The notes under the pieces: generated by a model
Databases searched by the model: none
Told to the model about the DNA's origin: nothing
What the model saw: only the letters and a program-made list of their open reading frames with translations
Program-made: the position numbers and the translations under genes
Assembly (NCBI GenBank): GCA_965223975.1
Contig: OZ245031.1
Span: 2,132,145-2,196,144, forward strand
Length of the DNA: 64,000 bases
From: Pseudomonadales bacterium
Lineage (GTDB): Bacteria > Pseudomonadota > Gammaproteobacteria > Pseudomonadales > JBECKS01
Direction: 5' to 3'
Shown here: one piece after another, positions 1 through 64,000 of the stretch
Numbering within the stretch: the first letter of the stretch is position 1
How the letters are laid out: the number at the start of each line of letters is the position of its first letter

Positions 1-1
1 C

Positions 2-1684
2 AACGATACGGATGGTGACGGATACTCAAATGGAGATGAAACCACTGTCGGTACTGATCCTCAGGATTCCAATAGTGTGCCTGCTGATAATGATAACGAC
101 TTTATTCCAGATGCCTTAGATCCAGATGATGATAATGATGGTCTCTTGGATACTGAAGAAGCAGCATTAAATACTGATCCGTTCAGCGCTGATAGCGACA
201 ACGACGGTGTTGATGACACGACCGAAGTAGGTGATGTGAATAATGCAACCGACACTGATGGCGATGGGCTGATCGATGCTGTGGAATCGTCTATTGAAGA
301 CGCGGACGCAGACGGAGTAAATGACCAAGCGGATGCGGCCAACAACGACCCAACTAATGACTCGGATGGTGACGGTTTTGATAATGCTACCGAAACATTA
401 GCGGGCTCTGATCCTTTGGACCCAAATCATTTACCTTCTGATTTTGATGGTGACGGCTTAGCGGATGTTGTGGACGAGGATGATGATAATGACGGTCTTC
501 CAGATCTACTTGATCCTAATGACTTTAATCAAGATACGGATGGCGACAATATTAACGATAATGCTGACGTTGATATTGACGGAGATGGTGTTGATGACAA
601 CGGTCTAATAGATACGGACGGAGATGGTATTCATGATGCTGCTGATATCGATGTTGATGGTGATGGAATCGATGACAATGGCACTGATGAAGACCTTGAT
701 GATATCAATAATCTCTTTGATTTAGATGACGATAATGACTATCTACTTGACGAGTTTGATCCTGATAGTGCGAATATCGATATTGATGGAGATGGTATTC
801 ACGATGGAGCTGATGTAGATGTTGATGGCGATGGTGTTCTCGATAACGGCATTGATAGTGATTTTGATGGCATAAATGACATCGCTGATGCTGATGTAGA
901 TGGCGACGAAATCGTTGATAATGGTATCGATACTGACGCTGACGGAATCAATAATATGTTAGATCTTGTTGATACCAACCGAGATGGTGTACCGGATTAT
1001 GTTGAGTGTCCGAATGTAATTACTAACTGCCCTGATACTGATTCAGATGGTGTGTTAGATATTATGGAGATCGACAGTGACGGAGACGGCTATTCAGATT
1101 TTGAAGAAAACGCAGGCTTTGGAATTGACTCGGATCGAGATCAAATTGACGATCGCTTTGATGTTGATGCAACTGGAGGTTTAGACCTCAATGGTGATGG
1201 TATAGATGATGGTGTACCGATCGATACCGATAATGATGGAATTCCGGACTTTAGAGATCTGGATAGTGACGGTGATGGAATGTCTGATATTACTGAGTTT
1301 GGTGATACGGACGGAGACGGCATCCCGGCTAGAGTTGATCTTGAAGGTATAGGGTTGGGGCCTGGCGATAACGAAATGGATCTAGTAGCCGATATTATTG
1401 AGTGTCCAAACTATCCATTCGTTTGTTGGGATTCGGATAGTGATGGTGTGCCGGATTATTTTGATACGGATAGTGATAATGATGGTGTGTCTGATCAAAT
1501 TGAAATGAATTTGACGTTTATTGGAGATGATGACTTTGACGGTATTCAAAACAGTTTTGATATGGATGATGGCCTAGCGGGTATCCCATTTGGAGGGGTA
1601 GATGCTGATGGTGATGGAATTGTTGATAGTTTTCCTGATAACGACAATGACGGTATGCCAAATTATCGGGACCCAGATAGTTAG
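2..1684 (+). CDS. Asp-rich thrombospondin type-3-like calcium-binding repeat protein, 5' partial
   Basis: The frame is open from base 2 (NDTDGDGYSNGDE...), so the track start at 77 is internal. It has dozens of DxDxDGxxDxxD units and repeated ECPN..C.D(T/S)DSDGVPDY modules. Confidence 0.8.
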   Translation, partial: NDTDGDGYSNGDETTVGTDPQDSNSVPADNDNDFIPDALDPDDDNDGLLDTEEAALNTDPFSADSDNDGVDDTTEVGDVNNATDTDGDGLIDAVESSIEDADADGVNDQADAANNDPTNDSDGDGFDNATETLAGSDPLDPNHLPSDFDGDGLADVVDEDDDNDGLPDLLDPNDFNQDTDGDNINDNADVDIDGDGVDDNGLIDTDGDGIHDAADIDVDGDGIDDNGTDEDLDDINNLFDLDDDNDYLLDEFDPDSANIDIDGDGIHDGADVDVDGDGVLDNGIDSDFDGINDIADADVDGDEIVDNGIDTDADGINNMLDLVDTNRDGVPDYVECPNVITNCPDTDSDGVLDIMEIDSDGDGYSDFEENAGFGIDSDRDQIDDRFDVDATGGLDLNGDGIDDGVPIDTDNDGIPDFRDLDSDGDGMSDITEFGDTDGDGIPARVDLEGIGLGPGDNEMDLVADIIECPNYPFVCWDSDSDGVPDYFDTDSDNDGVSDQIEMNLTFIGDDDFDGIQNSFDMDDGLAGIPFGGVDADGDGIVDSFPDNDNDGMPNYRDPDS

Positions 1685-1848
1685 GGCTAAGATAATTAAA
1701 ACCAAGATAGTTAGATAGGGAAGAGGGCTTGGTAATAAACTTGATTCCGAATCAATTAAGTTACCAAGCCTTCGGTTAATGTGAGTGACGCTCTTTGTAT
1801 TTAGGAATGAGCTGCATGCTAAAAGGAATGTATACTGTAAAAGGATTT

Positions 1849-3873
1849 ATGCTTATGCGTCAGTTAGGTATGAGGGTGTTTGGGTTTTGTTTTGTTCTGG
1901 CTGCGACCTTCCCTGCTATAAGTTTTGCAGCTGTGGACTTTGACGCCTGCCGATCAGAGGCCAAGATTAGCAATATAGACCCCAATGATTTTGATGGTGA
2001 TGGATTGATTGATGCGAGCGATCCTGATCAGGATGGAGATGGTTTGACAGATGCTAGTGAGTCAGCACCTGATTTAACACAACCAAATATTCTGTCCTAT
2101 GACACTGATCAAGACGGTATAGATGATTTGGCGGATATCGATAGTAACCCTGGTGCCGACGCAGATGGTGACGGTATTTTAGATATTTATGATTACGAGG
2201 TTGCGGGCTCTTTTAACGGTTCTGATTTTGATGGCGATGGTGTTAATGATGTAGGTGACTCTGATGCTGATGCTGACGGACTGTTGGATACCAAAGATCC
2301 CGATCCATTTGACGCGGATATTGATGGGGATTCTATTTTAGATGGTTCTGATGCTGACATAGATGGTGACGGGGTTTTAGACAATGGACCAGACTTAGAC
2401 AAGGACGGTATTAATGACGCAACAGATCCTGATGCTGACGGCGACGGTATTCCACAGGGAGCGCGTAATGACGGTTTTGTTGAGGCAGATGACTATAATT
2501 GTGCTAACACCTTAGATTTAACCGGGGACAGCGACGAAGATGGCTGGAGTGATCGCTTCGAGTGCCCCACTGCCCTTAAACCCGGTCTACCCGCCCCCCC
2601 TGGGCTGCTTAACCCTATTGCTTGTTTGCACCCGCGGGCTATATTTTTGAACGTATGGGTTCGAGAAGCAGATGACCTAGATGGAGATCTTTTTCCTGAT
2701 GTGGATGATGTTGATATAGATGGTGATGGTATTCCTAATCAATATGAAGATTGGAATATAGATGGAGACAATGATCCATCTACGATGCCTTTGGATACTG
2801 ATGCAGATGGCACGCCTGATTATTTGGACATGGATAGCGATAATGATGCCACCTATGACCCAGATGCTGACGGAGTATTTAATCCAAATGACGTGAAAAG
2901 TGATCCGGGCGCCATGCTTGATGTGGTTGAAACTGGAGTACCTGGTATTTCAATTGGTTGGGATAACGAAAGTGATCTGTTTTTAGCTGCTGATTATGAC
3001 TGGGATGGTATTCCCGATGCGTATGACCCTGTAAAGGAAGGTGGTATGTATAGATTTCTGACTTTTCAAGTTTATGGTCCGCCGGACACGGATGGTGATG
3101 GAATATCAGACGGGGTTTTGCTTAGGGATACAGATGCTGATGGTATTCCTGATTATGTGGATATTGATCAAGATAGTATGTTTTCTGGGGACAGTGATGG
3201 TGACTTTGCCTTGGATGTTCACGAGTGTCCGAATTGGCCGAGCGATTGTGATGATGATGATAGCGATGGTCAGCCAAATTACATGGAACAAAACTTTGAT
3301 GTTGATGACGACGGTTTTACTAACGAAGAAGAAGGCCCATCTGATATAGATGGAGACGGTATTCCCAACTATTTTGATCTCGATGCTGACGGAAATGGAA
3401 CCAACGACGATGTGGAAGGAAACTCTGACCTAGATGGAGATGGTATTCCTGATTATCTAGATACAGATAATGACGGGGATTTGCTGTCGGATACAGATGA
3501 ATTAAGTTTTGGTACTGACCCCTTAGATCCTGATACGGATGACGATGGTTTGAATGATTCCCAGGAGAAATTTGCAAAAACCGATCCCCTTAATCGCGAC
3601 ACTGATGGTGATGGCGAAAGCGATTTTGATGAAGTTGGTTCAGACCCTAGTCAGCCTTTAGATACGGATGGGGATAAAATTATTGATGCGCTTGAATCAA
3701 TGGACGTGGATTCTGATGGAGACTTTATCCCCAATGAGCTCGATCGAAAAAACCACGAGGTGGTTCCCGTAAAAATTGGTCGGGAAGGTGTTGGTCACCT
3801 GAATGTGATATTTGTTTTTTTAATGATGTCTTATTTTCTTGTTCGTAATTTAAGGAAACAAGAAGTAGCTTAA
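1849..3873 (+). CDS. Secreted Asp-rich TSP3-like repeat protein with a C-terminal hydrophobic anchor
   Basis: The signal peptide MRVFGFCFVLAATFPAISFA follows the ATG at 1849/1855, with AAGGA upstream. It carries the same DxDxDG repeats. The C-terminus is HLNVIFVFLMMSYFLVRNLRK. The start is uncertain (track start 1795). Confidence 0.8.
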   Translation: MLMRQLGMRVFGFCFVLAATFPAISFAAVDFDACRSEAKISNIDPNDFDGDGLIDASDPDQDGDGLTDASESAPDLTQPNILSYDTDQDGIDDLADIDSNPGADADGDGILDIYDYEVAGSFNGSDFDGDGVNDVGDSDADADGLLDTKDPDPFDADIDGDSILDGSDADIDGDGVLDNGPDLDKDGINDATDPDADGDGIPQGARNDGFVEADDYNCANTLDLTGDSDEDGWSDRFECPTALKPGLPAPPGLLNPIACLHPRAIFLNVWVREADDLDGDLFPDVDDVDIDGDGIPNQYEDWNIDGDNDPSTMPLDTDADGTPDYLDMDSDNDATYDPDADGVFNPNDVKSDPGAMLDVVETGVPGISIGWDNESDLFLAADYDWDGIPDAYDPVKEGGMYRFLTFQVYGPPDTDGDGISDGVLLRDTDADGIPDYVDIDQDSMFSGDSDGDFALDVHECPNWPSDCDDDDSDGQPNYMEQNFDVDDDGFTNEEEGPSDIDGDGIPNYFDLDADGNGTNDDVEGNSDLDGDGIPDYLDTDNDGDLLSDTDELSFGTDPLDPDTDDDGLNDSQEKFAKTDPLNRDTDGDGESDFDEVGSDPSQPLDTDGDKIIDALESMDVDSDGDFIPNELDRKNHEVVPVKIGREGVGHLNVIFVFLMMSYFLVRNLRKQEVA

Positions 3874-3906
3874 GAAGTATTAGTTGTTCTAGACCAGGAT
3901 GGTCAA

Positions 3907-5574
3907 ATGTATTATTTGAAAAATTTAGGCTTTAAGGCCGTAAAATTATTAACGCTGATTTTAATTATGACTATTGGTGTGCATGTAAATGCACAGGAAC
4001 CTGAACCCGAATTGGAAAGTGGTCAAGGGCAAGATATTTCATCCGATTTCCAGGAAGATGGTTTGCCTCCCAATGAGCCGAGTCAGGGTGTTGGTCTCGA
4101 AAGTGATCAAGAGGAAACCCAGGGTGAATCGGGTTTATTTGGTAAATCAAAAGGTTGGTACCTAGGTGCACAACTTGGCGTTTCAGAGTTTGACCCTATC
4201 CTGGTAGATACAGGATTTAGTTTGGCAGAAGAAAGGGACCAGGGCTTCCGTTTGTTTACTGGATTAATTTTTTCTCCAGATGTTTTGTTAGAACTGTCTT
4301 ATGAAGAACTGGGGAAGGCTGAATTAATTAATCTTGTTGATATTGAGAAGAACGTTAGTTATCAGCATTTTGGCGCTTCAGGCCTTTGGTTTCCTGGTAA
4401 GGAGAATGGCTATTTCAAAGAAAGAGATTGGCGCTGGTACCTTATGATGGGGCTAGGTAGCTTGGAAGACGGTGGCAGTGCGTTTACTGATAAAGAACGT
4501 GACCTACAGATCCATTTTGGTGCTGGCTTGGAGTATGAGTTTGTGCCGAGTTGGAATTTGCGCCTGTCAACTGAAAGCTATGATAAAGATGCTCGATCTT
4601 TATGGTTAGGTGTGAGTAAAGTATTTAGCAATGAGTATAAAAAACAGCCCGAGCCTGTCGAAGAGCTGGAACCAGAACCAATATTTATTGATGAAGATCA
4701 AGATGATGTTGAGGATAGCTTAGATTGCTGTTTGGGCACGCGTTTAGGTGTGCGGGTAAATTCTAAGGGTTGCCCTTTGTTGGAGATGCGTCTTAAAGAA
4801 GTTAACTTTGCTTCAGGCTCATTTAGCCTTTTACCTGATTCAAAACGAATTCTAGATGATGTTGCTGATTCAATTTATCTTTATGAGTATGCAATTCTCG
4901 AAGTAGGAGCACATAGCGATAGCATTGGTTCTAATGAGGTGAATATGATGTTATCCGAGAAAAGAGCAGATAGCGTTTCAAAATATTTGATATCAAAAGG
5001 AGTCGCGGAAAAGTCTTTAGTCGTGAGGGGCTACGGCGAAGAGCAACCTATAGCGGATAACGATACCCTCGAAGGGCGCGAAATGAATCGCAGGGTGGAG
5101 ATTAAGGTATTGGATCCAGGCATAGACGAGGAAACAGGGTGTCCAGTGGTAAAAAACATTTATGTAGAGGAGGAAGGGGTTGAGACATTTTTGCAAAACA
5201 GCTCGAACAATATTCGTTTTGCCTATGGCTCTTATCATATTCTGTCGTCATCGCTGCCAACCTTAGATCGTCTAGCGGAGCAGCTGATTAACAACCCGGA
5301 TATGATTGTCGAGGTCGGTGCGCACACTGATAGTATCGGATCTAAAGAACACAATCTTAAGTTATCAACGCGTAGAGCTAATCAGGTCTATGAGCACCTA
5401 GTGCATAAAGGTGTAAGACCGGATCAGATTTTTGCGGTGGGATATGGGGAAGATAAACCTGTTGCCGATAATGGGACTAGTGGGGGTCGCGAACAGAATC
5501 GTCGGGTTGAAATTAAGATAGTGCCTAAAGGTGGCATGGAAGAAAGTGTAGAAGCTCAAGATGCAATGAATTAG
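3907..5574 (+). CDS. OmpA-family outer membrane protein with two tandem OmpA_C (peptidoglycan-binding) domains
   Basis: It has a signal peptide, an acidic linker and a beta-barrel-like N-terminal half. Two copies of the GAH(S/T)DSIGS...NRRVEIK motif are present, each preceded by a Cys-containing GCP linker. Confidence 0.85.
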   Translation: MYYLKNLGFKAVKLLTLILIMTIGVHVNAQEPEPELESGQGQDISSDFQEDGLPPNEPSQGVGLESDQEETQGESGLFGKSKGWYLGAQLGVSEFDPILVDTGFSLAEERDQGFRLFTGLIFSPDVLLELSYEELGKAELINLVDIEKNVSYQHFGASGLWFPGKENGYFKERDWRWYLMMGLGSLEDGGSAFTDKERDLQIHFGAGLEYEFVPSWNLRLSTESYDKDARSLWLGVSKVFSNEYKKQPEPVEELEPEPIFIDEDQDDVEDSLDCCLGTRLGVRVNSKGCPLLEMRLKEVNFASGSFSLLPDSKRILDDVADSIYLYEYAILEVGAHSDSIGSNEVNMMLSEKRADSVSKYLISKGVAEKSLVVRGYGEEQPIADNDTLEGREMNRRVEIKVLDPGIDEETGCPVVKNIYVEEEGVETFLQNSSNNIRFAYGSYHILSSSLPTLDRLAEQLINNPDMIVEVGAHTDSIGSKEHNLKLSTRRANQVYEHLVHKGVRPDQIFAVGYGEDKPVADNGTSGGREQNRRVEIKIVPKGGMEESVEAQDAMN

Positions 5575-5611
5575 TGTTGGCTTGTTAAGAGACGCTGCTT
5601 TAAAAGCTCCT

Positions 5612-6094
5612 TTAAGATTTATTAGCGTTTCTTAAAAGGCGTTGCTTGTCTCTGTTCCAGTCTTTCTGCTTTTGGCTTTCTCGTTTGTCGTGCTTTTGCT
5701 TGCCTCTTGCTAGAGCAATTTCGCACTTAGCTAAACCTTTTGACCAGTAGACCGACAAAGCTACGCAAGTAAGCCCTTTTTTGGCGATAGCGCCTTCTAT
5801 CCTATCAATTTGTTGGCGGTGCAATAATAATTTTCTAGTTCTTGTTGGGTCAGCTTTTACGTGTGTAGAGGCGCTTTGCAGGGGGATAATATGAGATCCG
5901 AGTAGCCAAGCTTCCCCATTTTTTAATAATACGTATGACTCGGTAATATTGAGCTTTCCTTCTCTAAGGGACTTCACCTCCCAACCGTCAAGCACAAGAC
6001 CAGCTTTGAAGTTCTCTTCGATAAAATAATCGAATCTTGCCTTTTTATTGGTGGCGATTCTAGCTGGAGTCTGTTTTTTTGCTTTAGCGTTCAT
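5612..6094 (-). CDS. smpB: SsrA-binding protein SmpB
   Basis: 160 aa. Contains [11 protein letters not shown]...GWEVKS...LLLHRQQI, typical of SmpB. Confidence 0.95.
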
Positions 6095-6237
6095 GGCGGA
6101 TGTGGGCTGAGGTCCCTATACCTACTCTATATTAGCATTTTTGGGTTTAGGACTCGGACTATACTTGAGTAGGCTGTGCTTTTTAAGCACAATTGGTCCC
6201 CAACATTAATTAATAAAGTGGTGCTCCTCAGGTAATC

Positions 6238-7638
6238 ATGGAGGCCATAGGGAAGGGAGACATGTCAGATTCATCTCAAAGTAAAACCTGGGGCAGTCGT
6301 TGGGTTTTTATCTTAGCGGCAACAGGTTCGGCAGTTGGGCTGGGCAATATATGGAAATTCCCTTATATCACTGGTGAAAATGGTGGCGGTGCGTTTGTTT
6401 TAGTGTATTTGGCCTGCATTTTTATGATTGGCATTCCTATAATGATTGGTGAGGTGATGATTGGCAGGAAATCCCAGTTAGATCCGGTCAATGGTATGCA
6501 GCTACTGGCTAGAAAAGCGGAAGCCTCACGCTTTTGGACTTTGTTGGGTGTTATGGGGGTTCTAGCGGGCTTCTTAATTCTGTCTTATTACAGTGTTATT
6601 GCTGGTTGGGCTTTGTCCTATGTCGTTGATGCGGCTGGTGGAGCCTTTGAAGGCGCAAGTGCAGAGCAGATTGGTGCAGCATTTGAGCAGGATCTATTAG
6701 GTGAGCCTTGGGTGCTGACCTTTTGGCACACTTTGTTTATGGTGCTGACTATGGTGGTGGTGGCTAAGGGAGTAAATAAAGGTATCGAAAGAGCTATTAT
6801 GTTTTTGATGCCTGCATTGTTTGTTTTATTAGGTGTGATGTTGGCTTACGCTTTCAGTTCTGGAAACTTTATGGATGGTGTTCGTTTTCTTTTCACCTTT
6901 GATGCGAGCAAACTTGGAGCTGATAGCGTCTTAACTGCTATGGGGCATGCCTTTTTTACTTTGAGTTTAGGTATGGGGGCGATCATGGTGTATGGCTCCT
7001 ATATGCCTAAAAGTGCCTCAATAGGAGCCACTGTATTAACCGTTGGTTTTTTAGACACTTTGGTTGCACTCGTGGCAGGTATGTCGATTTTTCCAATTGT
7101 GTTTGCGAATAACCTTGAGCCAGGAGCAGGACCAGGTTTGCTGTTTGTCACCCTTCCGGTTGCCTTTGGACAAATGCCCATGGGTAGTATTTTCGCAGTT
7201 GTATTTTTTGTGTTGGTGAGCTTCGCAGCTTGGAGTTCGTCCATTTCTTTGATTGAGCCCGCCGTCGCATGGTTAGAGAGAAAAGGTAAGTCTCGAGTAA
7301 AAGTTTCCCTAGGACTCGGGTTTGCATGTTGGTTAGTCGGTATGGGCACGGTGTTCTCGTTTAATATCGGTGCCGAATATAAAATCTTTGGCTTAACCTT
7401 TTTTGATGCTTTGGATTATCTGACTTCAAATATCATGCTGCCATTGGGCGGTTTGTTGATCGCGATTTTCTCTGGGTGGATTATGAAACGAACCACCGTG
7501 CAGAAGGAAATCGCATTTAAGAGCTTTGCGGTTTATGCGGCTTGGACAATCGTGATTCGTTTTGTCGCGCCAGCTGGTGTGATTGTCGTGATAGCTTGGA
7601 CGTTATTCCAAGAGCAAATAAAAGCGCTTCTGGCGTAA
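6238..7638 (+). CDS. Sodium-dependent transporter, neurotransmitter:sodium symporter (SNF/NSS) family
   Basis: Contains the GSAVGLGNIWKFPY motif and is polytopic. An alternative start at ATG 6262 is possible. Confidence 0.88.
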   Translation: MEAIGKGDMSDSSQSKTWGSRWVFILAATGSAVGLGNIWKFPYITGENGGGAFVLVYLACIFMIGIPIMIGEVMIGRKSQLDPVNGMQLLARKAEASRFWTLLGVMGVLAGFLILSYYSVIAGWALSYVVDAAGGAFEGASAEQIGAAFEQDLLGEPWVLTFWHTLFMVLTMVVVAKGVNKGIERAIMFLMPALFVLLGVMLAYAFSSGNFMDGVRFLFTFDASKLGADSVLTAMGHAFFTLSLGMGAIMVYGSYMPKSASIGATVLTVGFLDTLVALVAGMSIFPIVFANNLEPGAGPGLLFVTLPVAFGQMPMGSIFAVVFFVLVSFAAWSSSISLIEPAVAWLERKGKSRVKVSLGLGFACWLVGMGTVFSFNIGAEYKIFGLTFFDALDYLTSNIMLPLGGLLIAIFSGWIMKRTTVQKEIAFKSFAVYAAWTIVIRFVAPAGVIVVIAWTLFQEQIKALLA

Positions 7639-7675
7639 TCGCTGTTATAAAGATTAAGTATTTAAGGAAAGGACT

Positions 7676-7981
7676 GTGGCAAAAATACAGGTAGAAGTGG
7701 CCTACGCTTTACCCGATAAACAAATCCTATTGAGTCTCGAAGTTGAGGAGGGAGCAACTTTATACGACGCTGCTATAGCTTCAGGTATTGCGGATAAGTT
7801 TCCTGGTTTGGATTTAGAAACAAACGACATGGGAATATTTGGCAAAGGTGAAGCCAAACCCAAGGAAACTCAGCTACGCGATGGGGATCGAGTTGAAATC
7901 TATCGCCCCTTAATTGCTGACCCTAAAGAAGTTAGAAAAAAGCGAGCGGAGGCCGCTAAAAAGAAAAAGGAAGAAGGCTAG
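7676..7981 (+). CDS. rnfH: RnfH family ubiquitin-like protein (UPF0125)
   Basis: Contains IQVEVAYALPDKQ...DRVEIYRPLIADPKE. It sits in the conserved position between smpB and bamE. GTG start. Confidence 0.85.
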   Translation: MAKIQVEVAYALPDKQILLSLEVEEGATLYDAAIASGIADKFPGLDLETNDMGIFGKGEAKPKETQLRDGDRVEIYRPLIADPKEVRKKRAEAAKKKKEEG

Positions 7982-8004
7982 TTCTGCCAAACTAAGACGT
8001 TAGT

Positions 8005-8436
8005 TTAAAAAATCCAGAGAAACTTCTTTCGCTCAGCTTGCTTAGGTAGGGGCTCTCTACGCAGGCTGCTTTGGCGTATCGTTCCTATCAATTCGTAGTT
8101 CGTGTAACGCTCTTGCTCAAAAAAAACAGTGACCTGGCTGCTCTTGGTGAGATTTGTTCTGCCAGTTTTTAATGTGTAGTAGTAGTCCCAGCGATCTTCG
8201 TTAAAAGTATCCTCGACTAGGGGTGATCCTAATATGTATTTGACTTGGTTCTGGGTCATCCCAGGCTGAAGCTTATCTAGCAGGTCTTGGGTAACAATAT
8301 TTCCTTGAGCAATGTCTATTTTATAGACACCGGGAAATCTCAGATTACTGCATGCAGACAAGGTGCTGAAAATGAGAGCTGAAATAATCAGTGTTCTTAG
8401 CGCTCGCTTAGACTGTTGAATTCGAAAAATATACAT
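8005..8436 (-). CDS. bamE: Outer membrane protein assembly factor BamE (SmpA/OmlA lipoprotein)
   Basis: Lipobox LSAC, then IDIAQGN...QVKYILGSPL..D.F..DRWDYYY. Confidence 0.9.
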   Translation of the reverse strand: MYIFRIQQSKRALRTLIISALIFSTLSACSNLRFPGVYKIDIAQGNIVTQDLLDKLQPGMTQNQVKYILGSPLVEDTFNEDRWDYYYTLKTGRTNLTKSSQVTVFFEQERYTNYELIGTIRQSSLRREPLPKQAERKKFLWIF

Positions 8437-8597
8437 ATAAATAGTGGGGTCTTTTGGTGAGGCTTTTTTGATTTTACGGAATTAGAAACTTTTATCGGGC
8501 GAATTCTACAAAGCCAATTGTATTATGGCTAACATTTAGATACCGTAGCGCCAACAAGTTCCCCAAATCTTTAACTAACGAATTATGAGCTAAGACC

Positions 8598-9005
8598 TTG
8601 GAAAATCAAGAACTAAAGAAAGCCGGCCTTAAAGTTACCTCTCCTCGGGTGAAAATCCTCGCCACCATTGAAAGTGCAAAGGAACATCATTTAAGCGCTG
8701 AGGATATCTATAAGCTGCTTATTGATCAGAACGAGGATATTGGTATTGCGACTATTTATCGCGTGCTGACTCAATTCGAAGAAGCAGGTTTGTTAGTTAA
8801 GCACAATTTTGATGATGGTCGATCGGTGTTTGAGCTGGCTAGCGAAGATCACCATGATCATATGGTTTGCCAAAAATGCGGCAAGGTGGAAGAGTTTTTT
8901 GATCAACAGATCGAGGAGCGTCAGGAACAGGTTGCTGACCAGCGCGGTTTTAAGATCTTGCACCATAGTCATTCTATTTATGGCTTGTGTAGCGATTGCC
9001 AATAA
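8598..9005 (+). CDS. fur: Ferric uptake regulator Fur
   Basis: Contains LKKAGLKVTSPRVKIL...IATIYRVLTQFEEAGL...HHDHMVC..CGKV. TTG start. Confidence 0.93.
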   Translation: MENQELKKAGLKVTSPRVKILATIESAKEHHLSAEDIYKLLIDQNEDIGIATIYRVLTQFEEAGLLVKHNFDDGRSVFELASEDHHDHMVCQKCGKVEEFFDQQIEERQEQVADQRGFKILHHSHSIYGLCSDCQ

Positions 9006-9017
9006 AGACCTCTGAGC

Positions 9018-10691
9018 TTAGCTGGCTTTTGCCATTGCGAGCATTTCTTTTGCGTGCGATTGAGTCTTTTGGGTCAGTTCAAGGCCGCCTAACATACGCG
9101 ATATTTCATTAATCCTTTCTTTTTGGCTTAGTGCATTAACCTGGGTCTGCCTCGATTTGTCGTCGCCATCTTTTTGGACCTTAAAGTGCTGTTGTCCTTG
9201 AGCGGCGACTTGCGCCAAGTGTGTAACACAGATAACCTGCCCATGATCAGCGAGCTCTTTCAGCAAGCGGCCAACAACTTCGGCGGTGGCACCACCAATA
9301 CCGACGTCGACTTCATCAAATATCAGACAAGGTAGGCTGGCTTTCTCGGCGAAACAGACTTGTATCGCTAGACTGATACGAGATAGCTCACCCCCTGAGG
9401 CAATTTTTGCCAAAGACTGGTGCTTTTGCCCTGGATTAGTCGATACGCAAATTTCGATACGGTCTAAGCCATAGGGCTTTGCTTCGTTAATATCTAGGCT
9501 CTCAACTTCGGTCAGTATGCTAGCGCCTTCCATACCAAGCTCCGCGAAGCGATGGTTAACCTGCTTATCCAGTTTATTTGCCATTTGTTTTCGTTTTTTA
9601 GAAAGCTTTTGTGCGACTTCCTTAAAGGATTTTTCTAGTTCCCCACACGCTTCTTCTAGCTCAGCGATGGAACTGTCAGAGTTTTTTAGACGGCTTAACT
9701 CTTCAGTCAAAGATTGGTGAAATTGAAATAGCTCATCAGGGCTTACATTGTGCTTACGGGCTAAATCGTGAATGGTGGAGAGTCTTTGATCCATATTATG
9801 TAGGCGCTCAGGATCTAGCTCTAAGCTATCAATATAGTGTTGAATATCATGACTGCTTTCTTCGGTTTGAATCAAAGCGCTGGCAATACTTTCGGCAGCG
9901 GGTTTCAACTTCGGGTGCTGTTGGCTCAGCTCTTCAAGCTGGCCTTGTGACTTTGCTAGTAGGTCTAATGCACTTGTTTCTCCATCCCGCAGAATAGCCA
10001 AAGTGCTTTGTGCAGACTCAATATCCTGATCAGCATTGGCGAGGCTTCGATGCTCTTCGCTCAGCTGTTTGTATTCGCCGTCTTCGATGGCAAGTTGGTC
10101 GAGTTCGTTCAGTTGAAAGTCTAAGAACTCAATACGGGAGAGTCGGGTGTTTTGCTCAGACTTTAACTTACTGAGTTCTTTTTCGGTCGTTTTCCACTCT
10201 TTGAATGTCTGTTTGATCTTGTCGAGGAGCTTGGGCTCTTCACAAAAGGCATCGATGAGTTCTCGGTGACTTTCCTTCTTGAGTAGCTGCTGATGTTGAT
10301 GCTGGCTATGGATGTTGATTAGGTGCTCACTTAAAGCTTTAACATCTTGTAGTGGTGACGGAGTACCATTAATAAAAGCCCGTGACTTGCCATCTTTGCT
10401 TAGCACTCTGCGTAGAATGCATTCGCCGTCCGCATCTAAACTACGTTCCTCTAGCCACGCTTTAGCCTGTGGGTTAGTCGTAATATCAAAGTTAGCGATA
10501 ATCTGGGTTTTATTGCTCTTGCTTCCCACCCAGTGACTGTCAGCGCGAGCGCCTAGAGCCAAAGATAGGGCGTCAATCATGATGGATTTACCGGCACCGG
10601 TTTCCCCGGTAATAGTGCTTAGGCCACCTTCAAACTCAATATCTAACTGGTCTGCAATGGCAAAATTGTTGATGCTTAATTCATGTAACAT
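9018..10691 (-). CDS. recN: DNA repair protein RecN
   Basis: MLHELSINNFAI...TGETGAGKS matches the RecN N-terminus at the ATG at 10691. The track start at 10742 (TTG) adds 17 aa that do not resemble RecN. Confidence 0.94.
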   Translation of the reverse strand: MLHELSINNFAIADQLDIEFEGGLSTITGETGAGKSIMIDALSLALGARADSHWVGSKSNKTQIIANFDITTNPQAKAWLEERSLDADGECILRRVLSKDGKSRAFINGTPSPLQDVKALSEHLINIHSQHQHQQLLKKESHRELIDAFCEEPKLLDKIKQTFKEWKTTEKELSKLKSEQNTRLSRIEFLDFQLNELDQLAIEDGEYKQLSEEHRSLANADQDIESAQSTLAILRDGETSALDLLAKSQGQLEELSQQHPKLKPAAESIASALIQTEESSHDIQHYIDSLELDPERLHNMDQRLSTIHDLARKHNVSPDELFQFHQSLTEELSRLKNSDSSIAELEEACGELEKSFKEVAQKLSKKRKQMANKLDKQVNHRFAELGMEGASILTEVESLDINEAKPYGLDRIEICVSTNPGQKHQSLAKIASGGELSRISLAIQVCFAEKASLPCLIFDEVDVGIGGATAEVVGRLLKELADHGQVICVTHLAQVAAQGQQHFKVQKDGDDKSRQTQVNALSQKERINEISRMLGGLELTQKTQSHAKEMLAMAKAS

Positions 10692-10756
10692 GGCTATTTG
10701 TAGAGTTGTTTTGGGCTGTTTTTGGTTTTTATCGTGGTTCAATCATATCTAAAAAG

Positions 10757-10776
10757 TACTGTCTAAACTACCAGTA
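10757..10776. promoter_or_regulatory. LexA (SOS) box upstream of recN
   Basis: TACTGTCTAAACTACCAGTA fits TACTG-N10-CAGTA. It lies 66 bp upstream of the recN ATG, in the recN/hrcA divergent region. Confidence 0.75.
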
Positions 10777-10870
10777 TTTTAGATAAGCTGCGAGCGCCTG
10801 AAAATTGGGCTAAAATTAATGCCAATTCAGCCGTCCTTCTGAGGCTTAGAAGTCGATTTAGAGGTAATAA

Positions 10871-11941
10871 GTGTCTGTTAAAAAGCCCATCCCTTCAGCA
10901 ATAGGAGCTAGCTCGCTGCCCGAGCGCTCAGAGCAAGTACTAAAGCTATTAATAGAAGAGTACATAGAAAACGGCCAACCCGTTGGCTCGAAGGTGCTTG
11001 CTGATCGACGAGGCTTATCGGTGAGCCCTGCGACTGTGCGTAATGTTTTGTCTGACCTTGAGGCAAGAGGCTATTTGCGATCACCTCATACCTCGGCTGG
11101 CCGAGTGCCTACCAATGAGGGTTATCGCCTGTTTGTAGATCATTTGCTCACTACTAATGAAATGGATATACAGGGCGTGCAAGGTATGCAACAGTTATTG
11201 TCTGCAAACTCTGACCCCAAGCAAATTGCCCATGCAGCGTCTAAGATGCTGTCGGATATGACTCAGCTAACCGGTATTGTCTTAGTACCTGGTAATAAGA
11301 AAGAAACCCTGCGCCATATTGAGTTTTTGCCTTTGAACTCCCGCCAAGCCCTAGTGATTTTGGTGATAAATGAGAAAGAGGTACAAAACTATGTGATCGA
11401 TACTGATCGCGAATACAGCGAGATAGAGCTGACTGAGGCGACTAATTTTTTAAATCAGAATTTCTCTGGTCAAAGTGTGGCCTCCATCCGATCGCACCTA
11501 TTAGGGATGATGGAGCAGGAGAAGCAGGACCTTACTAAGCTTATGGAAACAGCTATCAGCGTCAGTAGCCAGGCTATGGAGAAAAGCAAAGACGAAGATA
11601 ATCTAGTTATCCAAGGTGAGAGTAACCTGCTAGGTCAAAGTCAGGGGGCGGATTTAGGGCGGTTAAAAGCTTTATTTGAGGCCTTTAGTCAGAAGCGAGA
11701 TATCATTGATATTCTAGACCGCTGTGGACAGAGTGAGGGCATGCAGATTTTTATTGGCAAGGAAAGTGGGCATCAATTATTCGACGATATGAGCCTAGTC
11801 AGTGCCCCTTACACTGTAGGAGAAGAGGTTGTTGGTGTGCTTGCAGTGGTGGGTCCGACCCGAATCCCCTATCAAAAGGTCATACCAACAGTAAATATAA
11901 CTGCAAAAATCCTTGAGTCGGCCTTGAATCAATCTCATTAA
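10871..11941 (+). CDS. hrcA: Heat-inducible transcription repressor HrcA
   Basis: N-terminal winged-helix region (GQPVGSKVL...SPATVRNVLSDLE..GYL..PHTSAGRVPT) and position upstream of grpE. GTG start. Confidence 0.92.
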   Translation: MSVKKPIPSAIGASSLPERSEQVLKLLIEEYIENGQPVGSKVLADRRGLSVSPATVRNVLSDLEARGYLRSPHTSAGRVPTNEGYRLFVDHLLTTNEMDIQGVQGMQQLLSANSDPKQIAHAASKMLSDMTQLTGIVLVPGNKKETLRHIEFLPLNSRQALVILVINEKEVQNYVIDTDREYSEIELTEATNFLNQNFSGQSVASIRSHLLGMMEQEKQDLTKLMETAISVSSQAMEKSKDEDNLVIQGESNLLGQSQGADLGRLKALFEAFSQKRDIIDILDRCGQSEGMQIFIGKESGHQLFDDMSLVSAPYTVGEEVVGVLAVVGPTRIPYQKVIPTVNITAKILESALNQSH

Positions 11942-11992
11942 CCCTTATATTGCGCCCTTTACTGGCATAGCAATTCGGAGAAAATACTCGCC

Positions 11993-12619
11993 ATGACTCA
12001 AGATCCTAATAATGAGCAAACCGAAGAGTCCCTAAATGAGGGTCAGGATGAGGCTGTTCAGGCAGACTCTCAAGAAGCGGTCGAGGCTGAAGCTACTGAA
12101 AATGTTGAGGTAGAAGCCGCTGACGAAGCTTCTGAAGAAAGTATCGAAAGTCTTAAAGCTGCATTGGTAGAAGCAGAAGCTAAGGTTCGAGATGAAGCGC
12201 TAAGAGCCCAAGCCGAAATTCAAAACATCCGTAGACGTGCAGAGCGTGATGTAGAAAGCGCTCATAAATTTGGCCAGGAAAAGCTGATTAAAGAACTGCT
12301 GGCAGTGGTTGATACGCTCGAGCGAGGTATTCAAACCATTGACGAGCAAGAAGGGGAGTTGGATGAAGCGGTTAAGACTATTCGCGATGGCTCCGACCTT
12401 ACCCTAAAAATGTTGGTGGGGGCCTTAGAGAAATTCCAGGTTAAGCAAGTGGACCCAATGGGTGAGCCTTTTGATCCTCAATTCCATGAAGCGATGTCAA
12501 TGATTGAAAACCCGGATGCTGAGCCCAACTCTGTGATCGCAGTGGTGCAAAAGGGTTATTTGTTGAACGAGCGTCTGGTTAGACCCGCAATGGTCGTAGT
12601 CGCGAAGGGCAACCAATAG
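11993..12619 (+). CDS. grpE: Nucleotide exchange factor GrpE
   Basis: Acidic N-terminus, then RAQAE.QN.RRR.ERD...FDP..HEA. Confidence 0.94.
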   Translation: MTQDPNNEQTEESLNEGQDEAVQADSQEAVEAEATENVEVEAADEASEESIESLKAALVEAEAKVRDEALRAQAEIQNIRRRAERDVESAHKFGQEKLIKELLAVVDTLERGIQTIDEQEGELDEAVKTIRDGSDLTLKMLVGALEKFQVKQVDPMGEPFDPQFHEAMSMIENPDAEPNSVIAVVQKGYLLNERLVRPAMVVVAKGNQ

Positions 12620-12808
12620 CAACTAATTTAGAAAAAGCCCGAAAATCCTATAAATAATTGCAAATTTCTTAGGTGTAGACCTTGAAGTTGGCCTATTTGG
12701 CTCAATTATCAGTTTTGCCTAAGGGCCCCATGGGGGCTGAAACGAATTTAATATCTTTCGATTGGCTCAAAGCAGCGGTCGGAAACCTAGTAAGAGCGGA
12801 GAAAAACA

Positions 12809-14752
12809 ATGGCAAAAATAATCGGAATCGACCTTGGAACCACTAACTCTTGTGTAGCTGTAATGGAAGGCGACCAAGCTAAGGTGATCGAGAACGTAGA
12901 AGGTGATCGTACTACCCCATCTATCATCGCTTATACCGATGATGAAACCTTAGTGGGTCAATCTGCTAAGCGTCAGGCGGTCACTAATCCAGAGAATACT
13001 CTATTTGCCATTAAGCGTTTAATCGGTCGCAAGTTCACCGACGATGTGGTTCAAAAAGATATCAAAATGGTGCCTTACACCATCTCTGCCGCTGATAATG
13101 GTGACGCATGGGTTGAGGTAAAAGGTGAGAAACAGGCTCCCCCGCAAATCTCAGCGCAAGTTCTTGCGAAAATGAAGAAGACCGCTGAAGACTATCTAGG
13201 TGAAGCTGTAACCGAAGCAGTGGTAACTGTGCCTGCATACTTTAATGATTCTCAGCGTCAAGCGACTAAAGACGCAGGTAAGATTGCCGGTTTAGATGTA
13301 AAACGTATTATCAACGAGCCAACAGCAGCTGCTTTGGCCTATGGTTTGGATAAAGGTCAAGGCGATTCCACCATTGCCGTATATGACCTGGGTGGCGGTA
13401 CTTTTGATATCTCAATCATTGAGATTGCAGAAGTTGATGGCGAGCATCAGTTTGAAGTGCTTTCAACCAGTGGTGATACCTTCCTTGGTGGTGAAGACTT
13501 TGATATGGCCGTGATTGAATACCTTGCTGACGAGTTTAAAAAGGACTCAGGTATTGACCTTCACAACGATCCGCTCGCTTTACAGCGTTTAAAAGAAGCG
13601 GCTGAGAAAGCGAAGATTGAATTGTCTACATCTCAGCAGACTGAAGTTAACCTTCCTTATATTACCGCTGATGCAACAGGTCCCAAGCACCTTGTGGTTA
13701 AGTTATCTCGTGCCAAATTGGAGTCCTTGGTAGAAGACTTAGTGGTAAGAAGTATCGAGCCTTGTAAGACAGCGTTAAAAGATGCCGGTTTAAGTGCCTC
13801 TGAAATTAACGATGTTATTTTGGTAGGCGGTCAAACCCGTATGCCGATGGTTCAAGCAAAAGTACAAGAGTTCTTTGGTAAAGAGCCACGTAAAGACGTT
13901 AACCCTGATGAAGCAGTAGCGATGGGTGCATCTATTCAGGCCGCGGTACTGTCTGGTGATGTGAAAGATGTATTGCTTTTGGATGTGACTCCACTAACCC
14001 TAGGTATCGAAACTATGGGTGGTGTGATGACTCCGTTAATTGAGAAAAACACTACGATCCCTACCAAGGCTTCGCAAGTATTCTCAACTGCAGATGACAA
14101 CCAAACGGCTGTTACTGTTCACGTTCTTCAAGGTGAGCGTAAGCAAGCAGCGGGAAATAAGTCACTTGGTCGTTTTGATTTGGCGGATATTCCACCTGCA
14201 CCTCGCGGTGTACCTCAAATTGAGGTGAGCTTTGATATCGACGCTAATGGTATCTTAAATGTGTCCGCGAAAGATAAAGCGACTAATAAAGAACAGTCTA
14301 TTGTGATTCAAGCCTCTTCAGGTTTGTCCGATGATGAGATTGATGCAATGGTGAAAGATGCTGAAGCGAACGCAGAAGAGGATCGTAAGTTCGAAGAATT
14401 AGTAACAGCTCGCAACCAGGGCGAAGCGATGTTGAACGCAACCAAGAAAACTCTTGAAGAAGCAGGCGACAAAGCTACCGAAGAAGAGAAAACTTCAATC
14501 GAAGCGGCTTGCGCTGAGTTAGAAGAAGCTCTGAAAGGCGATAACAAAGAGGAGATTGAAGCCAAAACAACAGCACTTACAGAAGCTAGTGGTAGCTTGG
14601 CTCAAAAACTTTATGCCGAACAGGCAGCAGCTGCTGGTGCGCAAGGCGGACCTGGGCCGGACGTCGATCCAGCTGCGGGAGCTGAATCCCAAAACGGTTC
14701 TGCTGATGACGCAGTGGACGCTGAGTTCGAAGAAATTAAGGACAACAAATAG
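12809..14752 (+). CDS. dnaK: Molecular chaperone DnaK (Hsp70)
   Basis: Contains [23 protein letters not shown] and the C-terminal EFEE. Confidence 0.98.
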
Positions 14753-14906
14753 TTTACGCTTGCTGTGCTTGAAAATTCTTTGTTAAAAAGAGCCTCAATG
14801 TGCTCATTTACTGTTAGTAAAAGACGCCGCTTTTTTGGTTCTTTGCGCCTAGACTTTTCTTCGCTTGCGACAGCGTGAAAGAGTTTAAAAATATAACTGT
14901 AAGTGT

Positions 14907-14937
14907 AATAGCGCGGGACCTCCCGCGTTATTCGTTT
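14907..14937 (+). terminator. Hairpin between dnaK and dnaJ (possible attenuator or terminator)
   Basis: aatagcgcggga-cc-tcccgcgttatt forms a 12-bp stem with one G:U pair. It is followed by cgtttt. Confidence 0.4.
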
Positions 14938-14963
14938 TAACCAGATAGTGAGTTTGCCTTCCT

Positions 14964-16082
14964 ATGTCTAAACGAGATTATTATGAAGTGCTAGGTGTTG
15001 CTAAAGGCGCTGAAGCTTCTGACATCAAAAAAGCTTATCGACGCATGGCGATGAAATATCACCCAGATCGTAATGAAGGTGATGCGGCAGCAGAAGCAAA
15101 GTTTAAAGAAGTACAAGAAGCCTACGATATCCTATCTGATAACGAGAAACGTCCGCTTTACGATCGCTATGGTCATGCTGGTGTTGATCCTCAAGCGGGT
15201 GCTGGTGGTGGTTTTGGTGGCGGCGATTTCGGAGATATTTTTGGTGATGTTTTTGGGGATATCTTCGGTGGCGGTCGCGGAGGAGGCGGTAGACGCAGTC
15301 GTAGAGGTTCAGATTTGCGTTATACCCTGGAGCTGGATTTAGAAGAAGCTGTGCGCGGCACCGAAGTACAAATCAGCGTGCCTACTTACGCAACTTGCGA
15401 TACCTGTGACGGTAGTGGGGCTAAAAAAGGCAGCTCCCCCGTGACCTGTTCAGGTTGTGGTGGAGTGGGTCAAGTGCGAATGCAGCAGGGTTTCTTTTCG
15501 GTTCAACAAACTTGTCCGCAGTGCCGAGGTGCGGGTCAAGTGATTGCTGACCCCTGTCACGATTGTTCAGGCCAGGGGCGTGTTGAAAAGAACAAAAAGC
15601 TGTCCGTTAAAATTCCGGCTGGCGTTGATACTGGTGATCGAATTCGCTTAGCGGGAGAGGGTGAAGCTGGTGCGCAAGGAGACCCATCAGGTGATCTTTA
15701 TGTGCAGGTGGCTGTTCGCGATCATTCTGTTTTTGAGCGAGATGGAAAGCATTTATATTGCGAAGTACCTATTAGTTTTACCGAGCTAGCTTTGGGTGGA
15801 GAGATCGAAGTGCCGACCCTAGACGGTCGAGTGAAACTTAAAATCCCTAGCGAAACCCAGACTGGTAAAATGTTTAGAATTCGTGGCAAAGGCGTACAAC
15901 CTGTCCGCGGAGGATCTAAGGGCGATTTGCTTTGTAAGGTCGCGGTAGAAACCCCGGTTGGCTTGACCAAAGAGCAAAAAGAGCTTCTTAAACAGTTTCA
16001 AGAATCAGTAGAAGAAGGTGGGAAAAAACACTCTCCGCAAAAGAGTTCCTGGTTTGAGTCAGTAAAAAGCTTTTTTGAGTAA
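14964..16082 (+). CDS. dnaJ: Co-chaperone DnaJ
   Basis: J domain with HPD, a G/F-rich linker and four CxxCxGxG zinc-finger motifs. Confidence 0.97.
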
Positions 16083-16149
16083 GCGTTTCAAGCTGGTAAG
16101 ATAGCTTCTTTCTTTTTTTGGGACCAAGATTGGCCCGTTCTTCATTTAG

Positions 16150-16965
<816 letters not shown>

Positions 16966-17328
16966 TATTTATTCAGTATTTCAAGATATTGCCCATCCTG
17001 GGGTTTTGTTTGTCCGTGTTTAAAATAAGCATTTCTTTGCTAAAAAGTTCGTTTTTTCTCCCGCTTGAGCGTAGAATTTCCTTAGGTTGACAGTTTTTGC
17101 TTATGTATCGCTTCCCAGGAGGGTGTGGTGGACCCATAAGCATGGGGTAGTAAGCCGTAACCTTAGCTGAAATTTAAGACAGGTTGATAAGGATGTTTTA
17201 GTAGTCGACTTTGATTGAAGCGCTTAGAGAATTTTATTTTGCTCAACGAAATAGGGCAGAACAAAACTTAAATAGCTTCGCTTACCTATAAGTCTAAAAA
17301 TAATATCAGGCGGAGCAGAGAGGGAACT

Positions 17329-19738
17329 ATGCCGCTGGTGATTGTAAACATAGTATTAGCTATCACTTTTCTATTTGGCTCTATCGTAGTCAATGCTAAT
17401 TCGCCTGAACTTTTTTCTTTTTTAAGTGCTGAAGAAAAACAGTGGGTCTTAGATAACCCAAAAATAGTGGTTGGAAATGAGCGAGACTGGCCCCCCTTTG
17501 ATTTCGAAGAAAATGGTGAAGCTAAAGGCTATACCATTGATTTAGTCAAGTTGATGGCGGGTAAGCTCGGTCTAGAGGTTGAGTTTGTAGGTGACCTTAC
17601 CTGGGATGAGTTGATGTCTCGATTGGAAAGTGGTGACATCGACATGATGCCTGCGATTTATAAGTCTCCTGAAAGAGAAGAGTATTTGAGCTTTAGTCAC
17701 AGTTATTATTCCCAACCTTCAATTATTGTTGTTAGAAACGGTAATGAGTCTGTAGCTAAATTTGAAGACCTTAAACATAAAAAAGTAGCGGGGGTGAAAG
17801 GTTATTTAGTGACCGAGCGCCTTAAGAAGAGCCACCCTGATATACAAGTAGTAGAGTACGATACGGTGGTCTCATGCTTGCAATCAGTCGCAGTAGGAGA
17901 GGTAGATGCCTACATAGATAGTATCGGTTTACTGGCATATACACTTGAACGCAACTTTATCCCTAATCTAAAAATAATAAACGGCTTAGAACAGTTTGAA
18001 TTATCGAACCCGCCTATGCATATGGCGGTAGGAAAGCAGAGCGAGGTGTTGGTTAGTTTAATCAATAAATCACTCGCCGCAGTTAGTGATGAGGAAAAGC
18101 TTCTTTTGGCAGAAAAGTGGCTGCAAACCAGCTTTTACGAAGACAAGATCATTTTAACTCAAGAGCAAATTGATTGGGTTAAATCGCATCCTAAGATCAG
18201 GCTGGGGCTAGACCCTGCTTATGCTCCATATAGCTTTAAAAATGAAGAAGGTGAATACCTTGGGATAGCCGTCGATTTTCTACACTTGCTAGGACAAAAA
18301 ATTGGAGTGGAGTTTGAGGTTGTTCCTAACCTTTCTTGGGTAGAGATGCTAAGCCACGCAAAAGAACAAAAGCTAGATGTGATAACTCCTGTTGTTCAAA
18401 CCTCCGAACGTAAGGAGTATTTGAACTTCACCCCAGTTTATATTCCGACCCCACTGGTTACTGTAGGCAAAGAGAGTTTGGATTTGGCGGCTTTAGAATC
18501 CGGGGGCTTATACGATCAAGCGAAAGTAGCGCTGGTTAAGGGTTACTCTTCAAGCGATAGGTACATATCAGACCATCCAAGTGCAGATATTGTTTGGGTA
18601 AATACCGCGTTAGAAGCTCTTCAAATGGTGTCTTCAGGACGTGCTGATTTAAGTGTGATGGTGATTGGAGTCGCCTCACAAATTATTCGTGAATACGGTA
18701 TGACACAGCTAGAAATTTTAACCTACTACGATGAAAACTACGATGGCCAAAGAATTGGAATTCGTAGTGACTGGCCTGAGCTTTCGGTGTTGTTAGGTGT
18801 TGCCCTAGATGATGTGAGTGAAAAGGAGCGTAAAGAGATTTATGATCGCTGGATTAGCGTGTCTTTTCATAAAGAAGCAGGCTATAGCTTATTATTTAAG
18901 GCTATTTTGGGTCTGGTGATTGCGTTGCTGTTAATGTCTCTCTATGTGCGTCGTTTGAACTCAGAGATCGAACAGCGTCATCAGGTCCAAGCTAAATTAG
19001 AAGAGAGTAACTATTTTCTAGCACAGGCTAAAAGAAGAGCTGATCGTGCTAATCAAGCCACTTCAGAATTTGTATCGTCCTTAAGCCATGAACTCCGAAC
19101 CCCTTTGACCTCTATCATTGGCTTCTCTCAGCTGTTAAAACTTGATAACACACTTGCCCGAGGAGCATCACACCAAGGCGGATCATATTGAAAAGGCGGG
19201 AGAACACGTTATTAAACTGATTGATGATGTGCTTGATCTATCCATTATAGAGGCGGGTAAATTACGCTTATCACCTGAGCCTATTAAAGCCGGGGAGATC
19301 GTTCAGGAGAGCGTCCATCTCATCAGCCCTCAGTTAAATGACAAAGGCCAAGGTTTGGCTGTAGAAGAGAGCGGGCTAGGAGATGAGCTTATTTATGGTG
19401 ATCGACTAAGAGTTCGCCAGATAATCTTAAATATATTAAGTAACGCGGTAAAATATAATGAGCCTAATGGCAGTATCGATATAAGCTATGAACGCCAGCA
19501 AAACCAGCTGAAGATTTTAGTTGCTGATACTGGGCAGGGGCTGAGCACGCAGCAGTTGAAGGTTTTATTTGAGCCCTACGAGAGAGCAGGCGCCGAGAAG
19601 AGTAATATTCTGGGTAAAGGTATGGGGCTAGCAATCTCAAAGCGGTTGGCAGAATTGATGGGTGGAGAGATTGGTGTTGAGAGTGAAGAGGGCAAGGGCT
19701 CGTGCTTTTGGCTGACTTTACCCCTAGTAGATAGCTAG
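17329..19738 (+). pseudogene. Sensor histidine kinase with two periplasmic solute-binding (SBP_bac_3-like) domains, split by a frameshift in HisKA
   Basis: ORF 17329-19191 ends inside HisKA (SHELRTPLTSIIGFSQLLKLDN). The 19142-19738 frame continues the domain (LPEEHH..IEKAGEHVIKLIDDVLDLS) and then gives HATPase_c (N-box, G1, G2). The frame change is at about 19148-19153. No response regulator is adjacent. Confidence 0.8.
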
Positions 19739-19980
19739 CTCGGCGAAGTGTTGAGTTAGGTCTTGAGTTAGGAGTGGCAGCAGGGGTAAGAGTGGATCAA
19801 AAAATCAAAAAAATACCTCTGGATTTCAATTTCTCTAATGACAGTTCAGGCTCTCTCTATTACAATTGCCGTCCAACCAAAAGGCTAATTTCTTTTAGCT
19901 TTGAACTTTCTAGCCCCCTTGGTGTTCATCGCGGGGATCAACGTTGAAAACTTGCTCGCTAGAGCATTCCGGAGGATAAA

Positions 19981-21120
19981 TTGAGTAATCCAGCCGTACT
20001 TGCGCTCGAAGACGGTAGTGTGTTCCGCGGCCAGGCGATAGGAGCCAGTGGCCAAGCTCTAGGTGAGGTGGTATTTAATACTGCGATGACAGGCTATCAA
20101 GAAATCTTGAGTGACCCCTCCTACGCTAAGCAAATCGTCACCTTGACTTACCCCCATATTGGTAACACCGGATGTAACTCAGAGGATGATGAGGCGAATA
20201 GTCTTTGGAGTGCCGGTTTGGTGATTAGAGACTTACCTAAGCTTTCTTCTTCTTTTAGGCAGGAAGAAACTCTTCCACAATACCTGAAGCGCAACAACAT
20301 GGTGGCGATTGCCGGGATCGATACTCGACGATTGACTCGAATTCTACGAGAAAAGGGAGCTCTGAAAGGCTGCATCCTGACCGCCTCGGCTGACAGTGAA
20401 AGTGTAGACGAGGCAAAAGCCCTGGAGTTGGCTAAAACAGCGGATTCCCTCAAAGGCTTGGATTTGGCTAAAGAAGTGACTGCATCGAAAGCTTACGACT
20501 GGAGCGAAGGTTCTTGGGTTCTTGGCCAAGGCTACCAAGGCCTAGCAAATAAAAAGTATACGGTGGTCGCTTACGACTTCGGCGTAAAGCGCAACATACT
20601 AAGAATGTTAGTTGATCGGGCATGTGATCTTAAAGTGGTTCCTGCAACAACTCCCGCAGAAGACGTACTAGCAATGAATCCTGATGGCGTATTTTTATCT
20701 AATGGCCCAGGTGACCCAGAGCCTTGTGATTATGCTATTGAGGCGGTGAAAACCATTCTTGAGAAAAAGGTGCCGATCTTTGGGATTTGTTTAGGCCACC
20801 AGATTCTTGCTTTAGCCAGTGGTGCTAAGACCGAGAAAATGAAGTTTGGCCACCACGGTGCAAACCACCCCGTTGAAAAGTTAAGTGATAAAACTGTTTT
20901 GATTACCAGTCAGAACCACGGCTTTGCGGTATCTGAAGATGGATTGCCGGGCATCTTAGATGTGACTCATAGGTCTCTATTCGATCAATCATTGCAGGGC
21001 ATCGAAAGAAATGATGTGCCAGCCTTTGGTTTCCAGGGTCACCCAGAAGCCAGTCCAGGTCCGCATGACGCAGCGCCTTTGTTTGATCACTTTATCGAGC
21101 TCATGGATCAAAATAAATAA
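19981..21120 (+). CDS. carA: Carbamoyl-phosphate synthase small subunit
   Basis: TTG start after GGAGG. Contains the GICLGHQ glutaminase active site. Confidence 0.96.
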
Positions 21121-21186
21121 GTCTTTAAAACTAACCCTTTAAAGCACGGTAAACAGTTTAACCTCGGAACAGTTAGAGTAGCCTAA

Positions 21187-24100
21187 ATGCCAAAAAGACA
21201 AGATATCAACAGCGTTCTAATTTTAGGAGCAGGTCCTATTGTGATCGGCCAGGCCTGTGAATTTGATTATTCAGGAGCCCAGGCATGCAAGGCACTTAAA
21301 GAAGAAGGTGTAAGAGTTATTCTGGTTAACTCCAACCCAGCGACCATTATGACCGACCCATCTATGGCTGATGCCACTTACGTAGAGCCAATCCAATGGC
21401 AAACGGTTGAAAAAATCATCGAGACTGAAAAGCCAGACGCCATCTTGCCTACTATGGGTGGTCAGACTGCTTTGAACTGTGCTTTGGATTTAGCCAAGCA
21501 CGGTGTGCTTGATAAGCATAATGTAGAAATGATCGGCGCGAAGAAAGAAGCGATCGATAAAGCTGAAGATCGCCAGTTGTTTGATCAAGCGATGAAAAAG
21601 ATTGGCTTGAGCACGCCTCGTTCGGCCATTGCTCACAGTTTAGAAGAAGCGCTGCAAGTACTCGACGTAGTGGGTTACCCAGCGATTATTCGTCCATCTT
21701 TTACTATGGGTGGTAGCGGGGGTGGTATTGCCTATAACCGCGAAGAGTACATTACTATTTGTAAGCGCGGTTTAGATCTTTCTCCAACCAACGAATTATT
21801 GATCGACGAATCACTGATCGGTTGGAAAGAATATGAGATGGAAGTGGTTCGCGATAAAGCCGACAACTGCATCATCATCTGTTCCATCGAAAACTTCGAC
21901 GCTATGGGTGTGCACACAGGTGACTCTATTACGGTAGCGCCAGCACAAACTCTCACCGATAAAGAATACCAAATCATGCGTAATGCTTCGTTGGCGGTTT
22001 TACGTGAGATCGGAGTCGAGACCGGAGGTTCAAACGTACAGTTTGGTATTGATCCAAAAACTGGTCGCATGGTGATTATCGAGATGAACCCGCGGGTATC
22101 TCGTTCATCGGCATTAGCTTCTAAAGCCACTGGTTTCCCAATAGCAAAAGTGGCTGCAAAGCTAGCGATTGGTTTTACCCTTGATGAATTACAAAACGAA
22201 ATTACCGGTGGCGCGACACCTGCTTCTTTCGAGCCTTCGATTGATTATGTTGTTACTAAGATTCCACGTTTTAACTTTGAGAAGTTTGTGGATGCGGATG
22301 CCTCACTAACCACTCAAATGAAATCAGTGGGCGAGGTGATGGCGATTGGTCGTTGCTTCCAAGAGTCTTTCCAAAAAGCACTGCGTGGATTAGAAACAGG
22401 CAGCATGGGTCTAGAAAGCCGCTTTGAAGCTGGCTTTGACGACGAAGCCATGGCAGTGATTAAGCGCGAATTACAAAATCCAGGTGCTGAGCGCCTATGG
22501 TTTGTGGCTGATGCCTTCCGTGCTGGCCTAGATATTGCAACGGTTTATGAATGGTCTGGCATTGATCCTTGGTTCTTGGCTGAATTAGAAGATTTGGTCA
22601 CTCAAGAAGGCCGCGTTACGGAGACCGAGTTGGGTGACATACAGCGAGATCAACTGTTCCGTTGGAAGCAGCAAGGCTTCTCTGATCAACGACTTGGCTA
22701 TCTAATGAACGAAAGCGAAGCAAACGTTCGAGAAAGGCGTTTAGCTTTAGGTGTAAAACCGATCTATAAGCGCGTTGATACCTGTGCCGCTGAATTCTCT
22801 ACTTCCACTGCCTATATGTATTCAAGCTACGACGAAGAGTGTGAGGCTCAAGTCAGCGATCGCGACAAGTACATGGTGCTTGGTGGTGGCCCTAACCGAA
22901 TTGGTCAAGGTATTGAGTTTGACTACTGCTGTGTACATGCTGCCCTAGCATTAAGAGATGCGGGTTTTGAAACCATCATGGTTAACTGTAACCCAGAAAC
23001 CGTTTCGACCGATTTTGATACGTCCGATCGTTTGTACTTTGAACCGATCACTTTAGAAGACGTGCTTGCTATCGTTGATGCTGAAAAACCAAAAGGTGTG
23101 ATTGTCCAGTACGGTGGTCAGACACCCCTTAAGTTAGCCCGTGATTTAGAAAAACACGGAGTACCTATTATTGGTACTAGTCCAGACGCCATTGATTGTG
23201 CCGAAGACCGTGAGCGCTTCCAGCAATTGATCGAAAAGCTGTCTTTAAAGCAGCCGCCCAATCGAACAGCGAAAAGCATCGAAGAAGGCGTAAAAGGTGC
23301 CGAAGAAATTGGTTACCCATTGGTCGTAAGACCTTCTTACGTACTAGGTGGGCGCGCAATGGAAATTGTGGCCAATGAACAAGAGTTGCGCCAATACTTC
23401 GATACCGCTGTACAAGTGTCTAACGAATCTCCAGTATTGTTAGATCGTTTCTTAGATGATGCGATTGAAGTTGACGTTGATGCGATTTGTGATGGTGAGC
23501 AAGTGGTGATCGGTGGCATCATGCAGCATATTGAGCAGGCGGGTGTTCACTCGGGTGACTCGGCTTGTTCTTTGCCTCCCTATAAATTAAGTGACGCAAT
23601 TCAAGAACAAATGCGCGAACAAGCTCGTGCTATGGCACTAGAGCTTGGCGTAGTTGGCTTGATGAATGTTCAATTCGCTATTAAAGACGAAGATATTTTT
23701 ATCTTAGAGGTGAATCCGCGCGCTGCACGTACCGTGCCTTTTGTGTCTAAGTGTATTGGTCACTCTTTAGCAAAAGTGGCTGCTCTGTGTATGGCAGGCA
23801 CAACTTTGAAAGAGCAAGGTTTCGAAAAAGAAATCGTGCCTAAGTTATTTAACGTTAAAGAATCGGTATTTCCATTTAATAAATTCCCAGGTGTTGACCC
23901 CATTCTTGGCCCTGAAATGAAATCGACTGGTGAAGTAATGGGGGTTGGTGAAAACTTTGCCGAAGCCTTTGAGAAAGCGGCCTTGGGCGCAGGTGAATAC
24001 TTACCTGAATCAGGTATGGCCTTTATCAGTGTGCGTGAAGGTGATAAAAAACAAGTGCCAGCGATTGCTAAATCTTTGGTAGAGCTTGGTTTTAGTTTGT

Positions 24101-24405
24101 CTGCTACCAGCGGTACTGCTAAAGTGATTGAAGAAGCCGGCCTTGAAGTGATGAAAGTGAATAAGGTGATGGAAGGTCGTCCTCATATCGTAGATATGCT
24201 TAAGAACGACGAAGTTGACCTTATTGTAAACACTACAGAAGGCTCACAAGCGATCAAAGATTCGTTTACGATTCGACGCACAGCCCTTCAGCATAAAGTG
24301 TGTTACACCACAACGATTGCTGGCGGTGAAGCGATCTGCATGTCGGTAAAAGAAAAACGCAATGGAGCGACTAAAGTCCGCAAGTTGCAGGATATTAAAA
24401 ACTAA
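21187..24405 (+). CDS. carB: Carbamoyl-phosphate synthase large subunit
   Basis: 1072 aa with duplicated ATP-grasp halves and an MGS-like C-terminus. Confidence 0.98.
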
Positions 24406-24454
24406 AATAATTAGATGAGCGCTTCGGGACGAAGCGATTAAAAGAGTAAAGAAC

Positions 24455-24940
24455 ATGAGTTTAGATAAAGTTCCAATGACAGCAAAAGGTGAGCAAAGTC
24501 TTAAGGATGAATTGCATCACTTAAAAACCGTTGAGCGCCCTCGTATTATCGAAGCGATTGCAGAGGCTCGTGCCCACGGTGATTTAAAAGAGAATGCTGA
24601 ATACCACGCAGCTCGTGAACAGCAAAGCTTTGCCGAAGGACGTATTCAAGAGATCGAAGGTAAGTTAAGCAATTGCCAGGTGATTGACGTTTCTAAGATT
24701 GAAAATAAAGGCAAAGTCATTTTTGGTGTGACTGTCGATATTATCAATATCGATACTGACGAAAGCAAAACCTACAAAATCGTAGGTGAAGATGAAGCCG
24801 ATATTAAAGCTAATTTAATTTTCGCGGGCTCACCGATTGCGCGTGCTCTAATCGGAAAAGAGGTCGGTGACATAGCTGTAGTGGAAACCCCTGGCGGCAG
24901 TGTCGAGTACGAAATCGACGACGTTCGTCACGAGCTTTAA
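24455..24940 (+). CDS. greA: Transcription elongation factor GreA
   Basis: Contains [16 protein letters not shown], typical of the GreA coiled coil. Confidence 0.95.
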
Positions 24941-24944
24941 AAGC

Positions 24945-25268
24945 TTATTTAGCCTGTTGCTGTCTCAGGATATTGGACAGCTTAGCCTTAGGTTTTTTAG
25001 CTGCGCGATAAATTAAAGCGATATTTCCTACCTGTTGAACCAGCGTGCATTGGCAGATTTTGCATAGCTCGTCTAACAGAGCTTGTTTTTCAGATTTTGG
25101 AGCAGCGGGTATTTTGATCTTGATAAGCTCGTGATCTTCTAAAGCTCGTTCCAGTTCCTTTTGTACGTTTTCGCTGAGACCGCTTTCACCTAAAGTAACG
25201 ATAGGGTTCAATTGGTGGCCAATGGTCTTAAATTGCTTTTTTTGATCGGTGCTAAGTATGAGGGTCAT
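24945..25268 (-). CDS. yhbY: CRM-domain RNA-binding protein YhbY
   Basis: Contains LKTIGHQLNPIVTLGESGLS...HELIKIKI. It sits in the conserved position divergent from rlmE. Confidence 0.88.
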   Translation of the reverse strand: MTLILSTDQKKQFKTIGHQLNPIVTLGESGLSENVQKELERALEDHELIKIKIPAAPKSEKQALLDELCKICQCTLVQQVGNIALIYRAAKKPKAKLSNILRQQQAK

Positions 25269-25437
25269 AATGAAAGCTCTAAAGTTGGTTTGTCCAGGTT
25301 GTTATCGAGGACTGGTATCTGGTACTGGTATCTAGGAAAGGGCGGCAATTCTAACCAAGCTGTATCCTGAGCGCTAGTGCTCAACATAAGATAAAATAGC
25401 CCCCAAGTAATAAAATAAGCAATAAAGTAGCAGTAGC

Positions 25438-26088
25438 ATGGCCGGTAACAAACCTACTAAAAGCACCAACAAGAACACCAGCAAAAGCAGTAAAGCCTGG
25501 CTAAAAGAACATTTTGACGATCACTTTGTCCAAGAGGCTAAGCGGCAGGGTTATCGCTCGCGTGCCTGTTTTAAACTGATCGAAATGCAGGAAAAAGACC
25601 GGCTAATTAAAAAAGGTATGACGGTGGTGGACCTTGGCGCCGCTCCAGGTGGTTGGTCACAGCTAGCGGCGGAATGGGTAGGCGAAGGTGGCAGGGTCAT
25701 TGCCTCCGACATATTGCCCATGGATCATCTTCCCGGCGTCGAATTTATTGAGGGCGATTTTAGCTCAGACGAGGTTTATCAGGCCCTGCAAAATACCTTG
25801 GGAGAAGATAAGGTCGACCTTGTAATCTGCGATATGGCCCCCAATATCAGTGGTAATTCCACGGTGGATCAATATAAGGCTATGGCCCTATGTGAGCTAG
25901 CCCTGGATTTCGCCTGCGAGCATCTCAAGCCTGGAGGAGACTTCTTAATCAAGGTCTTTCAGGGTAAAGGGCAGCAAGAGTATGAAAGCCAGATACGCGA
26001 ATCTTTCTCTAAGTTATTGATTCGTAAGCCTAAATCCTCTCGAGCGCGCTCTAAAGAAGTGTATTGTTTGGCTAAAGGCCTGCGCTAA
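25438..26088 (+). CDS. rlmE: 23S rRNA (uridine2552-2'-O)-methyltransferase RlmE/FtsJ
   Basis: Contains [13 protein letters not shown]...GYRSRA.FKL and [13 protein letters not shown]. Confidence 0.95.
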
Positions 26089-26187
26089 GGTCCTGGTCAG
26101 CAGACGATCCTATGGGTATATTACCTATAGCAGTTAAGTTGTGTTATTCACGGCTTGGTAATAGATAGTTTTAATGAGGATGATCCC

Positions 26188-28140
26188 TTGAACGACACAA
26201 TGAAAAATCTCATCTTATGGTCCGTCATTGCCGTGGTATTGGTGGCTGTATTCAGTAGCTTTAATCAAAACCAAAATCAAAACCCACTGAGCTATACCGA
26301 GTTTGTACATGAGGTGCAAAGCGGTCGGATCAGCGATGTATTAATCGATGGACATTCTATTAAAGGCACTATGGCCAATGGTAGTTCTTTCTCGGTCGTT
26401 ATTCCTCCAGGCGTTGCTGATTTGGATTTAATGCCTGATCTTCGTGATAACAATGTTCGTGTAATGGGCGAGGCTCCAGAAAAACCGAGCTGGATTATGC
26501 AGATGCTTATTTCTGGCATTTTACCGATCCTGTTATTGGTGATTGTATTCAGTTTCTTTATGCGTCAAATGCAAGGCGGCGCGGGTGGCAAAGGCGGCCC
26601 AATGAGCTTTGGTAAAAGTAAAGCGCGCCTATTAAGTGAGGACCAAATCAAAACCACATTTGCTGATGTGGCTGGTGTCGAAGAAGCGAAAGAAGACGTA
26701 CAAGAGATTGTAGAATTCTTAAGAGATCCAGGAAAATTCCAACGCCTTGGTGGCAAGATCCCCCGTGGTGTTTTGATGGTAGGTTCACCAGGTACGGGTA
26801 AAACTTTATTAGCAAAAGCGATTGCTGGTGAAGCACGTGTGCCTTTCTTTGCTATTTCCGGTTCTGACTTTGTTGAAATGTTTGTGGGTGTTGGTGCATC
26901 GCGTGTGCGTGACATGTTCGAGCAAGCTAAAAAGCAATCCCCCTGCATTATCTTTATCGACGAGATCGACGCGGTAGGTCGTTCCCGTGGTGCTGGCCTT
27001 GGCGGTGGTCACGATGAGCGTGAGCAAACCCTAAACCAATTGTTAGTCGAGATGGACGGCTTTGATCCAAACGACGGCGTTATTGTTATTGCTGCGACTA
27101 ACCGTCCAGACGTATTGGATGCTGCTTTGTTACGTCCAGGTCGTTTTGATCGTCAAGTGACTGTGCCTCTTCCAGATGTACGTGGCCGTGAACAAATTCT
27201 TCGTGTGCATATGCGTACCGTGCCTCTAGGTGATGACGTAGATGCGGCGACACTTGCAAGAGCGACTCCAGGTTTCTCTGGAGCTGACTTAGCTAACTTA
27301 GTGAATGAAGCAGCTTTATTCTCAGCAAGACAAAACAAACGCATCGTTGAGATGAACGAGTTTGAAAAAGCCAAAGACAAGATCCTAATGGGCGCTGAGC
27401 GCAAAACCATGGTCATGTCTGAAAAGGAAAAAGAGAATACCGCTTACCACGAAGCAGGCCACGCTATCGTAGGTCGTTTAGTGCCTGAGCACGATCCTGT
27501 TTATAAGGTAAGTATTATTCCTCGTGGTCGAGCTTTAGGTGTGACTATGTATCTTCCTGAAGAAGACAAATACAGCCTGTCGAAGCGTGCTATCGAAGGT
27601 CAGATCGCTAGCCTGTTCGGTGGTCGTATCGCCGAAGAAATTACCCTTGGCTTTGATGGTGTGACTACTGGGGCATCAAACGATATTCAACGCGCTACTG
27701 AGATGGCACGTAATATGGTGACCAAGTGGGGCTTATCTGAAAAGCTTGGCCCGCTAAGTTATGAGGAAGAAGAAGGCGAAGTATTCCTAGGTAAATCCGT
27801 AAGCCAAACCAAAAACGTATCCCCCGTGACAGCAGAAGCTATTGATACTGAGATGCGCAAAATTATTGATGAGGCTTATGCAAAAGCGAAGCAAATCCTA
27901 GAAGACAACATGGATATTCTTCATGCTATGAAAGATGCCTTGATGAAGTATGAAACCATCGATGCTTCTCAGATTGATGACCTTATGGAGCGGAAAGAAG
28001 TGCGTGCTCCTAAGGATTGGGACGAGGGCGGTGGCCCAAGTTCTGGTGCAGGGACTCCGGTAGAAGAAGAACCAGCAGCAAGTGCTAAGGATTCTAAGAA
28101 GGATGGCGACAGTGGCGTCGGTGGTACTGCAGAAGCTTAA
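26188..28140 (+). CDS. ftsH: ATP-dependent zinc metalloprotease FtsH
   Basis: Contains Walker A GPPGTGKT-like (GSPGTGKT), the SRH and HEAGHA. The start is either TTG 26188 (GAGGA 7 nt upstream) or ATG 26200. The track start 26155 is probably too long. Confidence 0.96.
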
Positions 28141-28155
28141 ATAGTATTTACATAA

Positions 28156-28192
28156 AGCTCCTAGCGTTTTTAAAGCGCTAGGAGCTTTTTTC
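28156..28192 (+). terminator. Rho-independent terminator after ftsH
   Basis: agctcctagcg / cgctaggagct forms an 11-bp stem followed by a T6 run. Confidence 0.8.
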
Positions 28193-28269
28193 GTTTTAGC
28201 CCAGTCGTTTATAGAAGCCGCTATTTATAATTATAAAAAATATCGATTGACCTTATTTTCGGTGATCTT

Positions 28270-29097
28270 ATGTCCGATGAGATATCTAACAGCTATTCTA
28301 AGAAACCCCTTCTTATGGGTATTTTGAATGTTACACCCGATTCCTTTTCTGACGGTGGTAAATACAGCTCATTAGACCCGGCTTTGGCTCGCGTTGAAAC
28401 CATGTTAGCCGAGGGTGCAGATATTGTTGATATGGGCGGTGAATCTACCCGACCAGGCGCAGAGCCTGTTAGCGAACAAGAAGAAATGGATCGTGTGCTT
28501 CCTGTGTTTGAAGCTGTGAAAGAACGTTTTGATGTCGCTGTGTCGGTAGATACCAGCAACGAAAGTTTGATGCGGGCGGTATTACCCCAAGTCGATATTG
28601 TTAATGATGTGCGAGCTTTAGGGCGTTTGGATGATCTTAGTTTTTTAGCAGAAGCATCCTGCCAGATTTGCTTGATGCATATGCAGGGCGATCCTAAGAC
28701 CATGCAGAATTCGCCTCAGTATGATGATGTGGTCGAAACCGTCAGCGCTTATTTAGCTACACGGATTGAAACTTGCGTCGCTCAGGGCATAGATCGGTCG
28801 CGTTTGATCGCGGATCCGGGTTTTGGTTTTGGCAAAACCCTGGAGCATAACCTTAGAGTGCTTAACCAGTTAGAGGCCTTTGCAGAACTGAAATGTCCCA
28901 TTTTGGTAGGTACGTCACGAAAATCGATGATCGGGCAGGTGCTTGGGACCGAGATAGATGAGCGAGTTTTTGGTAGTATTGCCACCATCGTAATGGCTAT
29001 TCAAAAGGGAGCTGCTTATCTACGGGTACATGATATCGCAGCCAGTCGACAGGCTATGGACATGACCTGGGCAGTATTGACGGAAGGTAAGAATTAA
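28270..29097 (+). CDS. folP: Dihydropteroate synthase
   Basis: Contains [14 protein letters not shown] and [10 protein letters not shown]-like motifs. Confidence 0.95.
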
Positions 29098-29099
29098 CT

Positions 29100-30446
29100 A
29101 TGAGCAAGCAAAAGTATTTTGGAACTGATGGTATCCGTGGCTTAGTGGGTCAGGGCAATATCAATCCCGAGTTTGTGCTTAAGCTGGGCTGGGCTGTTGG
29201 TAAGGTATTTTCTAAAGATAAACAAGCCAAAGTCTTGATTGGTAAAGACACCCGAATTTCTGGCTATATGTTTGAGTCGGCCTTAGAGGCAGGCTTATCC
29301 GCGGCGGGTGCTAATGTTCGCTTATTGGGTCCTATGCCGACGCCAGCAATCGCTTATTTGACCCGAACCTTTCACGCCCAAGCGGGCATTGTCATCAGTG
29401 CATCACATAACCCTTATCATGATAACGGCATTAAGTTCTTTTCTAGTGAAGGTACAAAACTGCCCGATGAGATTGAGCTAGAAATCGAAGCCATGCTCGA
29501 CGAGCCGATGGAAACCCGTCCAAGTTTTGAACTTGGTAAAGTTAGGCGCATTCTTGGTGCCCGAGGTCGTTATATTGAATTCTGCAAAAGCACCTTGCCC
29601 TATGAGGCTAGGGATTTTTCAGCCAATAAAATTGTAGTCGATTGTGCCCACGGTGCTACCTACGATATTGCTCCGGATGTGTTCGATGAGCTGGGTGCTG
29701 AGGTAATTGCCCTAGGTGTTGATCCAGACGGTTTTAATATTAATGAGGGCTGTGGCTCAACTGATCCCGTGGCTCTACAAAAAGCCGTACTAGATAACCA
29801 AGCTGACTTTGGTGTTGGTTTTGATGGTGATGGCGACAGACTTATCTTTGTTGATGAAAAGGGCATGACCCTCGATGGCGACGATATTCTTTATATCATC
29901 GCTAAGCATCGCCTTAAGCGCGGCGTGATGGAAGGCGGTATCGTTGGTACCGTTATGACTAACCTGGGTCTCGAGCTAGCTTTTAAAAGCATGGGTATTG
30001 AGTTTGTACGTGCTAGTGTTGGCGACCGCTATGTGATGAGTGAGCTTGGCGAGCGAGGTTGGTCTTTAGGTGGTGAATCATCGGGCCATATCTTATGCCT
30101 GGATAAGACTACGACAGGAGACGGCATTATTTCTGCTCTACAGGTGCTACATGCCTTTAAAGACAGCGGTGGCAGTATGTCGAGCCTGCGCACCGGTTTA
30201 AACAAGTTTCCACAAACCATGATTAATGTGCCCCTAGAGCAAGGCTCGGCTAAAGAGCTGATCGAAGACGCCAAAGTACTAGAATGCGTGAAAACGGCCG
30301 AAAGCACCCTAGCAGACAAAGGGCGGGTACTCTTGAGGCCTTCGGGCACTGAGCCTTTGATTCGAGTCATGGTCGAAGGCGAAGATGCTGAGCTGGTCTC
30401 AAGCCTAGCGGGCGATATCGCCAATTGCATCAAAGCCTTGGTATAA
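29100..30446 (+). CDS. glmM: Phosphoglucosamine mutase
   Basis: Contains [15 protein letters not shown] and GFDGDGDR. Confidence 0.96.
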
Positions 30447-30580
30447 AAGGCCTATATGGCTGCTCTTGGTTGTAAGTTGAGCAGCCCTAAGTTAAGATTG
30501 CCGCCCCGTTTAGACCCGATCTGACCTGCGTTTGGCCAAGATTGAGCTAGGTGGGCAAAAAGCTGACACACGGGAAGATC

Positions 30581-31336
30581 ATGAGGCGATATTTAGTAGC
30601 CGCAAACTGGAAAATGAATGGGACGAGAGCCGAAAACGAAGCTCTTATCCAAGGCATTTTGGCAGAGCTTCCTTCAGGTGACTTTGGTGTACTAGTCAGT
30701 GTGCCTTTTGTGTACCTTGAGCAGGTGGCCGACTTAGTCAAAGACTCTGCTATTTCGCTAGCCGCACAAAATGTCAGTGAGTTTGAAAAGGGTGCTTACA
30801 CCGGCGAAGTATCGGCCCAAATGCTGGCTGATTTAAATTGTCAGTATGCTCTGGTAGGACATTCGGAACGACGCCAACTATTTGGTGACAGTGACGAAAA
30901 AGTTTTACAAAAGTTTAAAGCGCTCCAGCAAGAAGGTATTACTCCGATCTTGTGTTTAGGTGAAACCCTAGAGCAGCGCGAAGCAGATCAAACCGAATCG
31001 GTAGTATCTGCGCAGTTAAAAGCAGTAACAGACCATCTCGGTGTTGCCGCTTTTGAAAAAGCAGTGATCGCCTATGAGCCTGTTTGGGCAATAGGTACGG
31101 GTAAAACAGCAAGCCCAGAACAAGCGCAAGCGGTTCATCAGTTTTTAAGGTCTGAGCTTGCTAAATTGGATTCAAATGTCGCGGACAAAGTACAAATACT
31201 TTACGGCGGCAGCGTTAACGAAAACAGTGCAGCAGAGTTGTTTGCACAAAATGATATAGATGGTGGCCTAATAGGTGGAGCATCCCTAAAGGCTGATAGT
31301 TTTTTAAATATTTGTAAGGTGGTTGGTCGTGGATAA
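30581..31336 (+). CDS. tpiA: Triosephosphate isomerase
   Basis: MRRYLVAANWKMNG, then GHSERR and AYEPVWAIGTG. The start is taken at ATG 30581 (track start 30551). Confidence 0.95.
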   Translation: MRRYLVAANWKMNGTRAENEALIQGILAELPSGDFGVLVSVPFVYLEQVADLVKDSAISLAAQNVSEFEKGAYTGEVSAQMLADLNCQYALVGHSERRQLFGDSDEKVLQKFKALQQEGITPILCLGETLEQREADQTESVVSAQLKAVTDHLGVAAFEKAVIAYEPVWAIGTGKTASPEQAQAVHQFLRSELAKLDSNVADKVQILYGGSVNENSAAELFAQNDIDGGLIGGASLKADSFLNICKVVGRG

Positions 31337-31718
31337 AGTTATTTTAATCGTTCATGTGCTAGTAGCGGTATCTTTAGTGGTATTGATTTTACTTCAACGT
31401 AGCTCAGCAGATGGCGGTGCAGCCTTTGGGGGTGGTTCTCAACAATCACTGTTAGGCACTTCGGGCTCAGCACCTTTGCTAACTAAAGTAACCGTTGGCT
31501 TAGTAACAGTTTTCTTCGTTACCAGTTTGACTCTTGCCTACTTCAACCGTCATTACGGAACAAGTGAAGAAATTATTATCCCAGCTGCAGAAACTGTAGA
31601 TATAGATGCAGCAACACAAGAACCTGAAGTCACTGTTCGTACTATCGACGACGATGACATTCCAGCGGTTCCTGAATCAGAAGAGGTTGATTCTGATATT
31701 CCTACTCCAGTCGAGTAA
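31323..31718 (+). CDS. secG: Preprotein translocase subunit SecG
   Basis: Contains VLVAVSLVVLILLQRS...GGAAFGGG. It overlaps the end of tpiA. The start codon is uncertain (TTG 31323 or GTG 31329). Confidence 0.88.
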   Translation: MVVDKVILIVHVLVAVSLVVLILLQRSSADGGAAFGGGSQQSLLGTSGSAPLLTKVTVGLVTVFFVTSLTLAYFNRHYGTSEEIIIPAAETVDIDAATQEPEVTVRTIDDDDIPAVPESEEVDSDIPTPVE

Positions 31719-31737
31719 GACTGCGACACAAAAAATT

Positions 31738-31823
31738 GCCGAAGTGGTGGAATTGGTAGACACGCCATCTTGAGGGGGTGGTGAGCTATGCTCGTGGGGG
31801 TTCAAATCCCCCCTTCGGCACCA
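31738..31823 (+). tRNA. leuU: tRNA-Leu (anticodon GAG), long variable arm, encoded CCA
   Basis: Hand-folded: acceptor gccgaag/cttcggc, anticodon stem ccatc/ggtgg with loop ttGAGgg, and T-arm ggggg-ttcaaat-ccccc. It is in the same position as leuU after secG in E. coli. Confidence 0.9.
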
Positions 31824-31983
31824 AATCTATTAAATAATATTGGTGTTTTTTCAAGCATTATTTCTATTTTCTGTTTGTAAGGACATAAGCGAGCTGAGTG
31901 TGTATGATTTGTTCGCTTGGATCGCATAGCTTGGTTACCGCAATTTAATCACGGAACGTGTTTCTACTAATAAAAAAATAATA

Positions 31984-32610
31984 ATGAGGCGCAATATGCG
32001 AGATAAACTTCTTTTGTGGACATCCATTTTCTTTTTGAGTTTGGTTGTTGTTGCATGTGATGACGATAAGGACGAAAGTACTGAACAAGCAGTACCTGAT
32101 ACACAAAAATACGTATTTGTGAGTAGCTCTACTCATACAGGAAGCTTAGGTGGTTTATCAGGTGCGGATGCTATTTGTAACCAGTTAGCATCAAATGCCG
32201 GATTGCCTGGAACCTATAAAGCTTGGCTTGGTGATAGTACAGATGGTCCTGCGACTCGCTTTACCCAATCTAGTGTTCCTTACGTGCGTACCGATGAAAA
32301 TCAAATTGCGTCGAATTGGGCGGATTTAATTGATGCGAGTTTAGATCAGCCGATTAATTTAGATGAGAATGGGAATGCGGCGCCTAGTTCGAGTGGGTTT
32401 GCTAGCGATTGCTCTATTTCTACTGCGGTTTGGAGCGCTGCTTCTTTGAACGGTACATCTTACGGTAATTTTTGTAATAATTTCACATCAACAACAGGCA
32501 GCGCTTATGTGGGAGACTACTCAGTAACATTTTCAAATTGGTCGGATAGTTGTGTCGTTCCTACTGCGGCCTGCGCTAACACTGCACCTATATACTGTTT
32601 TCAGCAGTAA
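31984..32610 (+). CDS. Lipoprotein with an endostatin/DUF1554-like (C-type-lectin-fold) domain
   Basis: Lipobox LVVVAC. GSLGGLSGADAICNQLASNAGLPGTYKAWLGDS aligns by eye with endostatin [32 protein letters not shown]. The C-terminal APIYCF resembles AYIVLCIE. Confidence 0.6.
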   Translation: MRRNMRDKLLLWTSIFFLSLVVVACDDDKDESTEQAVPDTQKYVFVSSSTHTGSLGGLSGADAICNQLASNAGLPGTYKAWLGDSTDGPATRFTQSSVPYVRTDENQIASNWADLIDASLDQPINLDENGNAAPSSSGFASDCSISTAVWSAASLNGTSYGNFCNNFTSTTGSAYVGDYSVTFSNWSDSCVVPTAACANTAPIYCFQQ

Positions 32611-32757
32611 GTACTCCCTTGGCTCTATTATCACTGTGCCTAGTCGCAGTTGGTAATATGTCTCGCCTTGTAAGTGCCTACTACGAACTGAAGAGTGTTA
32701 GTGGTATGTTATTATTAAGGATTAAAAAAAGTTCAAATCGGTAGATATAATAATAAA

Positions 32758-33549
32758 ATGAAGATTTTTGAGTACGAGAGAAATAACTACACCCTGTATG
32801 GAATATTGTTTGGATTGTGTTTTCCTATAGGTGCGACCTTATTAGAAATCTTAATAAACCCGATCGAGATTTCGATAACATCAATATTAGCACTTCATAA
32901 GCAGATACACTTTTTATGGATGATTGATACGGCACCGGTGGTCTTGGGCTTGTTTGCTCGTTTAGCGGGCCAAAAGCAAGATAGCGTAAACGCCGTTCTT
33001 AATGATGCTTTGATCGCGGTAGAAGAAAAGAAGCTCGCTATCGAAGTCCTCGAAAAGAATGAATTTGTAGCTAAGTTGTTCTCTGATATAAGGGATCTGG
33101 CTATTGAGTGTGGTTCTGAACAGGAATTCGCCACTAAAAATGTCGGTTTGTTAACCCAGGTGATCGAGGCAAAGGTGGGCGTGTTTTATTTGCTCGATGA
33201 CAGCGGTCTGTTAAATCCGGTCGGGACCTATGGTGTTGATTCGGAAACATTTCAATCTGGTTTGGCCTTAGGAGAGTCGATAGTAGGCCAAGCGGCGAAA
33301 GATGGTAAAACCATTAAAGTAGAAGGCGGAGTGGCTGAGTTCTTAGAGATTCAGTCTGGTTTGGGTAAAGCATCGGCAGACGTCTTGGTGTTGTCGCCAG
33401 TGAGTTTTGGTGAAAAAGTTTTAGGGGTTCTCGTGTTTGGATTTTTCCAGAAGCTTGGTTCAGAGAAATTAAATTTAGTTGGTTCTCTATCTGAAGCTTC
33501 TGGGCGTTCGTTGGTATCTTTGACAGCTAGAAAGGTCTTAGATTCATAA
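32758..33549 (+). CDS. Membrane protein with a C-terminal GAF domain and no output domain
   Basis: Two N-terminal TM helices, a coiled linker, then a GAF-like region (VGVFYLLDD...GESIVGQAAKDGKTIKV...VLGVLVFG). Confidence 0.65.
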   Translation: MKIFEYERNNYTLYGILFGLCFPIGATLLEILINPIEISITSILALHKQIHFLWMIDTAPVVLGLFARLAGQKQDSVNAVLNDALIAVEEKKLAIEVLEKNEFVAKLFSDIRDLAIECGSEQEFATKNVGLLTQVIEAKVGVFYLLDDSGLLNPVGTYGVDSETFQSGLALGESIVGQAAKDGKTIKVEGGVAEFLEIQSGLGKASADVLVLSPVSFGEKVLGVLVFGFFQKLGSEKLNLVGSLSEASGRSLVSLTARKVLDS

Positions 33550-33569
33550 TAGCAAAGGCGATTGCTTAC

Positions 33570-34301
33570 TTACATTTGCAAAGAACGAATATACAGAATA
33601 ACTGCGTTGATATCATGTGTGGTAAGTTCTTCTCCCCAAGGTGGCATTCGGTCTGATCTTCCAATCGCTTTGCCGCCCTTTTGAATAATCTTCTTCATGT
33701 AATCGTCTGTCGATTTAGTCTCACGTAGGTTTGACGGAGATGGGTCTTTTATTATCTTTGCTAGCCTTCCGTTACCTTCGGCAAACTCACCATGGCAATT
33801 GACGCACCGCCCTTTGTATAGTTTGCGTCCGTATTCGACGCTAGGCACTTGTCTATCAGCAATCTGTGATAGTTTCTTTTGAGCAAGTTCAGGGTGTTGT
33901 TCAAGCTTAGAAAGAAATAGGGTAAGTGATTCGATTTCTGTCCAAGTTAGCTCATTTCCCCAGGGGGGCATTAAATAACCAAAATCTCCTTTGCTGATAC
34001 CGTTAACAATAATCGCTTTTGTGGCTTCGCGGTCTTGAAGGGATTTTAGGTGTTTTAGCTTGAACAGATTGGTATTTGGATAGGTGTCTAAAATTAAGGG
34101 CAATACCCCATCACCCATAGCGTAATTGCCGTGGCATAAAGCACACTTATTTTGAAAGGTCTTAGCGCCGAGTCCAAAGTCAGGGGTAGGGTCTTTGATA
34201 ACATCTAAATAGTCGTTGGAAAAAGCTTCTGTATGCGCTAGCCATAGACAAATGCCGAGCAAAGCGTTTTTTAATGGCCCCAAGGTATTTTTATTTAACA
34301 T
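33570..34301 (-). CDS. Periplasmic di-heme c-type cytochrome
   Basis: Signal peptide, two CxxCH motifs (CALCH, CVNCH), and two MPPWG motifs that could supply Met ligands. Confidence 0.85.
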   Translation of the reverse strand: MLNKNTLGPLKNALLGICLWLAHTEAFSNDYLDVIKDPTPDFGLGAKTFQNKCALCHGNYAMGDGVLPLILDTYPNTNLFKLKHLKSLQDREATKAIIVNGISKGDFGYLMPPWGNELTWTEIESLTLFLSKLEQHPELAQKKLSQIADRQVPSVEYGRKLYKGRCVNCHGEFAEGNGRLAKIIKDPSPSNLRETKSTDDYMKKIIQKGGKAIGRSDRMPPWGEELTTHDINAVILYIRSLQM

Positions 34302-34602
34302 GAATTTTCATCTGCATTTGAGGGTGAATGGCACACTCAATGTCTATCGTACCTTTTTTAGTGAGCTGAATACTTCGTGATTCCCCTTTTGGATATGACC
34401 CAAGATCAAAAGCCTGTGTATCTGATAAACTAAAAATATTATGAGAGAAAGGATCGCTGTTTAGAAAATTAATAGTGTCTCCAAGGGATGCGGTAACCTC
34501 CTTTTCGCCAACAAAGGATTTGTTCTGTTGAATAATGGTATGTTCTTTTGCCAATAAAATGGATGAGCTTAGTGCGAATGTTATGAAAATTAAAAATCTC
34601 AT
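34291..34602 (-). CDS. Small amicyanin-like type-1 copper protein (cupredoxin)
   Basis: Signal peptide. Candidate ligand set is SHN ... CAIHPQM (C-x2-H-x2-M, as in amicyanin CTPHPFM). It overlaps both neighbouring genes (4 nt and 11 nt). Confidence 0.7.
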   Translation of the reverse strand: MRFLIFITFALSSSILLAKEHTIIQQNKSFVGEKEVTASLGDTINFLNSDPFSHNIFSLSDTQAFDLGSYPKGESRSIQLTKKGTIDIECAIHPQMQMKIHVK

Positions 34603-35645
34603 AATTTATCCTCGGTGGGTAATATAGGTAAGTTAACTTCGATTTGTTTTGATGATAAAGCTTTGAGGAATTCCACAAGGTTTTCTTTATCTTTGTTTGA
34701 TAGTTTTAAGTCGGTCTTCATATCAGGAGAGAGCCCAGGTCCCTTTGCCCCAGAGTTATAGTGTTCAACCACTTGCTCTAATGTTGTAGCTTGCCCGTTA
34801 TGAAAGTATGGAGCGGTATAGCTAATATCTCTTAGTGTAGGTGTTTTAAAGGCGTATTTGTTGATTGATATCGGTTTTTCGTTATAGCGACCTAGATCCG
34901 ATTTGCTGGTACCAATGTTATGAAAACCATTATCTGTGAAGTTGGGCGCCTGGTGACAAACCGCGCAATTGCCTTTGTCGGGGTCTAAAAATATTTTAAA
35001 ACCTTTCACCTGGCTTTTGGTCATAGCTTTTTTGTCCCCTTTTACCCATTGATCAAAAGGGGAGTTATTGCTGACTATAGTTCGCTCATAGCTTGCAATA
35101 GCTTTTGCAAAAGTGTCTTTGCTTATACCTTCTGAAGGGTACGCTTGCTTAAATGCTTTTTGGTAGCCAGGAACTCTGTTAAGCCAGATCACTAATTTGT
35201 CGAGGTCCATATGCATTTCGTCGCTTGATTTTAGGGGCCCGAGTGCTTGTGTTTCAAGCGAGGGCTCTCGTCCGTCCCACATTTGCAAATAGTTGAAACC
35301 GCTGTTGATGATGGTAGGGGACGCTCGATCCAGTACTTTGCCTCTAAAACCAATAGCTGTAGGTAGTCCATCTGACCATCCGAGTGATGGGTTATGGCAA
35401 GTCGCACATGACATATTCCTGTCTCCGCTTATACGCGGATCAAAAAATAGCTTCTTACCTAGATCTACACGATAAGCGTTGGCCTGATTGTCTTCTGGTT
35501 CGTCGGGCCGCGCCGGTAACAACCAGTCACTTAGGCTGGGATGGCCCGGCTTTACCACAACATCGTCTGCGTTCGAGGTAGAACATAGGATTGCAAAGCT
35601 GGCTAATATTACTAGTAATGATGGATGGTATTGATAACTGCACAT
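34599..35645 (-). CDS. Di-heme cytochrome c peroxidase / MauG family protein
   Basis: Contains CATCHNP and CAVCHQAPNFTDNGFHNIG, plus FKTPTLRD...APYFHNG, typical of the CCP_MauG family. Confidence 0.88.
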   Translation of the reverse strand: MCSYQYHPSLLVILASFAILCSTSNADDVVVKPGHPSLSDWLLPARPDEPEDNQANAYRVDLGKKLFFDPRISGDRNMSCATCHNPSLGWSDGLPTAIGFRGKVLDRASPTIINSGFNYLQMWDGREPSLETQALGPLKSSDEMHMDLDKLVIWLNRVPGYQKAFKQAYPSEGISKDTFAKAIASYERTIVSNNSPFDQWVKGDKKAMTKSQVKGFKIFLDPDKGNCAVCHQAPNFTDNGFHNIGTSKSDLGRYNEKPISINKYAFKTPTLRDISYTAPYFHNGQATTLEQVVEHYNSGAKGPGLSPDMKTDLKLSNKDKENLVEFLKALSSKQIEVNLPILPTEDKL

Positions 35646-35746
35646 ATATGAATACTATCTCGATTTTTTGATTTAATACTCGCTTGAATTAAGGCGAGGG
35701 AAGTGTAGAGTATTGATCGCAGTGGATGTGAAAAATTTTCGGAAAA

Positions 35747-35762
35747 TGTGATTCTTGTCACA
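35747..35762. promoter_or_regulatory. Perfect CRP-family binding palindrome TGTGA-N6-TCACA
   Basis: tgtgattcttgtcaca lies in the divergent region between the peroxidase operon (ATG at 35645) and the HAMP-GAF gene (ATG at 35788). Confidence 0.5.
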
Positions 35763-35787
35763 ACATCAATAAGTAAATGGTTATGTT

Positions 35788-37062
35788 ATGTCCTTAGAGG
35801 GTTTCGGAATAAAGCAAAAGGTATTCTTTTTAGCTGCCTTTTCGTGTTGTTCGTTGGTCTTGGTGTTTTGGGCGGCCAGTGTGGCTTTATCTCAAAACCT
35901 TAATCAGATAAAAAATCTTGAAACACAATCGCTGCCTTTAATTGAAACTTTAATGGCTTCTCGACAATTGTATGTTGATATGGAGCAAACGTTCGCAGAG
36001 GCGGCGCTGGTTGGTGATTTAGAATGGTACTCGGACGCTGTCGATATTTCTGACAAAAATAAAATGCTGCTTATCAGTATGTCTGTAGAGAATGACAGAT
36101 ATAAAAAAGAGGTTAGAGAAATTGTTGAAATTCTAGATGACTATGAAGTGGTTGCGAATATTTCTTTAGATGCCACCTTGGGGCGTCCACTAACTACTGC
36201 AGAAGAAATTGCGCAAAGTACGAGAGCAGGTGAACTAGGTCGCTCCTTCCAAAGCCATATTGATGGTATCTATAAAAGTGAGCATGAAACGGTTGGCAGC
36301 CAAGTTGAAGATATTATTCAGTTTAACAGTAATATGCGTGTAGTTGGCCTACTTTTTTTGATAGCAAGCTCATCTGTGTTGGCTTTGGTTTCCTTGTATA
36401 TTGGGCGTTCATTATCTAAAGGGTTTAATAAAGCGATAGAGGTGGCGGATTCGATTGCCAAGGGGGATTTTCAGACTCAATTTCAAATTAAGTTTAGTGA
36501 TGAAATTGGGCATTTGCTCTTGGCTTTACAAAAAACTCAAAAGCAACTAAAGCATAGTGCTGAGAAAGACCAACGGGAAATGAGTTTAAAGAATGATATT
36601 TCTGATTTACAAAGCGACCTCATGGGACATCCCAATGTGGGGAGTTTGGCTTCTAGTATATTAAATAATCTGGCGAGCTTATCTGGTGCTACTTCTGGAG
36701 TGCTTTTTGTTCAGCAACAAGATGGCTTTGTAGATGCTTTAGCTAATTACGCGTGCCGCTTGGAACAAGGAAAAAATGATCGTTTTCAGCTAGGAGAGGG
36801 TTTGGTGGGGCAGTGTGCTCTGGAAGGTAAATCTATCTCCATTACAAATTCGGACCATCAATACTTAGTTTATGGGGATACTGCCAAAGGCTCAAATTAT
36901 GCGCCACAGAATATTTATCTAATACCGTTGATACATAACGAGCAGGTATTGGCAGTGGTTGAGTTGTCCAGCGCGGTAGAGTTATCAGATTATTTCTGGG
37001 ATCTTTTAGAGAGGGTTAAATCCAATCTCTCGGCTAATATCGCGATTTTGCTGGATAAGTAA
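35788..37062 (+). CDS. Membrane sensor with a periplasmic helical domain, HAMP and C-terminal GAF, no output domain
   Basis: TM1, about 150 aa of periplasmic sequence, TM2, a HAMP-like region (IEVADSIAKGDF..), then GAF (GEGLVGQCALEGKSI...VLAVVELS). Confidence 0.7.
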   Translation: MSLEGFGIKQKVFFLAAFSCCSLVLVFWAASVALSQNLNQIKNLETQSLPLIETLMASRQLYVDMEQTFAEAALVGDLEWYSDAVDISDKNKMLLISMSVENDRYKKEVREIVEILDDYEVVANISLDATLGRPLTTAEEIAQSTRAGELGRSFQSHIDGIYKSEHETVGSQVEDIIQFNSNMRVVGLLFLIASSSVLALVSLYIGRSLSKGFNKAIEVADSIAKGDFQTQFQIKFSDEIGHLLLALQKTQKQLKHSAEKDQREMSLKNDISDLQSDLMGHPNVGSLASSILNNLASLSGATSGVLFVQQQDGFVDALANYACRLEQGKNDRFQLGEGLVGQCALEGKSISITNSDHQYLVYGDTAKGSNYAPQNIYLIPLIHNEQVLAVVELSSAVELSDYFWDLLERVKSNLSANIAILLDK

Positions 37063-37142
37063 CCCCCCCCTATCGAGGGGGTAGATCATTTATCTCATAA
37101 AGCTCAATAATCACTACTTCAATAAACTTAAGGAATATTGTC

Positions 37143-38315
37143 ATGTCAATCCGATTTAAGATATTTAAAATAGTTCTGCTTATTTTGTCTTTGGGTTTTC
37201 CACAGGTTTATGCGGCCGACCCCTTGGTGAATACTGGCGTTTTACTTAAGCAACTTAAAAAGCTAGAAAAGTGTCGTAAGTGTCCCGTATCAGAAATTAA
37301 GAACTTTAACGAAAGTAAAGTGATCAATATCTCTGGAGTGCCCGGATACTCGAAAGGGATCAGTACCAAAATCAGGGCACAAATGTTTGTTGCAGACGCC
37401 TATTCTGAGAGTACTACGGTTCAGGTTTACGGTTTGCCTGCGATTATTTATTTCCCGGATAACCCTAATAAAAGCCCTTTAAGAATATCTATGATTACTG
37501 TTGATGTGCATGAGCAGATTCATGAAAAAGTATTAGATTCAAAGGAAGTGGGAGTACCTTACGGTGCTTTGAATGGCAAAAAAAGTAAGTACATTGTTTA
37601 CGGCCAAACCGTGTTAAAAAATACTAAAACTGAATTAAATTATAAGGATGGACGTTTTGAGATGGAGAGCGAAGTAGATATCTCTAATATGAACGACAAA
37701 GACGGCAGAAAATATTTTGATAATTTTCAAGGTTTGGTGACTTCTTTAAATCAAGAACTCGATAAAATGAATAACGTTCATTATCGAAAATGGCAAGAGG
37801 AAGAAGCAAAGCGTATCTTGAAAAAAAGAAAGCAGTTATCCAAGCAGGTTCACACTAATATTACTGACCCTTCGGTCTTTGTGGCGCTTTTTAATTACAA
37901 TGTCAGTTTTGCTAATTTGAAAAAAGAGAGTGAGAAGACGGAGCTGGGTCATTTTGCCTATGATGACTCGGAAGCGCATAAAAAATACAACGTGGGCGTT
38001 GAGTTGATTAACTATGGTAGCTATTACGATATGCTCTATTCGGTGGCTTATGATGAAGCCATTGACGACGATGAGGCTAAGCTAAAGGCAATGATCGATA
38101 AGATGAATGAAAAGCTTGGTGGAAAGATACCTCCGGGAGCGCAGTCCGCGAGCGCACAAGAAACAAATTATAAGGGTATTGTGGATGTTGTCGTGCGTTA
38201 TGACATTAGTCAGGGAGTAAAAGGAAGTACTATGGCAAAAAATGACGAAGGTTTTGCCAAGTTCACTAAGAAAACCTATGGGAAATTACAGAAGATCGCT
38301 GATAAAACTAAATAG
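37143..38315 (+). CDS. Lys-rich secreted hypothetical protein (orphan)
   Basis: Signal peptide ...GFPQVYA-AD and AAGGA SD. I recognise no motif. The gene looks AT-rich. Confidence 0.6.
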   Translation: MSIRFKIFKIVLLILSLGFPQVYAADPLVNTGVLLKQLKKLEKCRKCPVSEIKNFNESKVINISGVPGYSKGISTKIRAQMFVADAYSESTTVQVYGLPAIIYFPDNPNKSPLRISMITVDVHEQIHEKVLDSKEVGVPYGALNGKKSKYIVYGQTVLKNTKTELNYKDGRFEMESEVDISNMNDKDGRKYFDNFQGLVTSLNQELDKMNNVHYRKWQEEEAKRILKKRKQLSKQVHTNITDPSVFVALFNYNVSFANLKKESEKTELGHFAYDDSEAHKKYNVGVELINYGSYYDMLYSVAYDEAIDDDEAKLKAMIDKMNEKLGGKIPPGAQSASAQETNYKGIVDVVVRYDISQGVKGSTMAKNDEGFAKFTKKTYGKLQKIADKTK

Positions 38316-38333
38316 ACTTTAACAATTGTGTAT

Positions 38334-38360
38334 AAAAAAGGGGCTGCGGCCCCTTTTTTT
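38334..38360 (+). terminator. Rho-independent terminator
   Basis: aaaaaaggggc-tgcg-gcccc-ttttttt. Confidence 0.75.
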
Positions 38361-38386
38361 GTGTCTGAACTTTGTATAAGACTTGA

Positions 38387-38422
38387 ATATACGGAAAATC
38401 ATATATATGATTTTCCGTATAT
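38387..38422. promoter_or_regulatory. 36-bp perfect palindrome, candidate ArsR operator overlapping the arsR start codon
   Basis: atatacggaaaatcatat|atatgattttccgtatat. I checked it base by base as a perfect inverted repeat. Confidence 0.6.
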
Positions 38423-38771
38423 GATTATTACACCTTTACAGTTTTATAAATGCCTTGCCGATGAAACCCGCTTGAGCTGCGTATTGTTGATTAGTGCGGA
38501 AGAGGAGCTTTGCGTCTGTGAACTCACTGAGTCCATTGATGCTAGCCAGCCTAAGATCTCTAGGCATCTGGCTCAGCTAAGGGAATGCGGTTTGTTAAGT
38601 GATCGACGGGTAGGCCAGTGGATCTTTTACCGAATTAACCCTGAGCTTCCTTCCTGGGCCAAAGAGGTGCTTGCCAGCACTCTTAAAGGCAACCAAGAGC
38701 TATTAAGCCCATTGTGTTGCCGATTAAATGGTATGAGTAAGCGCCCGGAACGTGGCGTAGAGTGTTGCTAG
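38421..38771 (+). CDS. arsR: ArsR-family arsenic-responsive repressor
   Basis: Contains the ELCVCEL metalloid-binding motif and an HTH (QPKISRHLAQLRECGLL). The start is taken at ATG 38421. The track start 38328 would read through the terminator. Confidence 0.9.
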   Translation: MIITPLQFYKCLADETRLSCVLLISAEEELCVCELTESIDASQPKISRHLAQLRECGLLSDRRVGQWIFYRINPELPSWAKEVLASTLKGNQELLSPLCCRLNGMSKRPERGVECC

Positions 38772-38779
38772 GGGGAAGT

Positions 38780-39250
38780 ATGAAAGTCTTATTTATCTGT
38801 ACTCATAATCGTTGTCGAAGCATTCTGGCAGAGGCAGTTACTAATCATTTTTCAGAAGGTTTGATCGAAGCGCAATCAGCGGGCAGTCAGCCTGTGGGTG
38901 AGGTGCATCCCTTGTCTCTAAAGTATTTAAGCGAATCTGGAATCGGCACCGAGGGATTGGTGAGTCAGTCCTGGGATGAACATGAAACCTGGAATGCTGA
39001 TGTGGTGATTACCGTATGTGATTCGGCGGCGGGGGAGTCGTGCCCGGTATGGTTTGGTAAGTCTTTAAAGATTCACTGGGGTTTAAAAGATCCTTCTGCG
39101 ATAGATGGGAGTGAGCAAGAGAAAGAGCAAGCGTTTAAGCAGCTTATAGCTAAGTTGCAGCTGCGTGTAGAAGCTCTGCTTGAAAATAATGTTCATACAG
39201 CTGCGCCTGAAGAGCTAAAAGGTATTTTTACTCGAGTGGGTGAAATCTAA
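38780..39250 (+). CDS. arsC: Arsenate reductase, LMW-PTP (thioredoxin-coupled) type
   Basis: [14 protein letters not shown] (CX5R P-loop) and a downstream Cys pair ([11 protein letters not shown]). Confidence 0.9.
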
Positions 39251-40260
39251 TGGGCCTCTTTGAGCGCTTTTTAAGTGTTTGGGTGGCGCTGGCCATCGTG
39301 CTCGGAGTTGTTTTTGGATCATTGTTTCCAAACTTATTCCAAGTGTTAGCCGGTTTTGAATACGCTCAGGTTAATCTTTTAGTGGCGGTGTTAATTTGGC
39401 TAATGGTTTATCCCATGATGATCCAGATTGATTTTGCAGCAGTTAAGGATATTGGCAAAAAACCCAAAGGCATCGTTTTGACCTTAGTGATCAATTGGTT
39501 AGTTAAGCCTTTTACGATGGCGGTTTTGGCTTGGGTATTTTTTAAAGTCTTTTTTGCAAGTTGGGTTGATCCGCAAACAGCGAATGAGTACATCGCGGGA
39601 ATGATTTTGCTAGGTGTGGCGCCATGTACCGCCATGGTCTTTGTATGGAGCCAGTTGACTAAAGGTGACCCTAATTACACATTGGTCCAGGTATCAGTAA
39701 ATGATGTGATTATGGTTTTTGCCTTTGCACCTATTGCGGCACTCCTTTTGGGAATGTCGGACATTACAGTGCCTTGGAATACCTTGCTTTTGTCAGTTTT
39801 GTTGTACGTGGTGCTACCTTTAATTGCGGGTTTGATAACACGACGAGTGTTAAATGGCGAAACCGAAAATTTTGTTAACCAACTAAAACCATTGTCGATG
39901 TCGGGCTTGTTGCTAACAGTCGTGCTTTTATTCGCTTTTCAGGCGGAGAGCCTGATCACTAAGCCTCAAAGTATTGTGTTAGTTGCTATTCCCTTACTGA
40001 TACAAAGTTATGGAATATTTTTTATTGCCTACTTTGCCGCCAAGCATATGAAGCTACCTTTTTCTATCGCGGCGCCAGCAGCTTTAATTGGTACCAGTAA
40101 TTTTTTTGAGCTCGCGGTAGCAGTTGCGATCTCATTATTTGGATTGCACTCAGGAGCGGCCCTAGCCACAGTTGTGGGTGTGCTGGTTGAGGTGCCTGTG
40201 ATGTTGTCCTTAGTCAAGTTTTCTAATAAAACTCAACACTGGTTTAAGGGCAATGAATAA
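39250..40260 (+). CDS. acr3: Arsenite efflux transporter, ACR3 family
   Basis: Polytopic, with GVAPCTAMV containing the conserved Cys. It lies in the ars operon. Confidence 0.9.
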
Positions 40261-40978
40261 GTTCCCAGCTGAATTAATTAACATTCAAGAGCATGCGTGG
40301 GCGGCTTCCGATATGGCGGCTTTTAAAGGCGCATCTACTAGTACCCATCCACCAAAAATATTGCTTTTGTACGGTTCTTTGCGTGAACGTTCTTTTAGTC
40401 GTCTAGTGGTTGAGGAGAGTGCGCGTATCTTACAAGCACTCGGCGCTGAGACTCGAATATTTAATCCTTCCGGATTGCCTTTGCCTGATGATGAGGATGA
40501 AAGCCATCCAAAGGTTCAAGAATTAAGAGAGTTAATGGCATGGTCCGAAGGCCAGGTATGGTGTTCACCAGAACGTCATGGCTCGATGACCGGAATTATG
40601 AAAGCTCAAATTGACTGGGTGCCTCTGGCGATGGGAGCTGTGCGTCCAACTCAAGGAAAAACCTTGGCTGTTATGCAGGTTGAGGGTGGTTCGCAGTCCT
40701 TTAATGCGGTTAACCAACTTAGAGTACTTGGTCGTTGGATGCGTATGATCACGATTCCTAATCAATCCTCTGTGGCTAAGGCCTGGAAAGAATTTGATGA
40801 GAATGACCGCATGAAACCCTCTGGCTTTTATGATCGTATTGTCGATGTGATGGAAGAGCTGGTTAAATTTACCATAATGACTCGTGATCACTCAGATTAC
40901 CTAGTGGATCGTTACTCCGAAAGAAAGGAGAGCGGAGAGGAGCTTATCCAACGAGTGAATAAGGATAGAGCTACCTAG
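40253..40978 (+). CDS. arsH: Arsenical resistance protein ArsH (NADPH-dependent FMN reductase)
   Basis: Contains [14 protein letters not shown] and [16 protein letters not shown]. Confidence 0.9.
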
Positions 40979-41046
40979 CTAAGGTTGTTTGCTTGTCTGC
41001 TGATGCAAAAGGGTGATGGCACTTGCTAAGGAGCTAGCGTAGGCTA

Positions 41047-41943
41047 GTGCCTATTATGCAAATACCTGCGATTCAAATACCTGCGAATCATAATTCCGCG
41101 ACAAAGAATTTGTTCTTAAGCTCGGTTATTGTCTTGCTTAGTCTGGTTCTGGTGGCATGCGATGCCCTGTTCCCGCCAAGTCCCTACGATTGCGAGAAAA
41201 TGCCTGAAGTGCTTGAGACAAAAGCAGCAGCCTATGTTCTTTGGCGAAAGGAAGCGGTTCAAATATTCGAGACCAATGTTTTTTCAAAGCTTATTCCTTG
41301 GCTTCTGGCTGAGCGAATGGGACGGGTGGGTCCAGATGGTGAGCCTTTGCCATCGATTAAGTTTTGGCTCAGGGATGATGCGGTTGATAACTTTACGTTC
41401 TCAGATGCTAAGCGCAAAGATGGCGCTGTCATTGCTGGATTGCTATTAATCCAAAACCCACATGAGCAGGAAAAGCTACATGCGCTAATGGATGAGTTAT
41501 TTTACGACTACGCGGCTTTTGAAGTTGATAACAGTATTCCTTTGGATTCAGGCTTTCCTTATGTAAGTGGTGAAATGTTGCCAGGTCTAGTATCGGTATC
41601 TTTTTTTGAAGCGCCGAAAGAGATGTCTCGGGAAAACTTTAAGCAGTATTGGTTTTGCAGTCACACGCCTTTTGCTTTGGATATTCATCCGCTCTGGTCC
41701 TACGAAAGAAATCATGTCAACAAACAATTAGTAGCGCCTAAGAGGGTAGAAGGTCAGCTAAGCTTTGACGCAATAGTGCCTTTGCACTTACAGCATGATT
41801 CAGATATTGAGTTTTCTAGATTTTTCGCAGCTGATGGAAATTCGCCTCTGAAGAATGCCCTACGAATACAGTCCGATGTTGAACGTTTTATAGATATGGA
41901 TAAGATTCAGACCGTGCCTATGCGGCAGTTTATTTATAATTAA
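41047..41943 (+). CDS. Hypothetical lipoprotein
   Basis: Lipobox LVLVAC. I recognise no domain. It is the first gene of a tightly spaced three-gene unit. The start is GTG 41047 or ATG 41056. Confidence 0.6.
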   Translation: MPIMQIPAIQIPANHNSATKNLFLSSVIVLLSLVLVACDALFPPSPYDCEKMPEVLETKAAAYVLWRKEAVQIFETNVFSKLIPWLLAERMGRVGPDGEPLPSIKFWLRDDAVDNFTFSDAKRKDGAVIAGLLLIQNPHEQEKLHALMDELFYDYAAFEVDNSIPLDSGFPYVSGEMLPGLVSVSFFEAPKEMSRENFKQYWFCSHTPFALDIHPLWSYERNHVNKQLVAPKRVEGQLSFDAIVPLHLQHDSDIEFSRFFAADGNSPLKNALRIQSDVERFIDMDKIQTVPMRQFIYN

Positions 41944-41965
41944 AAAATAAAAAGGGAGAGCGAAA

Positions 41966-42730
41966 ATGAGCGCAGAAGCTATCTATCAATACTTACTGTA
42001 CTTTATGTTCGCGATGTGTGCTTTCACTTTTATGGGCAGCTTTTTCTACACCACGCCTTATGGTCGTTTTAAAAAAAGTGATGAAAAATTTGAGTTGCCT
42101 TCTCTACCTGGTTGGCTGCTTATGGAGTTTCCCTGCTTAGTGGCGGGTATTTCTGCTTTTTTTTTAACCGGTGGTAATACTGGCGCATTGGTGCCTTTGG
42201 TCTTTATTTGTATTTGGCAGTGTCATTACATTTACCGTTCGATCATTTTTCCTTTAAGGATGAATAGTCGGAATAAAAAAATGCCGGTGATGGCGGTTGT
42301 TACAGGTATTGTATTTAACTCAATCAATGGCTTTTTAAACGGTTATGCTTTTTCTCATGCTGAGCACCTGCTTGATGCAAGCTGGTTAATGAGCCCAATG
42401 TTTATTGCGGGGGTTTCTATGATGATCGTCGGTTTGGCCATTAATATTCATTCCGATAATGTGTTAAAAAATCTACGAGCGCCAGGCGAAACAGGTTACA
42501 AGGTGCCCAAGGGAGGCTTTTATCGTTGGGTGTCAGTACCGAATTACTTTGGTGAGATTATTGAGTGGTGTGGTTTAGCACTAGCGGCTTGTACTCCAGC
42601 AGCCTTGTCTTTTGCTTTGTTTTCCATTGCTAATTTGTTTCCAAGAGCGCTGGCGCATCATCGTTGGTATCGTGAGACCTTTGAGGACTATCCTGATTCT
42701 CGCAAAGCGATTATTCCATTTGTTATATAA
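41966..42730 (+). CDS. 3-oxo-5-alpha-steroid 4-dehydrogenase (steroid 5-alpha-reductase/TECR) family membrane reductase
   Basis: Contains PKGGFYRWVSVPNYFGEIIEWCGLALA, the C-terminal signature of the family. Polytopic. Confidence 0.8.
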   Translation: MSAEAIYQYLLYFMFAMCAFTFMGSFFYTTPYGRFKKSDEKFELPSLPGWLLMEFPCLVAGISAFFLTGGNTGALVPLVFICIWQCHYIYRSIIFPLRMNSRNKKMPVMAVVTGIVFNSINGFLNGYAFSHAEHLLDASWLMSPMFIAGVSMMIVGLAINIHSDNVLKNLRAPGETGYKVPKGGFYRWVSVPNYFGEIIEWCGLALAACTPAALSFALFSIANLFPRALAHHRWYRETFEDYPDSRKAIIPFVI

Positions 42731-42753
42731 AGAGTTATTTAAAGGGTAGGCCT

Positions 42754-43407
42754 GTGCAATTAGCAATCTATATCATTAGTTTATCGGTTCTGGTCAGTGC
42801 CGTCCTTCATCTACGCGCTGAGAAATATAATGATGTTCGCAAGATTTATATATTTAAGTCCTTAACAACAAGTTTAATTATCGGCTTAGCTTTTTATATG
42901 GGTAGCTTAGATAGCCTTTATACCAAGCTGATTATATTGGGTTTGATTTTCTCATTGGCTGGCGATGTGTTTTTAATCTCCGAGAATGGCTTTGTTCGGG
43001 GCTTACTTAGTTTTTTAGTGGCTCACGTATTTTATATTGCTGCCTTTGTTATAGAGCTTGGTATTGATCAGGTTTTGTATTTGCCGTCTTTATTGCCTTT
43101 TGTTTTGTTTGCTTTAGTTGTAATTGCTCTGGTCTATCCCGGCTTAGGCACGCTCAAGATTCCTGTCTTTGTTTATATCAGCGTGATTTTGCTCATGGGT
43201 TGGCAAAGTCTCAATTTGTATTTGGTAGAAGCTAGTCGTTTTGCATTATCGGCCTGTGTGGGCGCCGCCTTTTTTATGCTGTCTGATTCTTTGATTGCAA
43301 TCGATAAGTTTCGTTCTGAGCTTAAACACAATAGGCTCCTGATCATGAGTACCTATTACTTAGGACAGTGGTTAATAGCCTTGTCGATCTTGGGTTTTGG
43401 GCAATAA
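42754..43407 (+). CDS. YhhN/TMEM86 family protein (lysoplasmalogenase family)
   Basis: Polytopic, with LAGDVFL and FLVAHVFYI motifs characteristic of YhhN. GTG start. Confidence 0.75.
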   Translation: MQLAIYIISLSVLVSAVLHLRAEKYNDVRKIYIFKSLTTSLIIGLAFYMGSLDSLYTKLIILGLIFSLAGDVFLISENGFVRGLLSFLVAHVFYIAAFVIELGIDQVLYLPSLLPFVLFALVVIALVYPGLGTLKIPVFVYISVILLMGWQSLNLYLVEASRFALSACVGAAFFMLSDSLIAIDKFRSELKHNRLLIMSTYYLGQWLIALSILGFGQ

Positions 43408-43494
43408 AGCTCTGGGAGCTTTGCGAGCAGGGGGTGTCCGGGTCTATTTAGGCCAAAATCACCGACTATCAGTTGTCCCAATATGGCTGAAAGA

Positions 43495-43523
43495 TTGACA
43501 AACAGGGGGCTTAGGCATATATT
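43495..43523 (+). promoter_or_regulatory. Near-consensus sigma70 promoter for tRNA-fMet (rimP-nusA-infB operon)
   Basis: TTGACA, a 17-nt spacer, then TATATT. A GC-rich discriminator (ggccgcc) follows, and the tRNA starts 15 nt later. Confidence 0.65.
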
Positions 43524-43537
43524 GGCCGCCTTTCAAG

Positions 43538-43614
<77 letters not shown>

Positions 43615-43742
43615 ATGAATACCAGTGTAATGTTTGTAAAAACTTTATGCGCATAGCTAGGGATCTAGATTCTGCTAAGGCAAAATTGGGTCGTTTAGTT
43701 AGGGAGTCTGAAGAGGGCTACCGAAGTCAGTTAGATTTTTTT

Positions 43743-43769
43743 AAAGCCCCTCTTTAGGGGCTTTTTATT
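43743..43769 (+). terminator. Hairpin terminator or attenuator between metY and rimP
   Basis: aaagcccct-cttt-aggggcttt followed by ttatt. Confidence 0.6.
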
Positions 43770-43813
43770 AGGTGACGTTTATTTGCGAAAGCTAAGTAAG
43801 TGATCACCGATTT

Positions 43814-43841
43814 AAAGTGGGCATTTAAGCCCACTTTTTGT
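43814..43841 (+). terminator. Second hairpin terminator or attenuator before rimP
   Basis: aaagtgggc-atttaa-gcccacttt followed by ttg. Confidence 0.55.
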
Positions 43842-43895
43842 TTGTAGGGCAAAATTGTTTTTTTGGGTAGTAAAGATACCAGTGGAGCACATGGC

Positions 43896-44360
43896 ATGTC
43901 TGCTAAAACAGAAACGTTAATCGCCATTGTGGAACCCGTTGTTGAGTCCTTTGATCTAAAACTATGGGGCTTGCAGTACTCGGGCCAGGGCCAACATGCT
44001 TTGCTTAGAATTTTTATTGATAGCGAGCAAGGTGTAGGTGTGGATGATTGTGCCAAAGTGAGTCGACAATTGAGTGCGGTTCTTGATGTTGAGGATCCAA
44101 TTTCTGGTCGTTATACCTTGGAAGTATCATCGCCTGGTATTGATAGACCTTTGTTTTATTTTGAGCAATATCAGAACTATATCGGCTCTATGATTAAGCT
44201 AAAGCTTAATGTGGCTCAAGATAAACGTAAGAAGCTTAAGGCGACTTTGTTATCGCTTAACGAAGATAACCAAAGTCTCGAATTTAGTTTCGAGCAAGAA
44301 GTAATTACTGTTGATTTTGCCAATATTGGTAAGGCCAATGTATTTGGGGAGCTTCCCTAA
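43896..44360 (+). CDS. rimP: Ribosome maturation factor RimP
   Basis: Contains MSAKTETLIAIVEPVVE...LEVSSPGIDRPL. GGAG lies 8 nt upstream of ATG 43896. Confidence 0.92.
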   Translation: MSAKTETLIAIVEPVVESFDLKLWGLQYSGQGQHALLRIFIDSEQGVGVDDCAKVSRQLSAVLDVEDPISGRYTLEVSSPGIDRPLFYFEQYQNYIGSMIKLKLNVAQDKRKKLKATLLSLNEDNQSLEFSFEQEVITVDFANIGKANVFGELP

Positions 44361-44434
44361 GTTGATCGTAGCTAGTGTGTTGTCAGCGCGGTTTATTTTT
44401 TAAATGAGGAACATAGATATGAGCGGTTTTGGAC

Positions 44435-45937
44435 ATGAGTAAAGAAATACTTTTAGTGGTTGAAGCAGTATCAAATGAAAAAGGTGTTTCCGAGGAAATC
44501 ATTTTTGATGCCTTGGAGTTGGCTTTGGCCTCAGCAACCAAGAAAAAATACAGCGAAGAAGCTGAGTTCCGCGTTTCTATTGATAGAAAAACTGGCAATT
44601 ACGAAACCTTTCGTACTTATCTAGTAGTAGAAACCGAAGAAGAGATTGAACTTCAAGGTGTAGAGATTTTACCAGAACAAGCGAAAACAATTGATCCAAG
44701 TGCAGAAGTTGGTGGCTACATTGAAGAGCCAGTTGATTCTGTTGAATTCGGTCGTATTGCTGCGCAAGCCGCTAAGCAAGTGATTGTACAAAAGGTTCGT
44801 GAGGCTGAACGTGCTCAAGTGGTAGAAGAGTACCAAGATCGTGTTGGAGAAATGCTTAACGGCACTGTTAAAAAAGTAACCCGTGATTCTATTATTGTTG
44901 ATCTAGGTGGTAACGCAGAGGGTGTGATTCCTCGTTCAAATATGATTCCTCGTGAAATGGTCAGAATGAACGATCGTATCCGCGGTATCTTGGTCGCTGT
45001 GGAGCCAGAAGCGAGAGGCCCTCAGTTAGTGATTAGCCGTACCTGTCCAGAACTATTGATCGAAGTATTTAAAATTGAAGTACCAGAGATTGGTGAAGAG
45101 GTTATCGAGATACGTGCCGCAGCCCGTGATCCAGGCTCACGCGCTAAGATTGCGGTTAAAACCAACGATGGTCGTATTGATCCTGTTGGAGCTTGCGTGG
45201 GTATGCGCGGTGCGCGTGTTCAAGCAGTATCGAGTGAGCTTAGTGGCGAACGTGTTGATATCGTACTTTGGGATGACAACCCGGCTCAGTTTGTGATTAA
45301 CGCAATGGCGCCAGCAGAAGTTGCGTCTATTGTTGTTGATGAAGAAAAGCAAATGATGGACATTGCAGTTGAAGAAGATCAACTTGCACAAGCCATTGGT
45401 CGTGGTGGTCAAAATATTCGTTTAGCTAGTGAACTTGCCGGTTGGACCTTGAATATCATGACTGTTGATGAAGCCGGTAATAAAGAGCAGGAAGAGATAC
45501 AGGGATTCATTCAAGGCTTTGTCAATGATCTGGATGTCGATGAAGAGTTAGCGGTGCTATTGGTTGAAGAGGGTTTCACTAACGTAGAAGAAGTGGCCTA
45601 TGTACCTAAAGAAGAAATGCTTGCGATTGAAGGTTTGGACGAAGATATTGTGAATGAGCTGCGTGCCCGTTCAGAAGATGTTTTGTTAACTAAAGCTTTG
45701 GCTAAAGAGGAATCTTTAGGTGATAAAGAGCCCGCAGAGGATCTGCTTGAGCTTGAGGGTGTGAGTCGAGAAATGGCTTTCATTCTCGCGAATAATGGCA
45801 TTACCGATAGAGAAGAACTGGCTGAGCAAGCCGTTGATGATCTATTAGAGATCGAGCAGTTAGAAGGTTTAGATGAAGAATCAGCGGGTCAATTAATTAT
45901 GACCGCTCGTGCGCATTGGTTTGAGGAAGACGCTTAG
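44435..45937 (+). CDS. nusA: Transcription termination/antitermination factor NusA
   Basis: [18 protein letters not shown] matches the NusA N-terminus. S1, KH and AR regions are present. Confidence 0.96.
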
Positions 45938-46026
45938 CTTTTAAAGGCTTAGATTTTAAGGGCTTAGACCAATCGCAAAAGTCATCGGACTTAAATACAT
46001 TGATAAGTTAGGAGCGTTAGCTAAAT

Positions 46027-48741
46027 ATGGCTGATACTACAGTAGAACAATTAGCAAAAGTCGTTGGGGTTTCGGTTGATAAACTCGTGTCCCAGTTGAA
46101 AAGTGCAGGTGTCGAAGACAAGAACGAAACCTCGCTGGTCACCGACGAAGAGAAGCAGACGCTTCTTGCTTATCTAAAGAAATCTCATGGTGTTGAGTCT
46201 CAAGAGGCAAAACCTAAGAAGATCACTTTGCGTAAACGTGCCACTAGCACTTTGTCAGCCACGGGTTCAAGTAGTGCTAAAGGTAGCAGTGTTGTAAACG
46301 TTGAAGTTCGTAAGAAACGTACTTTTGTTAAAAAGAAAGTAGAATCTGCTGAAGCGGCATCGGGTGAAGAACCAAAAGTGGTGGCGGAGCCTGTCGAGAC
46401 AAGCTCAGCTTCTGAGCGAAAGAGTAAGGCGGATATCTTAAGGGAAGCTAAGCAAGCGGCAGATGAAGCTTCGCGTAAAGCTGAACAAGAAGCGCATCAG
46501 AAGGAAGAGGCTGATAAAAAACGAGCTGCGGAAGAAGAAGCGATTCGTAAAACCAAAGCTAAAACCAATAAGGCGACTAAAGCTGCAAAGAAAACGACTC
46601 GTAAAACCAGTAGCAAAACAGCTAAGCCCAAGATTGAAGAAGAGAAGCTTGATCCTGAAGCAGAAGCGGCGAAACGTCGAGAAGAAGAGGCGCGCAGAAA
46701 AGAAGCTGATGAAGAAGCTCGCTTAAAGACTCTGGAAGAAGCTAAGCGTATTGCTGACGAGCTTAAGAATCGCGATGACGACGATCGCGAAGAGCAAGAG
46801 TACGTTGCAGGCGATAAGCTGGTTCAAGAAGCATTTGAGCAAAGTCTGCGTGAAGAAGATAAATCGATTAAAAAAGATACTTCGCGTAAAGCTCGGGTAA
46901 AACAGCAAAAGCAAATTCGAAAGCCAAGTGCTCCACTTGTCAGTAAGTTGAATGACTCTCATGGTTTTGAAAAGCCAGTTGCTCCTCAGATTCACGAGGT
47001 AGAAATCCCGGAAACGATCTCTGTTGCTCAACTAGCGGCTAAGTTAAATATGAAGGGCGGTGCGCTGGTTAAAGAGCTGATGAAAGTTGGTGAAATGGCT
47101 ACGGTTAACCAAGTGCTTGATCAGGAAACGGCTACTCTAGTGGTAGAAGAACTAGGGCATAAGGTTAAGTTGATTGACTCTAACGCTTTGGAAACAGAGC
47201 TAGAAGAGTTGGTTAAGAGTGATGGCGAGCAGGAAGAAAGAGCGCCAGTTGTGACCATTATGGGTCACGTCGATCATGGTAAAACTTCATTGCTGGATTA
47301 CATTCGCTCAACCAAAGTGGCAGATGGCGAAGCGGGTGGTATTACCCAGCATATTGGTGCTTACCACGTTGAAACTGACAAAGGTATGATCACCTTTTTA
47401 GATACTCCAGGACACGCGGCCTTTACTGCAATGAGATCTCGTGGTGCTAAGGCAACTGATATCGCTATTATCATTGTTGCTGCGGATGATGGTATGAAGC
47501 CTCAAACCGAAGAAGCGATTGATCACGCGAAAGCGGCTGAAGTACCCATTATTGTAGCTGTCAACAAAATGGATAAAGAAGGTGCTGATCTTGAGCGTGT
47601 TAAAAACGAATTAAGTGCGAAAGAGTTAATACCAGAGGACTGGGGTGGTGAGCATCAGTTTATTCCAGTATCTGCGCACACTGGTCAGGGTATTGATGAG
47701 TTATTAGAGGCTATCTCTCTTCAGGCAGAATTGCTTGAGTTAAAAGCCGTTAAAGATACTAGCGCGAAAGGTGTGGTAATCGAATCACGTCTAAGCAAAG
47801 GCCAAGGTGCGGTTACCAGTTTGTTAGTTCAAGAGGGCACTTTATCTAAAGGTGATATGGTGCTTGCGGGTCATTTCTTTGGTCGCGTTCGCGCGATGAC
47901 AGATGAAGATGGCAAAGCGGTTGAAACGGCTGGGCCTTCGTTACCTGTCGAAATCTTAGGTCTTGCTGGCACTCCTGATGCGGGTGATAGCTTTATGGTT
48001 GTACCGAACGAGAAGAAGGCGAAAGAAGTCGCTGAAACTCGTGAGCGCTCACAGCGTGAGGCGCGTCTTGTTCGTCAGCAAAAATCTAAGCTTGAAAACT
48101 TATTTGAGAACATGGGCTCTGAGCAAGCTGCGACGGTTAATGTCGTACTTAAGACTGATGTGCGCGGTTCTTTAGAAGCCTTGAATGCTTCTCTAAATGA
48201 CCTTTCTACCGATGAGGTTAAGGTGAATATCCTTGGTTCTGGTGTTGGTGGTATTACTAGCTCTGACGTTAGTTTAGCAATGACTTCGTCGGCGGTTGTG
48301 TTTGGTTTTAACGTTCGTGCAGATGATACGGCTAAAACTATGGCGCAAGAAGAAGGCGTGGATATGCGTTACTACAGCGTTATCTATGAGTTGATCGATG
48401 ATGTTAAAGACGCGATGTCTGGTCTTCTTGCTCCTGAGCTTCGTGAAGATATTCTTGGTACTGCTGAAGTTAAAGATGTATTCCGTTCGTCTAAGTTCGG
48501 AGCAGCTGCAGGTTGTCAGGTGATCGAAGGTACTTTGTATAGAAACAAGCGAATTCGTGTATTGCGCGATGCGGTTGTGATTTACGAGGGTGAGCTTGAG
48601 TCTTTGCGTCGCTTTAAAGATGACGTTAACGAAGTTAAAAACGGCTTGGAATGTGGTATCGCGGTTAAGAACTACAACGATATCAAAGAAGGTGACCGTA
48701 TTGAGGTTTACCAAGTCAACGAAATCGCTCGTAGCTTGTAG
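46027..48741 (+). CDS. infB: Translation initiation factor IF-2
   Basis: A Lys/Glu-rich N-terminal region, then a GTPase domain ([21 protein letters not shown]). Confidence 0.97.
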
Positions 48742-48750
48742 TTAGTCAGT

Positions 48751-49110
48751 ATGAGTCGCCAATCTCGTCTAGCAGAACAAATTAAGCGGGAGCTATCCCA
48801 GCTTATCCAGCTAGAAGTGCGAGATCCTCGTTTAGGTATGGTCACGATTTCAGCAGTAGAGCTAAGTCGTGACTATAGCGTTGCCAAAGTTTTTTTTACG
48901 GTCTTCGAAGACGATAAAAAGAAAGACTCGGTTAAAGTGCTTGAAGGCTCCTCAAACTTTCTACGTAAGATGTTGGGTCAAAGCCTATCTCTTAGAACGG
49001 TTCCACGTTTAAGTTTCTTGTACGATGAAAGCATTGAGCGCGGAAGTCGTATCTCGTCTTTGATCGATGAAGCAGTTGCAGACGATCAGCAGCGTAAGGG
49101 CGAAGAGTAG
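48751..49110 (+). CDS. rbfA: Ribosome-binding factor A
   Basis: Contains R..R.AEQIKRELSQLI...DPRLG.VTIS.VE.S.D. Confidence 0.94.
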   Translation: MSRQSRLAEQIKRELSQLIQLEVRDPRLGMVTISAVELSRDYSVAKVFFTVFEDDKKKDSVKVLEGSSNFLRKMLGQSLSLRTVPRLSFLYDESIERGSRISSLIDEAVADDQQRKGEE

Positions 49111-49119
49111 TTCGCGTAT

Positions 49120-49203
49120 AGCTAAGCAACAATTCAAGCAGCAACTCAAGCAACTATCTTGGTAACTATCCCAACAAGTATCCAGCAAATATCCAAGCAA
49201 TTC
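49120..49203. repeat. Degenerate ~12-bp tandem repeat (about 7 copies) in the rbfA-truB spacer
   Basis: agctaagcaaca / attcaagcagca / actcaagcaact / atcttggtaact / atcccaacaagt / atccagcaaat / atccaagcaatt. Confidence 0.55.
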
Positions 49204-49225
49204 TTAAGACTGTAATTTCCTAGCG

Positions 49226-50182
49226 ATGGCAAATCAAAAAAGAGGCAGAGATGTAAACGGCATCATGTTGTTGGATAAGCCCCTAGGGCTTAGTTCTAAC
49301 AAAGCTCTGCAAACCGTTAAGTATATTTACCAAGCCAGAAAAGCCGGACACACCGGCAGCCTTGATCCTTTGGCTACTGGTTTACTTCCCATTTTTTTAG
49401 GAGAGGCGACCAAGTTCTCTCAGTACCTTTTAGATGCCGATAAGGTCTATGAGGCACGGGTTCAGCTTGGCCAAAAATCGACGACTGGTGATAGTGAAGG
49501 CGAAATCGTTGAGACGCGCCCTGTTGATTTTGGTTTTGAGGTCTTGGTTGAAATATTGAGCCAGTTTCTTGGTGAAATTGAGCAGGTGCCTTCGATGTTC
49601 TCTGCCATTAAACGTGACGGTCAGCCACTGTATAAGTTGGCGCGCAAAGGTATCGAAGTAGAACGCAAGGTTCGCAAGGTGCAGATCTTTGAGTTAAGGC
49701 TGAAATCAGAGCCCAAGCTCTTTGAGCAAGAGCAGGTTATAGATATTTATGTTCACTGCAGCAAGGGTACCTATATCAGGAATCTAGCTGAGGATATTGG
49801 CGAAAAAGCCGGCTGCGGAGCCCATTTGCTCAGTTTGAGACGTCTTAAAACCGGCCAATTTGAAGATATGCATGAGCTTCAAGACCTGTTTGATACTCGG
49901 GGTGAGGAAAAAGAGCTGAGCGATAGCGCTCGAGATGAGTTAGATCAGCGCCTTTTACCCGTCGACGCTGCCCTGAGCGCATTTCCTGCCTTTGTGATCA
50001 GCCAGGCCGAGGCAGAAGAACTTAAATGTGGCCGGGTGGTCGCTAGCCCAGATAATCCGAGGGCTCTAGAGGGTTTGCTACGTTTATATGTCGATAATGA
50101 GAGCCAATTTATGGGTTTGGCTGAAATCGGCGAGGATGGAGCCCTAAGAGGTAAGCGCCTATTGCGTACTGACGGTCAGTAG
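49226..50182 (+). CDS. truB: tRNA pseudouridine(55) synthase TruB
   Basis: Contains GIMLLDKP.G.SSN...KAGHTGSLDPLATG. Confidence 0.95.
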   Translation: MANQKRGRDVNGIMLLDKPLGLSSNKALQTVKYIYQARKAGHTGSLDPLATGLLPIFLGEATKFSQYLLDADKVYEARVQLGQKSTTGDSEGEIVETRPVDFGFEVLVEILSQFLGEIEQVPSMFSAIKRDGQPLYKLARKGIEVERKVRKVQIFELRLKSEPKLFEQEQVIDIYVHCSKGTYIRNLAEDIGEKAGCGAHLLSLRRLKTGQFEDMHELQDLFDTRGEEKELSDSARDELDQRLLPVDAALSAFPAFVISQAEAEELKCGRVVASPDNPRALEGLLRLYVDNESQFMGLAEIGEDGALRGKRLLRTDGQ

Positions 50183-50404
50183 TGAATGGGCAGGATTAAC
50201 TGAAAAAAGCTGTTTTTTGCCTATTTTTTTGTTTTTGTTGTGGTAAGATGGCCCGCCCTGAAAGGCCTGTAGGCCAGAAGAATTAAGGGGTCGACCAGAA
50301 TAGCCAAGTCTAAACAAGACTAGCTAATACAAGATTAAAAGATAGGCTGTAAATATGCGTGGCTTATCTTTCCATTTTATCAACGCATATTAGAGGTCAA
50401 TAAC

Positions 50405-50674
50405 ATGTCTTTAACTGCAGAACGCAAAGCAGAAATCGTAAGTGAATATCGTCGTGGTGACTCTGATACTGGTTCACCAGAAGTTCAAGTAGCACTATTA
50501 ACTGCTCAAATTAATCACCTTCAAGGTCACTTTAAAGAGCATAAGCACGACCACCATTCAAGACGCGGTCTTATCAGAATGGTTAACCAACGTCGTAAGT
50601 TACTAGACTATCTTAAGAAAAAAGATAATTCGCGTTACGCCGATTTGATTAAGCGCTTAGAACTACGTCGCTAA
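50405..50674 (+). CDS. rpsO: 30S ribosomal protein S15
   Basis: 89 aa. Contains [17 protein letters not shown]...[11 protein letters not shown]. Confidence 0.97.
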
Positions 50675-50691
50675 TCACAATACGAATCATT

Positions 50692-50721
50692 AAAGGGTTT
50701 TCAGTTTGAAAACCCTTTTTT
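50692..50721 (+). terminator. rpsO Rho-independent terminator
   Basis: aagggttttc-agtt-tgaaaaccctt followed by tttttc. Confidence 0.8.
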
Positions 50722-50827
50722 CTTTAAAGCCTATAGTTTGTTTCGCTCAATTTAATCAACGATTAATTATTAAAAGTAATCAGCAAATGTATATATAGGG
50801 CTTTAAAGTCTAATAAAAAGTTTCCCT

Positions 50828-50893
50828 AAAAGAGAAAAAAAGAAAGTAAGTAAAGTAAGTTGAAAAGTAAGAAAGAAGAAGAGAAGAGAAAAA
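50828..50893 (+). other. ~66-nt polypurine (A/G) tract in the pnp 5' leader
   Basis: aaaagagaaaaaaagaaagtaagtaaagtaagttgaaaagtaagaaagaagaagagaagagaaaaa. It contains four GTAAG repeats and ends 3 nt before the pnp ATG. Confidence 0.7.
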
Positions 50894-50896
50894 TCT

Positions 50897-52978
50897 ATGT
50901 TTAATCATGTAAGAAAAGAAATTCAATTTGGTAATGACACAGTTGTACTAGAAACTGGAAAAATCGCTCGTCAAGCAACAGGTGCCGTGATGGCAAGTAT
51001 GGGCGATACCACTGTTTTGGTAACGGTAGTTGGCCGCAAAGAAGTGAAGCCTGGCCAAGACTTTTTTCCATTAACCGTTAACTATCAAGAAAAAGCTTAT
51101 GCTGCTGGTAAAATCCCTGGTGGCTACTTTAAGCGTGAAGGTCGTCCAACTGAAAAAGAAACATTAACTTGTCGTTTAATCGACCGACCTATTCGTCCTT
51201 TATTCCCTAAGGGCTTTATGAACGAAGTACAAGTAATCGCTACCGTGATTTCTTGTGACAAAGACACTGATCCAGATATTTTATCACTAGTAGGTACCTC
51301 AGCAGCTTTGGCTATCTCTGGTATTCCTTTTGATGGTCCTTTAGGTGCAGCCCGTGTTGGTTTTATCGACGGTATGTATGTTCTTAACCCTGGTTATTCA
51401 GCGCTTGAAAATTCAAGTCTTGACCTAGTGGTTGCAGGTACTAAAGATGCGGTATTGATGGTTGAGTCTGAAGCTAAAGAGCTTTCAGAAGATCAAATGC
51501 TAGGTGCTGTTCTTTTTGGTCACCAAGAATTCCAATCAGTGATCAAAGGTGTTGAAGAGTTTGCAGCTGAAGCAGCTAAAGAGAAGTGGGATTGGGCACC
51601 AGAGCCAGAAAACACTGAGCTTAAAACTAAAGTAAGCGACGCTTACGGAAGTAAAATTTCTGACGCTTATCAGATTAAAGACAAAATGCAGCGCTATGAC
51701 ACTTTGTCTGCTTTAAGAAACGAAGCGGCTGAAGCTTTAGCCACTGAAGAACTAGCGGCTGATGATATTAAAGACACTTTCTCTTCTGTAGAGAAAAATG
51801 TTGTACGTGAAAACGTATTAAGCGGTGCGCCACGTATTGATGGTCGTGCGGGCAACAAGGTTCGCGATATCTTCACTGAGCTAAACGTACTACCTAAGGC
51901 TCACGGTTCAGCCATGTTTACTCGTGGTGAGACTCAAGCCATTGTTGTTGCGACTTTAGGTAGTCAGCGTGATGCGCAAATCATTGATGCGCTTGAAGGT
52001 AAAAAGACTGATCCTTTCATGCTTCACTACAACTTCCCTCCATTCTGTGTGGGTGAGACTGCTTTCAACTTGGGTCCAAAGCGTCGTGAGATTGGTCACG
52101 GTCGTTTGGCTCGCCGTGGTATCCAAGCGGTGCTTCCTACCGAAGAAGAATTCCCGTACACCATGCGTGTAGTATCAGAAATCACTGAATCTAATGGCTC
52201 ATCATCAATGGCTTCAGTGTGTGGTTCAAGTATGGCTTTGATGGACGCGGGCGTGCCTCTTAAAGCACCTGTTGCTGGTATTGCAATGGGTCTTGTTAAA
52301 GATGGTGATCGCTATGCGATTCTTTCTGACATCTTGGGTGATGAAGATCACCTAGGTGATATGGACTTTAAAGTAGCCGGTACTCAAGACGGTATTACTG
52401 CTCTTCAAATGGATATCAAAATCCAAGGTATCACCGAAGAGATTATGGAAAAGGCTTTAGAACAAGCAAAAGAAGGTCGTCAGCACATCTTAGCTGAAAT
52501 GGCTAAAACCATATCTGCTTCTAAGACTGAAGTGTCTGAGCAAGCGCCTACTTACGCAACTCTAAACATTAATCCAGACAAGATTCGCGACGTTATTGGT
52601 AAGGGGGGTGCAACTATCCGTGCCTTGACCGAAGAGACCGGCGCTAGCATCGACCTAGATGATAGTGGTTTGGTTAAAATTTTTGGTGAAACTAAAGCGG
52701 CTGCTGATGCGGCAATCGAGCGTATCTCTGAAATCACTGCTGAGCCAGAAATTGGCAAGGTATATGAAGGTACAGTTGCTCGTATCGTAGACTTTGGCGC
52801 TTTCGTAACCTTTATGCCTGGTACTGATGGTTTGTTACACGTTTCTCAAATTGCTGAGGAACATGTTAAGAACGTTTCTGATTTCTTGTCAGAAGGTCAA
52901 ACGGTTAAGGTATTGGTTAAAGACGTGGATAATCGTGGTCGCGTTAAGTTGAGCATGAAAGACGTTAAAGAAGACTAA
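50897..52978 (+). CDS. pnp: Polyribonucleotide nucleotidyltransferase (PNPase)
   Basis: 693 aa with two RNase PH domains, then KH and S1 ([18 protein letters not shown]). Confidence 0.98.
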
Positions 52979-53000
52979 TACTGAGTTTTCAATAAATTAA

Positions 53001-53027
53001 AAGGCTTCCTTGTGAAGCCTTTTTTTT
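53001..53027 (+). terminator. pnp Rho-independent terminator
   Basis: aaggcttc-cttgt-gaagcctt followed by T7. Confidence 0.8.
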
Positions 53028-53081
53028 GCCCGTATTTTTGCCTTTATTCTTGCATGGTTTTTTCGTTTATAATTGTTGCTT

Positions 53082-53972
53082 ATGAATATACCGATAAAAT
53101 ATATTGAGCCCGTTTTTAGGCCGCCTAGTGAAGCGCGTTCACTGATTCTTCCTGTGACCAATGGTTGCTCCTGGAATGAGTGCACTTTCTGTGACATGTA
53201 TACGGCGGAGCAAAAAAAGTTCTCTGTTAGACCTCAAGAGCAACTCGATCAAGAGCTTAAAGCGGTATCTGAACAGTATGAGGTTAAGCGAATATTTTTG
53301 GCCGATGGAGATGCCATGACCTTAAGCTTTCGACGTCTAAAAGCGATACTAGAGTCGATCAATCGTTACTTTCCTAATATCCAGCGAGTGAGCTCTTACT
53401 GTTTGCCTCGTAATATAAAAAACAAATCAGTGGAAGAGTTAGCGGAGTTAAAAGAGCTTGGTCTAAAAATGCTCTATGTGGGCTGTGAGTCAGGTGATGA
53501 TGAGGTGCTCCGCTGTATTAAAAAAGGTGAGACTTATCAGAGTTCAAAAGATGCTTTGTTGAAGATTAAAGCATCGGGCATAAAAAGCTCGGTAATGATT
53601 TTAAATGGCATGGGCGGGGTTGAGTTAAGTGAGCAACACGCACTGAACTCGGCACGCTTAATGAATGACTGTCAGCCGGATTATCTTTCAACTCTGGTGG
53701 TGAGTTATCCCTTGGGAGAAGAGCGAGTTCAGGAAGGTTTTGAAGGGCGCTATCAGCAACTGGATCAAGCTCATCTATTTAAAGAGATACAATTATTTTT
53801 AAACGAATTGGACCTAGAAAGCACTATCTTTAGAAGTGATCATGCTTCCAACTATCTGGTGTTAAAAGGTGTGCTTGGTAAAGATAAGCAGAAGTTACTG
53901 ACTCAAGTGAATCAAGCGATTGAAAAGCCGGATAGCGTATTTTTAAGGGAAGAATGGCAGCGGGGTTTGTAG
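53082..53972 (+). CDS. Radical SAM-like protein with non-canonical CX4CX2C cluster motif
   Basis: RPPSEA..L.L.VTNGCSWNECTFCDMY, then a GDA...-type SAM-binding stretch (IFLADGDAM) and GCESGDD. The start is ATG 53082 or TTG 53073. Confidence 0.75.
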   Translation: MNIPIKYIEPVFRPPSEARSLILPVTNGCSWNECTFCDMYTAEQKKFSVRPQEQLDQELKAVSEQYEVKRIFLADGDAMTLSFRRLKAILESINRYFPNIQRVSSYCLPRNIKNKSVEELAELKELGLKMLYVGCESGDDEVLRCIKKGETYQSSKDALLKIKASGIKSSVMILNGMGGVELSEQHALNSARLMNDCQPDYLSTLVVSYPLGEERVQEGFEGRYQQLDQAHLFKEIQLFLNELDLESTIFRSDHASNYLVLKGVLGKDKQKLLTQVNQAIEKPDSVFLREEWQRGL

Positions 53973-54021
53973 TCTAGGGATTTATAGTCTGTGAAAGGCC
54001 GTGCGAGCTAAGCTTCAAGCT

Positions 54022-55788
54022 TTAGGTCTCATTGACTAGATCGATATGCTTTCTGCGCATAGCTCTTGCTTTTTGTTTTTTTGCAGCGTCACTGGCTAGT
54101 ATCTCTAGTTCCCCGATGTCTTTATCACTGTCGGGGGTTATGGCAATATCCTTATATTCAAATCGCTTCGGGTTGGACCATATTTTTTTCATCATTCGAT
54201 TTACTCGAAAATAGCAGCTTAAGATAACAGTGCTGGTGTAGAAAAATTCAATCAGTACTTTAGGGTAAAAGACTAAGATGGGTTCTTGAGCTAAAGAGGG
54301 TCGTCTATCTTTGCGGTTTTTAAGTCTTATCCATCCACCTTCAAGTGGATGGATACCGTATAGCCGTCTGTATTCTCTATACATTACTAGTTGTACAACG
54401 GTATTAATTTTTAAATTGCTGCCAAGAGCAGCTGCTCTTTTTAGAACGGTTTCCATGTGTTTGAATGTGTAATATCGATTCCATACCTCGTTATATAGTG
54501 AGTCCCATTCTTCATCTGGAATATTCTCATAATGAATAACCCTATGGTTTAAGTCATAGAGATTCATATCACTATCCATCCATACTCCAGCTTCAATATT
54601 CTTTTTGTGATCCTCGCTGCCAGGGAGAGGGGTGAGATTAGTAAAGTACATAACGTCGATTGGCAGTTCTCTTTTTACCGTGTCGATGTCTCGTAGAATA
54701 GATTCTCGCGTTTCATTAGGGAAACCCAGAATATACCCTACGGTTATAATAATAGGATATTGTTTCCATGCCTGGAGCATTTCTCGGTACTCGGCAATTT
54801 TATTTTGCCTTTTCTTGACCAAGAGCAAGCTGTCCGGGTTGATGCTTTCCATGCCTATAAAGATATGGTCAACTCCGGCAGCTACCGCTTTTTCGATAAA
54901 GCCATCGATTCGATGACAAAGGGTGTCGACCTGAATTTGAAGGCGTAGCCTTATACCATCTTCTTGCCGTAGCTTGATCATACGATCAAAGAACAAACGC
55001 CAATTTTTGTTTCGAGCTAGATTGTCATCGGTAATGAAATATTTAAAGATGCCATTTTCTGCATTGGCTCGGATAATATTTTCTAGATCGTTCTCGGTTC
55101 GGAATCGACTAACACGTCCTTGCACGTTAATTATGGTGCAAAATGAGCATTCAAATGGGCACCCCCTACCTAAATCAAAACTAGAGTATTGGTTCATGGT
55201 TTTGTCAATTTGCTCTTTGGGCAGATAAGGCAGTGCTTGCTCTTCGAGGCTAGGCATATCATCCGTATAATCGTAAAGCTTCTTAAGCGCCCCTGCGTAG
55301 GCATCTTTGATGACCTGGTCAAATCGTTGGTCTTCCGCTTCGCCTGAGAATAAAGATATTCCCATTTTTTGGGCGGCAAGAATATCTTCAGGCAATTGGT
55401 CTAGCATCGAAAGACAGCCAGAAATATGAAAGCCGCCTGCGGCTACAGGTATTCCCGCTTCTAGAAAAGGTCGGGCTAGATCAACAGTCCTGGGAAACTG
55501 ATTGGTTTGAACTCCTACAAAACAAATGACCCCTGATGACTTAGGTTGTTGAATTAGTTTTAGAATTTTTTTTGTGTTTATTTTGGTGTTGGTGTCATCA
55601 ATAGTGTGTAAAACACATTCGACATTAGGTCCTAGTATTTGTCGGTTTAATGCGTCCTTAGCTATGCCGTACACGGCTGCCAGAGAGTTTGATGGAATTA
55701 AGGATCTAAACCAGCGTATTGGATAACCATTATCGTCATAGTGAGTAGGCTTAATTAAGTAGATGTGAAACTTTTTCTTATTCAACAT
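54022..55788 (-). CDS. B12-binding-domain radical SAM protein
   Basis: The N-terminal Rossmann-like half (VICFVGVQTNQ..., AAGGFHISG) is followed by GRGCPFECSFCTI (CX3CX2C). The start at ATG 55788 is 7 nt after the stop of the upstream desaturase-like gene. Confidence 0.8.
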   Translation of the reverse strand: MLNKKKFHIYLIKPTHYDDNGYPIRWFRSLIPSNSLAAVYGIAKDALNRQILGPNVECVLHTIDDTNTKINTKKILKLIQQPKSSGVICFVGVQTNQFPRTVDLARPFLEAGIPVAAGGFHISGCLSMLDQLPEDILAAQKMGISLFSGEAEDQRFDQVIKDAYAGALKKLYDYTDDMPSLEEQALPYLPKEQIDKTMNQYSSFDLGRGCPFECSFCTIINVQGRVSRFRTENDLENIIRANAENGIFKYFITDDNLARNKNWRLFFDRMIKLRQEDGIRLRLQIQVDTLCHRIDGFIEKAVAAGVDHIFIGMESINPDSLLLVKKRQNKIAEYREMLQAWKQYPIIITVGYILGFPNETRESILRDIDTVKRELPIDVMYFTNLTPLPGSEDHKKNIEAGVWMDSDMNLYDLNHRVIHYENIPDEEWDSLYNEVWNRYYTFKHMETVLKRAAALGSNLKINTVVQLVMYREYRRLYGIHPLEGGWIRLKNRKDRRPSLAQEPILVFYPKVLIEFFYTSTVILSCYFRVNRMMKKIWSNPKRFEYKDIAITPDSDKDIGELEILASDAAKKQKARAMRRKHIDLVNET

Positions 55789-55795
55789 ACTTACT

Positions 55796-56554
55796 CTACT
55801 GCTCTTTGAGTGGTGGCAATAAAGCATCTTTAGAGAAAAGTCCCCTTGCTAGAGCTATTTTGACTAATCTATTAACCAGAGGGTCGGCCCAGCCATTGAT
55901 AAAACAAAAATGCCTTTCCGGGTCTTGATGATGAATAGCATGATATTTCGGTGACATAATAATTTTGTAACGATGTAGAATGTTGATGAATTTAGAATTA
56001 GGATGCCGACCGTGAGCAATCGAATGAATATATTGAGCCCAAAAAATAACCGCTCCAGTTAGGAACAAGGTTAGGCTAATGTATGCAGGTGCATTGTTTA
56101 AACTAATAAGAGCGGATAGAAAGAAAAAAAAGATAGTTGCGGGTAGTGTGGGTAAGAAAGTGGTGTAAGCAGGTCGAGTCGCAACTTGTTTTGGGCTGGT
56201 TAAGTGATGATGTTTAAAAAAAAATACGGGATGTTGAAGGATGCCAGCCTTTTTCATTACTCGTGATCTTAGTTGCAAATACTCGGGCGATGATTTTTTT
56301 CCTTTGTAGTAAAAAAGCTTGTCCAAACCAACACCTTTTTTACACGGAGTATAGTCCACTATAAAGTGCAAAAGTCCCGAAATGAAATCAGCCAAATAGG
56401 TAGCTATAAATAAGGCAAATATAAAACCAAGGGCTGAGTATTGATCAAAACCATTTGATAAGATGATTAGGCTCGTTACTAATGCACAAACCATAGTGAG
56501 CAATAGAACTTTAAATCTTTGGAGGTCTTGTTTGTCTACAGAATTTATAGGCAT
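55796..56554 (-). CDS. CarF/PEDS1(TMEM189)/FAD4-like membrane lipid desaturase
   Basis: His clusters ADFISGLLHF, FKHHH, YIHSIAHGRH and PKYHAIHHQDPERHFCFINGW align by eye with human PEDS1 AADFASGLVHW, FREHH, QIHKWSH and [23 protein letters not shown]. Confidence 0.7.
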   Translation of the reverse strand: MPINSVDKQDLQRFKVLLLTMVCALVTSLIILSNGFDQYSALGFIFALFIATYLADFISGLLHFIVDYTPCKKGVGLDKLFYYKGKKSSPEYLQLRSRVMKKAGILQHPVFFFKHHHLTSPKQVATRPAYTTFLPTLPATIFFFFLSALISLNNAPAYISLTLFLTGAVIFWAQYIHSIAHGRHPNSKFINILHRYKIIMSPKYHAIHHQDPERHFCFINGWADPLVNRLVKIALARGLFSKDALLPPLKEQ

Positions 56555-56752
56555 TGTTACGTATCGAGCTTGAACAACTGGTGATTATTGTATGGTAAAT
56601 ATTAACCTCAAACTGGTTAACAAGCTATTGGAGTAACTATTATGGCTAAATGTGTATCTGGTTTGTGGGATGATATTGGGTCTGGGTTGTCTGGGGCTGT
56701 GGAGCTAAGCCTGAGATTGTTGAGCTTAGTAGTCTGTGTTAGAGACTAAGGG

Positions 56753-59452
56753 CTAGGTCTGTGTAGGGTCTACCTCTGAGAATGACTCCGGGATTAAAGC
56801 CTGCTTGTGTACCTTTTGATCACCAATCTTATATGAGCAAGACCTTAGCCAAGCGATAAGATCTTCAGCACTCAGTGGTCTCGTTAAGTGGTAACCCTGA
56901 GCAATATCGCAGCCGAGGTTGCGTAAAGCCTCCAGTATCTCGGCATTTTCTACGCCTTCAGCCACTACCCTTAAGCCAAGGTTGTGACTCATATGAAGAG
57001 TAGTATCTACGATTACTGAGTCATCTTTGTCTTTTACCATATCCATGATGAAAGACTTATCTATTTTAACTTCATTCAAAGGTAGCTGTTTAATGTATGA
57101 CAGTGATGAGTATCCCGTGCCAAAGTCGTCGATAGAGATACGAATGCCATCCGAGCTTAGTTGGTTTAATACATTCTTTGCATGATTTGGATCCAGCATC
57201 ATCGCGGTTTCCGTTAGCTCGAGCATTAAGAAATTAGGAGGCACTTTGTGTTTCGCGAGCAAGCTCTTTACACGGGTTACAAAGTTAGGCTCTTGCAAGT
57301 TTTGTGCGCTTAAATTTACCGAAATCGAAATTTCCATACCTTGTTGTACGAGGTAGGCACACTCTTCTAATGCTTTATTGAGTACCCAGCGAGTAAGCTT
57401 GCGTGTTAAGCCTGTTTTTTCTGCCAGTGGTATGAATTCGTCAGGTGGAATGAAACCATGCTCATTATGTTTCCAGCGTGCAAGAGCTTCGACGCCTACA
57501 ACCGCATTCTGTTCTATATCGATTTGTGGTTGGAAATATAATAAAAGCTCATCCTGATCAATGGCCTGGCTTAGCTCTCCCATAAGCGCCAGTCGCCGAG
57601 GGCTGTATGGGTCCAGTTCGGGTGAGTACATAGTTAGATGAGTCGCGTTCTTGTCAGCATTTTCCATAGCGACTAATGCGCGACGTACCAAGGTGTTTAG
57701 GTCTTTTCCGTGTTCGGGATAAAGTGCAACACCGAGGCGAGCACCGATATCGATCGACATATCTCTAAATTCAAAATGCTTTCGCATACTGGTCAGTACG
57801 CGTTTTGCTGCAAACTCAACTTGTTGCTGTGTGTCTACCAGTAAGACTAAGCCGTAAGTAACTCCCTCGATGCTTGCGACACTTTGTTTGCTAGCGTCAA
57901 CATCGATGATGGTGGAGTTTTCTAGGTTATTAGCTATCTCTGCTAGACGTTCAGTAACAATTTTGAGTAGATCGTCACCATTTTGATGGCCAAGCGTGTT
58001 ATTGATTTCATGAAAGTGGCTAAGGTTTACTAATACCACGGCAATGGATTGCTGATAAATCTCTGCTTCACGAATTATTTCGGGCATACGCTTTTGCAAA
58101 GCGAGGCGGTTGGGTAAGCTTGTTAAAGGATCATGAAGAGCTCGGCTTAGCATTTCATCTTCGGCTCTGCGCGAAGCAATAATGCTTTGGTGTTGTTTTC
58201 CCAGCTCGATGTATTTAAGGCGATTATCATTTTGTGTACGGTCAATTAACCCTAGTGAGAGTAGCAATAAGTGGGCAGCGAAGGCTATGTGAAAGGAGAA
58301 GTAGCCCAAGGTTGGGAATGGGAATAAGTCATAACTATGCAGGGCGTAAATCACTAAACCAAGAGGCAAGCACATCATGGCCATAAAGTAGAGCATGGCG
58401 GGATGGCGACCATTTGCCTGCCAACTTTTTAGGATAGCTGCGATAGTTAGGATAGAGATCACGCCGGCAGCCATAAAGAAATAGATACTGATACTTGAGG
58501 GCTCGAATACAAAAGGGCTTAGTGCTAACGCTAAGCTAACAGGAAGCGATACCAATAGAAGTTTGTTTACCCTTGGGGAATTGCGCTTAGTTTCTAGCAA
58601 GGATAGGCAGAACAGCGTTCCCCATAATAATGCACCTGCCCCAGAAGATAGGGCGATCATGATCGAGGAATCTGGCAAGAAACTCCATAGCTGCATGCTG
58701 CCTAAACCACTTAGGCTTAACATGAATACTGATACGGCCGACAGATAAAGGAGGTAAAAAGTATAGGTAATGTCACCGACGGAGATGTTTAAAAATGCGT
58801 TGTATAAAAAAAGCAGGAGCATCACGCCGTAAAATACGCCGATGATAGATGAGATTAAATTGTTGCTGCGTTCGATATGAGTGGGGTTCCAAATAGACGC
58901 GCTTACGTTAAGTGTCTCGCTAGGTTGAATGCGAATGAGCACTCTGGTTTGTTCTTGTTGAAATAGATGAACAAGAAACGCACTGCTGTTAAAGTTCCTA
59001 CCTTCGAGTACATTTATACCCTGGGCTTCTGCCGATTTAAGCTTGTATAGACCATCAGCGGAAATGTCGAAAACCTGTGTATTATCTTTTAAGCTTTCGT
59101 TATCTCCAAAAATCTCGACAAGCCATTCTTGCTGAGCAAGATGGCTAGGGTCTTGGCTTAATATAAGGCTAAACCAATAGCTTTGTTCTGGCTCAAGTTT
59201 AATGCCGTTGGAGCTGACCTCCTTAAACTCGGAGAAAGGAAGCTTAGAAACCTCTTGTACATCTAATGCCCTGCTGGCGTCTATATAAAGCCTTAGTGCG
59301 CGCGTAATGGATATCTCGCTAAGCGAGTCGTTTAGTTCTAACGAGGTATCTGCAAGATTTGAGTTGGCAAAGCTGTTGTTGCTAATAAGCAATAACAAGC
59401 TTGCTAAGCACGAGAGCAAAGGAGCGATTATTTTAAATTGGCTGAAACGCAT
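56753..59452 (-). CDS. 7TMR-DISM sensor with degenerate GGDEF and intact EAL domain (c-di-GMP phosphodiesterase)
   Basis: Signal peptide, a periplasmic DISMED2-like domain and 7 TM helices. The GGDEF position reads EGVTY. The EAL domain has EAL, SVNLS, ELTE, DDFGTG, KIDK, EGVE and QGY. Confidence 0.85.
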   Translation of the reverse strand: MRFSQFKIIAPLLSCLASLLLLISNNSFANSNLADTSLELNDSLSEISITRALRLYIDASRALDVQEVSKLPFSEFKEVSSNGIKLEPEQSYWFSLILSQDPSHLAQQEWLVEIFGDNESLKDNTQVFDISADGLYKLKSAEAQGINVLEGRNFNSSAFLVHLFQQEQTRVLIRIQPSETLNVSASIWNPTHIERSNNLISSIIGVFYGVMLLLFLYNAFLNISVGDITYTFYLLYLSAVSVFMLSLSGLGSMQLWSFLPDSSIMIALSSGAGALLWGTLFCLSLLETKRNSPRVNKLLLVSLPVSLALALSPFVFEPSSISIYFFMAAGVISILTIAAILKSWQANGRHPAMLYFMAMMCLPLGLVIYALHSYDLFPFPTLGYFSFHIAFAAHLLLLSLGLIDRTQNDNRLKYIELGKQHQSIIASRRAEDEMLSRALHDPLTSLPNRLALQKRMPEIIREAEIYQQSIAVVLVNLSHFHEINNTLGHQNGDDLLKIVTERLAEIANNLENSTIIDVDASKQSVASIEGVTYGLVLLVDTQQQVEFAAKRVLTSMRKHFEFRDMSIDIGARLGVALYPEHGKDLNTLVRRALVAMENADKNATHLTMYSPELDPYSPRRLALMGELSQAIDQDELLLYFQPQIDIEQNAVVGVEALARWKHNEHGFIPPDEFIPLAEKTGLTRKLTRWVLNKALEECAYLVQQGMEISISVNLSAQNLQEPNFVTRVKSLLAKHKVPPNFLMLELTETAMMLDPNHAKNVLNQLSSDGIRISIDDFGTGYSSLSYIKQLPLNEVKIDKSFIMDMVKDKDDSVIVDTTLHMSHNLGLRVVAEGVENAEILEALRNLGCDIAQGYHLTRPLSAEDLIAWLRSCSYKIGDQKVHKQALIPESFSEVDPTQT

Positions 59453-59649
59453 GTTGATAATATATTAACTCTTTTGCCTAAGCTTTAAGGCTAAGCTGTA
59501 ATTTTACAGCTTTTTAGGTTTATGTAAGAGGTAAACAAGAAAGAAGGGGTCTTGTGCTACCGGTTTTCTTTTTATCTGAAACAGAGCTTAATCTGTAAAT
59601 AAAAAGTATCACACGCTTGTCCGTAGCGAAGGCTGATATCCAAAATTAG

Positions 59650-60990
59650 CTATTTGGCTGAAAATAGGTTTTTAAGGCTCCAGGAGCGTTCTTGGTTTTG
59701 CTGTTGTTTCGGTGGTACGAAACCTTGTGTCAATATATCTGTGTCTAGCTCAATGCCAGCATCAATTAAACTTTTACGTACGCTAGTAGCGCCTGCTGAC
59801 TGTGTTTGGGATCTTTGATAAAGATCAACAATAGTTTTTTTGTGAACGACTTTGCCGTCCTTATCTCTAAGAATCATTACTTTAGGTAATAATTTCCGCT
59901 CCGGGTTTTGTGCAATAACAATTCCTACTTCATCGCTATTGAGCTCTACAAGCGTTCCGGCAGGGTATATACCGATTGCTTTAATAAACTCTTCTACTAG
60001 CTGACCGTTGAATGCTCCGTTACGCATTTTATAGATACGCGATGCTCCGTCAGATGGAGTTAGCTGTGATTCTTGTGCTCTTACGCTAGTGATTCGGTCG
60101 AATTCATCAACGAGGCCGGCGATTTGAGCCAGAATAGGAATCTGATTCCCTGCCAATGCGAAAGGATAACCTGAGCCATCTAATCTTTCGTGGTGAGCCT
60201 CAATTATTGGAATGATCTCTGGTGGAATGCTATCCCCAGCCTCTTCGAGAATTTCTATCGTAAGCATGATATGAGTGCGATACTCTGGAATATCTTCTAG
60301 CTCGATCTTTTTAGCCAGCAGCAGTACGTCATCATCCAGCCTTGCAATTCCGATATCGCAGAGTAGCACGGCGAGCGTAAGTAGTTCGATGTCTTCTTGT
60401 TTCATTCCAAGGTGTACACCAAAGGAAGCAGCAAGAACGGATGCTCTAATGGCATGGCTATAGCTGGCATCGTGGCTCGCTTTCATTTTGCTAAGCCACA
60501 CTAAAGCGTCGGGGTTTCGAATCACTGATTCGGTGATTTGCTTGACCGCTTTTTTGGATTCAGTGGCATCGAATACCTCGCCTTTTTTCAAATTACTAAG
60601 CGAAGACTCGAAAGCTGTCTCGATTTCTTTATAAATGGTTTCGCCCTTAGATAGTTCAGACTCTAAAGGCTGATGATTAGTATATTTAACACTCTTAAGG
60701 CGAACCGTCCGTTTGTTAGGGTTCGCTTTTTTGCCACCGACGGTAACGGTTTCTTTTTTCTTTTTTGCAACTGGTTGGCGTTTCTTGAGCTCTTCGCTTG
60801 GTGGGTTACCTTTTTCAACGTCGATGAAAACAAACTTACAAAAATTTTGTACTTTTTGCGCGTCGCTCCCGTCTCGAATATGAAAACCCTGCAAAGGAAA
60901 TGGAGTGTCCACCCAGGGGCGATCCAACTCGGATACGTACATTCCAATTTCAAGGTCTTGAGCTCTAACTTTGACAAGTGCTAAGGGCAT
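59650..60990 (-). CDS. HD-GYP domain c-di-GMP phosphodiesterase with a DUF3391-like N-terminus
   Basis: Contains HHERLDGSGYP and the N-terminal L.IGMYV.ELDRPW.DTPF. Confidence 0.85.
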   Translation of the reverse strand: MPLALVKVRAQDLEIGMYVSELDRPWVDTPFPLQGFHIRDGSDAQKVQNFCKFVFIDVEKGNPPSEELKKRQPVAKKKKETVTVGGKKANPNKRTVRLKSVKYTNHQPLESELSKGETIYKEIETAFESSLSNLKKGEVFDATESKKAVKQITESVIRNPDALVWLSKMKASHDASYSHAIRASVLAASFGVHLGMKQEDIELLTLAVLLCDIGIARLDDDVLLLAKKIELEDIPEYRTHIMLTIEILEEAGDSIPPEIIPIIEAHHERLDGSGYPFALAGNQIPILAQIAGLVDEFDRITSVRAQESQLTPSDGASRIYKMRNGAFNGQLVEEFIKAIGIYPAGTLVELNSDEVGIVIAQNPERKLLPKVMILRDKDGKVVHKKTIVDLYQRSQTQSAGATSVRKSLIDAGIELDTDILTQGFVPPKQQQNQERSWSLKNLFSAK

Positions 60991-61525
60991 ATATCTCGAC
61001 TCTTACATTAGTTATTACCGAAAATGTAGGGATGTCTCAATACATGGTGAGGAGGCAAGCCCATACGTTACATCAAACCTTTGTTTTCGATGATGGCCTA
61101 ATTTCCCTAAATCTTGAAGCTCAACAGCAGGGATAAAGGCTCCGTTTGTACTCTCCGGAAATCATCATTCTTAAGCTTGTACGTTGAACCAGGAAGCAGG
61201 CCTAAGAAACTACAGTATTTCGACAAAGTGTCTTATCCGTATGACACCCATATTTTATTAAAAAATAGTAAGAAATTCGATAAAAATCTTAGCTTTTTTA
61301 CCGTCATAAGGGGCCGCAAGCTACCTTGGTGCAGCATTTGTTGTAGCGATAAAGTATTGATTTTGTTAATAAATTGTAAATACCGTGTTTTGACTTTGCT
61401 CGCAGTCTTTTCATGGCGAAAACCGCCATGCTTGCAGCCCGCTTGTGATATGATGTGCAGCGCTTTTACGCTGATCCAATTGAGTTGCTAGTCGCGTATC
61501 CGCCTAGCCATTAAAGATAAAGTCT

Positions 61526-63670
61526 ATGTTGTCCACTGAGCTACAAGAGAAGATTCAAATTCATTACAAAGAATGCGTTGAAGCAAGGTCTTTAACAGTG
61601 CGAAAGGGCCAGCGGGTCATGATCGCAGAGGTGGCAAAGAGCTTTGCCTCTAGTTTAAATCTGGATATTAACTCACCATCCAACGCTGGGTCAGTTTGCG
61701 TCATTGAAGCGGGTACGGGCACTGGAAAGACGCTAGCGTATACCCTCGGGGCCTTACCGGTAGCGATGGAATATGAAAAATCTCTGGTGATTTCGACCGC
61801 AACCGTAGCTCTGCAAGAACAGCTGTTTTATAAGGATTTACCCGAGCTAAAGGCCCATAGTACCCTGAATTTTGAGTTTGCCTTGGTGAAGGGTCGGGGT
61901 CGATATGTTTGTTTATCTAAGCTCCTAATGTGGGAGAAGCAAGAAGGGCAAAGCTTGTTTATCGAAGATCTGTTAATGGACGATTCACCGACGGCGACAG
62001 GAGAGGATATCAAACTCTACCGCTCTATGATTGAGGCTATTGATCTCAACGAATGGGATGGTGAAAGGGATCATTGGAAAGAAGAAATTAAGCATAAAAC
62101 CTGGGCGGGAGTGATGGCTAATCGCCAAGACTGCAGTGGTAAAAAATGCCCCTATTATGGCGAGTGCAGTTTTTTTGAAGCCCGAAAAAGCATCGCGGAT
62201 GCTGATGTGATTGTGACCAACCACGATTTGGTGATGGCTGATATGTTTCAGGATGAGGGCAATATTTTGCCTCCAGTAGAAGATGCATTTTATGTGTTCG
62301 ACGAGGGCCACCACTTGCCAGATAAGGCTTTGAGCCATTTTTCCTCTAATTTTCGAGTTCGGGCCAGCCAAACGTGGTTGCTCAGGTCACAGTCTTTGTT
62401 GGATAAAATGCAGGATGAGGAATTGCTGCAAGACCTGCCTCAAGGTGATTTACTGCGCACTCAAGAGGCTGTGGTGTCCACTCAAGAGGGCATGGACGAG
62501 CTCTACGACTTGGTGGAGAGTTGCTATCAGCTAAACCTTGAGAAAAAAGGCAGTCAATCCAATAAACGTTATAATTTAGATGACGATGTTTACAGTCGCT
62601 TTGAAAACGGTGAAGTTCCAGGGGAGCTGGTCGACAACGCAGTCGAGCTCAAAACACGCTTCTTAAGCCTTTCGCGTTACAGTTCAGACTTAGTCGAAAC
62701 CCTCAAGGCACATATGGAGCTAAACCACTCAGAAGAGGGTATGGCCTACTTGAGTGCGGTTGCTGGTGTGCAAGATCGAGCTGAGTCGAGTGCGGCACTC
62801 TTTGCTGAATTCTCGAAAACTGTTCATGATATTCCGCTGGCAAAATGGATAGCTTTGCAGGAGTTTTCCGATACTCGGGATTTTCAATTATCCGCTAGCC
62901 CTATACATGCCAGTGAGCTACTGGATGATTTGCTTTGGTCTCGTTGCCAAGCGGTATTGGTTACATCGGCAACCTTGACTGCGCTAGGCAGTTTTAATTT
63001 TTTTATCGAAAGAACAGGCTTGCCAGAGCATACCCAATATTTTCAGATAGCCAGTCCTTTTGATTACCAGGGTTCTGCAAAACTGGTGTTGCCAGATATT
63101 CAGTCCGAGCCGAATGATAGCGCCAACTTTCCTTTAGAAGTCGCAAGTTATATCGAAAAATGGCAGCCGTTGAGCATGGGCAGCTTAGTACTGTTTAGCT
63201 CCTGGGCTCAAATGAATGAGGTCAGCGACTATGTGGATTCAAAATACCATAAACAGATATTGAAGCAGGGTGACCTGTCCAAGGAGGAGATCCTGACGCA
63301 GCACAAAGAGCGTATTGATCAAAACCAGCATAGTATGATTTTTGGTTTAGCGAGCTTTGCCGAGGGTATTGACTTGCCCGGTGATTATTTGAGCCATGTG
63401 ATTATTTGTAAGATACCTTTTTCGGTACCAACCGATCCGATGGCTGAAGCCCTGTCAGAATGGGTGAGCCAACAGGGGCGAAACCCATTCTCAGATATAT
63501 CGGTACCCGAGGCTTCACTTAAACTTATTCAAGCCTGTGGTCGTTTATTACGCTCTGAAAGCGACCGAGGAAGAATATCTATTTTGGATAAAAGGTTGCG
63601 CACCAAGTCCTACGGTAAGCAATTAATATCAGCTTTACCGCCTTATCAGCTCCAACACGGCGATGAGTGA
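61526..63670 (+). CDS. dinG: ATP-dependent DNA helicase DinG (XPD/Rad3-like, Fe-S)
   Basis: Contains EAGTGTGKTLAY, the Cys cluster C..C...C...C (GRGRYVC, CSGKKCPYYGEC), DEGHHL and the QACGRLLR motif VI. Confidence 0.92.
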   Translation: MLSTELQEKIQIHYKECVEARSLTVRKGQRVMIAEVAKSFASSLNLDINSPSNAGSVCVIEAGTGTGKTLAYTLGALPVAMEYEKSLVISTATVALQEQLFYKDLPELKAHSTLNFEFALVKGRGRYVCLSKLLMWEKQEGQSLFIEDLLMDDSPTATGEDIKLYRSMIEAIDLNEWDGERDHWKEEIKHKTWAGVMANRQDCSGKKCPYYGECSFFEARKSIADADVIVTNHDLVMADMFQDEGNILPPVEDAFYVFDEGHHLPDKALSHFSSNFRVRASQTWLLRSQSLLDKMQDEELLQDLPQGDLLRTQEAVVSTQEGMDELYDLVESCYQLNLEKKGSQSNKRYNLDDDVYSRFENGEVPGELVDNAVELKTRFLSLSRYSSDLVETLKAHMELNHSEEGMAYLSAVAGVQDRAESSAALFAEFSKTVHDIPLAKWIALQEFSDTRDFQLSASPIHASELLDDLLWSRCQAVLVTSATLTALGSFNFFIERTGLPEHTQYFQIASPFDYQGSAKLVLPDIQSEPNDSANFPLEVASYIEKWQPLSMGSLVLFSSWAQMNEVSDYVDSKYHKQILKQGDLSKEEILTQHKERIDQNQHSMIFGLASFAEGIDLPGDYLSHVIICKIPFSVPTDPMAEALSEWVSQQGRNPFSDISVPEASLKLIQACGRLLRSESDRGRISILDKRLRTKSYGKQLISALPPYQLQHGDE

Positions 63671-63678
63671 GGCAAGAA

Positions 63679-64000
63679 ATGACGGAAGCTAATATGACTT
63701 TTCATGAGCAAATACTAAGTGATGACTTAAGTCCAGGTGACGCGATTGAACTGAATGAACAGTTGGTCCGCATAGTTGCTGATAATGGTAGTGTTATGAC
63801 CGGCTCCGGGACTAATTCATACCTGATCGGTCGTGACAGTCTGACACTTGTTGATCCCGGACCTAAATCTGTAGCCCATTGCCAGGCTATTTTGGATGCC
63901 GCAGCGCCTCGTGGCCAAATAGACTATATAGTGTTGACCCACACCCATGGAGATCACTCACCAGGTGTTGAAGCCATAAAAGAGGCAACAGGTGCAAAGG
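63679..64000 (+). CDS. MBL-fold metallo-hydrolase, 3' partial
   Basis: The ORF is open to the window end. Contains LTHTHGDHSPG (HxHxDH motif). Confidence 0.8.
   Translation, partial: MTEANMTFHEQILSDDLSPGDAIELNEQLVRIVADNGSVMTGSGTNSYLIGRDSLTLVDPGPKSVAHCQAILDAAAPRGQIDYIVLTHTHGDHSPGVEAIKEATGAK

What the first reader, a model, noticed from the sequence alone, without database searches (positions are those of the whole stretch)
32758..37062. MauG/CCP-type di-heme peroxidase, mini-cupredoxin and di-heme cytochrome c operon bracketed by two GAF membrane proteins lacking output domains
Seen in sequence: three minus-strand genes overlap by 4 and 11 nt, so they are likely translationally coupled. They encode a di-heme peroxidase (two CxxCH), a 103-aa cupredoxin with an amicyanin-like ligand spacing (H...C-x2-H-x2-M), and a di-heme cytochrome c. 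On each side, on the plus strand, is a membrane protein that ends right after a GAF domain. One has 2 TM plus GAF. The other has a periplasmic domain, HAMP and GAF. Neither has a kinase, cyclase, phosphatase or HTH output. The two GAF domains resemble each other (GESIVGQAAKDGKTI vs GEGLVGQCALEGKSI). Established knowledge: MauG-like enzymes with amicyanin normally accompany methylamine dehydrogenase genes, and none are present here. Inference: this may be a self-contained periplasmic redox or peroxide-sensing module. The GAF proteins may signal by protein-protein contact, or the peroxidase may mature an unidentified substrate protein.
Basis: partly seen in the sequence, partly recalled or inferred. 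Interest (0 to 1): 0.65.

Follow-up and report, generated by a model that had tools for sequence, protein, structure and literature searches.

The report
Tyr-ligated di-haem peroxidase cassette with receptor
Three overlapping genes encode a widespread but apparently unstudied periplasmic trio (a MauG-type di-haem enzyme, a tiny blue-copper protein and a di-haem cytochrome c) that nearly always sits beside a membrane receptor gene, and here that receptor is an unusual HAMP-GAF protein with no output domain.

Summary
In detail: all five ORFs, the 4-nt and 11-nt overlaps, the haem and copper motifs, and both GAF proteins ending just after an intact GAF domain.

The di-haem enzyme has a canonical-bCCP-like scaffold (about 36% identity to MacA). 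However, the Met ligand of the electron-transfer haem is replaced by Tyr296, which is invariant in 120 homologues. That makes it a MauG-type bCcP, but not MauG itself.

The three genes form a conserved cassette. In 80 related proteobacterial loci the cupredoxin is adjacent in 75 and the cytochrome c in 71. The usual operon is MCP, enzyme, cupredoxin, cytochrome c, MsrP, MsrQ.

None of those 80 loci has a GAF gene. The window copy lies in a low-GC variable stretch between tRNA-Leu and tRNA-Met.

Even so, two distant full-length homologues of the HAMP-GAF protein (L082, L084) are also divergently paired with a Tyr-type CCP plus a homologous cupredoxin. gafB is therefore probably the cassette's receptor here, occupying the place of the MCP. 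Nothing links gafA to the cassette. Neither GAF protein looks truncated.

The function is inferred, not shown: a peroxide-driven electron-transfer chain coupled to a receptor.

The parts
34599..35645 (-). MauG-type (His/Tyr) di-haem bCcP-superfamily enzyme, 348 aa, with an N-terminal signal peptide. Haem motifs are C80-x2-C83-H84 and C227-x2-C230-H231. Tyr296 takes the place of the bCCP Met ligand, and Phe100 the place of the bCCP distal His. W123, Q133, P137 and E143 are conserved.
34291..34602 (-). Mini type-1 copper cupredoxin, 103 aa (about 83 aa mature). Ligands are H54, C90, H93, M96. It contains no Trp. Its start overlaps the enzyme's stop codon by 4 nt.
33570..34301 (-). Di-haem class-I (c4/CcoP-like) cytochrome c, 243 aa. 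CxxCH at 53 and 166, and an MPPWG motif in each half. It overlaps the cupredoxin gene by 11 nt.
35788..37062 (+). gafB: TM1, periplasmic four-helix bundle, TM2, HAMP, signalling helix, then a complete GAF domain and stop. It is transcribed divergently from the cassette and is the probable cognate receptor.
35646..35787 (.). 142-bp divergent intergenic region between the enzyme gene and gafB. The same head-to-head geometry is seen in L082 (405 nt) and L084 (206 nt).
32758..33549 (+). gafA: conserved two-TM N-terminal module, a linker and a GAF of the same subfamily, then stop. It converges on the cytochrome c gene with a 20-nt gap. Membership of the system is not shown.
37063..37081 (+). G+C-rich hairpin (CCCCCCCC-TATCGA-GGGGG) directly after the gafB stop codon. 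It suggests that gafB is its own transcription unit.

Best explanation
The three minus-strand genes are one copy of a widespread proteobacterial periplasmic cassette. It has three components:
1. A di-haem enzyme with a canonical-bCCP-like fold but the MauG-type His/Tyr ligand set on its electron-transfer haem, and no distal His on the peroxide-binding haem.
2. A dedicated 83-residue type-1 copper cupredoxin.
3. A c4-like di-haem cytochrome c.

Proposed mechanism (inferred, not shown):
- H2O2 reacts directly with the five-coordinate haem of the diferric enzyme, with no reductive activation.
- The two oxidising equivalents are held across both haems, in a bis-Fe(IV)-like state as in MauG, BthA and MbnH.
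- They are discharged by the cupredoxin, which the cytochrome re-reduces from the respiratory chain.

The cassette normally travels with a transmembrane four-helix-bundle/HAMP receptor. This is an MCP in about 80% of related loci and a CHASE3 hybrid kinase in two. In this window and in two distant metagenomic loci it is an output-less HAMP-GAF protein. gafB is therefore most likely the cassette's cognate receptor, filling the MCP's position.

gafA belongs to the same GAF-only class and may pair with gafB, but its adjacency may be accidental. In this genome the cassette sits, without MCP or MsrPQ, in a variable low-GC stretch between tRNA-Leu and tRNA-Met.
For: Shown:
- Domain calls and motifs.
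- Tyr296 aligns with the Met of MacA 'KIMGSAQLG'. By the ends of the phmmer alignment it also aligns with MauG residue 294, just as His84 aligns with MauG His35.
- Tyr296 is invariant in 120 of 120 homologues. Phe100 replaces the distal His (F in 79 of 120).
- W123, Q133, P137 and E143 are invariant, with the same spacing as MauG W93, Q103, P107 and E113 (residue names from the PDB titles).
- The closest structures are bCCPs: MacA E 4e-61 against MauG 1e-18, and Foldseek TM 0.75-0.80 against about 0.63.
- The field separates canonical from MauG-type bCcPs by Met versus Tyr on the E haem. MauG, MbnH and BthA all form Fe(IV)Fe(IV)=O (PMC11892367; PMC6405878).
- Cupredoxin ligands are invariant in 53 orthologues.
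- Synteny in 80 loci: cupredoxin 75, cytochrome c 71, MCP 63, MsrP 40, MsrQ 37. An MCP lies directly upstream on the same strand in 39.
- A CHASE3-HAMP hybrid kinase takes the divergent upstream position in L063 and L067.
- Full-length gafB homologues P0142 and P0280 lie head-to-head with CCP_MauG genes. Those are 41-43% identical to the window enzyme and keep the Tyr. Each is followed by a protein whose N-terminal half is homologous to the window cupredoxin (E 1e-10, CKIHPKM).
- The gafB model shows a complete four-helix bundle, HAMP and GAF.
Against: - No experiment or paper on this cassette was found, so the chemistry is entirely inferred.
- Known MauG-type enzymes are poor peroxidases and act on protein substrates.
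- None of the 80 closest cassette loci has a GAF neighbour.
- Only 2 of 5 independent stand-alone gafB-type loci have a CCP.
- L082 and L084 are related to each other (their CCPs are 65% identical), so they are not two fully independent observations.
- The periplasmic domains of gafB-type proteins and of the cassette MCP show no detectable homology (hhalign probability below 4%).
- The window locus is a variable islet where adjacency can be accidental.
Confidence: 0.5

Rival explanations
1. The enzyme is a MauG/MbnH-like maturase. It uses H2O2 to modify a partner protein post-translationally. The target would be the adjacent cupredoxin, the cytochrome, or in the distant variant cytochrome P460. 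It would not act as a peroxidase.
For: - The His/Tyr ligand set defines the MauG-type enzymes. These use H2O2 as an oxidant on protein substrates encoded nearby, as in MauG/preMADH and MbnH/MbnP.
- A small copper protein is always adjacent.
- In L082 and L084 the third gene is cytochrome P460, a haem protein with a cross-linked cofactor.
Against: - The cupredoxin has no Trp, and it keeps a complete, invariant type-1 copper site, which is the hallmark of an electron carrier.
- The position equivalent to MauG Trp199, the hole-hopping residue, is Gly225 and nearly invariant (offset arithmetic from His231, so an inference).
- The third partner varies between di-haem cytochrome, mono-haem cytochrome and P460. 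That fits interchangeable electron input better than a single fixed substrate.
Confidence: 0.17
2. The cassette is a signal generator, not a detoxifier. The enzyme converts periplasmic H2O2 (or another oxidant) into the redox state of the cupredoxin. The four-helix-bundle receptor (MCP, kinase or GAF-only protein) reads that state.
For: - A receptor gene is the most constant neighbour after the three redox genes. An MCP is present in 63 of 80 loci and is the first gene of the operon in 39.
- The receptor output varies (MCP, hybrid kinase, GAF) while the cassette stays the same.
- The cassette MCPs form one family with a conserved periplasmic motif.
Against: - No interaction was tested.
- The periplasmic domains of the three receptor types are not detectably homologous.
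- Co-operonic MsrPQ points to damage repair rather than signalling.
Confidence: 0.15
3. Both GAF genes are next to the cassette by accident. All five genes are independent cargo of a variable region, and the L082/L084 resemblance is a lineage-specific coincidence.
For: - The region lies between tRNA-Leu (31738-31823) and tRNA-Met (43538-43614). These are flanked by conserved secG and rimP-nusA blocks.
- GC is 0.39-0.42, against 0.45-0.47 in the flanks.
- Unrelated ars genes share the region.
- No GAF neighbour occurs in the 80 closest loci.
- gafB-type genes also occur next to unrelated genes.
Against: - The same head-to-head pairing with a Tyr-type CCP plus a homologous cupredoxin recurs in two loci, across about 21% (gafB) and 42% (CCP) identity.
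- CCP_MauG genes are rare. A rough estimate of 1-3 per genome (my own, not computed) makes 2 of 5 by chance very unlikely.
Confidence: 0.18

Closest known systems
Canonical bacterial di-haem cytochrome c peroxidases (G. sulfurreducens MacA/CcpA, P. aeruginosa CcpA, Paracoccus CCP)
   Same: - Closest by sequence (E 4e-61, about 36% identity) and by predicted fold (TM 0.75-0.80).
- Two CxxCH motifs, the inter-haem Trp, the distal Gln/Pro/Glu and the T-P-T calcium-site motif are conserved.
- These enzymes use small cytochromes c or cupredoxins as electron donors (established knowledge).
   Different: - The Met ligand of the electron-transfer haem is Tyr296, invariant in the clade.
- The distal His that must be displaced during reductive activation is Phe100.
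- By the field's own criterion it is therefore not a canonical bCcP.
MauG (TTQ biosynthesis enzyme, Paracoccus denitrificans)
   Same: - His/Tyr ligation is predicted.
- The equivalents of Trp93, Gln103, Pro107 and Glu113 are present with identical spacing.
- It is adjacent to a cupredoxin with amicyanin-like C-x2-H-x2-M spacing.
   Different: - Only 24% identity, TM about 0.63, E 1e-18.
- TIGR03791 scores 290 bits against a cut-off of 443.85.
- No mauA/mauB-like conserved neighbour.
- The Trp199 equivalent is Gly.
MbnH/MbnP and BthA (other MauG-type bCcPs)
   Same: They are MauG-type di-haem enzymes encoded next to a partner protein and form Fe(IV)Fe(IV)=O with H2O2. MbnH's partner is a copper-binding protein.
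   Different: - TIGR04039 (MbnH family) scores 201 bits against a cut-off of 362.85.
- MbnH is 27% identical and BthA matches at E 2e-15.
- The partner here is a classical type-1 copper cupredoxin without Trp, plus a cytochrome c.
Amicyanin and other small cupredoxins
   Same: - Best PDB hits are amicyanins (E 2.4e-05).
- Same ligand order and C-x2-H-x2-M spacing, and a similar core size.
   Different: - TIGR02657 scores 25 bits against a cut-off of 110.
- No methylamine dehydrogenase is present.
- The family has its own strongly conserved motif, DPFFHNVFSLSD..FDLGSYPKGES.
NreA and other GAF-only signalling proteins
   Same: GAF is the terminal domain with no enzymatic or DNA-binding output. 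NreA acts through contact with a separate kinase (established knowledge; NreA as a soluble GAF nitrate sensor, PMC12423327).
   Different: - gafA and gafB are membrane proteins. gafB has a periplasmic four-helix bundle and a HAMP domain.
- The ligand and partner are unknown.
- The subfamily is often found with CheR/CheB.

Membership tests
Canonical bCCP | Two c-type haem motifs in a CCP_MauG fold | tested here: met
   PF03150 at 5.8e-59. CxxCH at residues 80 and 227.
Canonical bCCP | His/Met ligation of the electron-transfer (E) haem | tested here: not met
   The position of the MacA Met is Tyr296, invariant in 120 of 120 homologues. The criterion is taken from PMC11892367.
Canonical bCCP | Distal His on the peroxidatic haem (reductive activation) | tested here: not met
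   MacA His93 aligns with Phe100. The column reads F 79, V 12, H 10 of 120.
MauG-type bCcP (broad class) | His/Tyr ligation of the E haem | tested here: met
   Met by alignment only: Tyr296 corresponds to MauG Tyr294, within an invariant HY motif. No spectroscopy was done.
MauG (TIGR03791 equivalog) | Score above the curated cut-off | tested here: not met
   290 bits against a cut-off of 443.85.
MauG (TIGR03791 equivalog) | Encoded with methylamine dehydrogenase (mauA/mauB) genes | tested here: not met
   The conserved neighbours in 80 loci are the cupredoxin, cytochrome c, MCP and MsrPQ only. There is no such gene at 29-41 kb of the window.
MauG (TIGR03791 equivalog) | Surface Trp199 for hole hopping to the substrate | tested here: not met
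   Six residues before His231 is Gly225, which is nearly invariant. The position is set by offset, so this is an inference.
MbnH family (TIGR04039) | Score above the curated cut-off | tested here: not met
   201 bits against a cut-off of 362.85.
Type-1 copper cupredoxin | His, Cys, His, Met ligand set in a cupredoxin fold | tested here: met
   PF00127 scores 27.2 bits against a cut-off of 21.2. H54, C90, H93 and M96 are invariant in 53 orthologues.
Amicyanin (TIGR02657) | Score above the curated cut-off | tested here: not met
   25.1 bits against a cut-off of 110.2.
Conserved MCP/Tyr-CCP/cupredoxin/cytochrome c/MsrPQ operon | Enzyme, cupredoxin and cytochrome c adjacent and co-oriented | tested here: met
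   Window coordinates. Found in 71-75 of 80 loci.
Conserved MCP/Tyr-CCP/cupredoxin/cytochrome c/MsrPQ operon | MCP and MsrPQ in the same locus | tested here: not met
   tblastn with representatives finds no MCP, MsrP or MsrQ anywhere in the 64-kb window.
Stand-alone TM-4HB-HAMP-GAF receptors (gafB type) | Complete protein ending after an intact GAF domain, with full-length homologues of the same size | tested here: met
   The model has mean pLDDT 86 and the GAF domain ends in helix 401-423. Homologues of 419-451 aa are complete genes inside their contigs.
Stand-alone TM-4HB-HAMP-GAF receptors (gafB type) | Ligand or partner of the GAF domain | not testable with these tools
   Foldseek returns only generic GAF structures.

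The most novel reading that the evidence does not exclude
The cassette and its receptor form a new kind of indirect periplasmic oxidant sensor. A MauG-type di-haem enzyme would translate H2O2 into the redox state of a dedicated cupredoxin. Interchangeable four-helix-bundle receptors would then read that state. Output-less (HAMP-)GAF membrane proteins would be a previously unrecognised, CheR/CheB-linked receptor class equivalent to MCPs.
Probability: 0.15. Interest if true: 0.8.

Novelty: new variant of a known kind. Interest (0 to 1): 0.55.

Why it matters
Only three MauG-type di-haem enzymes (MauG, MbnH, BthA) have been characterised. Each revealed unexpected high-valent haem chemistry, and the field is actively looking for more.

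This clade offers four things:
- It is large. A single scan confirmed 443 stretches encoding a relative in species-representative genomes.
- It sits on a canonical-peroxidase scaffold.
- It carries its own candidate physiological partners, a cupredoxin and a cytochrome c. This could make the long-standing question of what a bis-Fe(IV) enzyme does outside cofactor biosynthesis directly testable.
- Its constant pairing with a receptor gene and frequent pairing with MsrPQ tie it to the periplasmic oxidative-stress response.

The swap of an MCP for an output-less HAMP-GAF protein also gives a handle on a recurrent class of GAF-only membrane proteins of unknown function.

Tried and rejected
1. gafB as a derivative of the cassette MCP. 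Only TM2 plus HAMP align (E 4e-12). The periplasmic domains show no homology by profile-profile comparison. Rejected.
2. gafA and gafB as recent duplicates. They are 26% identical and share only subfamily-level similarity. Rejected.
3. The GAF domains as free Met-sulfoxide reductases (fRMsr is a GAF protein, which would have echoed MsrPQ). gafA has no Cys and gafB has a single Cys (read from the sequences). As far as I recall, fRMsr depends on conserved Cys residues, which I did not test. fRMsr appears only among generic Foldseek hits. Rejected.
4. A mobile island with att sites. No repeat of the tRNA 3' end and no integrase ORF in the islet ORFs I scanned.
5. Survey from the gafB side:
   - The word-index search found 7 weak hits.
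   - The seven-sequence alignment was too divergent for a locus scan.
   - Long HAMP-GAF-kinase relatives (L088, L089) are not next to CCP genes.
The best CCP relative is 62% identical.
7. Literature searches for the operon found no paper that appeared to describe it, judged from titles and abstracts.
8. Promoter and terminator scans were not above the shuffled expectation.


Full report
**1. Observation**

All five ORFs exist at the stated coordinates. The enzyme gene's stop overlaps the cupredoxin start in ATGA, with GAGGA 8 nt upstream. The cupredoxin and cytochrome genes overlap by 11 nt.

Pfam gives CCP_MauG (5.8e-59), Copper-bind (5.3e-06) and two cytochrome c domains. gafA has GAF_2 only, and gafB has HAMP plus GAF_2. 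Neither GAF protein has an output domain.

Haem motifs lie at residues 80 and 227 of the enzyme and at 53 and 166 of the cytochrome. The cupredoxin ligands are H54, C90, H93 and M96.

The hydropathy scan shows one strongly hydrophobic N-terminal stretch in gafA, and I did not confirm the count of two TM segments. In gafB it shows two TM segments flanking about 150 periplasmic residues. The signal peptides of the three redox proteins are read by eye, not predicted by a tool.

**2. CCP or MauG**

By sequence and predicted fold the enzyme is nearest to canonical bCCPs:
- MacA E 4e-61, against MauG 1e-18.
- Model pLDDT 78.
- Foldseek TM 0.75-0.80 and 33-37% identity to bCCPs, 27% to MbnH, and 24% with TM about 0.63 to MauG.

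In the MacA alignment, however, the Met of 'KIMGSAQLG' faces Tyr296, and the distal His (MacA His93) faces Phe100. The MauG alignment runs from query 60 to 299 against chain 11 to 297. That places His84 on MauG His35 and Tyr296 on Tyr294.

Tyr296 is invariant in the 120 closest homologues, within an HY motif. Position 100 is F in 79 of 120, V in 12 and H in 10.

W123, Q133, P137 and E143 are invariant, with the spacing of MauG W93, Q103, P107 and E113. The position six residues before His231, where MauG has Trp199, is Gly.

The literature separates canonical from MauG-type bCcPs by exactly this Met/Tyr difference (PMC11892367; PMC6405878). The curated MauG, MbnH and His-Xaa-Ser models are all missed by wide margins: 290 of 444, 201 of 363 and 144 of 340 bits.

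Conclusion: this is a MauG-type ligand set on a bCCP-like scaffold, in a clade of its own.

**3. The cassette is conserved**

A scan of species-representative genomes confirmed 443 stretches encoding a relative. The best 80 loci are 52-61% identical and come from Gamma- and Betaproteobacteria.

tblastn with the window proteins finds the cupredoxin (40-56% identity) and the cytochrome c (30-46%) beside the enzyme gene almost everywhere. Clustering all ORFs of these loci gave four further recurrent neighbours:
- A roughly 540-aa methyl-accepting chemotaxis protein (TM, periplasmic domain, TM, HAMP, MCPsignal).
- MsrP.
- MsrQ.
- More rarely, longer MCPs.

| Neighbour | All 80 loci | 52 loci with at least 3 kb on both sides |
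|---|---|---|
| Cupredoxin | 75 | 50 |
| Cytochrome c | 71 | 48 |
| MCP | 63 | 40 |
| MsrP | 40 | 30 |
| MsrQ | 37 | 29 |

An MCP lies directly upstream on the same strand in 39 loci. The four copper ligands are invariant in 53 cupredoxin orthologues, and the window protein has no Trp. No methylamine dehydrogenase-like gene is a conserved neighbour.

**4. Context in the window**

The window is chromosomal. It carries hrcA-dnaK-dnaJ, carB, rlmE-ftsH-folP-glmM-tpiA-secG, and rimP-nusA-infB-truB-pnp.

tRNA-Leu (31738-31823) follows secG, and tRNA-Met (43538-43614) precedes rimP. The 11.7 kb between them holds:
- a DUF1554 lipoprotein
- gafA
- the cassette
- gafB
- a secreted 390-aa protein with no family
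- arsR-arsC-ACR3-arsH
- three more genes

GC is 0.39-0.42 at 32-38 kb, against 0.45-0.47 upstream. No att-like repeat or integrase was found. The window contains no MCP, MsrP or MsrQ.

**5. The GAF proteins**

Both GAF domains belong to one subfamily (HMM E 6.6e-25 and 8e-45), but this HMM hits none of the 855 ORFs in the 80 cassette loci.

*gafB*
- It has no close relative among 1.84 billion representatives. The best hit has E 1e-30 and 26% identity.
- Most relatives are 600-1500-aa multidomain kinases. Several are end-to-end matches of 419-451 aa.
- Its model (pLDDT 86) shows TM1, a periplasmic four-helix bundle, TM2, HAMP, a signalling helix and a complete GAF domain ending in its last helix.
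- A G+C-rich hairpin follows the stop codon.

*gafA*
- It combines a conserved N-terminal membrane module (YGxLFGxxFP...IDTAPxxLG) with one GAF domain.
- The same module is fused elsewhere to GGDEF, kinase, MCP and GAF-GAF outputs.

Neither gene shows a remnant of a lost domain.

**6. The turn**

I looked up the genomic context of the stand-alone gafB homologues.

| Locus | gafB-type protein | Context |
|---|---|---|
| L082 | P0142, 451 aa | Head-to-head with CCP_MauG (331 aa), a 213-aa protein and cytochrome P460 |
| L084 | P0280, 438 aa | Head-to-head with CCP_MauG (332 aa), a 213-aa protein, cytochrome P460 and H-NOX |
| L083 | P0143, 443 aa | Two unknown lipoproteins |
| L085 | P0151 and P0158 | Three tandem paralogues |
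| L091 | P0233, 419 aa | Lipid-synthesis genes |
| L081 | P0122, 438 aa | HisKA-REC, CheR, CheB and a kinase |

In L082 and L084 the CCPs are 41-43% identical to the window enzyme and keep the Tyr (VVR[F/Y]YN). The N-terminal half of the 213-aa protein is homologous to the window cupredoxin (E 1e-10, ligands kept, 'CKIHPKM').

So the same geometry, a HAMP-GAF-only gene divergent from a Tyr-CCP-cupredoxin operon, recurs across about 21% (gafB) and 42% (CCP) identity. That is 2 of 5 independent stand-alone loci. CCP_MauG genes are rare, so chance is an unlikely explanation. This is my own rough estimate, not a computed statistic.

In two Agarilytica loci a CHASE3-HAMP hybrid kinase takes the divergent upstream position.

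The constant feature is therefore a four-helix-bundle/HAMP receptor beside the cassette, with a variable cytoplasmic output. However, the periplasmic domains of the MCP and of the gafB-type proteins are not detectably homologous.

**7. GAF-only proteins as a class**

- L090 carries five consecutive output-less GAF proteins, one with the gafA-type N-terminal module.
- L087 carries CheR, CheB and a 257-aa TM-plus-GAF protein with gafA-like architecture (subfamily HMM 1.4e-35).
- L088 and L081 also carry CheR/CheB.

Output-less GAF membrane proteins of this subfamily thus recur, often in multiples and often with chemotaxis methylation enzymes. This makes a gafA-gafB partnership conceivable, but it is not shown.

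**8. Mechanism**

*Shown:* the parts list, the ligand substitutions, the conserved synteny and the receptor pairing.

*Inferred:*
- The diferric enzyme reacts with H2O2 without reductive activation, because it has no distal His.
- It holds the oxidising equivalents on both haems, as MauG, BthA and MbnH do.
- It is reduced by the cupredoxin, which the cytochrome re-reduces.
- The third partner differs between loci (di-haem cytochrome, mono-haem cytochrome or P460), which fits interchangeable electron input.
- Co-operonic MsrPQ fits periplasmic oxidative damage. MauG's bis-Fe(IV) state is known to decay by oxidising nearby Met residues.

*Rivals:*
- A maturase acting on the partner proteins.
- A signal-generating module read by the receptor.
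- Accidental adjacency of the GAF genes.

**9. Novelty**

Three full-text searches found no paper that appeared, from titles and abstracts, to describe this operon. That is not proof of absence. I rate it a new variant of a known kind: a MauG-type bCcP with a new partner set and a receptor link.

**Verdict**

| Claim | Confidence |
|---|---|
| The three genes form a conserved cassette | 0.9 |
| The enzyme has Tyr ligation | 0.8 |
| The cassette is a peroxide-driven electron chain | 0.5 |
| gafB is linked to the cassette | 0.55 |
| gafA is linked to the cassette | 0.2 |

Noticed in passing
window 31738-43614: A variable 11.7-kb stretch lies between tRNA-Leu (after secG) and tRNA-Met (before rimP-nusA). 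It has lower GC in its first half (0.39-0.42 at 32-38 kb) and also carries arsR-arsC-ACR3-arsH, an EthD-like ORF, a steroid-5-alpha-reductase-like gene and a YhhN gene. No integrase or att repeat was found.
   Followed up: partly
window 17329-19191 and 19142-19738: A sensor kinase appears split into two overlapping ORFs. The first has two SBP_bac_3 domains and the first half of HisKA. The second has the rest of HisKA and HATPase_c. This could be a frameshift, a pseudogene or a sequencing error.
   Followed up: partly
window 32758-33000 (gafA residues 1-75): A conserved N-terminal membrane module (YTLYGxLFGLCFP...IDTAPxxLGLFA) has 13 invariant positions. In other organisms it is fused to GGDEF, PAS-kinase, kinase, MCP and GAF-GAF outputs. 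It matches no Pfam family.
   Followed up: partly
L082 121-2361 and L084 2904-5794: A distant cassette variant: Tyr-type CCP, then a 213-aa protein (cupredoxin plus an extra C-terminal domain), then cytochrome P460, with H-NOX added in L084. PCuAC-like and SCO1 copper chaperone genes lie next to L082. This suggests a link to NO or hydroxylamine chemistry.
   Followed up: partly
L090 1975-11835: Five consecutive GAF-only proteins (multi-GAF, HAMP-GAF, gafA-type module plus GAF, dCache-HAMP-GAF, multi-GAF) follow two single-domain response regulators. No kinase is visible in the locus.
   Followed up: no
L081 1020-6166; L087 966-3165; L088 5580-10839: GAF proteins of the gafA/gafB subfamily are repeatedly encoded next to CheR and CheB. 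This hints that (HAMP-)GAF receptors belong to methylation-dependent, chemotaxis-like pathways.
   Followed up: no
L063 2469-5507 and the equivalent gene in L067: In two Agarilytica genomes a CHASE3-HAMP-HisKA-HATPase-REC-REC-Hpt hybrid kinase is divergently upstream of the cassette, where other genomes have an MCP.
   Followed up: partly
window 37143-38315: A 390-aa Lys-rich protein with an N-terminal hydrophobic stretch that looks like a signal peptide (read by eye), encoded downstream of gafB, matches no Pfam or NCBIfam family. It is unrelated to the genes found next to other gafB-type genes.
   Followed up: partly
window 31984-32610: A DUF1554/endostatin-like lipoprotein with weak similarity to Leptospira LenA/LenF outer-membrane proteins sits directly after tRNA-Leu.
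   Followed up: no
window 56753-60990: A 7TMR-DISM-GGDEF-EAL protein and a DUF3391-HD (HD-GYP-like) protein lie side by side. These are cyclic-di-GMP signalling genes about 20 kb from the GAF genes.
   Followed up: no
L086 1-1628 and L088 2065-4997: Another branch of the HAMP-GAF family is divergently paired with a porin-like beta-barrel protein (about 400 aa) and a 130-143-aa periplasmic protein. This pairing is conserved between the two loci (47% and 55% identity).
   Followed up: no

Follow-up and report, generated by a model that had tools for sequence, protein, structure and literature searches.

The genes under study lie on the minus strand of a 64-kb window, that is, the whole stretch of DNA analysed here, from a genome of about 3.2 Mb; all statements on gene content refer to this window. 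A gene of 252 codons (positions 55796–56554), assigned to a FAD4-like desaturase from the list of open reading frames, its match to PF10520 and its motifs, is followed by a gene (54022–55788) for a radical SAM (rSAM) protein of 588 amino acids, delimited by the open reading frame list, a match to PF04055 and the N-termini of homologues. Read from its first ATG, the rSAM open reading frame would cover 54022–55827 and code for 601 amino acids; the shorter version is preferred because the N-termini of homologous proteins support the ATG at 55788. A spacer of 7 nt (agtaagt, 55789–55795, minus strand) separates this ATG from the TAG stop codon of the desaturase gene (55798–55796). The order, strand and spacing of the two genes described in an earlier note made from the sequence are thus confirmed.

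A purine-rich motif (AAAGAG/AGAG) immediately upstream of the spacer is a candidate ribosome-binding site for the rSAM gene. The 198 nt between the desaturase gene and its upstream neighbour contain a putative promoter of the sigma-70 type, TTGAGG-16 nt-AATAAT (56611–56584, minus strand). No other promoter-like site turned up on the minus strand in a consensus scan of positions 52900–57000; this one is a consensus match only, and the region gave three matches compared with a mean of 9.2 in shuffled sequence. The same scan detected neither a promoter-like nor a terminator-like site at the junction 55789–55795. The 7-nt gap on the same strand and the lack of an internal promoter or terminator make co-transcription plausible, as the earlier note had proposed, and the two genes are probably transcribed together.

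Several other features of the locus were considered. Recent horizontal transfer of the pair was rejected, since neither GC content nor codon usage is anomalous. In the Rfam search, neither a riboswitch nor any further kind of RNA element was detected close to the pair, the only matches being two tRNAs and the S15 leader. A role in defence was also rejected: PADLOC gave a generic and weak rSAM match (34.6 bits) for one protein and none for the desaturase. A small convergent rSAM gene (53073–53972) was discarded as a third partner, as no homologue of it is present near any of the loci retrieved.

The desaturase belongs to the family Lipid_desat (PF10520; 56.7 bits for a cut-off of 26.4, E = 4.2e-15, residues 112–229), in agreement with its earlier assignment to the TMEM189/CarF/FAD4 group. 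The histidine clusters reported for it are all present (H63; H116/H117; H177/H181; H205/H208/H209), as are the residues following H209, namely P212, F216-C217-F218 and G221-W222. Eight histidines are essential in mouse PEDS1 (H96, H121, H122, H187, H191, H215, H218 and H219; PMC8960569), and the alignment with PEDS1-type representatives indicates that the eight essential histidines of the family are all retained. Also conserved in this alignment are D67, corresponding to the essential aspartate four residues past the first histidine (mouse D100), and F113, corresponding to the phenylalanine of the F-x-x-H-H motif (mouse F118). Twelve positions are invariant across the 34 sequences of the subclade: D56, H63, D67, K114, H116, H117, H177, H181, H205, H208, H209 and G221.

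The enzymes that make vinyl ethers carry a ninth essential histidine (H113 in CarF, H131 in mouse), which the metazoan, myxobacterial and Leptospira enzymes have and the plant and alphaproteobacterial homologues lack; in plants, this position is ‘usually an arginine’ (PMC9131029). A carF deletion was not complemented by alphaproteobacterial (Bradyrhizobium) or plant homologues devoid of this residue (PMC9131029, PMC13012113). In the desaturase of the window, R127 is aligned with the ninth histidine. In close relatives from the subclade this position is R, K or Q, whereas the PEDS1-type representatives show the motif FREHHxDPxAITRHDF. The protein also fails the NCBIfam equivalog model for CarF (NF045946), with 33.4 bits for a cut-off of 500. 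Owing to this failure and to the arginine in place of the ninth histidine, the protein is, on its sequence features, FAD4-like and most likely not a vinyl-ether desaturase.

The structure model of the desaturase (pLDDT 94.7) has four long hydrophobic helices. Foldseek found no significant homologue of this model among solved structures, the best match being the fatty-acid hydroxylase Scs7p (E = 0.44). The subclade is defined by an insertion of about 30 residues (approximately L77–Q107) between the first and second histidine motifs, and it is rare: seven clusters among 5.8 billion, and 21 representatives at E <= 1e-30 among 1.84 billion. A metagenome scan with an alignment of the near clade (A2) returned no relatives; a second scan with another alignment (A4) did return some. 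The genes adjacent to the subclade members include KpsS-like genes in seven of the 20 sequence clusters, GT1 glycosyltransferases, also in seven of the 20, and LpxL-type genes in two of the 20. Such a setting of LpxL-type acyltransferases, KpsS-type capsule enzymes and glycosyltransferases gives a loose hint at envelope glycolipids or phosphatidylglycerol (PG). One possibility is that all members of the subclade introduce double bonds into the acyl chains of glycolipids that are Kdo-linked or PG-anchored, such as lipid A or the capsule anchor. A convergent rSAM gene found beside some of the desaturase relatives was rejected as a partner, being of the unrelated DNA-repair type TIGR03916 and restricted to a single clade.

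The second protein of the pair is composed of an N-terminal Rossmann-like domain, an rSAM barrel and a helical C-terminal region. Its rSAM core, noted earlier, is confirmed by the motif C210-x3-C214-x2-C217 (CX3CX2C), the cysteines of which are invariant in the family, and by a score of 65.2 bits to PF04055. In the structure model (pLDDT 84), residues 5–173 form five strands and five helices in a Rossmann-like arrangement. The best Foldseek match is AprD4, followed by MgmA, CysS, TokK, TsrM and OxsB, and the alignments to AprD4, TokK, CysS, TsrM and OxsB extend over about 500 columns. The earlier description of this N-terminal half as B12-binding-like therefore holds for the fold but not for the sequence, as none of 22 family members gives a match to the B12-binding domain PF02310 or to DUF4070 with a threshold as permissive as E <= 1. 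The motif GGFH, which follows strand 4 of the Rossmann-like domain, presumably resembles those of B12 domains. The Rossmann-like domain might bind cobalamin or might lack it.

The best NCBIfam matches of the rSAM protein (BchE, HpnJ, TIGR04013 and HpnR) score about 52–56 bits, for cut-offs of 251–650. It is below the cut-offs of known lipid rSAM enzymes (HpnJ, 55.2 vs 577.6; HpnR, 51.8 vs 650; ladderane, 38.4 vs 360). The family to which it belongs is large, with over 8000 homologues, of which the best 120 are 51–78% identical to the protein, and it occupies at least 598 loci among the matches listed from species-representative genomes, a set that does not include the genome of the window itself. 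No cluster of flanking genes is found in more than 17 of 82 rSAM loci, and a Pfam census of 138 immediate neighbours yielded 94 families and no lipid theme. The closest relative among the matches listed (locus L009, 78% identity) is located near two FA_hydroxylase genes, a Rieske oxygenase gene and an Acyl_transf_3 gene, that is, among genes resembling membrane His-box lipid hydroxylases; with this context, two of the five closest relatives among the matches listed neighbour membrane di-iron enzymes. KpsS, LpxL, FA_hydroxylase, Rieske and Acyl_transf_3 proteins were all rejected as partners of the rSAM protein, as they do not recur near members of its family and the window contains none of them. 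The family is a large, well-conserved and stand-alone one with a class-B architecture. The occurrence of the rSAM gene alone in hundreds of species implies that its function is independent of the desaturase.

The conservation of the pairing was analysed from both sides. No CarF-like open reading frame was found within about 8 kb of the rSAM gene at any of 86 rSAM-family loci among the matches listed, and no homologue of this rSAM gene was found near the desaturase at any of 91 loci of the desaturase subclade. The six other desaturases of the near clade with readable context all occur in different settings, none beside this rSAM gene. The adjacency is specific to this genome or lineage, and the pair is not a conserved two-component system. 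The earlier note had seen in the two genes a candidate lipid-tailoring system, and had itself held that the idea falls with a unique adjacency that lacks co-conservation; with 0 of 86 and 0 of 91 loci, the adjacency is of this kind, seen in this genome only, and the proposal does not survive as one of a conserved pair. The statement that no characterised pathway joins the two families stood up: no paper turned up in a full-text search combining CarF, radical SAM and plasmalogen, and a 2026 review of lipid-modifying rSAM enzymes contains no system combining them.

The explanation that we favour, with moderate confidence, is that the two genes are real and probably co-transcribed, that their adjacency is specific to the lineage, and that they do not constitute a conserved two-component system. 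The desaturase would be a four-helix membrane enzyme with a cytoplasmic di-iron centre held by the eight histidines, D67 and F113 being in the second shell. By analogy with its family, it would take two hydrogens from a lipid chain near the head group in a reaction that needs O2 and an electron donor, as do PEDS1 (delta-1') and FAD4 (delta-3). Given its FAD4 type and the arginine at the ninth-histidine position, its target would most likely be an ester-linked acyl chain, and no vinyl ether would be made. In the rSAM protein, a [4Fe-4S] cluster on C210, C214 and C217 is predicted to cleave SAM, generating a 5'-deoxyadenosyl radical that would abstract a hydrogen from the substrate. Four points count against this explanation: the 7-nt spacing is suggestive of an operon, the members of which often have linked functions; L009 lies amid lipid-hydroxylase-like genes; closer gammaproteobacterial relatives of the rSAM gene may be unsampled among the at least 598 loci listed; and 64 kb of the genome were read.

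The first two of these points would be accommodated by a two-enzyme lipid-tailoring module specific to the lineage, in which the desaturase would install a double bond near the head group of a membrane-lipid chain and the rSAM enzyme would methylate, cyclize or cross-link at or next to the sp2 centre, or else act first on the saturated chain. The single upstream promoter candidate, the uninterrupted junction and the class-B-like architecture, as in HpnP/HpnR, Grs and Gmm, are consistent with such a module, and the known lipid rSAM reactions run through Csp2 and Csp3 centres (PMC13459092). However, known lipid modification by rSAM enzymes is almost entirely on isoprenoid lipids (PMC13459092), the rSAM protein matches no known lipid rSAM enzyme at the equivalog level, its family is about a thousand-fold commoner than the desaturase clade, and neither the 138 neighbours nor the 86 (among the matches listed) and 91 loci reveal a lipid theme or co-conservation, respectively. 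We consider this module unlikely. Equally improbable in our judgement is the recruitment of a FAD4-like desaturase and an rSAM enzyme into one operon for an undescribed modification of an ester-linked, non-isoprenoid envelope lipid, in which, for example, the rSAM enzyme would functionalize the double bond near the head group.

It is very unlikely that the two enzymes form an identical double bond, each in its own oxygen regime, one as an O2-dependent di-iron desaturase and the other as an O2-independent rSAM desaturase, in the manner of AcsF/BchE and HemF/HemN. To our knowledge, such isofunctional pairs seldom share one operon. The best NCBIfam match of the rSAM protein is indeed BchE, but far below the cut-off (55.7 vs 481 bits), and the family is widespread in genomes and at loci without the desaturase. 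Neither the promoter scan nor Rfam gave a regulatory element hinting at oxygen switching. Archaea reportedly have a B12-rSAM enzyme, Ted, that desaturates lipids (bioRxiv 10.1101/2025.10.20.683597), but the rSAM protein is related to Ted and its kin at the superfamily level only.

The least probable reading, to which we give hardly any credence, is the ether-lipid one of the earlier note, with the 252-residue protein as a plasmanylethanolamine desaturase of the CarF/PEDS1 type and the rSAM and YhhN genes in the same theme: membership of PF10520 and a YhhN gene in the window are set against the low CarF equivalog score (33 vs 500 bits), Arg127 at the essential PEDS1-specific position, the failure of the Bradyrhizobium homologue without the ninth histidine to complement (PMC9131029, PMC13012113), and the absence of AGPS, FAR/GNPAT and ElbD-type ether-lipid genes from the 64-kb window. 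The YhhN gene itself (lysoplasmalogenase family; 42754–43407, plus strand; PF07947, 159 bits) is present as claimed, but its link to the pair is not borne out, as it is on the opposite strand and about 12.4 kb, including the housekeeping block rimP-nusA-infB-rbfA-truB-rpsO-pnp, separate it from the pair. The ether-lipid theme thus depends solely on this distant, unlinked gene, and neither PF10520 membership nor a nearby YhhN gene suffices to infer plasmalogen synthesis.

Within the PEDS1/FAD4 family, the analysis brings out a rare bacterial subclade that is FAD4-like and carries an insertion; the recurrent KpsS/LpxL-type envelope-glycolipid neighbours of its members provide a testable lead for a bacterial acyl-chain desaturase acting near the head group. 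It also draws attention to a large stand-alone rSAM family having a class-B architecture without a recognizable B12 domain. A functional pairing restricted to this lineage is doubtful; if the two proteins did work together, rSAM lipid chemistry would be extended from isoprenoid to bacterial acyl lipids and a function would be assigned to a family of more than 8000 sequences. Recruitment into one operon, if true, would make this aerobic proteobacterium a rare case of rSAM chemistry acting on an acyl lipid.

Among known systems, the rSAM protein shares its domain order, fold and CX3CX2C motif with the cobalamin-dependent rSAM enzymes of class B, among them the lipid modifiers HpnP/HpnR, GrsA/B, Gmm and Ted as well as TokK, CysS, TsrM and OxsB, the structures of which are solved; it differs from them in that its family does not match PF02310 or DUF4070 (22 members) and in its scores below the HpnR, HpnJ and ladderane cut-offs. 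AprD4 (PDB 6fd2), which serves in apramycin biosynthesis as a radical SAM 1,2-diol dehydratase, is its best match in sequence (E = 5e-14 over the core) as well as in fold (E = 1.5e-15, TM 0.72 on the target, 493 columns), both proteins having an N-terminal Rossmann-like domain and an rSAM barrel. However, identity is 16%, the NCBIfam AprD4 model gives 39 bits for a cut-off of 500, and the protein of the window has about 150 additional helical residues at the C-terminus. AprD4 acts in an aminoglycoside cluster, and enzymes of its type bind no cobalamin (PMC12931638).

The desaturase resembles CarF/PEDS1 (TMEM189, plasmanylethanolamine delta-1' desaturase) in PF10520 membership, the eight histidines, D67, F113 and, in the model, the four-helix topology; it differs in its identity of only about 20–24% to PEDS1-type representatives, in failing the equivalog model, in R127 and in the lack of ether-lipid precursor genes in the window. 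As compared by published motif features, FAD4, the plant plastid desaturase that introduces a trans-delta-3 double bond into the sn-2 16:0 chain of phosphatidylglycerol (Arabidopsis NP_194433), differs from the enzyme of the window, which is bacterial and carries the conserved insertion of about 30 residues; the two have in common PF10520, the same arrangement of eight histidines and an arginine at the position of the ninth histidine of PEDS1 (PMC9131029, PMC8960569).

The pair consists of two minus-strand genes, read as open reading frames and matching the description in the earlier note. The first codes for a 252-aa protein (55796–56554) and the second for a radical SAM (rSAM) protein, of 601 aa from 55827 to 54022, or of 588 aa from the second ATG at 55788. 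The 588-aa form is the likely product, because an alignment of 22 homologues begins at the position that corresponds to the second ATG. At the junction a gap of 7 nt separates stop and start codons (TAG, agtaagt, ATG), with a purine-rich stretch just upstream. Co-transcription, as the earlier note proposed, is a plausible prediction given this gap, the location of the sole minus-strand promoter-like site within 52900–57000 (in the 198 nt of intergenic DNA that precede the 252-aa gene) and the lack of a terminator-like site between the two genes. No riboswitch is present and the composition of the pair is unremarkable. Directly upstream of the pair, and also on the minus strand, are two genes of cyclic-di-GMP signalling (56753–60990), coding for a 7TMR-DISM/GGDEF/EAL protein (56753–59452) and an HD-GYP-like protein with the motif HHERLDGSGYP (59650–60990). 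A small rSAM protein of 299 aa, with a non-canonical CX4CX2C motif (C32, C37, C40), is encoded convergently with the large rSAM gene, 49 nt away (53073–53972, plus strand); it matches no NCBIfam equivalog, and none of the fetched loci has a homologue nearby.

The pairing of the two genes is not conserved. An HMM built from the CarF-like clade was run against every ORF of 80 aa or more lying up to about 8 kb from an rSAM homologue, and none of the 81 loci contains a CarF-like ORF, even at E ≤ 10. The five closest rSAM relatives (78–58% identity) are found in unrelated settings, and, after clustering, no group of flanking ORFs is represented at more than 17 of the 82 loci. The 138 immediate neighbours fall into 94 Pfam families, of which MFS (10) and TauD (6) are the commonest, and no lipid theme emerges. 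On the desaturase side, no homologue of the rSAM protein occurs among the 2284 ORFs of 91 loci carrying members of the wider subclade, that is, bacterial PF10520 relatives sharing a conserved insertion. Six of the other closest desaturases have a readable context, and these adjoin dapD/argS, lipA or an LpxL-type acyltransferase. The adjacency recurs at none of these loci, which by the earlier note's own standard counts as a refutation of its lipid-tailoring proposal.

The two families also differ about thousand-fold in abundance, so the rSAM function cannot depend on the desaturase. Judged by sequence matches, the rSAM family is very large and well conserved: there are more than 8000 significant homologues (the best 120 at 51–78% identity) and at least 598 loci in species-representative genomes, the window's own genome not being among the matches listed. 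Most loci listed are from Alphaproteobacteria, and some from Paraburkholderia, Marinobacterium, Chromatiales, Acidobacteriota, Verrucomicrobiota and Nitrospirota. The desaturase subclade is rare, with seven clusters among 5.8 billion proteins (44–49% identity to the query); at E ≤ 1e-30, a set of 1.84 billion yields 21 representatives.

The best-supported reading, which we consider rather probable, is that two independently working enzymes lie side by side in this lineage only. One would be an O2-dependent, FAD4-type di-iron acyl-lipid desaturase, and the other a stand-alone rSAM enzyme acting with or without cobalamin. The earlier note knew of no characterised pathway uniting both families, and none was found in the literature; this is better explained if the pair is not a system than if a system has been overlooked. 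A genuine lipid-tailoring pair specific to this lineage seems unlikely. The operon-like 7-nt spacing is consistent with it, as is the locus of the closest rSAM relative (L009, 78% identity), where two FA_hydroxylase genes (weakly OlsE-like), a Rieske/KshA_C oxygenase (weakly SdmA-like), a TetR regulator and an Acyl_transf_3 gene occupy 7319–14692. However, this is the only other fetched rSAM locus with membrane His-box enzymes, and its lipid-oxidation-type association is repeated at no other.

The desaturase subclade, to which the 252-aa protein belongs, is characterized by a conserved insertion of about 30 residues (about L77–Q107) between His motifs 1 and 2. Its 91 loci represent 20 sequence clusters at 70% identity, and several have envelope-glycolipid genes next to the desaturase (L167 7657–8943, L164 5647–6843, L004 1734–2675, L090 1647–2402 and sister loci). 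KpsS-like capsule proteins (PF05159; 235 bits against NCBIfam KpsS, under its cut-off) and GT1 glycosyltransferases each adjoin it in seven of the 20 clusters, and in two clusters the gene directly upstream, on the same strand, codes for a divergent LpxL-type acyltransferase. None of these neighbours is present in the window. KpsS acts on phosphatidylglycerol-anchored Kdo glycolipids, the substrate of LpxL is Kdo2-lipid IVA and that of FAD4 is phosphatidylglycerol. The recurrence of these neighbours suggests an acyl-chain desaturase for phosphatidylglycerol-anchored or Kdo-linked glycolipids; that it desaturates an acyl chain of an envelope lipid close to the ester end is no more than a lead. 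One clade has the desaturase gene convergent, at a few nt, with a gene for a TIGR03916 'putative DNA modification/repair radical SAM protein' (570 bits; L158 1501–2745 and about 19 sister loci). This protein, of an unrelated DNA-repair type and limited to one clade, was rejected as a counterpart of the window's rSAM protein, and the arrangement looks like taxon-specific synteny.

Radical_SAM is the sole Pfam domain found in the 588-aa protein. Because its top NCBIfam matches (BchE, HpnJ, TIGR04013 and HpnR) score about 52–56 bits against cut-offs of 251–650, it is, by this measure, not an equivalog of any named enzyme, known lipid-modifying rSAM enzymes included. It is very unlikely that the pair is isofunctional, one enzyme aerobic and the other anaerobic (compare AcsF/BchE, and Ted, an rSAM lipid desaturase). 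The AlphaFold model (pLDDT 84, pTM 0.85) has an N-terminal Rossmann-like domain of five strands and five helices, an rSAM barrel and a helical C-terminal region. Foldseek aligned about 500 columns, with AprD4 as the best match (E 1.5e-15), followed by MgmA/QCMT, CysS, TokK, TsrM and OxsB; AprD4 also came first in a sequence search against solved structures. The 'B12-binding-like' N-terminal half of the earlier note is thus borne out by fold, but neither Pfam B12-binding nor DUF4070 is matched by any of 22 family members, even at E ≤ 1. Rossmann-related domains are present in AprD4 and ArsL homologues, which bind no cobalamin (PMC12931638). The large rSAM protein may or may not use this cofactor.

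The YhhN gene (42754–43407; PF07947, 159 bits), taken previously as a sign of an ether-lipid theme, is real. It follows genes for an EthD-domain protein (41047–41943) and a Steroid_dh protein (41966–42730; PF02544, 168 bits) in an apparent plus-strand operon with gaps of 22–23 nt, followed by a tRNA (43538–43611; whole region 41047–43611). Its membrane reductase and lysoplasmalogenase-family protein may form a lipid-related module in their own right. The operon is unlinked to the pair, being 12.4 kb away on the other strand with rimP-nusA-infB-rbfA-truB-rpsO-pnp in between, and the 64-kb window has no AGPS, FAR or ElbD-type genes. The S15 leader (RF00114, 56.8 bits; 50339–50461, plus strand) is in its expected known position upstream of rpsO. 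An arsenic-resistance-like cluster (38328–40978, plus strand) comprises an ArsR-type HTH_5 protein, an LMWP (ArsC-type), an SBF/Acr3-like transporter and an FMN_red (ArsH-like) protein. A sensor kinase is apparently split (17329–19738, plus strand) into an ORF with two SBP_bac_3 domains and a truncated HisKA (17329–19191) and an overlapping ORF with HATPase_c in another frame (19142–19738); a frameshift, a pseudogene or a sequencing error might account for the split. The remainder of the window contains housekeeping genes.

The 252-aa protein passes the threshold of Pfam Lipid_desat (PF10520; 56.7 bits versus 26.4). AlphaFold predicts, with very high confidence (pLDDT 94.7), four long hydrophobic helices; to our knowledge the family has no solved structure, and Foldseek gives no significant match, the best being the His-box hydroxylase Scs7p. 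Eight His are essential in the family (mouse PEDS1 H96, H121, H122, H187, H191, H215, H218 and H219), as is an Asp (D100), and a Phe (F118) is important (PMC8960569). All are found here (H63, H116, H117, H177, H181, H205, H208, H209, D67 and F113), invariant in 34 subclade sequences and also when aligned with PEDS1-type sequences. The family proposed in the earlier note is therefore correct, but not the CarF/PEDS1 type, which is ruled out by a score of 33 bits against the NCBIfam CarF equivalog cut-off of 500 and by Arg127 at the position of a ninth His (R, K or Q in close relatives; FREHHxDPxAITRHDF in PEDS1-type representatives). This His (CarF H113, mouse H131) is needed in true PEDS1 enzymes, is replaced by Arg in plant FAD4 and is absent from alphaproteobacterial homologues (PMC9131029); plant and alphaproteobacterial homologues without it did not complement a carF deletion (PMC9131029; PMC13012113). 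On these two grounds the protein is classed, from its sequence, as FAD4-like, and with no AGPS, FAR or ElbD-type genes in the window a plasmalogen function is extremely improbable.

Among known systems, AprD4 is closest to the large rSAM protein by both fold and sequence, and itself binds no cobalamin (PMC12931638). The 252-aa protein has the eight His, the Asp and the Phe in common with CarF/PEDS1, whereas the ninth His is found only in CarF/PEDS1; the Arg at that position is shared with plant FAD4.
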